Assembly: GCA_964016885.1 (NCBI GenBank)
Contig: OZ024740.1
Coordinates: 164,052,001-164,116,000, forward strand
Length of the DNA: 64,000 bases
Direction: 5' to 3'
Source: Eledone cirrhosa
Lineage: Eukaryota
Shown: positions 1 through 64,000 of the stretch, piece after piece
Layout: each line of letters opens with the position of its first letter
How positions within the stretch are numbered: position 1 is the first letter of the stretch
Notes under the pieces: model-generated
What the model was told of the DNA's origin: nothing
Seen by the model: the letters and a program-made list of their open reading frames with translations, nothing else
The model's database searches: none
Translations under genes and position numbers: made by a program

Positions 1-50
1 AAAAAATAAAAATAAAAAACAAACCTCCAAGCATTAACATCTGGTGGATC

Positions 51-1138
51 TTGGCTGGCTTCGTAGAGCCAGAAACAGACATAATACTTTCGATACGAAA
101 ATCCATTCGACAAAGGTGGGCGGGCACCGATTTGGAGATTCTGTTGCAAATGAAACCGGAGAGAATCTCCAAAATACCCGAAAGAGTCGTTATTGATAAT
201 AACAACAAAATAAACATTTCGGTAGAAGGACGAAAATTTCACTGCTTTCGCTGTGGTAGCATATCTCACCTAAAAGCCTCTTGTCCACAAACACACAACA
301 ACAACATCATAAAAAAAACGCTATTACCAACACCAACACCAAAACAACCACCACCACCACCTCAAGTACAACGACAGACGAAACGAGCAACCACACCAAA
401 ACAAACAGACACTCAACCAACAACAACAGAAAAAACAGAGACAACACCCCTGAAGAACACATCCCCACTCCATCAAACACTACCACAAACACACATACCG
501 AAACACCACCACCACCACACAACATACCCTTACCCCACACACCTGACGATGATTATTCATCGACGGATGAAGCTGCTTCTCCTTCTTTAAGTGAAGAAGA
601 GGGAGAACCGCGGAAATCCAAAAAACAAAAAAAGAGACACCACAAAACCCACAAAACTCCAATCACCAACACCAACACACAACCACAGACACAAACAACA
701 ACACAAACAACACCACAGTCAAACATCCCCCTATCAGCAAAACCAGCACCAACACCACCCCAAATACAAGCACCCACCATAAAAAGAAAACTCCCGGATG
801 AACAACAAACTAAAACAATACAACAAAAACACAAACAACAATACGCATACATCAACACAAACAACAAGAGTTTGATGGAGGTCATCTCCCAAAACCCCAA
901 GGTGGAGACGGAGGGCAAAACTTTCGTCAAGGCAGAATCGTCTCCACACCTTAAACTTATAAGGGTTTCTATGGAAACCTATAAAGACCTGAAAATTAAA
1001 TTTTCACAGGACGTGGGCAATCCCTGCCACAAACCCATCAACCGCGTCCTGTTGAAAGGTTTCCCCACCCCACCCAATACCCCATCCAGCACCCAAATGG
1101 AGATTGAACAAACCGATCTCCAGGAAACGAAAAGGTAA
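51..1138 (+). pseudogene. Tx1 ORF1 (gag-like, zinc knuckle), frameshifted
   Basis: CFRCGSISHLKASC knuckle (51..590) and Thr/Pro/Lys-rich C-terminus (281..1138), homologous to ORF1 of copies 2 and 4. Confidence 0.85.
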
Positions 1139-1179
1139 GTGCACCTTTCGTCCTTTTTCTCCAACTTTTCTTCACCAAC

Positions 1180-4162
1180 ATGGCTGGTTTACGAGTTGGA
1201 ACCGTGAATGTGCGTGGCCTAGGGATGCCCTGGAAACAGGGCCAACTTTTAAACGACCTTAGGTCACACAGTATGGATGTGATAGCCATCACCGAGTCCA
1301 GAATCCACAACAGGCAGCAACTAACCCCCATCTTCGACGACTTTGAGATCTACGCATCTCTCTGTCAGCCAGGAGGTGGAGGTGGAGTGGCTGTTATGTT
1401 TCGGAAGAACCTGGACGTCGGAGTACAGCAAGTACACTTGGACCCGGAGGGTAGACTGGTAGTCCTAGACGTGAACAGTATCGGAGGTGGAGCCTTCAGA
1501 CTGGTGGTCGTTTATGCCCCGACCGGGCAATCGCAATCACGGCCAGACTTCTTTAAGCGTCTAGAGTCTTTTCTGGGAACGTCTCGCTCCTTACTTTTAG
1601 TGGGGGACTGGAATGGTATCCTAGATGCACGATGGGACTATGTGGGAGCATGTCCCAGTAGAGCGGGGTGCAACAACCTCAAAACTTTAATCGGCCAATT
1701 CCAACTGGCCGATAGGTATCGACTGGATTTCCCAACTGCACCACAGTGGACGTGGGTAAACCGCAGTGGGACATCTAGATCGTATTTAGATAGGTTCTTC
1801 ATTAGAGAAAGGGACAAGGATATGTTAAGCTGTCCACGAATGCACATGGTTGCCTATTCAGATCACAAGTTAGTCGTCTGCTTAGTCAACCGTGATAGAA
1901 TACATAGACAGGGTCCCGGATACTGGAAGCTGAACGTGTCGTTGCCGGCACGTAAAGCTTACAGTGAACGGATAAGTAAACTAGTCAAGCAACAGTTAAC
2001 GGGAGCCATCGTCAACAATAGATGGTGGTACTCTCTCAAGAAAGCAATTAGAATAGAATCGATAGGGTATAGCAGAGAGTTAGCCTTAGACAAAAACAGA
2101 ATAGAAAGAGAACTAGTAGCCAAAGTAGAGGAGGCACTTAGAAGTGGCAACGCGGCTAGAGTGTTAGCGTCGAGAACGGCACTGGACCAGTTCTTCGATG
2201 CGAAACACGAAGGCTGCGTGGTCAGAAGCAAAACACGTGCTCTAGAAAACGAAGGAGCGAAAGCTGTCAGCTGGGCCTGAGTGGCGGAGGCAAAAAGTGG
2301 CAACAAGTCCACGATTCGGTCTTTGAAAGACCAAAACGGACGCGTGCTACTTGACCCCAAGCAAATGTGCGCGGCCTTTCAGCGGCACTTTGCGCGACTG
2401 TTTGAGCAGAACGACGGTGAGCCGAACGGGGCAATGGACTTTAGTTCATACCTCAACGGCCTGCCGCGTCTCTCGAACACGGACGCCGAGTTCTGCGAAA
2501 GACCGATCACGGACACTGAGATACGGGATGCTCTGGGCCGCTGCGGGAAACGCAAGTCACCCGGTCTAGATGGTCTACCCTTCGAATTTTACATAGGCAT
2601 GCCGGACTTGTTCTCTGGCGTCCTCGAAGCCGTCTACTGCAATTGGCAGTAGAACGGGAGAATTCCCAGTTCTGCAGGCAAGGGCGTAGTAACGCTGATC
2701 AGGAAAGACGAGAACAAGGGGGACGAAATTAACAACTTCAGGCCCATAACTCTGCTCAACACAGAGTTAAAGATTTTGGCCAAGGTGCTAGCGACGAGGT
2801 TGGCGCTTGTCGTCGAGAACCTGGTAGGGAAAGCGCAAACGTGTGCAATCCCGACCAGGTCCATACACGACAACCTCCACCTCATGCGATACATCATAGA
2901 GAGGGTGGGTAGTAAACCCGGCTTCGGTGGGGCTCTGATCAACTTGGATCAGTCTAAGGCATTCGATAGGGTCGACCATCGATACTTGGAAGCGGTTCTC
3001 AAGGCGGCCGGTTTCGTCCCGTGTTCAGAGGATGGATCGAGGCGATGCACACCAGCATCTGCTCGAGGGTCAAGGTGAACGGCTACCTATCGGAGCCGTT
3101 CGCAATCACGCGTTCCATTCGACAGGGATGCCCTCTCTCCTCCATTCTGTATGTATTGACTCTAGAGCCACTACTGCGGAAATTGGAGCTGTTTCAGGGC
3201 ATCCCCCTAGAACCGGGACTGCGCAAAGCGGCGTCGGCTTATGCCGACGACGTGACAGTAATGGTGTCGAGCACCTCGGAAATCGGGGTGATCGGCAACA
3301 TACTGAAAGAATACAAAACGCTGACGGGAGCAAAACTAAACCCAGATAAGTCTGTCGGTTTGCAACTCGGTACGTGGAGAGGCAAACCGATGACATCCGA
3401 CAGCGTCGTTGGACGCTAGACGGACGGACCGGTGAAATTGCTCGGGGTCTGGTTCGGTCCAGACCTCCAGGTGGAGAAAAACTGGAACGAGGTCACGGCC
3501 AAGGTGTTTGCACTCACTCAGAAGTGGGCAGAGTGCAAACTGTCCTTGAAAGGTCGAGCGGAGGTGGCGAACACTTTCATAGCGTCCGTCATCTACTACC
3601 GCTTGACTGTCGTGCCTTGTCCCCGTGAACATCTCGCCAAGATGGAACGCATGCTCTTCCAGAGGTCCCTGGCCTGGCAGTGCTACCGAGGAGCTCTACC
3701 GGTTCGTGACAAGATCTACAGGCACGGACGCCCTGGCAGGGATCCTTCCAAGAGGACGTGTCCAAGATGTGCGCAGGACATTGAAACAGTTCTGCACGCA
3801 ATTGTACACTGCCCGGGCGTAAGCGACCTGTGGAACTATGCAGAACAACTGCTGTCGCGTATGGGACAAATACAGTTGACTGCCGAGTCCATAGTAAGGA
3901 TCAAACCGCCAGACTCTTTCAAAAACGAAAGAGAGGCGGTTTTCCTCTGTACGGTGGCTATGGTGAAAGAAGTTATATGGTGGACGAGGTTGAGAGGACT
4001 GAGGACAGATGCCTTTCTCTCCGGACAACAATTGATTCCCTTCTTTAAGGGAGAATCAGGGCGGAGAGAGAGGCACTGCACCCCAGTAAATTTACTGAAA
4101 GGTGGGTGAATGAAGCGAAAATGGCCCGAGTGATTGGGCCTTCTCTGTTTATAAGCCTGTAG
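1180..4162 (+). pseudogene. Tx1 ORF2 (APE endonuclease + RT + C-terminal Cys/His), with stops, frameshifts and an internal deletion
   Basis: TVNVRG, GDWN, SYLDRF, SDH (APE); KSPGLDG, LDQSKAFDRVDH, RQGCPLS, AYADD (RT); CPRC...ETVLHAIVHC. Confidence 0.9.
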
Positions 4163-4395
4163 GTTGAGGAAGAGAGCAAAAGGAAGAAAGGAGCACTTGC
4201 ACAACACGCTCCTCGAGTTGAGGGTTGTTCTATCGACGGGGTATTAAACAACCCATTTGTGGCGCCTCCCCCCTATTGGGGATTTCGATTGTTGAAATTG
4301 TTTGTTTTTATATTTTTTACACGACTGTATGTAAAATCCCCGGCATGTCTTTGTATTGTCCCCTTTCTTGTTGCGCCCTTGTGGCTAATAAGGAA

Positions 4396-4397
<2 letters not shown>

Positions 4398-4451
<54 letters not shown>

Positions 4452-4468
4452 GTCTGTCTATCTATCTA
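4398..4468. repeat. (TATC)n microsatellite between Tx1 copies 1 and 2
   Basis: Direct reading. Confidence 0.95.
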
Positions 4469-7400
4469 TTTTTTTTCAAACACCAAAGAAAATACAAACA
4501 ACAGTGACAACAACAACAGCAACATTTCTTTTGTTGATACCGTAAAAAAAAACGGAAATATTTCAACTTTTGGATTTAACCAACGCGAAACAAAAGTTGG
4601 AAGATGCTAAATAATATGTGACTTTGGGACCCAATGGGTCATTTAGCATAAATTCACCACAAGAACTAAGGAGAGTAAATGCCTTGAACACGGTGGTTTT
4701 CAGGATAATCTCAAATGCATCAAAAAAACCAGCTCAACTATCTCAGAGTGAGATTGAGCTAGTATTAAGGAACCACATGGATAACATTTTATTTATTCAG
4801 AAAGCCAAACTTTTCGGCAGCATCTCGGTGCTAATGAAAAACAACATAACAGCACAAAAATATTCCATCGCGCCCATTGTGTCCACCCATTTTACATTTT
4901 CCCTACATACATGGGAAAAAGAACGCAAAAAATAAAAATTACATGTATAAGACCCAAAGTAGATATTTGGTGGATACTTTATGGCCTAATTGACCTTGAA
5001 CAAGACACTTTGATCTCAGTAGGAAAATCCTCCAGAGATATATTTAGTGGCACTAGCATCGAAATTCTGGTGCAGATGAGCCCAGAACGTATAATGAAAA
5101 TCCCACAGAGAGTACCTCTGGATGGACAGACCTACATAAACATTTCGGTTGAGGGTAGGCGGTCCGCATGTTACCACTGCGCAAGCAGAGGTCACCTAAG
5201 GGCTGCCTGTCCTCAATTGACAAAAAAACCCACTTTTACCAACACCACAAATAACAACACAACCACCACCACCACCACCACGACAACAAGAAAAAACAAC
5301 AGAGAACACTATTCCACCCAACCCCTCCCCACCCAAAACAAATACAAAAACACACACAGACACTACAGAACCCCAAAACATACCCCTACCCATCAACACG
5401 GATGAGGAACCCCTATCGACGGCACCCAGCGGCGATGAGGAGGAACCCTTCCAACCCGTGAAAAGAATAAAAAGAAAGAACCGCATGAACAAAAACGAAA
5501 CAAACACACAAACACCAGCACAAACAGCACAAAAATCACAAACAAAAGTTCCCCCTCCCGAAAACAAAACACCCACAACAAAGAGAAAACACATGCAGGA
5601 ACCACAGACAAAAACAAACACAACACAGGAAAAGTACACATACACTTACATAAACGAAGAAAATAGAACACTGATGGAGACCATCAGAAACAACCCTTTG
5701 GTCAAAACCGAAGGGAAAACTTTGGATAGCTCCAACAAAAACAAAAAAATGAAGCTAAAACTGATCAGCTAAATAGATCCCTAAAAGAAACATTTGTAGA
5801 GGACGTGGGGAATTCCTGCGTGAAACCAATCAACCGCGTCCTCTACAAAAGCCTCCCCACCACAGGCACCCCCACCCAAGTCATCCCCACCCCACCAGAC
5901 ACCCCTTCCCCACCAAACACCTCCATCCTCACCCCGCCAGAAACCACCACCCCACCCTACAACCCATCCCCCACCCTCATGGAAATTGTGCAGCCCGATA
6001 CCCGGGACGCAGAGAGGTAAGTGCCTTTTCTCTTCACCACCAACATGGCTATGCTAAGAGTAGGCTGTTTAAATGCGCGTGGCCAGGGCTCAACTTGGAA
6101 GCAAGCAATGCTTCTAAATGACCTCAGGTCACAACGTATAGATGTGATGGTTATTTGCGAGGCCCGGATCAGCAACGTGCGACAGCTGGCCCCCACCTTT
6201 GATGACTTTGAGATGCACGCATCTCTCTGTCAGCCCGGAGGTGGGGGTGGGGTTGTCGCTCTGCTGCAAAAACATCTGGGTCTCGCAACACAGACGGTAC
6301 ATTTGGACCCGGAGGGTCGACTAGTGGTTCTGGACCATGGCAGTGGTGAAGGCGGAGCGTTTAGGCTGGTAGCCGCCTACGGCCCTTTCGGGTCAATGCG
6401 GCCGGACTTCTTCCATCGTCTGGAGACTTTTCTAGGGACGTCCCGCTCCTTGCTATTAGCGGGGGACTGGAATGGTATCCTAGATGTACGTTTTGACTAC
6501 GTAGGGGCCTGTCCCAATAGAGAGGGGTGTAATAGCCTCAAAGGGTTAATCGGTCGATTTGACCTGGCCGATAGATATCGACTAGATTTTCCGACTGCGC
6601 CAACCTGGACTTGGGCAAATCTCAGCGGATCATCTAGGTCGTACCTAGATAGGTTCTTAGTTAGAAATAAGGATAAGGACTTTTTAAGTTGTCCAAAAAT
6701 GCGCATGGTTGGCTATTCAGACCACAAATTAGTGAGCTGCATGGTCAACCTTGACAGAACGCATAGACAGGGACCCGGTTACTGAAAGCTCAACTTACCG
6801 GCAAGTAAGGCTTACAGGGACCGGATTAGCACTTTAGTTAAGGAGCGGTTGACGGGCGCCATCGTCAACAGCAGGTGGTGGGGATCTCTCAAAAGCGAGA
6901 TTAGAGTAGTCTCTATAGAATTTAGTAAGGAGTTAGCCTCAAATAGAAATAGGAAGGAAAGGGAGTTGGTAGATAGTGTAGAAGAGGCAATTAGAAGCGG
7001 TGACGTGGCCAGAGTGCTAGCGTCGAGAACGGCCCTGGGCCAGTTCTTCGACGCGAAACACGTAGGCTGCATCGTCCGAAGCAAAATACGTGCTCTGGGA
7101 AACGAGGGGACCAAAGCTGTTAGCTGGGCCCGCGTGACAGAAGCCAAAAGTGGGAGTAGATCCACTATCCGGTCTTTGCGAGACCAGGATGGACGGGTGA
7201 TCCTTGAACCTAAGCAGATGTGCGAGGCTTTTCAAAAGCACTTTGCCGGATTGTTCGGAAGGGGCGGGGAGCCGGTTGGGGATGTGGACTTCGGTCCATA
7301 CCTCGACGGCCTGCCGCGTCTCTCGGACAGGGAGGCGAAGTCCTGCGAGGAGCCGATTTCAGCTGCTGAGATAGAGGACGTGCTGTGCCAATGCGGCAAA

Positions 7401-7770
7401 CGCAAATCCCCGGATCTCGATGGTCTTCCATACTAACTATATCTAGCTATGCCGGACTTGTTCCCCGATCTCCTCGAGGCGGTCTACTGCAACTGGCAAC
7501 AGAACGGGAGAATTCCCTGTGCTGTGACCAAGGGCGTAGTCACGCTAGTGAGGAAGGACGAGAACAAGGGGGACGATATAAATAATTTCAGGCCCATAAC
7601 TCTGCTAAATACAGAGTTACAGATTTTGGCCAAGGTGCTAGCAAAAGAGGTTGCCGCTCATCGTGGGCAACCTGGTGGGAGATGCGCAGACATGTGCTAT
7701 CCCGTCCAGGTCCATCCACGACAACCTCCACCTCATGCGATACATCATAGAGAGGGTTGGGAACGAACCC
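4469..7770 (+). mobile_element. Tx1 copy 2 (5'-truncated in ORF1, broken off within RT)
   Basis: CYHCASRGHLRAAC knuckle; ORF2 from ATG 6045 with APE and early RT; homology ends after RYIIERVGNEP. Confidence 0.9.
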
Positions 7771-7952
7771 GACTGTGTTCAGACCTGGAGAAGGTTGGGC
7801 TCTTTCAGGTTTAAATGTCCCTTAGACCGCATGATGGTCCTCTACGACTCCACAAAGAGTTATGGGATCTTTATCCTTATATATATATATATATATAAAT
7901 GAAAGGTATAGAAATTGTTGTAGCGAGAAGCTAACAGTATTCCATAACATAT

Positions 7953-8032
<80 letters not shown>

Positions 8033-8658
8033 GAGAGAGAGAATTTTCCCTTCCCTTCAAATTGCTGGGTTTGTGCCAAATGTAGAGACAATTTTATGTA
8101 GATAATTCAAAATTGAGTTGGACTTATTTGGCAAGTGACTTAAGCAATTCACTTGGCAAGTGAAAGAGCAATTTTAGCCATTTAAGCATACAAAAAAAAA
8201 ACTGTTATATTTACATTGTTTTTACTTTTAAGGTGTCAACATTTTCTTCGTATTTCTGTGACCTGATCAAACACGGCTCCACTGAAACTGATGGAAATGA
8301 GTTACTGATGAGATTTATATAGCTCTGGGTTTTTGTTTTACTTTTTCTCCCTTCCTTTTCCTTTTTATTTTGGTGTACCTTCAGATATACAGGTCTACTG
8401 CATTGTTGATTGACCTATTGACATTGGTCGTTTTCAGGTTCAATTCTTCTCTTTCTCTATATATGTGTACGTTTTTTTGGGACACTGTACGATATATATA
8501 TATATATATAACAAAGAAGGTGTGGTAAGATACCAGTTCCAACTGGTATCTTACCAGACCATGTATAACGCACCAGGGTACTCCATACTTAGGGTAGGAG
8601 AGTGGGTAATAGCTGTTGAAACGGCCGGAGCTCAGCCGTCGGGTCTTGACTCTTTTCC

Positions 8659-8719
<61 letters not shown>

Positions 8720-8720
8720 C

Positions 8721-8769
<49 letters not shown>

Positions 8770-8772
<3 letters not shown>

Positions 8773-8865
8773 CGTACAACCATGCAGTGTCGTTCCAGAA
8801 ACAGGAGAAACGCCACTCAACTAAGCTCTCCAGTTACGTATGGAAGCTGAAAGTGGGCTCTACTG
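8770..8865 (+). pseudogene. Fragment of a PLE GIY-YIG C-terminal region
   Basis: [26 protein letters not shown] resembles HTHSFLNPLRKNMTSLSAYIWSLK of the PLE at 32105; it follows (TA)n. Confidence 0.6.
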
Positions 8866-8873
8866 ATTACAAC

Positions 8874-9069
8874 GGATTGCATAATTAGTTAATCAATAAC
8901 GGAATTACGGCATACACAAATAGAAAAAATTTCAACAGAAAAAATATTTGATTCGGGGACGTGTCTGCGATCTAGGTGTTATCGTTGTCGCAGTCTATCC
9001 CTTTCTGTTTCTCATTTTTCTGTTTGTGTACGTCGTAATTCCTTTATTGATTAACTAATTATACAATCC
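8874..9069. repeat. ~195 bp unit with ~55 bp imperfect terminal inverted repeats
   Basis: ggattgcataattagttaatcaataacggaattacg... / ...cgtaattcctttattgattaactaattatacaatcc. Confidence 0.7.
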
Positions 9070-9070
9070 A

Positions 9071-9402
9071 AAGTGGAATATTGGTTCACAAACGCCTCTC
9101 GTCACGAACAAATCACTTCACGAAAACGTTTTCCGAACATAAAACGTCTCGGGTCACGAATGGTGTCTCGAATAACGAACACACAAGCCGGCAATAACTG
9201 TTGGCAATACGCTTTGAGTATCGTCACTTGCTGTGTAGTTAGTTACTATGGTGTTATCTATCCGTCTTTCACACACAGTCTCTATCTCACTGTATTTCTC
9301 TCTCAACAGTTCGTATGGTAAAAATAGTTTGGTTTACGAACATTTTCGGTGACGAACAGCCTTCAGTAACGAATTAAGTTCGTGAACCGATGTTCAACTG
9401 TA
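9071..9402. mobile_element. pogo/Tigger-like MITE
   Basis: Imperfect TIRs agtggaatattggttcacaaac / gttcgtgaaccgatgttcaactg, followed by TA; internal acgaac repeats. Confidence 0.55.
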
Positions 9403-9586
9403 CATACATACATACCTCCATACATACATACATACATACACAATACATACCTCCATACATACATACATACATACATCAAGATGGCCGATTGAATACACAA
9501 ATGTTTTTTTGCTCATTTTTCTTATTTCCCCCGTTTCTTCCTCTCATCACTCATTACTTTCTATTTATCTTCTATTTCTATCTCTA

Positions 9587-9622
9587 TCTTCTGATGACGG
9601 ATTAGAGTCCAAAACGTTAAGA
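9587..9622 (+). ncRNA. Degenerate minimal type I hammerhead ribozyme (G12 to A)
   Basis: tctt-CTGATGA-cgga ttagag tcc-AAAA-cg-TT-aaga. Confidence 0.5.
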
Positions 9623-9781
9623 CTCTATTCCTGCTATTTCAAGCGTTAAACTAATATATTTCTTCCATGTACTGTGTCGTTTCTTTTGTTATTTTTGTTA
9701 TTACTTTTACACTTACATAAACACACTCACGCATACGCACACACGTACACACATGCACACACACACAGACACACACACACT

Positions 9782-9815
<34 letters not shown>

Positions 9816-9893
9816 ATTTTCACATTCGATGTTTAACTACACACACACACACACACTCATACACACACACGCACACACACACGCACCCCCCCC

Positions 9894-9937
<44 letters not shown>

Positions 9938-10199
9938 CATTTAATGTTTAACTATGATGAAGGGATGTACTTGTATTGAAACAACAACGCGCAAAGTACA
10001 AACATGAGACAAGAAAACAACAATAATGTCAACAACAACAACAACGACAACCACAAACACGTCAACAACAACAACATTTACAACAGATTGTTTACGTAAG
10101 GAACAGCAGAACAACTACTACAACTACAACAACTACATCTGGTGAGAAACCCTCCCTCTACACCTCAGCACAATCGTTATCTTTCCTTCTCCCCCTTCT

Positions 10200-10960
10200 C
10201 CTTATCATCATCATAATCGTTGTTGTTGTAGTTGTTATCGTCGTCAACGCCATCGCCATCATCTTCATCGTCATTCTCCTCCCTTTCCACTTCATCATCG
10301 CCATCGTCATCATTATAATTATCATCATCATCGACCCCAACCACTACCACATCCACGGCGATGACGATCACCATCACCATCACGACCACAACCACTACCA
10401 CCACCACCAATACCACCATCACCACCAACAACCAACACTAACACCATCACCATCACCACTACAACCACTACCACCACCACCAATACCACCAATACCACTA
10501 CAACCACTACCACCACCACCAATACCACCACCACCACCACCACCACCACCACCACCACCACCACCACCACCACCACCACCACCACCACCACCACCACCAT
10601 CACCACCATCATCATCATCACCACCACCACCACCACCACCACCATCATCACTACAACCATTATCACTACCACCATCATCACTATCACTACCATCACCACC
10701 ACAACCAACACCACCACAGCCACCATCACCGCCATCACTACCACCACCACCATCACTACTACCATCACTACCGTCATCACCACCACTACCACCATCACCA
10801 CCACATTCAACATCACCACCACCACCAACACTACTACCATCATCACCACCATCACCACCACCACCACCACCACCACCACGATCATCACTACCACCACCAT
10901 CACCAACATCATCAGCAACCATCATCGTAATCATCATCATCACCATCATCGTTAACACCG
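10200..10960. repeat. (CAC/CAT)n low-complexity trinucleotide tract
   Basis: Direct reading. Confidence 0.95.
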
Positions 10961-11366
10961 TCATTGCTTACAGTTTGCTGGCGCGAATGGTGGCCGTCGT
11001 TGTTTTCACATGACAGATGGCCTTTTGATAACAGCTTTTGAAACCGAGTTTAGGGGCTGTTGTGGTGGTGAGCGGTGGTGAGCGGTGGTGAGTGGTCGTG
11101 AGAGTGGTCGTGAGAAGGAAGGTCTTTGTAAAGCACGTGACGTCCAGCTGCCCGTAAACACTGATCCTGGACGGATACTCATCAATCATCCAGTAATCAG
11201 AGTTGGTAGATAGTTGCAGCGAAACAGCGTTGCACTAATGATAGGAATTTACATGCATTTCCGGTAATGAGGTGGATATTAGTGATCTTCGCTTCGTTTT
11301 GTTGCACGGAAGAGAACTTCTGTCTGCTTGCCTGCCTGTCTATCTGTCTGTCTGTCTCTCTATTTG

Positions 11367-11463
<97 letters not shown>

Positions 11464-11805
11464 TCTTGTCTCTCTTTCCATCTCTCTATTTATCAATATA
11501 TCTATTAACTATCACCCCTTTTCTATAATTTTCTACATGTCCGACCCCCTTTCTGTTAGTGTATGTACATGTGTGCATATGTTGTCAATTTATATTTTAT
11601 GTTTTAACAAAATGTGTATTTTATTTGTAATTTATTTATATTCGAACTACTTACAAACGACAGAAAATTCAAAGGTTCTTACACATACGAACATATACCA
11701 TTATGATACGTAGATGTGTTGGTAAGGTAAAGATTGAAATATATAAATTATATATATATAGGATGAATGCGTTACGTATGGATATTCGTAACGCATGGGC
11801 GTGTG

Positions 11806-11865
<60 letters not shown>

Positions 11866-12126
11866 AGTTAAACAAGATGCAATGAGTACATCAAAGAATG
11901 AGATGTTTTCCTAGATAACCATAACTTGTAGTATCTTACATTTTAAAATCTCTATAGCTGTCACATTAACCAACGTCTTTCTTACTTGCACATTCTCTAT
12001 TGAATTTATTACGTTTTCGCATTTTCTCATTATTAGGGTATAAATGTTGAGTTTTCTCTTAGGTTAATCACTACCTTGATTAAATATTAACCATTTAACA
12101 TCTCAGGGTATGTCATGTATCATTAT

Positions 12127-12179
12127 ATTTTGTCTGATGAGGACGTACTGTTGTACATCTGAAATATGTATAATAAAAT
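12127..12179 (+). ncRNA. Minimal type I hammerhead ribozyme
   Basis: Stem I attttgt/ataaaat; CTGATGA; stem II ggacgtac-tgtt-gtacatct; GAAA; near-palindromic stem III atatgtat; AUA triplet. Confidence 0.8.
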
Positions 12180-12284
12180 TTAATTGATCAAAAGAACATC
12201 TATTTTATTAATATTTGTATTTTAATATATATATATATATACAATATATTAACAAATGGAAACTATATTTATAAAACCATATTT

Positions 12285-12348
12285 ATTTTATTATACATAT
12301 TTCAAAAGCCACCAAGGCAAATTATGGTGCGCTTTCATAAGATAAAAT
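12285..12348 (-). ncRNA. Degenerate hammerhead ribozyme (core CUUAUGA)
   Basis: Close homolog of the intact-core copy at 39536-39598, with one core substitution. Confidence 0.6.
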
Positions 12349-12924
12349 ACAATACAGATTAGTTTTATAGATAAATATTGACATACCCTGAACAAACATA
12401 TCAAAACAAGTAAATAATTTAGTATTGAACAAAACACAAGCTGAACGACTAAAACACACAATAACAGTTAATATGAAAAGAGCAACATACACAAAAGTCA
12501 ACGAACTTTATAGACAGAAACGCATTAACGGTAAGGAAGTCCAAAATCTCACCGCACCAAACGAGAGGCATGACTTCATGAGCGTCATCCGACGTGAAAT
12601 GAAATACGCCCGAAACGAATGCAATAGGCATTTCAATAAGAAATTAGAATGGATGAATAAGAAAAAACTACAAGAAAGGAAAATAGAATATTCTCAAAAA
12701 TACCCAGATAACATCAACAATATCCGTATGACTGATGTAAAACTACCGGAAGAATTTACCAATGACCACACAGTAAATATTTATGGGAACACTTTAATCA
12801 GTGAACAAGAACAACAAATCCTGCAGCTACCACCAAAATTTGCCATCTACAAAAAGATTAACCCTATTGAGTGCAAAACGGAGCTGGAAAAGTGTTTCAC
12901 AAAAATACGTTGGAATGCAAAAGT

Positions 12925-13585
12925 AAACAACAACAACAACAACAACAATAATAACGGTAGTAGTAATATAAACAATAACTCTGAGTATAGAAATAACAGC
13001 CATAACAATAACAATAGCAGGAGAGTGAGAAATAGTAACAATGGTAATAATACTAACGATAGACAGAACAACAACAACAACCACAATAATAATAATAATA
13101 GAAACATTAACCACAGATACAGCAGCAGCGATCACAGTAGTAATAACGGTAACAATACGAACAACAACAACAACAACCACAGTGGTAATAATGGAAATAA
13201 TACATGTAGCAACATTAATGATAGACACAACAAAAACAAGAAACATAATAAAAGTAACAACCACAATGGTAGAAATAACAGTAACAACAACAATAACGGT
13301 GAAGTAAACAACAATCACAGCAACAATACATCTAGCAATCATAACAACAATACATCTAACAATCACAGCAACAATACATCTAGCAATCATAACAACAATA
13401 CATCTAACAATCACAGCAACAATACACCTAGCAATCATAACAACAATACATCTAACAATCACAGCAACAATACATCTAGCAATCATAACAATAATAATAA
13501 TGCTAATGATAGGAACAACAACAACCACCATGATAACAATAATAGCAACACACACAACTATGACGATAGATATAATGACAACCCT
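12925..13585 (+). repeat. Asn-rich (AAC/AAT) tract within the PLE ORF, including a 48-nt unit repeated about 4 times
   Basis: NNHSNNTSSNHNNNTS repeats at about 13309-13500. Confidence 0.9.
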
Positions 13586-16255
13586 TAGAGAAACTATTTT
13601 TCAACCCGGCTGACAAAACATATAAGATGGGTAATATCTATCCTACGAGGTTACCCTTTAATAAAAGAGTTTGTATACCACAACAAATAGATGACGAGAC
13701 AGAGGCACAGTTCACCATAGCTATAAATAAGATTAGACAAATAGTAGACCGGTATACTAAGAGACAGAGCAGACCAGAGGCCCAACAACTTGGGAGGAAA
13801 CCTGTAGAAGGCTTGGTTAGCCTCAAGCAGCGCACAAGGGATGGTGAGGTAGTATGTCTACCCACGGATAAGTCTGGTAGGATGTCAATAGATAGCATTC
13901 CGAACTACATCAAGGCTATGCAACCCCACATCACCAACACGAGCGAAATTGCACAGCAAACACATAATGGGAGAGAGAAAATCCTCAACGCTCACATGAT
14001 GATGTGGACTGACATCCTAAAGCCAAGCAGACGCACTGCCAACAACTTCCAGGCGTCTAACAATGGCATACCACCCTTGTATGGCACAAGACAGTCGACG
14101 ACCCGACAACAGGACCACCAACAAGACCCGTATGCGGAGCTAATATAGCTAGCAACTACAGGATCTCCTACTCCCTCTCAATGGTTATACGCCCCATAAT
14201 CAAGATGTCCCCAGATGTATGTGACAGTACAGAGGACCTCCTCAGCAGAATCAGTGAGTGCAACAAAAACAGGAACCTATCCAACTGCATAATAGGCAGC
14301 ATGGATGTGGTATCACTGTACCCATCCATTAACAATGATTTTACTGTGGAAAAATGTGTGGAGATGATCATTGAGAGTGAGGTGGAGTTCTGCGACGTCG
14401 CCACAGACGAACTGGGCCTCCTACTTAGACTTACCTACGACACTGACTACCTAGACAGCCATGACCTTAGACGTTTCTGCCCTAGTAGACCCATAAGAGG
14501 TAGACCCCCCACCATAACCTCAATGGCAAAAACGACTCCCATGGGAAGGTGGATTGGGTGGACCAAAGCTATGCGGACCCCCCAAAACAATGATCAGGTA
14601 AGAAAAATGATCGCACATGCAATAGGGGCTAGTATCAAAACTACCCTAAAGGGCCACATATTCAAGTTCAACGAGAAGATATACACCCAAAATGAGGGAG
14701 CAGCCATTGGCGTCAGCATAGCTGGTGATGTTGCCAACCTTTTCATGGTATGGTGGGAAAGGAGACTTAAATATCTCCTTAATGAGAGCTCCATAGACCT
14801 CATCATGTACTCTCGTTACGTAGACGATATCAATATAGTTATAAGAACATCCACACTAGAGAGCACTAACAAGTTTGATTTAGAACGTAGCACAATGGAA
14901 AGCATTCAGCAGATAGCTAATTCCATACACCAGAGTATAACTGTAACTATCGACTACCCTTCCAAACACCCTAACAATAGACTACCTGTATTAGATACGG
15001 AACTCTGGATTAACACTATAGACGAGAGAGCCCAAATTCTCCACTCACACTATGCTAAACCCATGGCCTCCAAATACCTGATACTCAAAAACTCAGCAAT
15101 GTCCAGTAGTGCTAAGTTTAATATTCTGATCGCAGATTTGGTACGAGTGATGAAGAATGTGTCCCGCATGTGCGACCCAACAGAAATGGAAAGACACATC
15201 CAACTCTTGCTCAACCGCATGCAGTTCTCTGGCTACAACCAAAGAGACAGAATCAGAGTATACGAAGGAGCCACGGAGAAGTATAAGACCCTCATAGAAC
15301 TGGACATGAAAGGAATTTGCCCATTATACAGGAGCAAATCCTGGAATAGCTTAGATAGGGCTAGACATAAGATAGGGAAAGCCACCTCATGGTATGAGAA
15401 TCAGAGATACCAGAGTGTCATGTTTGTGTACGCTACCCCTGGAGGGAAATTAGCTAACCAGTGTAGAAAGGCCCTGAGAAAGACCCACTTAAAGATTAAG
15501 GTGGTAGAAAAGCCAGGAACCACCATAAAATCCCTGATCAGCAAAACCTACCCTTTTAAGAAAACCCACTGTACTAATAGGAAATGTATCATATGTAAGG
15601 TAAACCCCCGGATAAACTGTAAAACTAGAAACGTAGTCTATAGCATAAGATGTACAGAGGGTACTTGCAGAAACATGACAACAACATATATAGGCGAGAC
15701 AGCTCGTAGCATAGGTGAAAGGATAGACCAACACTGGGGGAACTAAAAGGACGAAAAAACGGGTCAGTACTATACGAACATGCCAGACAACAACACGACG
15801 GTAACATAGACAACATAGAAATTAGAATAATATCTAAACATAGAAATGACCCAGCAGATAGGCAAATCAGAGAGGCTAGTGAAATAGAACTTAGAAGGCC
15901 AAGACTAAACAGAAAGAATGAATGGAATAACAACAACACCCAAACAAACAACACTGACCTAAGAGAAGTATAAATAAATAAATAAATAAATAGATAAATA
16001 AATAAATAAATACATACACAAGCACAATAACAACAAACACATATAAACACACACTAGTAAAGATAGAATACATTAACCGATACACAGTCACCCAATCACG
16101 AACACACACAGCAAACAAAACACTATACACACACGCAAACGCATGCGCAAAGAAGACAAAATAGAATAAACAAACAAACAAATAAATAAATAAATATATA
16201 GACAGACTAAATAAAAATGGCGTAGACATACAATGTAACGGGAGGAAACAATAGC

Positions 16256-16297
16256 ACCACTGACGATGTTGCAGATGTGCAACGAAAGAACTTTGAT
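16256..16297 (+). ncRNA. Minimal hammerhead ribozyme in the PLE 3' terminal repeat
   Basis: acca-CTGACGA-tgttgca gatg tgcaac-GAAA-gaac-TT-tgat; stems I and III are weak. Confidence 0.7.
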
Positions 16298-16503
16298 AAA
16301 CTATATATATGTTTTTGTGGCTATATTGTATCTGTATTATTTTTGACCGTCGGTCAGTCAATGGCAACATTGAGGACCGAATAAATTAAATTAGATTACC
16401 GATATAAAAGACACAGAAGCGAAAAGCGAAAACCAACCAAACAGTGAGTGTGTTCTGTTATTAATTCTGGCAATATTACACAAATATGACCCTCCCCAAG
16501 AAT

Positions 16504-16535
<32 letters not shown>

Positions 16536-17055
16536 GGTTTCTACTTCTACAGTACTAGAACTGTTTCATTCGGGAGAAGCCATTGCTATATTAAATATTT
16601 ATACTCTGCTATGTATTGAGTACCTTACTTACTCCCGATTGAACCCGGGATAAACTTTATATATATATATATACATACATACATGCATGCACCTCACACA
16701 AACACATATCGCAACTAATACCCATGTATCTAGAATATGATTCATTCATTAAATAGGTAGTTCATCGGAAACAAACGTCAACAGCTCTTCGAAAAAATAG
16801 GAACAAAACAGGATGTGAGGAAAACGCGAAAATTTTAAAGTAGACTGGTGTTCGTCACAACAAAAGTTTGTATGAAATACTCTTAGCGACTACAATTTTC
16901 TTGTTAATCAACAATTTATGAGCAGCTGAACAAGACAACCTGGCTTTGAAAATGAATGACAGTCATTCGTAAACGTCAGCATTAAATGTAACATTAGTAG
17001 ATTTATTATTGAAATTAGTTGCACTAAAAATTAAAGGAATGCCAAATCTATCTAA

Positions 17056-17103
<48 letters not shown>

Positions 17104-17105
<2 letters not shown>

Positions 17106-19943
17106 CAAAAGAGAGATTAGAGTAGTCTCTATAGAATTTAGTAAGGATTTAGCCTCAAATAGAAATAGGAAGGAAAGGGAGTTGGTAGATAGTGTAGAAG
17201 AGGCAATTAGAAGCGGAGACGTGGCCAGAGTGCTAGCGTCGAGAACGGCCCTGGGCCAGTTCTTCGACGCGAAACACGAAGGCTGCATCGTCCGAAGCAA
17301 AATACGTGCTCTGGGAAACGAGGGGACCAAAGCTGTTAGCTGGGCCCGCATGACAGAAGCCAAAAGAGGGAGCAGATCTACTATCCGGTCTTTGCGAGAC
17401 CAGGATGGACGGGTGATCCTTGAATCTAAGCAGATGTGCGAGGCTTTTCAAAAGCACTTTGCCGGATTGTTCAGAAGGGGCGGGGAGCCGGATGGGATGT
17501 GGACTTCGGTCCATACCTCGACGGGTTGCCGCGTCTCTCGGACAGGGAGGCGAAGTCCTGCGAGGAGCCGATTTCAGCCGCTGAGATAGAGGACGTGCTG
17601 AGCCAATGCGGCAAATGCAAATCCCCGGGTCTCGATGGTCTTCCATACGAACTGTATCTAGCTATGCCGGACTTGTTCCCCGATCTCCTCGAGGCGGTCT
17701 ACTGCAACTGGCAACAGAACGGGAGAATTCCCTGTGCTGTGACAAAGGGCGTAGTCACGCTAGTGAGGAAGGACGAGAACAAGGGGGACGATATAAATAA
17801 TTTCAGGCCCATAACTCTGCTAAATACAGAGTTACAGATTTTGGCCAAGGTTCTAGCAAAGAGGTTGGCGCTTGTCGTGGGAAACCTGGTGGGAGATGCG
17901 CAGACATGTGCTATCCTGTCCAGGTCCATCCACGACAACCTCCACCTCATGCGATACATCATAGAGAGGGTTGGGAACGAACTCGGCTTTGGTGGGGCCC
18001 TGATCAACTTGGATCAATCTAAGGCTTTCGATAGGGTCGACCATGGTTACCTGGATGCGGTGCTAGCGGCGGCAGGCTTCGGACCCATTTTCAGGGGCTG
18101 GATCAATGCCATGCACAGCAGCCGCATCTGCTCTACGGTCAACGTGAACGGCTACCTCTCGGAGCCGTTCGAAATCGCGCGGTCCATCCGACAAGAGTGC
18201 CCTCTCTCCTCCCTTCTGTATGTGATGACTCTAGAGCCACTGCTGCGGAAGTTGGAGTTGTTGCAGGGCATCCCGTTGGAACCGGGATTGCGGAAAGCGG
18301 TGTCGGCCTACGCCGACGACTTAACATTAATGGTGTCGACGGCCTCGGAAATCGGGGCGGTCGGCATCTTACTGGAGGAGTACGAAAGGTTTACAGGGGC
18401 TAAGCTGAACCGGGAAAAGTCGATCGGTCTGCAACTCGGCACGTGGAGGGGCAGATCGATGCCTTCCGATGGCGTCGTCGGGCGCTGGACGGAGGGCCCG
18501 GTGAAGTTGCTCGGGGTCTGGTTCGGCCCAGACCTCCAGGTGGAGAAGAACTGGGGTGAGGTAACGAACAGGGTGTTTGCACTGACCCAGAAGTAGGCCG
18601 AGTGCAAACTGTCACTGAAAGGTCGGGCGGAGGTGGCGAGCATTTATATAGCGTCCGTCATGTACTACCGCCTGACCGTTGTGCCTTGCCCAAGGGAAAC
18701 GCTCGCCAAAATGGAGCGCGCACTCTTCCAATTCCTTTGGAAGAAGCGGGCTCCTATGGTGAGGAGATCCATCTGCTGTCAACACCCTTCGAAAGGAGGG
18801 CTGGCGATGCCGTGGCTAATGATACGTAAACACGCATTAAGGCTACGGCACCTCCAGGTATTCCTCACCGGTCAACCGGTGTGGGCCCCGTTTGTGAGGC
18901 GAGCCTTTCCCAGACTCGTCTCGCTCACCGAACTGCAGTCCTGGGTCAAGCAAAGACCGAGAAAACTGGTCGCCTGGCACACCGAGTGTGCCCAGGCGCT
19001 CACGGCTCTCTGGCAGGCGGACCCGGCTGTCAGTGGAGAATCCACCTCGTCATTCTATAGAGGGCTGGTGGTTAGCAGGTGCGACGACGCCCTCGGAGAA
19101 GCCCTAGGCATGGAGGAAGACGAACTGACCAACCTGTTCGGTAGGACATTCAGCCCGGGACCCATGGATAACTTCCAGAGGTCCCTGGCCTGGCAGTGCT
19201 ACAGAAGAGCTCTGCCCGTTCGAGAAAGGCTCTACAGATACGGGCGCCCGGGTAGGGACCCTTCGAAAAAGATCTGTCCCAGATGCGTGTGCGACGAGGA
19301 AACCGTTGCACACGCATTGGTACACTGCTCGGGCATTGCCGATCTGTGGGGCTATGTCGAACAACTGCTGTCAAGGGTGGGACCGATCCGGTTGACCACC
19401 GAGTCTATTGTAGCGATCAAGCCGCCTCCCCTCTTCAAAAACGAAGGAGAGGCGGTGTTTATGTGCGTAATAGCCATGGCGAAAGAGGTTGTATGGTGGA
19501 CGCGTCTGAAAGGACTGAGGTCAGATACCTTTCTCTCTGGCCAACAACTGGTCCGTTTCTTCCGATATCATTTCGGAAGAAGGATCAGGATGGAGAGAGA
19601 GGTGCTGCACCCCAGCCGTTTTTATGAAAGATGGGTGAAAGTGGCGAGAATGGCCCGTGTGAATGAGCCTTCACTCTACATCAGACTATAGGTGAGGAAG
19701 ATGAAAGACCAAGGGAGCACTCCCTTCCTGTGCTCCTGAGGAGAAGGGTTGCACACTTTTTTTACGGGGGTGTGTGCGACCCCCCTCTCTATTGAGGATT
19801 TTGTTATAAATTTTATTTTGTTATATTTTATTTTATTTTTATATTTTGTTATTGCCTCCTCCTTATTGAGGACGCCTTGTTATGTAAACTCCCCCTATTG
19901 TACTTGTCCCACTTTTGATGCCCTGGTGGCAAATAAAAAGAAA

Positions 19944-19946
<3 letters not shown>
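17104..19946 (+). mobile_element. Tx1 copy 3 (5'-truncated), with (TATC)n on both sides
   Basis: RT to C-terminus (stop 19691) and 3' UTR with aataaa; TATC runs at 17047-17103 and 19947-20008. Confidence 0.92.
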
Positions 19947-20008
<62 letters not shown>

Positions 20009-20010
20009 AT

Positions 20011-20330
20011 GTGAAGACGCATAGCTTGGTGGTTAGAGCGTCGGGCTTACAATTGTGAGGTTGTGAGTTCGTTGCCTTGTGTTCTTGAGCAAGACACTTT
20101 ATTTCACGTTGCTCCAGTTCACTCAGTTGTAGAAATGAGTTGCGATGTCACTGGTGCCAAACTGTATCGGCCATTGCCTTTCCCTTGGACAACATCAGCG
20201 GCATGGAGAAGGGAGAATGGTATGCATGGGCGACTGCTAGTCTTTCACAAACAACCTTGCCCGGACTCGTGTCTCGGAGGGGAACTTTCTACGGGCAAAT
20301 ACCATGGTCATTCGTGACCGAAGGGGGTCT
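20011..20330 (+). mobile_element. tRNA-derived SINE, probably CORE-type
   Basis: A-box-like tagcttggtggttag and B-box-like gtgagttcg, then gtgttcttgagcaagacactttatttcac...ctcag (CORE-like, recalled from memory). Confidence 0.6.
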
Positions 20331-20427
20331 TTACATTTACCTTTATCTATCTGTATGTTTCTGTCTGTCAATCTTTCTGTTTGCCTGTCTGTCTGCTTGT
20401 CTGTCAGTCTTTCTGTCTGTTTGTCTA

Positions 20428-20462
<35 letters not shown>

Positions 20463-20467
20463 CCCCC

Positions 20468-20519
<52 letters not shown>

Positions 20520-20767
20520 GTATCTATCTAACCATCTATGTACGCTGGAGTGGTGAAAGCATTTCTGAATTGAGGGTTGGTGTGTTGGACAATGAAGTTT
20601 TAGTGATTAGTTTAGCTCTTTGCACTCTGAAATGGTCAGAAAACTTCGATATATGATAAACATAACATATACATAAATTGCAGCGCATATCCAAATATAT
20701 GTCTGTTTTGATAGTTTTGGGCGATACATACATATGGTATGTTTGTCTGTCTATCTGTCTGTCTGTG

Positions 20768-21258
20768 TGTAACCCAGTACAATCTGTCTCATGGTCGGGT
20801 CGTCGGCGACTAAACCGGCAACCCCACCAAGCTTGCTTGGTGAGGAAGGTGATATTTGGACACCCTGCGGGATGAAATACAAGACCCGACAAAGGGCAGA
20901 GGAACTCAGCAGAGCCAACGACCATCCAGATAGTACTTTTTTTTCACCTGGGAGTGAAAGGCCCCCAGTTGTTGTCACAACACCTTTCTAAGAGAGGGAA
21001 ACTCCGAAAAGAACCTGCGGCTTCGGAAGCATCCGATGATGTTGACCAGTTCTCCTTTTCAGGTAGTGTTTTCGATTTTCAGAGAGTAGGATTGGTCGAG
21101 TGCAAGGCCTTTCCCCACATAAAAAACCTTCAAAGCACAGGCCTTACTTGTTCGGGATCTGTTACAGGTTCGTGTGGCTGGCCGTAGCCTAAAAGTGCAC
21201 CATTTTCTGTAATCTGACAAGCGATTGCAATACTCTTATCAGAGTATGCAGCCATCAT
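20768..21258 (+). mobile_element. RTE-derived non-autonomous element (subtype C) with (GTAT)n tail
   Basis: Shares the head aacccagtacaa...ggtcgggtcgtcggcgactaaaccggcaacccc and the end gcagccatcat(gtat)n with other copies. Confidence 0.75.
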
Positions 21259-21303
21259 GTATGTATGTATGTATGTATGTATGTATGTATGTATGTATGT
21301 ATG

Positions 21304-21334
<31 letters not shown>

Positions 21335-21346
21335 TTGCTTTACAGC

Positions 21347-21491
21347 ATAGAGTCACGGCCCTCCACGCTCTGAGCTCAAATCCCGCCGAGGTCAACCTTG
21401 CCTTTCATCCCCACGGAGTCAACAAAAGAGAGTACCAGTGATGCGCTGGGCCAGTCGCTGGATCCGTGCCAAAAGCAGAAAAATTATTATT
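21347..21491 (+). mobile_element. tRNA-derived SINE (Meta-domain-like), partial
   Basis: aaatcccgccgaggtcaaccttgcctttcatcc...gtaccag, shared with 7 other copies in the window. Confidence 0.75.
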
Positions 21492-21921
21492 AAAGTTGTT
21501 TTCTTAAGGCCCGGTCGCTGGTGATGGTGATGGCGGCGGCGGTAGTGGTGGTGGTGGCAGTTGATGTTGTTGTTGTGTTGTGTGCGTGTGTGTTTTGTTA
21601 TTTTGATTTTTTTTGTTGTTTTTTTTGCCCTTCTTTTTCTTTTTTTTTATCTTTTGATGCCGCTGTTGTTGTTGTAAATGTTCATTTCAGTTCATTCTGA
21701 AGCTGTTGTTGCTGTAAACATTAGTGCCGGTGTTGTTGTTGTAGATGTTGGGGTTGAAATCTGGTCGTTTGACTGAGTGATGTATATACACACATATACA
21801 TATATACATACAGAAGCAATTATAATAATACTGGACTGTAGTACGATGGGCTTCAACTATACAAACTCTTGAAAGTCAACAGTTGACATAATCTTGTAAT
21901 CTTGTATCAGTAATGACGGTA

Positions 21922-21964
<43 letters not shown>

Positions 21965-22087
21965 AGTAGAGTAGCGTGTGTGTGTTTGTTTGTGTGTATG
22001 AGTGTTGCTGTGTGCGCGCATATGCATGCGCGTGTGTGTATGTCGTACGTATAAGTGTCAATAAGTGATTTTTTTTTTTTTTTTGCG

Positions 22088-22392
22088 CGCGGGGACATAG
22101 AAATAATCGGGCTGGATGCCCGATCGCTCAGTTAAACCACTGGGAGTAAAGAACCTCTAGCCCTTGTTAGGGCATTCTTCTAGGAGAAGGCATCTCAGGA
22201 AACTGGGTTAGCTCGGACATAAAACCTGCGGCTCAGTAGTTACCGATGATGTTGATCTTTTCTTCTTTTCGGGTTATAGCTACTGTCGCTCAGAGAGTGG
22301 GATTGGCTCAGTGCACAGTCTTTCATCACTTTAAAAATATTCGTCACGCACAGGCATTGCACGAGTGCATTAATAATTATTAATAGTGTACT
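22088..22392 (+). mobile_element. RTE-derived non-autonomous element (subtype A), middle part
   Basis: Matches 46465-46770; the missing 3' end appears at 29480-29524. Confidence 0.75.
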
Positions 22393-22455
22393 ATTATTAT
22401 TATTATTATTATTATTACTATTATTATTCCTTTTTTTTTTTTTTTTTTTTTTTTC

Positions 22456-25400
22456 CAATTCAATGATGTTCCAGAACAATATAAAAGAGATAATTGGCAA
22501 TTTAGGTTCTGGAACAAAAAAGATCATTGGCAATAAGGGCAGGGGCCCCAGGTTATCACAGCCTGTGCCCGCTCGTCATCGTGCCATTGTAATAGAGCCA
22601 AACAAGGCATTTAGTCTTGGCTGCTGGAACGTACGGACGCTGCTTGACAGGGATTCCTTGGGGCGTCCTGAACGAAGGACCGCTCTTGTTGCAAAGGAGC
22701 TTCGACGTTACGATCTTGACATCGTGGCTTTATCTGAGACGAGGCTAGCTGGAGATGGTCATCTTACGGAATTTTGTGGAGAATATACATTCTTCTGGAA
22801 AGGAAGAGATGAAGGAACCAGAAGAGAGGCTGGGGTAGGATTTGCTGTTAAGACTGTGCTTGTGAACAAATTAGAGGAATTCCCAGTAGGGATTAGTGAG
22901 CATCTTATGTCCATGAGAGTTCCGCTGGACAAGGGAAGATATGCTACCCTGGTGAGTGTGTATGCTCCAACTATGAGTTCTGTCGATGAGGAAAAGGTGT
23001 CCTTTTACCATGCCTTGAAAGGTGTTTTAAGAAATATCCCTTAGGCAGACAAAGTCATCGTGCTTGGTGACTTTAATGCTAGAGTGGGTAGGGATTTTAA
23101 CACATGGAATGTAATCGGAAGGAATGGTGTGGGAAAGTGTAACAGCAATGGGATGCTCCTGCTGCAGATGTGTGAGGAGCTGGATCTGTGTGTTACCAAC
23201 ACCATGTTCCAACAAAAGAACAAATTCAAGACCACATGGATGCATCCTGCATCTAAGGAATGGCATCTTTTGGACTACGTCCTAGTCAGGATGCGTGACA
23301 GACAGGATGTGCAGTGTGTCGTGTTCTTCGTGGAGCTGAGTGCTGGACGGACCACCGCCTGGTAAGCGCAAAAGTGAAACTAATCACTAAACGTAAAATC
23401 CGGGCTCCTGGTGTTGCCCTGCCCAAAAGATTGAATGCTGCTCGTCTTAAGGATAAAAATGTGAAGAGGACATTGGAAGAAGAGATGCAGGCTGCAGATC
23501 TTGGTGAGGATTGGCCGACCCTTAAAAAGTCGGTTTATGATGTAGGCAGGCGTGTTCTGGGATTGGTGCAGAGGAAACATCAGGACTGGTTTGATGAGAA
23601 TGATGTACATATAGAAGACTTGTTGGCTGATAAGAGGCGTGCTCTGTCACGCTACTTGACGGCAAAACCACAGGAGAGGAATACGTTGCATGAGGAACTC
23701 AGGGATATAAAATCACGTGTTAGGCGGAGTCTTTCTCAGATGAAGGATCAGTGGTGGAGTGAGAAGGCTGGTGAGATACAAACTGCGTCTGATTCCAATA
23801 ACACAAAGCTGTTGTACAGTCTCTTGCGTGAGGTTTATGGACCATCTTCTTCTCTGGTGACACCGCTTCGCAGCAAGGATGGCAAAGAACTTCTTCGTGA
23901 CTCACAAAGAATTCTACGAAGGTGGCGAGAGCACTTTGATGATCTTTTGAATCAGCCAAACTTCTGGACCGTCTGCTGACACACATTGCAGATTGTGTTC
24001 TTCCTGAAAGTCAATCTGGTTTTCGTGCTGGACGCGGCACTACCGATATGATCATCTCAGCTAGACAGCTCCAGGAGAAGTGCATGGAACAAGGCTTGGA
24101 TCTGTATCAGGTTTTTGTCGATCTGACAAAAGCTTTCGATACTGTTAACAGAGATGCATTATGGAAGGTTCTCCAGAAACTTGGTTGCCCTGATAAGTTC
24201 CTTGCTTTAGTTAGGTCTTTCCATGACGACATGAAGGCTTGGGTTAATGTCGGAGGTAACATGTCGGAGCCTATCTCAGTAAAAAATGGAGTGAAGCAGG
24301 GGGATATTCCAGCACCGACCCTGTTTGCCATATACTTTGCAATGGTTTTCTGTACTGCATTCAGGAATTGCGAGCATGGTCTTTACATCAGATATCGAAC
24401 CTCAGGTAGCATATTTAACATCAGGCGCTTTGCTGCGAAGACAAAAGTGTTTACATCAATCATAAGAGACCTCTTGTATGCAGATGATTGCGATCTTGTA
24501 GCGCACACAGAGAGTGATATGCAGCACATTTTGAATGCATTTTCTGACGCTTGTACTGCCCTAGGTCTGACTGTCAGTCTCAAGAAAACCGTCGTCATGT
24601 ACCAACCTGCCCCTGGAAAGCAGTACACTGAACCAAACATCTATGTGTATGGCAAACGACTTGGAGCGGTTGATCAGTTTGTCTACCTGGGAAGCACTGT
24701 CAATCGATACAGCAACCTTGACAGTGAAATCTCACTTAGGTTTAGGAAAGCAAGTGATGCTTTCGGAAAGCTAGAAAGGCGATTCTGGGGTCGGCGAGAC
24801 ATATGCAGGAGGACAAAGGTAAAGGTGTACAGGGCATGTGTGCTCTCTTGTCTTCTTTATGCCTGCGAGACCTGGGTCACATATCGACACCACCTTAAGC
24901 AATTGGAGCGTTTCCATCAGATGTGTCTCAGACGGATCCATGGCGTTCACTGGAGGGACCACATCAGTGATGTCGAGATTTTGGAAAGCTCTATGTGTGA
25001 CAGTATAGAAGCTCTTGTGCTTAAGCAACGACTCCGTTGGAGTGGTCACCTTGCCAGGATGAAGGATTCTAGAATACCAAAACAACTCTTTTATGGAGAG
25101 TTGGTTAAAGGAAAACAACCGTCACATAAACCAAAAAAGAGGTATAAGGATTCCTTGAAAGCCTCTCTGAAAGACGCTAACATCTCTGCTGATACATGGG
25201 AGAATATTGCTGCTGATCGTAATAAATGGAGAAAGACTGTATATGAGGGAAAAGTTGCTTTGAGGCATCTCAAATCGCATACGAGAAAGTTAAGCGGGAT
25301 GTGAGGAAGGGCATTGCTGTTGCACTTCCAGACGGCGAGGGTCCTCCTATGGTGCTGACATGCAGCGTATGTGCGAGACTCTGCCTAAGCAAAGCTGGAC

Positions 25401-25657
25401 TCGAAAGTCATCTTCGCAGTCATAAAGTAAAACCAGTGGTTGACTACCAGGCTGCTGTTGGAGATGCTACTCATCATGCTTGCCAAACATGTGGTAGAGA
25501 ATATAAATCAGCAGGAGGGCTCAAGCGACATGCAAAAGTACACGAACTCCAACCACAGCCAACTATTCCCAGTAAATGTTTTGGTTGCCGACTCTGTGCA
25601 AGACATTTTAGATCATTGGCTGGGCTAAAAAGCCACATTCGATCGCAGCGCTGCTAG
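22456..25657 (+). mobile_element. RTE-BovB clade LINE, decayed, with an internal deletion near 23960
   Basis: WNVRTL...RPERRTALVAKEL...VALSETR (APE); FVDLTKAFDTV, GVKQGDIPAPTLF, LLYADD (RT); three C2H2 fingers at 25301-25657. Confidence 0.92.
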
Positions 25658-25762
25658 TTGCTATCGTGTGTGTGTGCCTGTGTAGATATGCTTGTGTGTG
25701 CGTGTGTGTGTATATATATATGTATATGTATATTATTATTGTTGTTGTCGTTATTATTATTG

Positions 25763-25830
<68 letters not shown>

Positions 25831-25845
25831 GTTATTAATGTATGT

Positions 25846-25899
<54 letters not shown>

Positions 25900-25993
25900 A
25901 TATGTATATATATATATATTTATTTATTTATTTATTTTTATTTTTTTTTTAATTTTAATTTTAATTTTTATTTATTTATTATTATTATTGTTA

Positions 25994-26057
<64 letters not shown>

Positions 26058-27810
26058 AGTTGCATTTATCTTGCTTTATGTTCATATGAGTTATCACCAA
26101 GTCACAACCAGTGACCTCAAGAGACAACAAGGTCCGCCATGTTCAAGAAAGAACATACATATTCACACATGCATCTTTAGTGTTTAGACTTGTGATGTAC
26201 TTATATTGACATAATCTTCCTTAGTATATGGGCAGTTCCCATTAGTACTATCTTTTGTATTTCTCCTATACGCGGGTTTCCCGGGATTTGCGATAAGTAA
26301 TCATTAGACCCCTTAGGTATCATTCCCAGAGCGCCTACAACCACTGGTATTGTTTTAGTTCTCAATTTCCACATTTTTCCAATTTCTATCTCCAGGTCCT
26401 TATACTTGCTCAATTTTTCAAATGTTTTTATAGATACATTCTTGTCTATTGGAACAAACATATCAATTAGCAGGCATACCCTCTTTTGAAAGTCCTTCAA
26501 TATTATATCAGGTCTGTTTGCATCTATTTTTCGGTCTGTTTGGATGCTAAAGTTCCACAAGATTGAGATGTGATCTTTTTCAAGTATGGGAGGTGGTTGA
26601 TGCTCCCACCAATTCTTTTGATGGGGCAGGTCAAAATGCTTACACATTATCCAATGTATGTATTGTGCAGCTCTGTCATGCCTGTTTAGGTATTCGGTTG
26701 GAGCTATAGGACTGCACATTGAAGTTATATGGTCAATGGTCTCTGGTTGTTTTTTGCATACACGGCATAATGGGCTGCACCCATTTTTTATTATGTTGGC
26801 TTGGTAATTTTTTGTTGGCAGACACTGATCTTGTGCCGATATAATCAGTCCTTCAGTCTCCGATTTCAGTCCAGAGGATGCCAACCACTGATGGGTTAAA
26901 GTTTTGTCAACATCAGGATTGTTAGCTCGCTCTGGGTATTTTCCATACAGAGGCTTTTCTTGCGATTTCTTAGCCAGTTTCTGTAGCAGTTCTTTCTTTG
27001 CAGTTACTTTTACCTGCTTTGCTTTTTCTGTGTTTTCCATTTCTGCAGTAAATGGGACTTCTGAAATTTGTAGTCCATTACTGTATCTTTGTGCATCTTT
27101 TGTAATGGAATATGATCTTTTGATGCTTTCGTGTTTCAAAACGAGTTTGATCATGCAATCATGTGATTCCCTTAGATATGTAAATAATCCAATTGTTGCA
27201 GTTTTTAACGCAATGTCTAACTGGATTAACCCACGTCCTCCTTCTTTCCTAGGGAGATATATTCTATCTATATCTGCTTTAGGGTGATGTATTCTGTGCA
27301 TGGTTAAGAATTTTCGAATTTTTGTATCGAGCCTACGGATCTCTGTGCTTGACCAGTTGATGACATTGTAACTGTAGGTTACTACTGGTATGGCAAGCGT
27401 GTTTATGGCATCGATCCTATTCCTTGCATTCAATTCCGTTTTTAAGATTGCTCTCACTCTGCGGTAACATTCCTTCCTTATCCTTTCCCTCATTGTCGAG
27501 TGCTTGATTCCGTCTCCTTCACAAACACCTAGATATTTGTAAGTTTTTTCTTGATCAAGTTCTCTTATCACGTTCCCCCGATCAAGATTAATGTCTGAAC
27601 TCTTCAGCAGCTTTCCTCTGGTGAACGTTGCTTTGGCGCATTTATCTAGTCCAAACTCCATTTTAATGTCATCACTGTGGATAATAGCCCTTGCAATTGT
27701 TCATCATTTTTTGCAAATAGTTTCAGGTCATCCATGTAGAACAGGTGATTAATGGTTTTGTCATAGACTTTATATCCCTGTTTTGTTTCATTGAGCATTT
27801 TACTTAATGG
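26058..27810 (-). mobile_element. Dong/R4-clade RLE retrotransposon A (5'-truncated) in (TAA)n
   Basis: HLFYMDDLKL, KEGGRGL, CRVC...HITSMC, RHD, NRPDII...ID...K..KY; TAA runs on both sides. Confidence 0.9.
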
Positions 27811-27812
27811 TA

Positions 27813-27912
<100 letters not shown>

Positions 27913-27919
27913 GTTGTTA

Positions 27920-29404
27920 TTCCTTGAATCTCAGTCATTGATGTTGGTTAACTGGAAAGTCCGTTGGATTGAATATCAAGCCACTACCTGCAGCCTCAGA
28001 TATTCAGGACGTATCGGAGGGTTCTTGCTGTTCCAAGCAAGCATGCCTTTTGAAGCGTTCCAAAAAGCGTGAAGGGGCCGATTTTCTTTAACCATCCCTG
28101 GAAACTTTTGGAGATAGTCCCCAGTGCGCCTATGACAATCGGGATCACTTTGACTTCATGGCAGTTCCAAATCCTTTTCACCTCCCACTTTAGGTCCTGG
28201 TATCGGTTAATTTTCTCCCTCTCCTTCTCTTGCACTCTCGTGTCGAACGGGCAGGCCACATCCACAATCAGACACGATCTTTTTTCTTTGTCCACAACCA
28301 CCAGGTCAGGTCTATTGTGTTCCAGTTTTTTGTCCGTCTGTATCCTAAAATCCCACAGCACCTTCACCTGATTGTTCTCCATCACCGCCTCTGGCCTATG
28401 CTCATACCATTTCTCAGAATGTGGTAAATTGTTTACTTTGCACAGGTGCCAGTGGATCACCCTGCCCATCACATCGTGTCTCCAGCCCTTATAGTGGGTC
28501 TGGGCTAGGTGTTTACACTCTGACACAATGTGAGCCACAATCTCCTCTCTCTCTCCACAGATCCTGCACAGTGGGCTAGCCTCCTCCTTGTAAATATGGT
28601 GCTTCAACCACTTCGTTTTGAGGGCCTGCTCCTGCGCAGCCATTAGCATTCCTTCTGTACCCTTTTTGAGGTCTCCTCTTCTCAACCAGTTCCATGTCTG
28701 TGGATCTCTAAATTCAGTTTTCTCAAAGAAGGTACTATGAAGGGATTTTCCCTTAAGGCTGCTCTTCCTCCTTGATGTTATTTCCTCCTTGGACATCCCC
28801 TGGCCTACTGTCCCCTCCTTCAGTACAGTTCTGAGCATTGGCTCCTTACTATAGGTCACGTATTTGTATAGGTTGTTTTTCTCCATCTGAACACAGTCCT
28901 CTATGCTGATAAGACCTCTTCCACCCTCAGATCTCCTTAGGTAGAGTCTATCGACATCACTCCTCTTGTGGAACATGTTGTAGATAGTCAATAGCTTCCT
29001 AGTCTTCCTATCCATTTCTTTTTGTTCAGCAACATTCCATCTCAGAATTCCCGCACTGTACCTAATAATAGACACAGCTCGGGAATTTACTGCGCTTATG
29101 GCATTTCTGCTGTTCAGATGTGACTTCAATACGCTCCTTACTCTCCGAATGTATTCAGTTCTTAACAATTCCTTCATTTTTTTGTTCTTTATGCCATCAG
29201 CCTCCAGAACGCCCAAATACTTGTATCCTTCCTCAGAGTCAATTTCCTTTATCATCTCACCTGTTGGTATCTGGATCCCGTTACTTCTGCTCAACCTACC
29301 CCTCCTCATCACAATGACTCCACATTTACCAATACCAAACTGCATACATATATCACTGCTGAAAATACGGACAGTGTCAACAAGCACATCCAACTCCTTC
29401 TCAC
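27920..29404 (-). mobile_element. Dong/R4-clade RLE retrotransposon B (5'-truncated) in (TAA)n
   Basis: YKYLG, EGGRGL, CRIC...HIVSEC, RHD, NRPDLV..VDVACP; TAA runs on both sides; protein distinct from A. Confidence 0.9.
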
Positions 29405-29466
<62 letters not shown>

Positions 29467-30226
29467 TTTTTTTTTTTCTTTTCTCGTGCAATGGCCATAC
29501 TCGATAACGAGGGGGCACCCATCATGTATGTATGTATGTATGTATGTATGTATGTATGTATGTATGTATGTATGTATGTATGTATGTATGTATGTATGTA
29601 TGTATGTATGTATGTATGTATGCATGTATGTATGTCGTGTCACTCTTGAATACTACTCTTGAGTACAACCTGTCGCATGGTCGGGTCGTCGGTGATTAAA
29701 CCGGCAACGCCACTAAGTTTACTTGGTGAGCAGGGTGATTTTGGACATCCTGCAGGACAAAAAACAAAACCTGACAAAGGGCGGAAGAACTCATAAGAGT
29801 CAACGGCCATCCAAAAATGTGTAAATATGTATATACACATGCACATATGTACATATACACATGTACATATGTATGTAGATGTATGTGTGCATGTATATGC
29901 AGTGGCGGACAGGCCAGGTTACCAGGTTGCCCAATGGCAAGTGGGCCCTACAGGGCCCACGGCAGCATTGCAAGAGCCCAGAGTAGCATTGCAGGGCCCA
30001 CTGTAGTATTTTAAGGGTCAATGCTTTGCTTTAAAAAAATAGGTGAAATCTAAAAGAAAGAATAAAAAAAAATAAAACAATTAAGCAAAGCATTTGGTCA
30101 ACCAATTCCCCAGGAAATTAATAGAAACCAAAATAGCTGGATCAGTGGTTGTACATTATACTAAATCTAAAGTTTAGTGTACTCATTCATGCTTGCAAAC
30201 ATACATATATAGACACAGATACACAA

Positions 30227-30267
<41 letters not shown>

Positions 30268-30296
30268 AAAGAATAGAGGTGTAACACACAAGTTAT

Positions 30297-30330
<34 letters not shown>

Positions 30331-30485
30331 TATATATATTTACACACGCACTACTGATCAAATAATATTTGGTATCGTTGTGTTAAAGACATCTGTCAAA
30401 TCAATTAGTGGTGAAGGTGGTGTATATATATAGATGCACACACGCACACACACACACGCACGCACACACGCACGCACACACACAC

Positions 30486-30575
<90 letters not shown>

Positions 30576-30944
30576 TGAGTGAGTGTGAAAGACCAAAACC
30601 CTTGTGGTTAATAAAGAAATCATTATTGAAAGTCTCTGGATTTCGCAAAATACATATTTTTTTTATTGGACAAGGTAAGATATTTTCCCGCAAAAATGTG
30701 ATTGGACTGTTCTGTTTCCACTTATGTATCTTTTGAAAATGTTATTTATTTATTTTTCAAAATTAAATGTAGCATTCTATATATAGAATGTTACATTTAA
30801 TTTTTAAAATAAATAAATAACATATATATAACATATATATACCCCACTCCCAAGAGCGTGAAATTAATAAACATTTGTTGTACTGCCTCCCTGTTTTGTT
30901 CCCGTACAATTTTTCATTATATATATATATATATATATATATAG

Positions 30945-33254
30945 TAATAATAATACATTTGAAGACAAAAATCCAAAGCGGGCTCGATAAGGATAAATAT
31001 ATATCAAATATATAAGAACCCCAATTCGACATCAATAATTACTACTCCTCCATCACTTTACCACTTCTCCTTAGAGCTATCAATTTCGCTAAAACACTCA
31101 CAGTGGTTAAGGATTTCGAAGTTGATGTCATCCTCAATGCCCGTAAGTCGGTGATTAATTACGACGACTATGTTTGGATAAAAAATCTAATAGTACCCCA
31201 TTCGAGGTGAGTATGGGCGCCAGAAATTCAGCGGAGGTTACTGATCTTATCGGCTTTTTCCTTCTTTTCTCTATCAAGGAAGAATTCCCCAACGTGGGTG
31301 GTGGTTTGTACCGTGATGATGGTCTTTTGACCATGACAAAGTGCGGCCCACGTGCTTGCGACAGGTTAAGAAAAGAACTCACAGATTTCTTTAAAGGCTT
31401 CAATCTCTCCATACAGGTTGAGGCCAACCTCTTGGTCGTTAATTACCTCGACGTTACTCTCAATTGGTCGAATGGCTTGCACTACCCGTATAGAAAGCCG
31501 AATGATACGCTTAATTACATAAGTAAGCATTCTAACCATCCTGCCAGCATAACCAAGAACCTAGTAAGAAACGTTTCTTTGAGGCTTTCCCGTCTATCTA
31601 TTAACGAGCATATTTTTAACGACCATTCCACATATTACAATGAAGCTCTTGCTCGGAGTGGATCTGTCGATAAGGTAGTACATAAAGAGTACGAGAATAG
31701 ACCTAGAAAAATAGATCCCGACGCATTATATTGTATAACCCACCATATAATATGGAGGTGGCGACACCATTAGCTAAGATCTTTCTCTCCCTTATTATGA
31801 AGCATTTTCACCCAACACATAAATATAGTAAAATTTTTAATAGAAATACCATTAAAATTTCTTACTCTACGACTCCTAACCTTGCACATAACATCACAGC
31901 TTCAAATTTAGCTAAACTACCTAGCCGTAGGAACACGCGCAACCCTGTAGCTAGTACTAACTGTAATTGTAGGAATCGGGTTGACTGCCCCTATCCGGGA
32001 AATGCCTCTCTAGTAACATTGTCTACAAATGTAAGGTTGAAACATCCACGTCCCGTAGGGCCTACATAGGGTTAACCGCCAATAGATTCAAGCAGCGTCT
32101 TTACATGCATACCCATTCTTTTCTTAACCCTTTAAGAAAGAATATGACGTCACTTTCAGCTTATATCTGGAGTCTAAAAGACAACCACACCCAATATAAG
32201 TTACACTGGGAGATCCTAGCTAAAGCTAGATCGTATAACAGAAATAAAAGACCATGTGACTTCTGCGCCGCTGAGGCCCTGGAAATACTCTACGCCAAAG
32301 ACCACAACTTAAACAAAAAATCTGAGGCAATTTCGGCTTGTAAATATAAATTGCACAAAACTTTCCTGTATTACAGCCCCACATTATACCCTAACGGATA
32401 GTACGAACTGTACGCGGATATTTTATGTCTTGATGTGGTAACTAAGTATATGTTATGTTTATACCATTACTTATTTGTATTGGTAAGTATATATTACCTG
32501 TATGCTTTGTGAAGGTACGTATACTTTCTCGTACGTATATAGATTGTATATGTTATGGCGTATATATTATATATTCTGGTACATATGCATTTGGTTATGT
32601 GTATACGCGAGTTTTGCGTCTGTGTGAGTATGCGGGTGCGTACGTATGTAGGGTGTGTGTATATGTGTACTTTGTGTTTTGGTTGACGTACGTTTCCGAA
32701 CATATGTGTATTTACATGTAGGTATGTGTGTGCGCGCGTTATATACGTATTTATTTATTTATATACGTTTATTTAATTATATGTACACACACAAACACAC
32801 ATATATATATATATTTTATATATATTTTTATGTGTATTTGGTGTATACATTCGTATGTGTGCGACTACAGGCGTTGCATGGGTTCTGTATGTGCGTGCTG
32901 TTTTTTTTTGGTGTACGTACTTGTATATGTATACCTTGGCGAGTGTTTTCGCGTATGCTTGTGTATGTACGTATTTGGATGCGTGTATGTATTTATTTAA
33001 TTTCAATTATCTCTGTATTTTATTTACTTTATTCTTAACTCTGAAACAGAGAATCATTCGGTTTCCTAGTTAGAATTTTAGTCTACGACTTCAGCTATAC
33101 CATATACGTGGTTTTGTCTTTGCGTGCAATTGTTCTTCCCGCTCCACATATGACGTATTTTCTTCGTTTTTTCCGTTCATTGCCAGAGAACGTCTCCATG
33201 AACCACCTAATAGAATATTAAACTACGACTTCTTTTATACCATAAACGTGGTTT
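30945..33254 (+). mobile_element. Penelope-like element 2 (distinct group), 5'-truncated and frameshifted, between (TA)n tracts
   Basis: FDINNYYSSI, FEVSMGARNSAEV, LYRDDGL, NYLDVTL; CNCRNRVDCP; NIVYKC...AYIGLTANRFKQR. Confidence 0.88.
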
Positions 33255-33264
33255 ATATATATAT

Positions 33265-33730
33265 ATATTGTTGTACTTGGGGAGAGTCATATTGTTGTAA
33301 AAATTGTTTCTACTTTTGGCACAAGGCCAGCAATTATCCCAGTGTATTACTGGTACTTTATTTTATCGACCCCGTAAGGATGAAAGGCAAAGTTAACCTC
33401 GGCGGGATTTGAACTCAGATCATAAAGGACCGTAACTCTTTGCTGAAAAGCATGGCGTCTGACCCTCTACCGATACTGCCAATCCATCACCCTTATTGTT
33501 GTAATATTGTTGTAATAATATTGCCAGAAATAATAACAGAACACACTCACTGTTTGGTTGGTTTTCGCTTCTGCATCTTTTATATCTCCACAGTTAATTC
33601 ATTCGGTCCTCAATGTTTACCATTGACTGACCAACGATAAAAAATACAAATATAATATAGATATAAACACATATATATAGTCTAACAAAGTTCTTTTGTT
33701 GAACAACTGCAACATCATCAGTGGTACTAT
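33265..33730 (-). mobile_element. Solo copy of the PLE-1 3' terminal repeat with a degenerate hammerhead (33684-33725), interrupted by a SINE
   Basis: Reverse complement matches 16250-16510; minus strand reads acca-CTGATGA-tgttg...caac-AAAA-gaac-tt. Confidence 0.75.
33301..33492 (-). mobile_element. tRNA-derived SINE (Meta-domain-like)
   Basis: Full head and body; TSD tattgttgtaa. Confidence 0.85.
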
Positions 33731-33900
33731 TAATGCCAATCATTGTAAGTTTGAATCTAACTGACATGGCATGCAAAAACATATATATAGGAATAAGGTA
33801 AGCCCAAATCATAGTATATTCAAATATCACAGAGAGAAAGAGAGGGAGAGATGGAGAGAGGAAGAGAGGGAGCGAGAGATAGAGATAGAGAGATAGATAG

Positions 33901-33934
<34 letters not shown>

Positions 33935-34069
33935 GAGGGGGAGATATGAGATGCAACAGAAATGAAATATGGATTACAGGTTAAAATATAGTCTAGTTAG
34001 ATGTGAAACAAAACGAGGATGTAGGTTATGGAACACACAAATGATTTAAAGTCGGCCTTAAGTAGGAGC

Positions 34070-34483
34070 AATAACATTAAGAAAGACATGAACGACACCA
34101 CATCATTTTGTTTTGAAAATTTTGAAAGTAGATTTATAAGTATGAATTTTCATAAGATTTCCGTAGTTGTCTTTGTGGCCTAGCTGTAGGTACTAGAGAC
34201 GATGGCGATCCTGGCCTTGGGTTCAATCCTGGTCAAGAAGTACATGTAACCTTTTTCGGTTTTTATTTTACAACCCATAGAAAAAAAAACTGAAAAGGTT
34301 TACCTGGAACCCTACTCCCGACGAGAATCGAACTTCAGACCAGGATCACCACCGTCTATGATTCCTCCAGCTAGGCCGCCGAGTCAGCTACAAAAGTATA
34401 ATGAAACTTGATAATTATAAACCTACTTTCAAAATCAAAGTTAAAAAGATGTGGTGTCGTTCATGGCTTTCCTAGAGCTATTA
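34070..34483. repeat. ~410 bp imperfect palindrome with a tRNA-like segment in each arm
   Basis: gaaagacatgaacgacaccacatc / gatgtggtgtcgttcatggctttc; ggcctagctg / cagctaggcc. Confidence 0.8.
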
Positions 34484-34506
34484 GTAATATATAATGTCGA
34501 CTCCTG

Positions 34507-34642
34507 GTCACGGCCCTTGCCATTCTGAGTTCAAATCCCGCCGAGGTTAACTTTGACTTTCATCCTTACGGGGTCGATAAAATAAAGTACCAGTAATGTA
34601 CTGGGTAATTTCTGGCCTTGTGCCAAAAGTAGAAACAATTAT
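34507..34642 (+). mobile_element. tRNA-derived SINE (Meta-domain-like), partial
   Basis: Same family as 53196-53385. Confidence 0.8.
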
Positions 34643-35504
34643 TGAAAGTCTCTGGATTTCGCAAAATACATAATATTTTTTATTGGAGAAGGTAAGATAT
34701 TTTTCTGCAAAAATTTGATTGCACTGTTTTGTTTCCACTTATGTATTTTTCGAAAATGTTATTTATTCATTATATATAACTTAAATGATAGCATTCTATA
34801 TGTAGATGGGCCCCCTTCATCTCTCGGCAACCAATACTTTTAGACCCAGTCCGCCGCTGTGTGTATGTATATACGCGAGGACATAGAAATAGTGGGGCTG
34901 GATAAACGATCGCGCGGTTAATCCGCTAGGAGTAAAGGACCCCTAGTCAGGGCATTCTTCTAGGAGAAGGCAACTCAAGAAACTGGGATAACTCCGACAT
35001 AAAACCTGCGGCTCAGTAGTTACCGATGATGTTAATCATCTTTTCTTCTTTTCGAATTATAGCTACTGTCGCTCAGAGAGTGGGATTGGCTCAGTGCACA
35101 GTCTTTCCTCACTTTAAAAAAAATCTTCATCACAGGCATTGCAAGATAGAATTAATTAATAATTATTAATAATGGTATATCCTGCAATGGCCACACTCGA
35201 TAACGAGGGGGCAGCCATCATGTATGTATGTATCTATCTATCAATTTATCTATCTACCAATCTATCTTTCTGTCTATCTACTTACTTCACTACCTTACTG
35301 TGAATATTTGCGCATATATATATGTTGCCTTTGTGTCTCAACTCTGTTTATTTTGAGCATAATCTGCTCAGTGGCAAGGTTGTAAAGAATAAAATGTAAA
35401 AGAGAATTGACTCTTTCTTTTTATCATCATTCGCGCAATAATCCATCCTTTAAATTTCAAAAGCATCTTTAAATTTTAAGTTTTTTTTAAAGTTTTGGAA
35501 ATTT

Positions 35505-35570
<66 letters not shown>

Positions 35571-35851
35571 ACACACACGCACACACACACGCACACGCAC
35601 ACGCACACGCACACAAACGAAAACAGACTCATACACACATATTCATAAGTACCGACATGGCAGTATGGTTGAGAAGTTAGCTTCCCAACAATTTGGTTGA
35701 CGGAAACTACAAGAAAACAAGAGAGAAAATACGAGAAAAAGAGGGAAGAAAAAGAATACATATTTGTTAACAGGTAGGCCTCCTGGAACTCTCTCACCCC
35801 CTCTCTCTCTCTCTCTTTATATATATATATATACATATATAATTTTTTCTT

Positions 35852-36030
35852 CTTTTGGCACAAAGCCAGCAAATACCTAGTACTACATTACTGGTACTTT
35901 ATTTTATCGACTCCGTAAGGATGAAAGGCAAAGTTAACCTCGGCGGGATTTGAACTCAGACCGTAAAGAGACGTAACTATGCTGGAAAGCACGGTGTCCG
36001 ACCCTCTACAGATACTGCCAATTAACCGCA
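35852..36030 (-). mobile_element. tRNA-derived SINE (Meta-domain-like)
   Basis: Same family as 53196-53385. Confidence 0.8.
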
Positions 36031-36226
36031 TAATAATAACATTAATAAAGATGCTGTTGTTACATAAATCGTTTATTCATTATAATTATTTCAACGGTTC
36101 TCCCATGCAATCAAGATGTAATTCATGCATTTGTTGTTATGAGAACGGTATCCTCAGATGAAATTCGATTTTGTGATATGCCGCCGGCAGGAAAAACACG
36201 TCCTTCAGCTCGTGCGCCCGGCAGAC

Positions 36227-36288
<62 letters not shown>

Positions 36289-36496
36289 GAAATGTGGTAG
36301 ACAGTAACCGTATGAACACCCTTCGCATAAATATAGATACATGAATTGATGAGAGCTGCTATTTTTATTTGTTCCAATCTGAGTTTGGAAGAGATATAAC
36401 ATTATTTCCTGCGTTTATCATTGTTGTGTTATTTTGTTTTGGTTTAGCTATAGCAAGAGTTTGAAGATTTTTAAGACCCTTATTTTTTGGGGGGTG

Positions 36497-36534
<38 letters not shown>

Positions 36535-37963
36535 AAAACTGGTTTCGTGTAGAGTTGTATAACTCCTTAGATATATGTCAATATATATATATATATAAAT
36601 AAATTTAAACACACACACAGACTCATATATATATATATAAAAAGATGGTAGATAATAACAGAAAAACAAATACATTTAGAATTGTATGTATCAAAGAAAT
36701 AGTGTTAGAAATACATAATCATATATACTTGCATGCATATATTCATACACGTATTAGCACATAAAAATGTTAATACACATAAAATACACGCTCACACATA
36801 TGGACGCATACACGCAAACACACATTCAAACATCCACGTACACTTAAACACACACACTCACAAACAAACATCGACACGTACATACTCTTATAAGTGGTGG
36901 ATATGTTTTTCAAATAATTTCCTGTAATATTTGTAAGCTAGCAAATATTATATTTCTGCTATTATGTTGCTATGTTATTTTATCTTCTCTTATGAAAACT
37001 ATTACCAAATGTTGTGTAAAATAAGGAAATTGCTACTGTATATAAATGATGTTTCAATGGAAAGCAGAATAAATGTGTAATTATTTATGTTATTATTGTC
37101 GCCATGCAGTCATATTGCTTTCTCTATAAAAGCCTTTCATTATTTAATGCATTTATTTATACAACAGCATAACTGTTCCAAAAGACGTGGATCCTTCAAA
37201 GTTAGAGGAGTTCTATTCCTTGCATTTTTATCACCTTAATCGCTATAAAGGGAGTTTCGGATTTGAGATTACGAGGATAGTCTTGATTTATTGAATTTTT
37301 GTTATCCGCTCGCCGTATTCAGAGAGCGAGAATTTATTTGCATGTATGCACTTCATAAAGGTATTTTTACATGTCGCTTTGTTGACACACACATTCAGTG
37401 CATAATGATCTGCCCTTTCCCGTATATTTGGTCATATTCTAAGTGTAGTCAACTTGCTTAATGAATAATATATACCGAGGAGATATAATAAGTTCGAAAC
37501 TAAGTTGTCTTAGAAACAAGTCCAATCTCACTGCATTGTCTTAATTTGTTCCAGAAGACTTGGATTAGCCAAGGCTATTGGAGTTTACCTCTAAAGTGTC
37601 TTGAAATTGTGAGGATTGTCTCATTACATTCAGACAGAGAAATGTATTTGTATTTGTATATATATATTGGGTATCTATCTATCTATTTATCTATCAACCT
37701 ATCTATCCATCCATCCATCGATCCATCTATCTATTGTGCCTATCGAGTATAACCACCCTCTGAATCCCTTCCTCCCTCCTTTAGTAATGCAAGTGCCTCA
37801 CCACCACGAGGCTTTCAAGATGACAAAGACATACATTAATATGGCAAGGTCAAGACACAATATCCTAGGCACAGACAGTACTTCAAAGGAAGACTGCAGC
37901 ATTAGAGACAGAGGAATTGCGATTGCTTCTACCCATACTGTACATTCTTAATTACGAGACTAC

Positions 37964-38059
<96 letters not shown>

Positions 38060-38711
38060 ATATAGAATAGCCGTTAAATCTCCATCAAATTTCATTCTGC
38101 CGTCTTCAAAAAGAAAAGAAAAAAAAAAGTAAACACTGGGTACTTCAATCCTGGATATGTTATGTCTGTATAAGACGGAATTTGTCTTTGATTTTATGAC
38201 GGCTCTATCAGGGACGACTTGGTGAATAAAAAACAACCATATAGCGAGAGTAAGGTAAATACATATGAATATATCTATAGGTAGTTATTTAAAACTAGAA
38301 AAGATATAACAGCGACAACAGCAACAGAAGTAACAACAGCAGATGTTACAACGGCATATGTAAGTAACATAACAGCAGATGCAGCAAGATTCAAATTTTA
38401 CAATAATTTCTTTTTTCCTGTTTTCTCTAATTTATTGTGTTTCCCTAACATTAGCGCTGTTATTTACATATGTTTTCATTTAACAGTTTCAATGTATTGT
38501 ATTTTTTTCTAAGTTTTATCTGTCGTCTACTATCGTATCATATTTTCTTCTTGTCATTATGTTTTTGCTTACAGTTTCACCAACTTTACTGACTACTGTT
38601 TATCATTTTTACCCAATCTTTTCTCTTTTTTATATTTTATTCTATTTAGGAATTATCATTTTTTTCTCTTTCTCGTTTTACCTTTTTTTTCCTATCAGCT
38701 TAATATTAATG

Positions 38712-38783
38712 TTTTTCCATCATCATTTACAATATTGTTTATAATCCGTCCTTTCTTCCATATTAGCTTTGCATAATTTCCAG

Positions 38784-38851
<68 letters not shown>

Positions 38852-38922
38852 CTGGAAATTATGCAAAGCTATTATGGAAGAAAGGACGGATTATAAACAA
38901 TATTGTAAATGATGATGGAAAA
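38712..38922. repeat. Near-perfect inverted duplication centred on (TA)n
   Basis: ~75 bp arms: ccatcatcatttacaatattg...ccagcttta / taaagctgg...caatattgtaaatgatgatgg. Confidence 0.92.
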
Positions 38923-38955
38923 AGATAAAAATATATAGAAAATGATAAAAAAAAA

Positions 38956-39027
<72 letters not shown>

Positions 39028-39050
39028 GTGGTTACACAACAGTTAGTTCA

Positions 39051-39100
39051 CCATACCGAGAACAATTGTTTCACCTTAGCGGATCTTCAGCTCGGAATGG
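39051..39100 (-). ncRNA. Minimal type I hammerhead ribozyme
   Basis: Minus strand: ccattccgag-CTGAAGA-tccgctaaggt-GAAA-caattg-TT-ctcggtatgg; 9 of 10 bp in stem I; palindromic stem III. Confidence 0.8.
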
Positions 39101-39245
39101 GCATGGTTATAGGAACAGGAAGGACAACCGTACGAACGCGCATGCGCAGAAACCCTGTCACTTCACACAGGCAATACTAGACTGCGTGCGAGAGGTGTAA
39201 GGGAGATAACTGCAAAAGTCCGAAAAGTTTGTAATAGAGTGGGTA

Positions 39246-39351
39246 ATAGGAACAAGTAAGACCCCGACGGCTGAGCTCAAGCCGTTTCGACGGCTAATTC
39301 TGGAATTAGCCGTCGAAACGGCTTGAGCTCAGCCGTCGGGTCTTATTTGTT

Positions 39352-39356
<5 letters not shown>
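39246..39356. repeat. ~110 bp near-perfect palindrome
   Basis: ataggaacaag...gccgtttcgacggctaattc tg gaattagccgtcgaaacggc...ttgttcctat. Confidence 0.92.
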
Positions 39357-39402
<46 letters not shown>

Positions 39403-39535
39403 GTAGAAGTTATATTTAATTCGTTGGGATACAACAAGCAAATATTTTTATAACTGATATAAAGCACTCAACGAATTTTTGGAGTAAAAATACAATATAT
39501 TAATAAATGGAAACTATATTTATAAAACCATATTT

Positions 39536-39598
39536 ATTTCATTATACATATTTCAAGGACACCAAAGCAAATTATGGTGCACTTTCATCAGATAAAAT
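39536..39598 (-). ncRNA. Minimal type I hammerhead ribozyme
   Basis: Minus strand: attttat-CTGATGA-aagtgcacca...tggtgtcctt-GAAA-tatgta-TA-atgaaat. Confidence 0.8.
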
Positions 39599-39639
39599 AT
39601 AATATAGATAAGTTTTATAAACAAATATTGACATACCCT

Positions 39640-39699
39640 TAAAAGAATGCGACAATGTCTGTTGGAAGCTCCGGGAGCTTCCAACAGACATGGTCGCAT

Positions 39700-39706
<7 letters not shown>
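39640..39706. repeat. Near-perfect 33-bp-arm hairpin
   Basis: taaaagaatgcgacaatgtctgttggaagctcc g ggagcttccaacagacatggtcgcattctttta. Confidence 0.9.
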
Positions 39707-39735
<29 letters not shown>

Positions 39736-39878
39736 TTATTTAGGTTTGTTGGTTCACCACTGGATAGAACTGGTCATTCCGTAGGCCAACCTCGATGTAA
39801 TATTATGGAGAGCACTCAACGTAATGCAACTCACCCGTCTTCATTTGTGTAGCTGGTGCGAGTACGGAGTTAATTATT

Positions 39879-40194
39879 ATAAAATAACACGAGGCTGGAC
39901 TGTCTTTGACGGGGTGGTAGTAGTACACTATAAGCCTACTCCCTTCACCAGCTGGACATAAGTAGGCTTAATAATCACCACTTGAGGGCGGCCGACCGGG
40001 TTAGAAGCTGCTAAATGTTCGGTCGCCCTCATGTCTCTGATTTTCAGCCCCATGGATTTTGTCTATTATATTCCTTTGTTATATTTTGAATACCTGATGA
40101 TGTCACCGGATTCATACTGAACCCGGTCATTGAAATGATCATAGTATAATAAACTTTTAAGGAATTACACCAGTCCAGCCTCCTGTTATTTTAT
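39879..40194. mobile_element. ~315 bp unit bounded by 24-bp inverted repeats and containing a hammerhead
   Basis: ataaaataacacgaggctggactg / cagtccagcctcctgttattttat (1 mismatch); abuts (TA)n. Confidence 0.7.
40090..40147 (+). ncRNA. Minimal type I hammerhead ribozyme
   Basis: atac-CTGATGA-tgtcaccggattca tac tgaacccggtcatt-GAAA-tgatca-TA-gtat; palindromic stem III atgatcat. Confidence 0.8.
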
Positions 40195-40275
40195 TATAAT
40201 ATATATATATATATATATGAAAATGTATGACCCCGACGGCAGAGCTCAAGCCGTTTCGACGGCTATTTCTATATG

Positions 40276-40307
<32 letters not shown>

Positions 40308-40317
40308 CATATATATG

Positions 40318-40418
<101 letters not shown>

Positions 40419-41371
40419 GATTGATTCTATAGACATGTTTTATGATATAATGCTCTGATTTTTGATTTTAACTTATTAATTCTTCATTGAGCTTAAAAGT
40501 GAACAGTCGCAACACATATATGTATCCTTGATTTAATTTAATTTAATTTTATGTATGTGATAACCTCTATATTTATATATATATATATATATATACATAC
40601 ATGCATACACGTATGTATTACCTAATTCGTACTAGCTTCCATTATGTTCTCTTTATTTTCTCTATTAGTTTGTGACCACCCACCCCCTCTCTCTCCGCCT
40701 CTCTCTCTCTCACTCTCTTTCTCTCTCTCTCCTCTCTCGCTCTGTTGTTTTGTCGCTAATCTTTCTGGCTTAATTTATACCATTAAACGAATCTCCAATT
40801 TTATAAACGTCATAATTCTTTTCATCTTAATCTTTTACTTCCTTCTTTTTCTCCTGGATTTCTATATTATACTTGATTTTACTTATCTTTTTCCCATATT
40901 TGTTCCTTTTTTTCAGTATTTTTCTTGTCGCTTCTTTATCAATTTTCTCGTTTTCCTTAGTTTCGTTTTTAATTTATTGTGCTGTTTCTTCCCCATTGTA
41001 ATAAAACAATTTTCAATTATATGTTCTATTTTTCCGCCATTACTGTATAAGTATTTCACATATTCCACATATTTCGTATTAAATAATCTTCTATGTATCA
41101 TTATACTATACAAAGTATAGGTACTTAAAATTTTCTCACTTTCTGGATTTCTGGATTAGCTAATTTTCTTTCGATAAATGCACCTTATTATTTTTCATCT
41201 CGATGTACGAATGTACATATAAATGCGCCATTTATTGTTCTTAGTTCAACATGAATGTTATGATTGAAGGTCATGTATTCGATTGCTTTCGCATTTATGT
41301 GCAGTCCGATATTAACAACTGAAATCTAAACTTGTTTGAACAACTCTGGTGCTGGCTGAGTTTTATTGGCC

Positions 41372-41960
41372 ACTAGCAGTGGTACCCGGCGTTGCACGGG
41401 ATAAGGTATTGTGAAATATATAACCGCCTTAGGTAAACTTAGTATTGCCACAACCACGGCTGGTAAAGAAGTAAGGGTCTGGTGGTACGTAAGTAAGCAA
41501 TACTGTGGCTTAAAACGTGGGGAAGAAGTTGTGTGCACTTACCAACTGTTTGGGGAATGAGTGTGAGATTTGTCTTGAGCAAGGGTGGCATAATAACCGG
41601 AGGCAGCAGACAGCCAGACATACAAACAGATATTATAAGGGCGCGTTCTGGACACAGAGCGCATTGTAGGAAGTAACGTAATGCAGACAGCCAGACATAC
41701 AGACAGATATTATAAGGGCGCGACGTTATATGTATGTATCTATCTAAAAAGAGAAAGAATTATAGAGAGAGATCGCTAAATCGCCTAATGCAGTCCCTAG
41801 GGTATGGAAAATTTGAAATTCCTTTTGCTTAGAACACTCCTTGAAACATAAGTATTACATGTGTAAAGTTTGAAAAGAGTCGGTTGGGTGGTTCTCTAGT
41901 TTTAGGGATTTAAACTCACACACACACACAGACAGACATCCTCAGTTTTATATATATATC
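41372..41960 (+). mobile_element. Helentron/HINE-like non-autonomous element
   Basis: Starts actagcagtggtacccggcgttgcacggg (terminal hairpin) and ends acagacagaca...gttttatatatata; architecture recalled from DINE-1/HINE elements. Confidence 0.55.
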
Positions 41961-41989
41961 AGTTTTATATATATCAGTGTTATGTTAAC

Positions 41990-42830
41990 AAAGTCAAAGT
42001 CAGTGAAAATGACTGCCGGTTTTCAGCACGATCTCTGCCCGTCTATGGTAAATATCAGGTTTTTCTCTTTGTTATCCATTGCTTGATGCATCGTAAAGTC
42101 TAAGTCTATTACGAACAGATAATTTGCAAGAGCCACATCCTCCATGCAGTAACTTTGCCATTATCTAGAAAAAAATCACCTTGTCCTTCCACAGAAATAT
42201 CTGGGATTTTTATAAGCTTTTCCAATGGCTAAAACTAGATCTTTCGTTTTTCAGTAAGCTCATAGGATTTTGAGCATTTTGCCTCGGTGAATACTATCAA
42301 AATCTTTCTGAAATCAACAAATATAATTGTTGCTACTTTTGGCACAAGGCCAGTGTATTACTGATACTTTATTTTATCGACCCCGCAAGGATGAAAGGCA
42401 AAGTTAACCTCGGCGGGATTTGAACTCAGAATGGCAAGGGCCGTAACTCTATGCGTCAAAGCATGGCATACGACCCTCTACCGATACTCCCAATCCACCG
42501 CCTTAATAATTGTTTCTACTTTTTGGCACAAGGCCAGCAATTACCCAGTACATTACTGGTACTTTATTTTATCGACCACGTAAGGATGAAAGGCAAAGTT
42601 AACGTCGGCGGGATTTGAACTCAGAATGGCAAGGGCCGTAACTCTATGCGCCAAAGCATGGCGTCCGACCCTCTACCGATACTGCCAATCCAGTGCACTG
42701 AAATCAACAAATATAATGATAGTAAGTAGTATCTTTGCCTTAACAGTCTCAATTACACGCCAGAGGAAGAGTATCTGTGATGATGTGACTGGTCAGGCTT
42801 AAAGCTATTATAATTTGGGCTAAGGTGACG
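41990..42830 (-). pseudogene. Old LINE RT fragment
   Basis: Minus strand gives an FVDFRK.FDS-like motif and a degraded QG..LA.YLF-like motif; interrupted by a SINE dimer. Confidence 0.45.
42328..42697 (-). mobile_element. Tandem dimer of the tRNA-derived SINE
   Basis: Two units bounded by one 20-bp direct repeat, ctgaaatcaacaaatataat. Confidence 0.85.
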
Positions 42831-43361
42831 ATCGAGTACAGGTGGATTATGGTTTATTTACATCATTTGTCATTCATGGCTTATTTTTAAAGAGCTGGTA
42901 CGTATTTCATCGATCTACTAAGTTATAAACAAACAACACCGATTGTTAAGCGGTATAGACACATATATGCACATATACTCATACGAGTATATCTATCATA
43001 TGAACATATATATATATATATGTACACATTTATGTGTGTGTATGTCTGTCCGTATCTGTGTCTACTAACCAGTGCTGTTTGTTTACATCTGCTAACCTGC
43101 GACGGGATTCCGTGCAGTTTCCCGTCTACCAAATTTCATTCATAATGTGAGTCGACCCGAGGGTATGGAAATGACACCACAATCATATATGTTTGCCATT
43201 AGTTATATAATGTTTGTCTTGCAGTCTGACACTTCGTGGATATAAGAATATTGGAAGAAATCCAGACTTTTAGAAACTGTTGTTTAACGTCAGCATTAAT
43301 TAGTCCGTAAAAAAGTTTGCAAAGAAAGAATTCAATATCCAAACATATCGGAATATAGACA

Positions 43362-43376
43362 GGCTGCTGTTGCTGC

Positions 43377-43408
<32 letters not shown>

Positions 43409-43654
43409 TTGCTGCTACTGCTGCTGTTGCTGCTGCTGCTGCTGTTGCCGCTGTTGTTGCCACTGCTGTTTCTGCTGCTGTTGCTGCCGCTGCTGTTGCT
43501 TCGGCTGCTGCTGCTGTTGTCGCTGCTGCGGTTGCTGAGACTGTTATACTTTTTCTCTGTTGTTGTTAATGTCACTCTTTCTTTTCTTTCCTTCCTTCGT
43601 TGTCGTCGTCATCCACCACCGCATCTTCTTCTTCTTCTTCTTCTTCTTCTTCTT

Positions 43655-43686
<32 letters not shown>

Positions 43687-43718
43687 CCCCCCCCCCCTCC
43701 TCCTCCTCCTCCTCCTCC

Positions 43719-43752
<34 letters not shown>
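43362..43752. repeat. Compound (CTG)n/(CTT)n/(CCT)n/(CAT)n microsatellites
   Basis: Direct reading. Confidence 0.95.
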
Positions 43753-44043
43753 GAGAGAGTATGCCTTACGATGTTTAGTTACGTCACTTTACTTTCTAGA
43801 TGAAAAGTAAATGTCGACCTTACGTTTCATTGTTTTGAGGTTAATAATATAAGTAGCGGTCATACACTGGGTTGATTGATTCAACTTCATTCTTCTCTTC
43901 AAAAAATGGATGGGTTTATACTAAGTTGGCCCCTAAATTAGACTGAGAGAAGCATAAAGGAGGGAGAAATGTGTGACGAGGAAGGAAATACAAACACACA
44001 GAGAAAGAGAAAGAAAGGTAGAAAGAGAGCTAGCGATAGAGAG

Positions 44044-44087
<44 letters not shown>

Positions 44088-44195
44088 TGAGAGAGAGAGA
44101 GAGGGGGAGTGAGAGAGAGAGAGAAAGGGACTGAGAGAAGAGCAGATACTGAGGGAGGAAGAGAGAGGTGGAGAAAAAGGAAAAGAACGAGTAAG

Positions 44196-44384
44196 AAGGC
44201 CAGCAATTTTGGGGAAGAGGAAAGTCGATTAAATCTACCCCAGTGCATGACTGGTACTTTATTTTATCGACTCCATAAGGATGAAAGGCAAAGTTAACTT
44301 CGGCGGGCTTTGAACTCAGATCATAAAGGGCCGTAACTCTATGCTGCAAAGCATGGCGTCCGACCCTCTACCGATACTGCCAAT
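44196..44384 (-). mobile_element. tRNA-derived SINE (Meta-domain-like)
   Basis: Same family as 53196-53385. Confidence 0.8.
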
Positions 44385-45748
44385 AATGATACCAAGATTG
44401 GCGGGAAAGGGGTTAATTTAAAAATAATCACAATAGATGTGGTACAATAGTGTAAAATATTGCGATCTAAGGATACAGGTATGGTTGTGTGGCTAAAACG
44501 TTCGCTAAATATCTGCATAATTCCGGGTTCGATTCCATTGAGCGTCAGTTCTATGATGACCTCGGCTTTCTATCATGATTATTTCATCTTTTTAATTGAA
44601 ATCAAACACTGTATTATTCAACGTATCTTCCCAGCGCAAGACGTTAAGGAATTTTGGTTTCTATTTCTAGCAAATCGAGTGACTAATTTCCTGGTTTGTT
44701 GTTATGATTTGATAGTGGTTTCTATGTGTAGCAGCTGTTTAAAGCCACACAATCAAATGTTAATAAATTTATGAAGAATTAAATTCTTTCATTGATAGAA
44801 ATCTTGAGATTGTTGAAGGATATGAAAGTATGTGATTGAACTGTCCATCAATTTTATGTTAACAAATACAACTGAAAAGAAGAAGAACAACAACAAGTAA
44901 AAACAATTTCTGTCACTGTTTCTGTTTCTTGAATGTAATTATTGCTTTTATCTCTTTATTTTCCGTATCTATCAAATACTTAATAATTATTGCACATTAT
45001 TTAAAAACATAATGAGTGGTGGTGGTAGTGCTGGTGATGAAAATTGTAATTTGTAGTTACACCTACACATATAACAGTAGCATCATTTCAAATTGTGGAT
45101 GTGTGTTTGTCCATTACATAGGCTTAACTGTGATCTATTAATAATCGAATGTCATCTTTTGCGTTTATCTATTATATGCACGATTTAACATGTTAAGATC
45201 GGATCGGTCCGTTTAGGGTAGTGATTAAAGATCTAAAGTAGTACTTACAAACTCAGCTATTACTCTTCTTACCAGTAACACCATATCAAATAAAACCATC
45301 CATAACGCTCAGTATCATAAACAAACCACACATACATTAGTCAAAACACTAGGAGCTACAAATAAAATGGCGTACAAACAACATATTAAGTCAATTATGT
45401 ATAATTCTAATGTTGTTTGTGCCCAATCTCGCCATAGTAAACCACAATAAACTACAAAGTGCACAAACCAATGTACTTTGCATCATCATAAATTGCACAC
45501 GTCCGTAAAAGACCCACAATGAAACAAGCATACTAAAAATGAAACTTTACCAAAATATGCGAGAGTTATTCCTTAAACATCTAAACACATCATAAACAAA
45601 CCAACACGCTACTACAACACTTCGGATTGCTCATACAATACCTCGGAACATTACTACAAGTTCACAACACTCGTACATAGCTCCAACATAAGAGGAACAC
45701 CAATAACCTCATTAGTCGTAAAATATATTTTTGAATGCACGTTACGAC

Positions 45749-45799
45749 TAATAAGTAGATAGGAACAGCAAGGATATTGCTGTTCCTATCTACTTATTA
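45749..45799. repeat. Perfect 23-bp hairpin
   Basis: taataagtagataggaacagcaa ggata ttgctgttcctatctacttatta. Confidence 0.9.
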
Positions 45800-46061
45800 T
45801 TCCTTTGGGACAGAATCTGTTTTATCTACCTCACCAGTGGTTATCATTAAAAATCTGCAAGTATGTAGAAATATGTTGAATAGCTGAAAGAGTATATGTA
45901 CCTCAACAGAATCTGCGGGAGTAGAGACAGACGGGATAATAGGAAACTCTACACTCCATACGATGCATCTCCGTATGTCGGAGTGAGCAGTACGATCGTA
46001 TATTAGTTTCTTGTGTCTGCTTGAGGAGGGCACACCTGGGTCACCCCCACCACTATGAATA

Positions 46062-46168
46062 CATGGTTCAATCCCTATACACGGCACCTTGGACGAGTGT
46101 CTTAACTATAGCCTCAGGTTGACCTGTGAATGGAATTTGATACGGAAATTTCAGTATCCCGTCGTATA
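46062..46168 (+). mobile_element. Fragment of another tRNA-derived SINE family
   Basis: ggttcaatccc...ggcaccttggacgagtgtctt...cggaaa...cccgtcgtatat; related pieces at ~43100-43180 (-) and ~35655-35710. Confidence 0.55.
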
Positions 46169-46194
46169 TGTATGTATATATGTATGTATATATG

Positions 46195-46809
46195 TCGGGT
46201 CACTCTTGAGTGCTACTGGTAACATGTAACCCAGTACAACCTGTTACATGGTCGGGTCGTCGGCGACTAAACCGGCAACCCACCAAGTTTACTTGGTGAG
46301 GAGGGTAATTTTAGACACCCTGCAGATCAAAACCTGACAAAGGGCGGAAGATCTCATGAGAGTCAACGGCCATCCAAAAATGTGTAAGTATGTATATATA
46401 CATATGTACATATGTATGTATATGTATATATGTATATGCATGTGTGCATGTGTATGTATATGCACGGGGACATAGAAATAGTTGGGCTGGATACCCGATC
46501 GTGTGGTTAAACCACTGGGAGTGAAGGACCCCTAGCCTTTGTCGGGACATTCTTCTAAGAGAAAATAACTCAGGAAACTGGGATAACTCCGACATAAAAC
46601 CTGCGATTCAGTAGTTACCGATAATGTTTATCTTTTCTTCTTTTCGGGTTATAGCTGCTGTCGCTCAGAAAGTGGGATTGGCTCAGTGCACAGTCTTTCC
46701 TCACTTTAAAAAAATCTTCACGCACAGGCATTGCACGATAGAATTAATTAATAATTATTAATAATGGTGTAACGTTCAATGGCCATACTTGATACCGAGG
46801 GAAGCCATC

Positions 46810-46810
<1 letters not shown>
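46195..46810 (+). mobile_element. RTE-derived non-autonomous element (subtype A), uninterrupted, with (GTAT)n tail
   Basis: Structured head, internal TATG spacer, aaaacctgc motif, 3' hairpin ggccatacttgataccgagg. Confidence 0.8.
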
Positions 46811-46842
<32 letters not shown>

Positions 46843-46895
46843 TGTATGTATGTATGTATGTATGTATGTATGTATGTATGTATGTATGTATGTAT

Positions 46896-47418
46896 GGACA
46901 TCCTGCAGGACTAAAAACAAAACCTGTCAAAGGGCAAAGGAGCTCTTAAGAGTCAATGGCCATCCAAAATCACCGGGAGAGATGACCACTTAGCCTTTGT
47001 CAAGGCAGAATTCTAGGAGAAGGAAAACTCTGATATAACACCTGCAACTCTGATGGTATCCAATGATGTTGACTTGTTCTTCTTTTTGGTAAATATCATC
47101 TTGGTTAAGAGAGTGGGACTGGCTTTGTGCAGTGCCTTTGCTCACTATAAAAGCTTCACGGCACAGGCATTTTTTTATATCTGGAGATCTCTCTGCACTT
47201 GTCGTCACATGGTACCATGGGCCCAGCACTATGAGTCAATAATTGTCACAGGTGTAGTGTTTGTACCAGAGTTTTCAAGTCGCTGTCTGGACTAAAAAGT
47301 CACACTCGTTCAGCGCATCGGTAGGAGTTCTCCTACATGGATATAAAGTAGTGGCCATACTCGAAAACGAGTTGGCAGCCACCATGTATGTATGTATGTA
47401 TGTATGTATGTATGTATG

Positions 47419-47450
<32 letters not shown>

Positions 47451-47682
47451 AGCTTCACGGCACAGGCATTGCTTTATATCTGGAGATCTCTCTGCACTTG
47501 TCGTCACATGGTACCATGGGCCCAGCACTATGTGTCAATATTTGTCACAAGTGTAGTGTTTGTACCAGAGTTTTCAAGTCGCTGGCTGGACTAAAAAGTC
47601 ACTCGTTCAGCGCATCGGTAGGGGTTCTCCTACATGGATATAAAGTAGTGGCCGTATTCGAAAACAAGTTGGCAGCCACCAT
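46896..47682 (+). mobile_element. RTE-derived element (subtype B), 5'-truncated, plus a partial tandem copy (47448-47682)
   Basis: Matches 48620-49107; each unit ends gcagccaccat(gtat)n. Confidence 0.8.
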
Positions 47683-47730
47683 GTATGTATGTATGTATGT
47701 ATGTATGTATGTATGTATGTATGTATGTAT

Positions 47731-48443
47731 GTTCTTCTGGTTTTATAATTTCACAAAGTTTTACCAATAGAGAGAGAGTCGGTTTCTAACATAGACACAA
47801 GACTCTCTCATTGGAATTTACACATCAACTAGGTAGATATGTATGCATGCATGTGTAGATATGGATGTTATTGTATGTGTGGATGTGTATGTGTGGATGT
47901 GTATGTTTTGAGTTGTATGTGTGCATGTGTATATGCTTTGCATCTGTACATGTGTATATGCAGTTATTAGATGCAACATTGTTGGAATGTTTTACATATT
48001 TTTACTGTTCCATTAATGGATTGTACTTGTAGTTTCCTAACTAGTTGTGTTCTTTCTGTTCCTGTGAAGCCTAGCTTCTCAAGATTTGTATTGAGGCAGT
48101 TATTAACATATCCCAGTGCCCCAATAATCACACACATAAATCTGAAGGTGTAATCAGGGTGGAGTATATGCAGATTTCTCATCAGTTCTGCATAAATATT
48201 CTCCTTTTCACTAATCTTTGATATTATATTGGCATCTGCTTGGCAGCTAATTTCCACTACTGTGCATGTTTTCTTCTCCCTGTCCCATATCATAATATCT
48301 GTTCTGTTATGCCTGCATCTATTGGGGTTTTTACTGGAACATTCCACCAGCACTCTTTCATATTATGCACATGGATGTCTTCCACATTGTTGTAGCTTTT
48401 AATGTTTATTATCGGGGCTATCTTTTTTACGAACTGCATTGTA
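47731..48443 (-). mobile_element. R4-clade RLE element C, short 5'-truncated copy, with (TATG)n on both sides
   Basis: RLE domain NRTDIMIW..VVEISC...KENIY; closely matches 49225-49933. Confidence 0.9.
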
Positions 48444-48498
48444 AAGTATGTATGTATGTATGTATGTATGTATGTATGTATGTATGTATGTATGTATG

Positions 48499-48526
<28 letters not shown>

Positions 48527-48529
<3 letters not shown>

Positions 48530-49107
48530 CATGTATCCCAGTACAACTTGTCTCATGGTCGGGTCGTTGGCGACTAAACTGGCAACCCCACCAAGGTTTG
48601 TTGGTGAGGAGGGTGACTTTGGACATCCTGCAGGACTAAAAACAAAACCTGTCAAAGGGCAAATGAGCTCTTAAGAGTCAATGGCCATCCAAAATCACCG
48701 GGAGAGATGACCCCTTAGCCTTTGTCAAGGCAGAATTCTAGGAGAAGGAAAACTCTGATATAACACCTGCAACCCTGATGGTATCCAATGATGTTGACTT
48801 GTTCTTCTTTTTCGTAAATATCATCTTGGTTAAGAGAGTGGGACTGGCTTTGTGCAGTGCCTTTGCTCACTATAAAAGCTTCACGGCACAGGCATTGCTT
48901 TTATCTGGAGATCTCTCTGCACTTGTTGTCACATGGTACCATGGGCCCAGCACTATGTGTCAATAATTGTCATAAGTGTAGTGTTTGTACCAGAGTTTTC
49001 AAGTCGCTGGCTGGACTAAAAAGTCACACTCGTTCAGCGCATCGGTAGGGTTCTCCTACATGGATATAAAGTAGTGGCCGTACTCGAAAACGAGTTGGCA
49101 GCCACCA
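48527..49107 (+). mobile_element. RTE-derived non-autonomous element (subtype B) with a C2H2 remnant
   Basis: Shared head; [23 protein letters not shown] near the 3' end; hairpin gccgtactcg-aaaa-cgagttggc. Confidence 0.82.
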
Positions 49108-52100
49108 TGTATGTATGTATGTATGTATGTATGTATGTATGTATGTATGTATGTATGTATGTATGTATGTATGTATGTATGTATGTATGTATGTATGTAT
49201 GCATGCATGTATGTATGTATGTATGTTCTTCTGGTTTTATAATTTCACAAATTTTTTCCCAATAGAGACAGATTCGGTTTCTACCATAGACACAAGACTC
49301 TCTCATTGGAATTTACACAACATCAACTAAGTAGATTATGTATTAATGCATGTGTAGATATGGATGTTATTGTATGTGTGGATGTGTATGTTTTGAGTTG
49401 TATGTGTGCATGTGTATATGCTTTGCATTTGTACATGTATATATATGCAGTTATTAGATGCAAAATATTTGGAATGTTTTACATATTTTTACTGTTCTAT
49501 TAATGGATTGTACTTGTAATTTCCTAACTAGTTGTGTTCTTTCTGTTCCTGTGAAGCCTAGTTTCTCAAGATTTGTATTGAGGCAGTTACTAACATACCC
49601 CAGTGCCCCAATAATCACAGGCATAAATCTGAAGGTGTAATCAGGGTGGAGTATCTGCAGATTTCTCATCAGTTCTGTATAAATATTCTCCTTTTCGCTA
49701 ATCTTTGATATTATATTGGCATCTGCTGGGCAGCTAATTTCCACTACTGTACATACTTTCGTCTCCCTGTCCCATATCATAATATCTAGTCTGTTATACC
49801 TGCATTTTATTGTAGTTTTTACTGGAACATTCCACCAGTACTCTTTCATATTATGTACGTGGCTGTCTTCCACGTTGCTGTAGCTTTTAATGTGTTTATT
49901 ACCGGGGCTATCCTTTTTACGAACTGCATTGTACAGTGTTTTGGCCACTACATCATGCCTCATAGGTAGATAGTACCGCGATGACATCTTTGGACAGCTG
50001 CTGATGACATGGGTGACATCCTCGATGTTAGTTCTGCAGAGTCTGCACTTGTTATCACCTCTTGGTGTTTTGCCTGCATCTCTATCTCTTTTGTGAATCA
50101 GGTATTTCGTGTTAATCTCCTGTTCTTGGATTGCAAAAGCGTATCCTTCTAAGTGGGAGCCAATATAGCGGTTGTTGGTCCAAGATAGGCTACTTTCCTT
50201 ATCTACATTACTCTCTCTCTGGAGCTTCCTGGCAACATATCCATGCATGATCTTTTGCTGATAAGTATGCAGTTTTTCATCCATGGATTCACTACGATAC
50301 TGCTGAGCGACTTCCCTGGGTGTGAGCTTTTGATTATCACATAGGGAATATCTCTCGAGGAGTTCCTTCCCAACTCTCATGATCTTATCTGTTTCCTGCA
50401 GATAGACTTGCTCGAGAGACGGGCTCCTACGCTTCGAGGTTCGTAGATGTTGTTGGAGAGATATGATGCGACATTCAAATGCTGTCTGGACTGATGTTAT
50501 GCCTCTGCCTCCCTGCTTACATTTCAAGTAAAGGCGGTCTATGTCACTGTTGATGTGGAAGTTCCCGTGTAGTTTAGTATTTTTCGAGTTCCAACATCAA
50601 CTGCTCGGATTTCGTCCATCATCCAATTGAGTATTCCAAACGTTGGTGTTAGGACAGGCACAGCAAACACATTGTGAGCCACTGTTTTGTTTTGCGCAGA
50701 GAGTTCCGATGACCAAATCTTTCTTAATCGGGTGTAGTATTCCCTGGTTACGCATTCCTTATTACAGATACCATTATAGGATATGTTCTCATCTATCCCC
50801 AGGTATCTGTAGCAGTCCTCATCAGATATCGGTGAAACAGTTAGGCCATTGATGACAATGTTGCTAGATTGGGTTGTTGTTTTCCCCCGCTTTATAGTCG
50901 TGTATGAGCATTTATTTTGGCCAAACTACATTCCTATATCCTTTGAGAACGCTGTAACCAGGTCAAGACTTTTCTTCATCCAATCCATGTTCTTGGCATA
51001 TAGTTTCAGATCGTCCACAAAGAAATTATGGTTAGGTTCGTATTTCTGCCCTCCTGTGAGCCAATGATGTATCCCTCACATTTCTTGAGCAGAAAGGACA
51101 AGGAGTTTAATGACAAGATGAAAAATATCACAGAGAGACTGTCCCCCTGAAATATACCCCTGCACTATTTTATTTTATCAGTGAAAATAGAGTCCTCCCT
51201 CTCTGTCTTTAACCTTAGGATAGTAGCCCAAGAAGAAGACAGCCTCTCTATGTCTCTGACAATAATGTCTGGGACTTTAGCTAGTTGGAGGGCGTCTATC
51301 ATCCAAGAGTGGGGAACAGAATCGAAAGCTTTCTTGTAGTCCAGCCAGACTGTAGCCATATTCCTCCTAAGTTGTCGCACCTCCGACATCGCAGTTTTGT
51401 TGATTAGGAGTTGTTCAGCACATCCCCAAACCCCTTTATTTCCAGCTGTTTGTTCATCTGAGATGATGTTATTATTTTCACAGTCATCTTGGAGGAATAG
51501 GTTCAGGCAGGCTGTATACATCTTATACATCAGGTTCTGGCATGCAACGGGTCGGTAGTATTTTGCCAAGTGGGTGTCTTTGTTCTTGGGGATCAGTAAT
51601 GTTTGTGCTAATGTCAACCATTCTGGTATAAGTGTATCTCCCTTAAGAACTTGTTGGTAGACGTCAGTAAGATACCTCCGATAGAATATCAGTGTTTTGT
51701 ACCAGTAGCCGACAATCATATCTCTTCCTGGTGTTTTCTTATCTTAGAATTTTCCTATCACAGTCTCAAGGGTACCCTCACTTATTTCGTATGTTTTTGT
51801 TGTAGTGTAGGAGCAATAGTTCTTTCGGATTTCTCTTAGCCACACTGCATCTTGGTTGGAATTCTTCTTTTCACTCCATATTTTGCTCCAAAAGGAATCT
51901 ATGTACTTATTATTTTGTTCTTCATATCTCTATAGACCGATGTTTGGTTTCGTCTGAATCTTTTATTAAGCACTTTACTCTTATCTACCTTCTTCAGGTA
52001 TCGGCGTTTTTCGCTAACAGCTCTTAATTCTTGTTTGAGGGTGATCAGCTTATATTGAAGAGTTCTGGTTCTACTGTTACCAAACATCGTCTCTATTTCA

Positions 52101-52310
52101 TTTTTCACTCTTTGTTGGTGAGGAGTGAGTTTTTTTTGTGTTTGTTTGCATGAAAGGAGCGTTGTCACAATCGTAGGTCAGCAATCTTTTTTTCTATTTT
52201 AGTTATATATGATGGTATTTTTGGTGGTGTTCTGTTCTTGTTAATATATCTGCTATCACCAAGATAATGCTTCACTGTTGTTGCTAATGCATATAAACAG
52301 GCGTTGATTT

Positions 52311-52912
52311 TTAACGAAGGGATATTAATAAGTAATTAGATGGTTATATGTGGTTATTAGAAATAACAATAATAAATGATTTTAGTTTATATATGGTTTA
52401 CTTCACGTGAATCAATTAAAATGTACAATAAAACAGTTACCAAGAGTTGCGAAGGTTGACAATGTTATTTTGTTGTTGATATGAAAACAGCGAGCGACGA
52501 GATAATGTTTGTTGGTGGTTAAAGATTGTTGCAGTCGTCATAGTAGTTTTCGTCGTGAGTCTGAGACCATAGTGAGTGAGAGATAGTAATGGTCTGTAAT
52601 TGATTGTAGACCACTGTGGCTTCTAGATAGCGGAATATCTTTCACATAGCGGGTCTGTAGTAGTAGGGCTCTGATCTCTCTATCTCTGTAGACCACTGGG
52701 GTCTGTTGATAGTGGTGAATCTTTACATAGTTTGTTATGTATCGTAGAGCTCCAATCTATATGTTCAAGGTGGGAAAATATAGGCTTTATATACCTGTCG
52801 CTTTCTGCCTCCCACCTTTAGGGGATAGCCCACGCATGAACCTGTTCACACCAAAAGGGTGATGACTTTTAGGTGTCACCCAAGGTTCAAAGCGAGGACA
52901 GATTTCACTACA
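52311..52912. mobile_element. Solo-LTR-like insertion in R4 element C
   Basis: 5-bp TSD gattt; ends t(g)taacgaa...ttcactaca; excision restores host frame TFWQINACLYALA. Confidence 0.7.
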
Positions 52913-53195
52913 GATTTGCCAAAATGTTGGGGTTTTTATCCGTCGTAAATATTCATCCCTATTTCGTGAATAACACGTAATATTTTATTTTTTTATTTTT
53001 TTTATTAAACATTGTCGTTTTAATACGTTCAGCAAGAGGGATATTTATACATGAATTAATTTCTCTCTGGAAGATTTCGTTCAGGGAAATTTTCAATTGT
53101 TTATAATTTTGATTATTATCATTATCGATAGTATTTTCCACAACAGTCGAGGTAGACTCGGATGGTACACGTGGTGTCAAATTTCTTCGATTATT

Positions 53196-53385
53196 GGATT
53201 GGCAGTATCGGTAGAGGGTCGGACGCCATTCTTTGACGCATAGAGTTACGGCCCTTGCCATTCTGAGTTCAAATCCAGCCGAGGTTAACTTTGCTTTTCA
53301 TCCTTACGGGGTCGATAAAATAAAGTACCAGTAATGCACTGGGTAATTGCTGGCCTTGTGCCCAAAAGTAGAAACAATTATTATT
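53196..53385 (+). mobile_element. tRNA-derived SINE (Meta-domain-like), full length
   Basis: A box tggcagtatcggtag; B box gagttcaaatc; 15-bp TSD atttcttcgattatt. Confidence 0.88.
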
Positions 53386-54081
53386 ATTTCTTCGATTATT
53401 ATTATTATCGATAGTGTTTTCCCCAGCATTCGAGGTAGACTTAGATGGTACAGGTGGTGTCAAGTTTCTTGCAGGCATAGTTGTTTCAAGGCGCTGTTCG
53501 ACCTGGCTGCTAGGAAGTCTAGTAGCATGGCACGTGTTGTTGATAACATGTTTGTTGTGGGGGACTTACAATTAATACTATTTATCTTATTTTTACGTTC
53601 AACAAACGTCGCTTGTTGGCGTAATTGTTTCGCTGTGAAATAATTTAGCTCTGGGTGCATTTCGTCCCAGTGTAGCTTTATTCTGTTTATATAGCCAATG
53701 GAGGGATTGTCTTTTTGCCATTTTATAACAATTAAATAAATCATTATTAAGTTCGCAACTCCAAGAGAAATGCGATTTATAATTTCAGTTTCTTCTGTAG
53801 CTACAACTGAATAAAGTTTGTTTACCTTTCTTGTTGTTTGTCTACTTCCTTAATTTTGTTGTTGATGTTGTGTTCAGCCATGCTGTTTGTAGCAAATCCT
53901 TGTAAAAGGGATTATGTATTTAGTCGGATTCTACGAATTCGAATAAAAGGTGTCTTCAGAAGATATAGTTAGAAGAATAACCAGTTATTCAACATGACTG
54001 TAGTTGTGGCAGAGATAGTATTCATCTTAAATTTAATAAATAGTCTCCCTCGCCAAAATATGCGACTGATCGCTTTGACTG

Positions 54082-54113
<32 letters not shown>

Positions 54114-54196
54114 TGTATGTATGTATGTATGTATGTATGTATGTATGTATGTATGTATGTATGTATGTATGTATGTATGTATGTATGTATGTATGT

Positions 54197-54440
54197 ACGG
54201 CTGTCTAAATCTTCCGATACTTTTGGTAAGCGGGACAACGCCTGTGTGTAACAGTCAGATATCAGTGTATCCACAAAAGTTGTAGTGTACTAAGTATGTG
54301 CGTTTACAATCTTGCTGCATGGATGTGAGACATGGAAAACACAATGAGGGCATATCTTGTGCATCGAACGTTTCCAACAATAATACTTATACACTGTCCT
54401 CAAGATATTGTGGAGGTCTTACACCCGATACTGATGTACT
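54197..54440 (+). pseudogene. Degraded RTE-BovB fragment
   Basis: [18 protein letters not shown] and ERFQQ match the post-RT region of the RTE at 24740-24930. Confidence 0.55.
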
Positions 54441-54566
54441 GCATCTGTATGTCTGTCTGCCTGTTTGTCTGTCTTTTAATGTGTTTATTTACGGATCTGT
54501 TTGTTTGTTCAACCGCCTCTCCGTCCGTCCATACATCCATCCATCCATCTATCTATCTATCTATCT

Positions 54567-57500
54567 CCGGATGGTATAGACGTTCTTCACATCGGCTCTT
54601 CGAGTGTTGGAGATATTACGTGTTAACAGTAAGTGTTTGTTTGTATTCTTGTGTTATTGTGTTAATTAACCCCATTGCCTGGGTCTTCGGACATTAGGGT
54701 TAATTTATTTCACCCCTTTTGGGGTGAAATTTTTCATCCTAAAAATCTTGTAATGGAAGCCATTACCACAGGTAACGATGACACGCCCACCAAACAAACT
54801 GAAGGAGAGCGGGTAGCGGAGGCAACAAGCCTCCCTACTGAAAGAATAATGATTATTAGAAACATTGAAAAAATGGAGCCTAACCCTAATGAAAAAAATG
54901 TGAAAAAAATTGACTCGGAGAAATTGCCAACATTAATAGATGCCGTTTCGACTTTTCACGGTGCCACGCCCACCAGCAAAGGTGAAAGAGAAGTAGTAGC
55001 TGTGACTAGAAGTCTCACAGATACTGAAAATATAAGTGAACATATTGAAAAAATGGAGTTTAACCCCAACGGGGAAAAAATGTGAACGCATACACCAACA
55101 TAAATAACATAAACACAACAAAAAATGAAAATTGTAACAACAAAAAACAAGAAAACCACATTTCGACAAATGTAAACAGAGAGGGGCGAACAAAATGACG
55201 TTCGCTCAAACCATAAAAAAACCCCATTGTGTATGAACCTATTGACATTTCGAACATGGCCCAGCAAATGGAAAATGCACGGAAGTATATCACTTTGGAG
55301 AAGAATGGTCTATTTTCTTTAAATTCTCCCCCAGAGCTAAAAAAGGAAAATAGCTTAAAAACTATTATTTATAGGACAATATCAAACAAAACCTGTAAGC
55401 CAGAGATTGAACTGGCTTTAAAAGATCATCTGAAAAAACATTGTATACATTCGGAAAGATAGACTCTACGGTAGTCTATCCATCCGAATGAAAGATAAAT
55501 TGACGGCCGAAAAACATTCCCTGGCCCCAATTGTGTTCCCCTTATTTACCTTCTTCCCCATTTATTTGGGAAGAAAAACACAAAGATTGACCATACACAG
55601 TATCGATCCAGATATTGATATTTGGGCGGTACTGTGTGGCCTCCTCGATTTGAAAGAGGATGCAGTAATTTCGGTAGGTAAGTCTTCCAGCAACGTGTTC
55701 GGTGGAACTAGCCTGCAAGTTCTGGTGCAAATGCAGCCAGAACGAATTGCTAGGATCCCCGACCGCATATTGCTGGATAGGCTTGCCTACTTACCCATCA
55801 CAGTGGAGGGTAGACGACTCGCTTGTTACCTCTGTGGTGGCAGAGGTCACCTGAGGGCTGCCTGTTCCCAAGCAAACAAAAAAACACCGATTTTGCCCAC
55901 ACCAACAACTACAACACTACCAACACAACCTCCACCACCACCACAAAAACAACTAACACAAGTTAAAACACAACTGAAAACAAGCCCCCCCCCCAGAAAA
56001 CAAATACAATAACACCCACACCACAAACAGGAGCCGAAAATGAACCCCCTCTCTTCGAATACGGAAGACGACCCCCTTTCGTCATCAGACGAGGGGGGAG
56101 GGGGGGGGGGGCACTTTCATAAAGTTAAAAGAAAAAAAAGAAAACGCACCACAGGAACACAAATACAAACAACCCCGCCCCAAGACATAACACAGACATC
56201 AACACAAAAAACACACAGCAGCAAACAAAAAACATCACAAAAAAAGAAAAATATGCATATACTTACATAAATACAATAAACAAAAAACTGTTAAACGTTA
56301 TTTATAATAACAACTTAATAAAAACCGAAGGTTCGAATTTCGCACAAGCAACGGGGTTTCCCCATCTAACAATGATAAACGCCCCAATGGACATTTACAA
56401 AACGTTAAAAGACACTTTTAAAGAGGACGTGGGGCCCCCCTTGCGTCAGACCCATTAACCGTGTCCTCCTAAAAAATCCCCCCTCAGACACCCACACAAC
56501 TCCAAACACCCCAACCCCCTCCACACACTGATGCCCCTACACTTCCACAAACCACCACCCCACCCAACAACCTATCCCCCACCCCCATGGAAATTGTGCG
56601 GCCCGCTCCCCGGGACGCAGAGAGGTAAGTGCCTTTTCTCTTTACCACCAACATGGCTGTGTTGAGAATAGGTTGTCTAAATGCGTGTGGCCTGGGCTCA
56701 CCTTGGAAGCAACCAATGCTTCTAAATGACCTCAGGTCACGATGTATAAATATGATGGTTATTTGCGAGGCCCGGATCAGCAGCGTGCGACAGCTGGACC
56801 CCACCTTTGATGACTTTGAGATGCACGCATCTCTCTGTCAGCCAGGAGGTGGGGTGGGGTTGTCGTTCTGCTGCAAAAACATCTGGGTCTCGCTACACAG
56901 ACGGTACACTTGGACCCGGAGGGTCGACTAGTGGTTCTGGACCTTGGCAGTGGTGAAGGCGGAGCTTTTAGGATGGTCGCCGTCTACGGCCCCTTTGGGT
57001 CAACGCGGCCGGACTTCTTCCAGCGTCTGGAGACTTTTCTAGGGACGTCCCGCTCCTTGCATTTAGTGGGGGACTGGAATGGTATCCTAGATGCACGTTG
57101 GGACTATGTAGGGGCATGTCCTGATAGAGAGGGTTGTAACAGCCTCAAGGGGTTAATCGGCCGATTCGACCTGGCCGATAGATATCGACTAGATTTTCCG
57201 ACTGTACCAACCTGGACTTGGAGAAAACACAGCGGTCAATCTAGATCGTACCTAGATAGGTTCTTAGTTAGAAATAAGGATAGGGACTTGGCTATTCAGA
57301 CCACAAGTTAGTGACCTCAATGGTCAACCTTGATAGAACGCATAGACAGGGACCCGGTTACTGGAAGCTCAACTTGTCCTTACCGGCAAGTAAAGCTTCC
57401 AGGAACCGGATTAGTACATTAGTTAAGGAGCGGTTGACGGGCGCCATCGTCAACAGCAGGTGGTGGGGCTCTCTTAAAAGAGAGATTAGAGTAGCTTCAA

Positions 57501-60279
57501 TAGGAGTTAGTAAGGAGTTAGCCTCAGATAGAAATAGGAAGGAAAGGGTGTTGGTAGATAGTGTAGAAGAGGCAATTAGAAGCGGCGACGTAGCCAGAGT
57601 GCTAGCGTCAAGAACGGCCTTGGGCCAGTTCTTCGACGCGAAACACGAAGGCTACGTTGTCCGAAGCAAAATACGTGCTCTGGGAAACGAGGAGACCAAA
57701 GCTGTTAGCTGGGCCCGCGTGACAGAAGCCAAAAGTGGGACTAGATCCAATATCCGGTCTTTGCAAGACCAGGATGGACGGGTGATCCTTGAACCTAAGC
57801 AGATGTGCGAGGCCTTTCAAAGGCACTTTGCCCGAGTGTTCGGAAGGGACGAGGGGCCGGATGGGGATGTGGACCTCGGTCCATACCTCGATGGCCTGCC
57901 GCGTCTTTCGGACGAGGAGGCGAAGTCCTGCGAGAGGCCGATCTCAGCCACTGAAATAGGAGACGTGCTGAGCCAATGCGGCAAACGCAAATCTCCGGGC
58001 CTCGATGGTCTTCCATACGAACTGTATTTAAGTATGCCGGACTTGTTCTTTGATCTCCTCGAAGTGGTCTACTGCAACTGGCAACAGAACGGGAAAATTC
58101 CCAGTTCTGTGACTAAGGGCGTAGTCTCGTTAGTGAAGAAGGACCTGAACAAGGGGAATGAAATAAGTAATTTTAGGCCCATAACACTGCTAAATGCAGA
58201 GTTAAAGATTTTGGCCAAGGTGTTAGCAAAGAGGTTGGCGCTTGTCGTGGGCAACCTGGTGGGAGATGCGCAGACATGCGCAATCCCGTCCAGGTCCATT
58301 CACGACAACCTCCATCTCATGCGATACATCATAGAGAGGGTTGGGAACGAAACCGACTTTGGTGGGGCCCTGATCAACTTGGATCAATCTAAGGCGTTCG
58401 ATAGGGTCGACCATCGTCACCTGGATGCGATGATAGTGGCGGCAGGTTTCGGACCCGTTTTCAGGGGCTGGATCACTGCCATGCACAGCAGCCGCATCTG
58501 CTCTAGGGTCAAGGTGAACGGCTACCTCTCGGAGCCGTTCGAAATCACGCGATCCATCCGACAGGGATGCCCTCTCTCCACCCTTCTGTATGTATTGGCC
58601 CTAGAACCACTGCTGCGGAAGTTGGAGTTGTTGCAGGGCATCCCTTTGGAACCGAGATTGCGGAAAGCGGTGTCGGCCTACGCCGATGACGTGACAGTAA
58701 TGGTGTCAACCCCCTCGGAAATCGGGGTGATCGGCACCTTACTGGAGGAATACGAAAAGTTTACAGGGGCTAAGCTGAACCGGGACAAGTCAGTCGGTTT
58801 GCAACTCGGCGAGTGGAGGGGAAAACCGATGGCCTCCAACGGCGTCGTCGGACGTTGGACGGAGGGCCCGGTGAAGTTGCTCGGGGTCTGGTTCGGACAA
58901 GACCTCCAGGTGGAGAAGAACTGGGGTGAGGTATCGAACAGGGTGTTTGCGCTGACGCGGAAGTGGGCTGAGTTCAAACTATCCCTGAAAGGTCGGGCGG
59001 AGTTGGGGAACGCTTATATAGCGTCCGTCATCTATTACCGCCTGACCGTCGTGCCTCGCCCAAGGGAAACGCTCACCAAAATGGAGCGCGCACTCTTCTA
59101 ATTCCTTGGGAAGAAGCGGGCTCCTTTGGTGAGGAGATCCATCTGCTGTCAACACCCTTCTAAAGGAGGGCTGGGGATGCCGTGGCTGCTGATGCGTAAA
59201 CACGCATTAAGGCTACGGCACCTCCAGGTATTCCTCACCGGTCAACCGGTGTGGGCCCCGTTTGTGAGGAGAGCCTTTCCGAGACTCGTCTCGTACACCG
59301 AACTGCAGTCCTGGGTCAAGCAAAGACCGAGAAAACTGGTCGCCTGGCACACTGAATGTGCCCAGGCGCTCACGGCTCTCTGGCAGGCGGACCCGGCTAT
59401 CGGTGGAGACTCCACCTCGTCATTCTATAGAGGGCTGGTGGTTAGTAGGTGCGACGACGCCCTCGAACAAGCCCGGAGGAAGACGAATTGGCCAGCCTAT
59501 TCGGGAGGACATTTGGCCCGGGACCTATGGACAACCTCCAGAGGTCCCTAGCCTGGCAGTAGTGCTACCGAGGGGCGCTGCCCGTTCGAGAAAAGCTCTA
59601 CAGACACGGGCGCCCGGGTAGGGACTCCTCGAAAAAAATCTGTCCCAGATGCATGCGCGACGAGGAAACCTTTGCGCACGCATTGGTACACTGCTCGGGC
59701 GTTGCCGATCTGTGGGGCTATGTCGAACGACTGCTGTCACGAGTGGGACCAATCCGGTTGACCACTGCGTCCATTATAACGATCAAGCCACCTCCCCTCT
59801 TCAAAAATGAAGGAGAGGCGGTCTTCCTCTGTGTAATAGCCATGGTGAAAGAGGTGGTATGGTGGACACGTTTGAAAGGGCTGAGGTCGGACACCTTTCT
59901 CTCCGGCCAACAACTGGTCCTTTTCTTTAAATACCATTTTAAGAGAAGGATCAGAATGGAGAGAGAGGTGATCTACCCCAGCAAGTTTTATGTATGGTGG
60001 GTGAAAGTAGCGAGAATGGCCCGTGCGAATGGGCCTTATCTCTTTATCAGCCTGTAGGTGAAAAGGTGGAAGTTCAAAAGAGCACCCCCTCTCTGAGCTC
60101 CTAAAGAAAAGGTTGCACACTTTTTCAGGGCTGTGTGTAACCCCTAAAACGCCTCTTCCCTATTGAGGACTGTATCGTTAATTTTATATTTGTTATTTGC
60201 TTTTTACTCGTTCCTTTATGTAACCCCCCCCTTGTGTTTGTCCCCTTCTTTTGTGCCCTCGTGGCAAATAAATAGAAAC

Positions 60280-60280
<1 letters not shown>
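54567..60280 (+). mobile_element. Tx1 copy 4, apparently full length (5' UTR, ORF1 54753-56628, ORF2 56653-60057), frameshifted
   Basis: Starts right after (TATC)n at 54547-54566; CYLCGGRGHLRAAC knuckle; APE and RT; ends aataaatagaaact then (TATC)n. Confidence 0.92.
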
Positions 60281-60358
<78 letters not shown>

Positions 60359-60368
60359 GTTATCTATC

Positions 60369-62405
60369 CTTAGTTAAGAAGAGCCAGCTGACGGGGCCCA
60401 TCGTCAACAACAAGGGGTGGAGTTCTCTCAAGAGAGCAATTAGAGTAGAATCGATAGTATTTAGCAAGGTAGTAGCTTTAGAAAAGAACAAAGCTGAAAA
60501 GGAACTGGTAGCTAAAGTAGAAGAGGCACTTAGGAATGGCAATACAGCTGACGGGCTAGCGGCGAGAACGGCACTAGACCAGTTCTTCAACGTGAAACAC
60601 GAAGGTTGTATTGTCAGAAGTAGAACACGTGCTCTAAGAAACGAGGTCAAAGCTGTTAGCTGGGCCCGAGGGGCAGAGGCGAAAAGTGGCGACAAATCTA
60701 CAATTCGGTCTTTGCAAGACAAAGATGGACGCATTCTACTTGAATCCAAGCAGATGTGCACGGCCTTCCAGCAGCAGTTTACATAACTGTTCGGGCAAAA
60801 TGCTACGTCGAGTGAGGTGATGGACTACCGCGACTCTCGAGCATGGATGCATAAAGCTGCGAAAGACCGATTACAGCGGGCGAAAAAAAGATGCCATAGG
60901 CTGCTGTGGGAAACGCAAATCCCCGGGTTTAGATGGTCTACCCTATGAGTTTTACATAGGCAAGCCGGACTTGTTCTCAGGTCTACTGCAACTGGAAGCA
61001 GAACGGGAGAATTCCCAGTTCAGTAGTAACGCTGATCAGGAAAGATGAGAACAAAGAAGGTGAGATAAAAAATTTCAGGCCCATAACTCTGCTCAACATA
61101 GAGTTAAAGGTTTTGGCCAAGGTGTTAGCAACGAGGCTGTAGCTTGTCAAGAACCTGGTAGGGGAAGCGCAAACGTGTGCAATCCCGACCAGGTCCATAC
61201 ATGACAACCTCCACCTCATGTGATACATCATAGAGAGGGTAGGTTGTAAACCTGGCTTCGGTGGGGCTCTGATCAATTTAGATCGGTCTAAGGCATTTGA
61301 TAGGGTCAACCATCAATATTTGAAAGCGGCTCTCAAGGCGGTCGGTTTAATCGGCACGTTACTGGTTTGGTCCAGATCTCCAGGTAGACAAGAACTGGAA
61401 CGCGGTCACGGCGAAGGTGTTTGCACTCACTCAGAAGTGGGCTGAGTGCAAACTCTTCTTGAAAGGTCGAGCGGTGGTGGCGAACACTTACATAGCGTCC
61501 GTCATCTACTACTGCTTGACAGTCGTGCCTTGTCCCCGCGAACACCTCATCAAAATGGAACGTCTACTCTTCAAGTTCCTCTGGAAGAAACAGGCTTCAT
61601 TGGTGAGGAGATCCATCTGCTGCCAACACCCTTCTAACGGAGGGCTGGGCATGCCGTGGCTGATGACACGCTGAGGCTACGCCATCTCCAGGTATTCCTG
61701 ACCAGCGAACCGGTGTGGGTGTCGTTTCTGAGATGAGCTCTTCCACAACTCGTCTCGCTAACAGATCTGCAGTCCTGGGTCAAGCGTAGACCGAAAATGG
61801 GCGCCTGGCACCTAGAGTGCCTTCAGGCGCTCACAACTCTCTACCAAGTGGAAACGGCAATCAGCGGAGACTCCACTTCGACATTCTATAGGGGATTAGT
61901 GTAGGATAAGTGCGACGACGTTCTCGGGGAAAGTCTAGGCATCGTGGAAGACGAACTGACCAGTCTGTTCAGGAGGAGTTTCCGTCCAGGGCCTATGGAT
62001 AACTTCTAGAGATCTCTGGCCTGGCAGTGCTACCGAGGAGCTCTACCAGTTCGAGATAAAATCTACAGACATGGACGCCCTGGCAGAGATCCTGCCAAAA
62101 GAATCTATCCAAGATGCGAGCAGGACATTGAAACCGTCCTGCACGATCAGTGCCCAGGGGTGTCCGACCTGTGGAATTATGTCGAACAGCTACTGTCACG
62201 TGTTGGACGCATCCAGTTGTCAGCCGAGTCCATCGTGAATATCACGCCGCCGCCTTCATTTAAGAATGAAGGAGAGGCGGTTTTCCTCTGTCCGCTGGCT
62301 ATGGCGAAAGAGGTAATATGGTGGACGAGATTAAAAGGACTGAGGGCAAACACCTTTCTCTCCGGGCAACAACTCATCCCCTTTTTTAAGTATCACTTCA
62401 GAAGA
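60369..62405 (+). mobile_element. Tx1 copy 5 (5'-truncated, multiple deletions)
   Basis: Begins directly after (TATC)n at 60281-60368; ORF2 homology. Confidence 0.88.
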
Positions 62406-62465
62406 CCATTTTGTAGATTGATTTCCCCGTCTGAATTGTCAGCGAGTGGGTCATCGCATTTTTGC

Positions 62466-64000
62466 GACCATCAATACTTGGAAGTGGTTCTCAAGGCGGC
62501 CTGCTTCGGTCCCGTCTTCAGAGGCTGTATCACAGCCATGCATACCAACATCTGCTCGACAGTGAAGGTGAACGGCTACCTATCGGAGCCGTTCCGAATC
62601 ATGCGTTCCACCCGACAGGGATGCCCTCTCTCCTCCATTCTTACGTGTTGACTCTAGAGCCACTACTGCGGAAGTTGGAGCTTTTGCAGGGATCCCTTTG
62701 GAACCGGGACTGCGAAAAGTGGCGTCGGCTTATGCCGACGACATGACAGTAATAGTGTAGAAAACCTCGGAAATCGGGGCGAACGGCAACTTACTTAAGG
62801 AACACGAAAAGCTTACAGGAGCAAAACTCAACCCGGACAAGTCTGTCGGTTTGCAACTCGGGACGAGGAGAGGCAAACTGATGCCGTCCAACAGTGTCGT
62901 CGGACGCTGTACGGAAGGACCGGCGAAATTGTTCGGGGTCTGGTTTGGTCCGGACCTCCAGGTGGAGAAAAAACTGGAACGAAGTCACGGCCAAGGTATT
63001 TGTGCACCCCAGAAGTGGGCAGAGTGCAAACTATCCTTGAAAGGTCGAGCGGAGGTGGCGAACACTTTCATAGCGTCCGTCATCTACTACCGCTTGACAG
63101 TCGTGCCTTGTCCCCGTGAATACCTCACCAAAATGTAACGCATACGCTTCCAATTTCTTTGGAAGAAGCAGGATCCACTGGTGAGGAGATCCGTCTGCTG
63201 CCAGCACCCTTCCAATGGAGGCTGGGAATGCCGTGGCTGATGATGCGCAAATACGCTCTGAGGCTACGGCATCTGCAGGTATTCCTCACCAATCAACCGG
63301 TGTGAGACAAGCCTTTCCGCAACTTATCTCGCTGACGGAGCTGCAGTCCTGGGACAAGCAGAGACCGAAGAAAATGGGCGCCTGTCATAATGAATGCGCT
63401 CAGGCGCTCACAGTCCTCTGTCAAGCGGGCACAGCAATCAGTGGAGACTCCACTTCGTCATTCTATGGTCCCTGGCCTGGCAGTGCTACCGAGGAGCTCT
63501 ACCAGCACGCGATAACATCTACAGGCACGGACGCCCCGGCAGGTATCCTTCAAAGTGGACGTGTCCAAGATGCGAGCGTAACCGACCTGTGGAACTACGC
63601 AGAACAACTGCTGTCGCGTGTGGGACAAATCCAGTTGACTGCCGAGTCCATATTAATGATCAAACCGTCACTTTCATTTAAAAACGAAGGAGAGGCGGTT
63701 TTCGTCTGTATGGTGGTTATGGTGAAGAGGTTATATGGTGGACAAGATTGAGAAGACTGAGGACTGATGCCTTTCTCTCCGGACAACACCTCATTCCCTT
63801 CTTTAGATACCACTTTAGAAGGAGAATCAGAGTGGAGCGAGCGGTACTGCGCCCCAGTAAATTTACTGAAAGATGGATGAATGTGGCGAGAAAGGCCCGA
63901 GTGATTGGGCCTTCTTTGCATATAAATATGTAGGTTGAAGAATAGAGCGAAAAGGAGAAAGGAGCATTTGCACAACATTCTCCTGTAGTTGAGGGTTCTT
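62466..64000 (+). mobile_element. Tx1 copy 6 (RT to 3' UTR, runs off window)
   Basis: DHQYLE, RQGCPLS, AYADD; C-terminus stop at 63933. Confidence 0.88.

Follow-up and report, generated by a model that had tools for sequence, protein, structure and literature searches.

Introduction

The closest described relatives of the sequences reported here belong to the Hydra clade of Penelope-type elements (PLEs), which Craig et al. (2021; PMC8557442) describe as C-terminal EN+ PLEs sharing a set of protein motifs. Their supplement gives a preference for (TA)n targets for nearly all Hydra members, includes one octopus family, and describes Hydra hammerheads in which a U.U flanks the core and the site is GUU or GUA. 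In our search of the literature on hammerheads in Penelope/Hydra elements or cephalopods, this was the only study found to treat the group. Dispersed single hammerhead motifs from truncated PLEs, and opposite-strand pairs 100–700 bp apart, were described earlier (Cervera and de la Pena, 2014; PMC4209133), and the role of PLE hammerheads has been called unknown (PMC7761336). Their cleavage is dispensable for PLE insertion in vitro, and internal initiation of reverse transcription (RT) at two sites defines the PLE tail (PMC11167929). PLEs are known to insert into or beside earlier copies (PMC6765202), and head-to-head inverted pLTRs with a palindromic junction and an optional tail have been attributed to self-priming (Arkhipova et al., 2013; PMC3846280). 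Retrozymes, which also carry hammerheads, are recognized by a minimum of two units in tandem (bioRxiv 10.64898/2026.07.22.740005).

We analyzed 64,000 nt of the Eledone cirrhosa genome (GCA_964016885.1, OZ024740.1:164,052,001–164,116,000, forward strand), hereafter the window, in which an initial annotation had pointed to a cluster of hammerheads and fold-backs among (TA)n tracts at 38712–40270. Searches of the animal's own genome cover 3.0 Gb.

Composition of the cluster

DNA searches of the genome split 39025–40270 into four dispersed repeat families, A to D, with 3303, 2657, 2587 (query 39403–39706) and 2628 genome candidates, respectively; 40 scored candidates of family A were 97–99% identical and 40 of family D were 94–97% identical. 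The segments are 5′-truncated 3′ ends set between (TA)n tracts, and the copies elsewhere have one common end joined to (TA)n and a variable other end, followed by unrelated flanks. Each family has two alternative 3′ ends, a short end or a longer tail end. Among 29 family A ends, 13 join TA directly, 3 lie near TA, 10 carry tails of ~65 nt and 3 are without TA; the 29 family D ends comprise 17 long and 12 short. The two alternative ends of A and D fit the PLE tail of PMC11167929.

The cluster begins with an inverted duplication (38712–38922), followed by a (TA)n tract (38956–39024) that is joined to the last 209 nt of family A (39025–39233, minus strand), a 5′-truncated PLE with the short 3′ end, Hydra-type by the motifs given below. 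No TA separates it from family B, likewise a Hydra-type 3′ end by motif, which is present as a head-to-head fold-back of two 55-nt arms plus 15 nt of tail (39231–39356). Beyond a (TA)n tract at 39354–39402 lies family C (39403–39672, minus strand), also Hydra-type by motif and with a long tail (39403–39489), whose fold-back junction (39640–39706) has a 33-nt inverted second arm; this junction recurs in other copies, where the second arm is longer. Among 10 unselected C-like anchor matches, three stop 41–43 nt past the anchor, adjoining the cluster's own C junction, one runs on, and six are diverged or unrelated. A further (TA)n tract (39705–39739) leads into an inverted copy of family D with the long tail plus 28 nt (39735–39902, minus strand), and then into the last 300 nt of D with the short 3′ end (39900–40200, plus strand). 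These two parts form an inverted pair (39873–39902/40171–40200) that is absent from the initial annotation; elsewhere, the 39735–39902 segment continues directly from the 40200 end. A second family B stump, of another subfamily (89%) and truncated inside hammerhead helix II, occupies 40215–40270 (minus strand), and the cluster ends at a (TA)n tract (40270–40416). No ORF of at least 100 aa overlaps 38712–40270, as had been annotated, and no tandem repeat of period >8 lies inside the cluster.

Parent elements

The annotation had proposed PLE termini among its readings, and a genome search for partner PLEs bore this out for A, B and C, whose long copies lead into single ORFs encoding an RT and then a C-terminal GIY-YIG domain (by motifs and alignment). 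In family A, a 587-aa ORF (L198, L199) precedes the 3′ end, stopping just upstream of it in long copies, and an upstream PLE protein match accompanies 41 of 46 A ends. The family B end lies ~1.3 kb after its ORF (L133 and L202, the latter with the ORF in two pieces), and the parent of family C has a 628-aa ORF ~1.9 kb upstream of the 3′ end (L211). An upstream PLE match was found at 8 of 113 C ends, the C ORF lying beyond most of the flanks examined. The three proteins are 37–43% identical over the RT, and the annotation's description of the hammerheads as unrelated was therefore too strong.

All three proteins have SDKT (DKG changed to DKT), a CxCx5C linker (CSCRKPEAC in A, CNCPDRSIC in B, CNCRNKYNC in C), and CxxC and CxH around E and N. 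CCHH is absent, with at most one Cys between the GIY and YIG half-motifs; the N-terminal RWK position reads KWR in the alignment of A, and that region is missing from the B and C copies compared. All three families insert into (TA)n and have a hammerhead near the 3′ end, with a canonical core in A and C and a U3-A8 variant in B. Pfam gave no match for four A, B and C proteins. The domain order, DKT, CxCx5C, CxxC, CxH and lack of CCHH are those of the Hydra clade (PMC8557442; Hydra-1_Obim, Penelope-13_HM), as are the 3′-end hammerhead with U.U and GUU or GUA sites, the (TA)n target, and an inverted 5′-truncated copy at the 5′ end. On these diagnostic motifs, we assign the A, B and C parents to this clade as probable members; the homologous proteins recovered are unnamed or hypothetical entries. 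There are also differences. The B and C 3′ UTRs measure 1.3 and 1.9 kb, whereas the members published in PMC8557442 are mostly <3 kb overall; tails here reach ~65–140 nt, against 30–40 nt in the PLE descriptions consulted; and, unlike the Hydra hammerheads in the material examined, B pairs its U3-A8 core with a helix II of 54 nt, and the helix III palindromes are mostly even and loopless. The Hydra clade is already known for (TA)n targeting and such hammerheads, and families A–D would be new families of a known pattern.

Other PLE remains occur in the window. A broken PLE at 12392–15900 has cysteines between GIY and YIG and appears Neptune-like by motif; ahead of its RT are stretches rich in asparagine, which recall the N-rich inserts described in PMC3846280. 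The two best named homologues of the window PLE protein are molluscan, and Pfam found RVT_1 in only 3 of 8 window proteins. We considered the PLE at 12392–15746 as the partner of family C and rejected it, as it does not resemble the C protein and is not followed by a C end. Beside it, 12127–12392 holds a further intact hammerhead (plus strand, helix III AUAUGUAU, a different helix II) and, on the opposite strand, a C-like end (91%) whose core is damaged, with a short TA tract between them. A further family B stump is joined to (TA)55 at 8610–8663, and 31159–32401 is a fragment of a further Hydra-type PLE with a protein 56% identical to that of B. Most other window sequence (260–7800, 17056–19700, 22280–29650, 47967–53850 and 55434–63750) consists of decayed non-LTR retrotransposon ORFs and microsatellites.

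The parent of family D is an ORF-less unit of ~2.1 kb in partial tandem, measuring 2088 nt in L207, 2405 nt with insertions in L205 and 1780 nt with a deletion in L206. In four long copies, the longest stop-free frame is 108 aa, and tblastn found no PLE protein match in the D body below E 0.6. Upstream PLE matches at 5 of 86 D ends are attributable to other insertions (four are 82–96% identical to other families and one lies beyond the D sequence), and no autonomous partner was found upstream of these 86 ends. Family D has a partial-tandem pLTR, a tail, an inverted copy, a hammerhead and a (TA)n target, all features of non-autonomous PLEs, and we read it as a probable non-autonomous PLE with PLE-type ends, without placing it as a Hydra member. 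Contig depth over D climbs steeply toward the 3′ end and is no measure of copy number. The D body in L207 (7000–7540) contains an internal module of ~225 nt twice, at 71% identity, the first copy folding with a z-score of about −2. Rfam had no match in the D unit, and a tRNA scan of four D loci and the tandem array described below found none.

The annotation had also offered short, non-coding, retrozyme-like units. On such a reading, transcripts would be cut between hammerheads and circularized. The segments are indeed non-coding, short and very numerous, with most copies short; D lacks an ORF and stands in partial tandem; and retrozymes have been reported as derivatives of PLE ends (bioRxiv 10.64898/2026.07.22.740005). 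Family D also resembles the non-LTR retrozymes of PMC7229834 and that preprint in its type I hammerhead, non-coding body and PLE derivation. However, the units described there are ~150–450 nt in tandem (up to 972 nt), whereas the D unit is ~2.1 kb, an oversized resemblance, and the cluster lacks any such repeat. Tandem units that each contain a complete type I hammerhead, two or more in a row, were found in an array elsewhere (L283) and nowhere in the cluster, where no two same-family hammerheads share a strand, no hammerhead unit is directly repeated, and the third hammerhead lies on the strand opposite to the first two. The 5′ ends of the families are variable and run into ORFs, and 30 pairs of same-type hammerhead neighbors comprised 27 head-to-head, 2 direct and 1 tail-to-tail, which runs against the circular RNAs predicted from transcripts of repeated units. 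It is thus very improbable that the pieces are self-standing retrozyme-like units: A, B and C are stumps of ORF-bearing elements, and for D the annotation was right that the unit is non-coding and wrong that it is short. The array (L283, G000:C28:110000001–110010000) fills 10 kb with 23.7 copies of a 420-nt unit at 92% match; 15 units have an intact type I hammerhead with helix III ACUAGU, and there is no ORF. It appears to be a retrozyme-like satellite of another family.

Hammerheads and their palindromes

The three intact-core hammerheads of the annotation were confirmed by a descriptor scan, each with its own palindromic or near-palindromic helix III, as described. HHR1 (39051–39100, minus strand) has the core CUGAAGA..GAA with a U.U beside it, helix III ACAAUUGU and site GUU, with a predicted cut after 39061. 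HHR2 (39536–39599, minus strand) has the core CUGAUGA, helix III AUAUGUAU, which would contain two G.U in a dimer, and site AUA, with a predicted cut after 39543. HHR3 (40090–40147, plus strand) has the core CUGAUGA, helix III AUGAUCAU and site AUA, with a predicted cut after 40143. All three have the conserved core and three helices of type I hammerheads, and self-cleavage is predicted. Helix III has 2–3 bp in the monomer and 8 bp in the homodimer, the G10.1-C11.1 pair is absent from HHR1 and HHR3, and the monomers fold with only weak z-scores (−1.1, −1.1 and −2.0). Rfam found no match in the whole window at the gathering score and, at E≤5 in 38500–40600, no hammerhead family and only microRNA-type hairpin noise. 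Over the window and the loci (665 kb), the descriptor gave 229 matches versus 2, 2 and 1 in three shuffles, a total inflated by the choice of loci carrying these families; 191 of the 229, and none in the shuffles, have a self-complementary helix III segment, and the HHR3 palindrome accounts for 38 matches among the loci.

The annotation's count of three holds for intact hammerheads, although a fourth, truncated one in family B had been overlooked. In long B copies, the full hammerhead has a UUGAGAA core (the U3-A8 variant), the 54-nt helix II and a helix III of 6 bp; it gave 22 matches, all of family B (control 0). Each arm of the 39231–39356 fold-back retains just the 3′ half (GAAA, helix III, GUC), and both B pieces in the cluster start within helix II, and so each carries half a ribozyme. 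With 6 bp in helix III, the B hammerhead should not need a dimer.

It had further been proposed that the differing palindromes confine dimerization to members of the same family, i.e., that they act as private locks by which a ribozyme is activated only by its own family's RNA. In silico, the three palindromes cannot cross-pair, as had been suggested (homoduplexes −6.4, −2.2 and −7.2 kcal/mol versus −0.7 to +0.6 for heteroduplexes); they differ between families while staying self-complementary, and a family 47% identical to C in protein uses AUGCGCAU under the same helix I. However, a hammerhead dimer swaps helix I too, as reasoned from the dimer model in PMC4209133, and helix I of HHR1–HHR3 already shows no cross-pairing (0–3 bp), a mismatch that by itself would exclude heterodimers among them. 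Moreover, AUAUGUAU is not private: with the same helix I it is common to at least four helix II types and recurs in a family 66–80% identical in protein, and it pairs more strongly with AUAUAUAU (−3.2) and AUACGUAU (−4.7) than with itself. A family at 50–71% protein identity uses AUAUAUAU, and B, with its 6-bp helix III, would stand outside any such scheme. We consider family-private locks unlikely; the palindromes seem to track lineage, with at most lineage-level specificity.

Fold-backs

All three annotated fold-backs (38712–38922, 39246–39356 and 39640–39706) are real. Those of families B (39246–39356) and C (39640–39706) are copies of the families' own 3′ ends in which just one arm carries the tail, and are the known head-to-head PLE inversions; the geometry of PMC3846280 is seen in B, C and D. 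In contrast to the pLTRs described there, the junctions gather at family-specific hot spots, that of B inside hammerhead helix II. Among B copies unselected for fold-back, 30 of 51 anchor matches were flagged as fold-back within 400 nt, equivalent to 14 events once one duplicate locus is removed, a count that omits several cases visible by eye and any longer inversions. Their spacers are 7–233 nt, and 12 of the 14 turn inside helix II. A cleavage-site origin of this hot spot was considered and rejected, as many junctions keep 2–3 parent bases past GUC and no core fits.

The palindromic B and C pieces might instead be MITE-like elements amplified from palindromic masters, with no fold-back at each insertion. 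The 29 best B matches do share nearly one centre, as do many C copies. However, those sets were selected by the palindrome itself, whereas the unselected B copies show at least ten distinct spacer lengths, from which we conclude that inversions arose many times. The arms are also asymmetric, since just one of them has a tail, and they have subfamily variants in common. Amplification from palindromic masters is accordingly rather improbable.

The leftmost fold-back is of another kind. At 38712–38922, single-copy DNA rather than a PLE arm is duplicated in inverted orientation around (TA)31 (38787–38848), with one mismatch between the arms. Across 3.0 Gb of genome, a DNA search and a 30-nt pattern allowing 2 mismatches matched these two arms and nothing else. 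An inverted arm likewise lies between the flank and the PLE 3′ end at three other loci (L003, L029, L118). Of the TA tracts, 8 of 1272 from selected loci are centres of fold-backs (1–6 in a shuffled-pair control), as are 3 of 485 from unselected DNA (control 0–1) and none of 183 from a further set; CA or GA tracts gave 0 of 410.

Fold-back chimeras are a known artefact of long reads, and no contig bridges the 38922 junction by a 31-letter rule, so that the fold-backs could be errors of assembly at (TA)n. Against this, the arms of the cluster's fold-backs differ by 1–3 changes, the same structures recur genome-wide, and in public contigs the 38849–38923 arm has about double the depth of the adjacent junction contig in 3 of 4 runs (10.7 vs 5.7, 8.5 vs 4.1 and 10.7 vs 5.5), all from one sample that may be the assembly's own source. 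An artefact is hardly credible, and we treat the fold-backs as genomic.

Abundance

The annotation had allowed that the motifs might be single-copy and without core conservation, and this was not seen: the HHR1 pattern has 1,260 exact genome matches and the HHR2 helix I/core/helix III pattern has 15,044, over several helix II types (control 0 for both). Hammerheads of PMC4209133 share with ours the singles from truncated PLEs, opposite-strand pairs, palindromic helix III, dimer model and U3-A8 core variant; the 2,000–9,000 per genome given there contrast with the 15,044 exact matches from one lineage here. Unselected DNA (40 regions of 10 kb, 400 kb) gave 42 hammerhead matches versus 0–3 in shuffled sequence, or 27 in 390 kb without the L283 array, and 19 of the 40 regions hold at least one. 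From these 40 regions, mostly on large contigs and scanned with a loose descriptor, the genome total extrapolates to ~207,000 (bootstrap 131,000–300,000). For comparison, up to 120,000 are given for axolotl (PMC7229834). Many further hammerhead families at other loci (L002–L197, L244–L283) have helix III AGUACU, ACUAGU, AUGCAU, AGAACU, ACGU or longer stems, and often form head-to-head pairs 50–360 nt apart.

The annotation called the cluster a hotspot. Any such effect is modest: beside A–D anchors we counted 49 other-family matches in 375 kb, ~2x background. Three hammerhead types within 1.1 kb occurred at 2 of 116 other anchored loci and at none of the 40 unselected regions, and none of the 116 anchored loci holds three or more of A–D. 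Four families in 1.2 kb are the upper extreme of a common process.

Discussion

We conclude that the cluster is very probably a row of 5′-truncated 3′ ends from four Penelope-type families, linked to one another by (TA)n; three of the families have Hydra-type RT/GIY-YIG parents. The likely origin is a single TA microsatellite that grew while receiving five independent insertions. Target-site duplications are not resolvable in (TA)n, and the number and order of insertions are therefore a proposal. In our model, the endonuclease would nick (TA)n, and reverse transcription would begin at either of two internal sites of the RNA, giving the short end or the tail end, and would usually halt soon after the hammerhead. 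The cDNA would then often fold back and prime a second arm, producing the B, C and D inversions, and the TA left on both sides of each insertion would be a target for the next family. Family D would borrow a Hydra-type protein in trans. The 38712–38922 duplication may reflect snap-back synthesis on the target side, for which (TA)n, being self-complementary, would have served as primer. The hammerheads would be part of the parents' terminal repeats, with no joint function at the locus, and HHR1–HHR3 would cleave mainly as same-lineage dimers. The dispensability of cleavage in PMC11167929 fits copies that keep whole hammerheads.

A bolder reading is possible, although we hold it to be doubtful, as it draws on one family and a small sample. 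The genome would carry ~200,000 hammerheads of PLEs, which may be the highest density on record, and their palindromes would fall into partly orthogonal classes; helix II would stall reverse transcription and prime the inverted arm; and 2-kb riders like family D would bridge PLEs and retrozymes. In the literature on PLE inversion, palindromes and dimers, we found no study of helix II fold-back hot spots or of cross-family dimers; Lunse et al. (2017) may cover partner specificity. If helix II does prime the fold-back, the hammerhead would be tied directly to the head-to-head signature of PLEs.

The locus itself is retroelement debris; as a sample, it points to a genome whose hammerheads are very numerous and diverse. 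Related families with a shared helix I and different palindromes are suited to testing the family specificity of PLE ribozyme dimers, and the same material bears on whether hammerhead structure sets the truncation and fold-back points of PLE copies.
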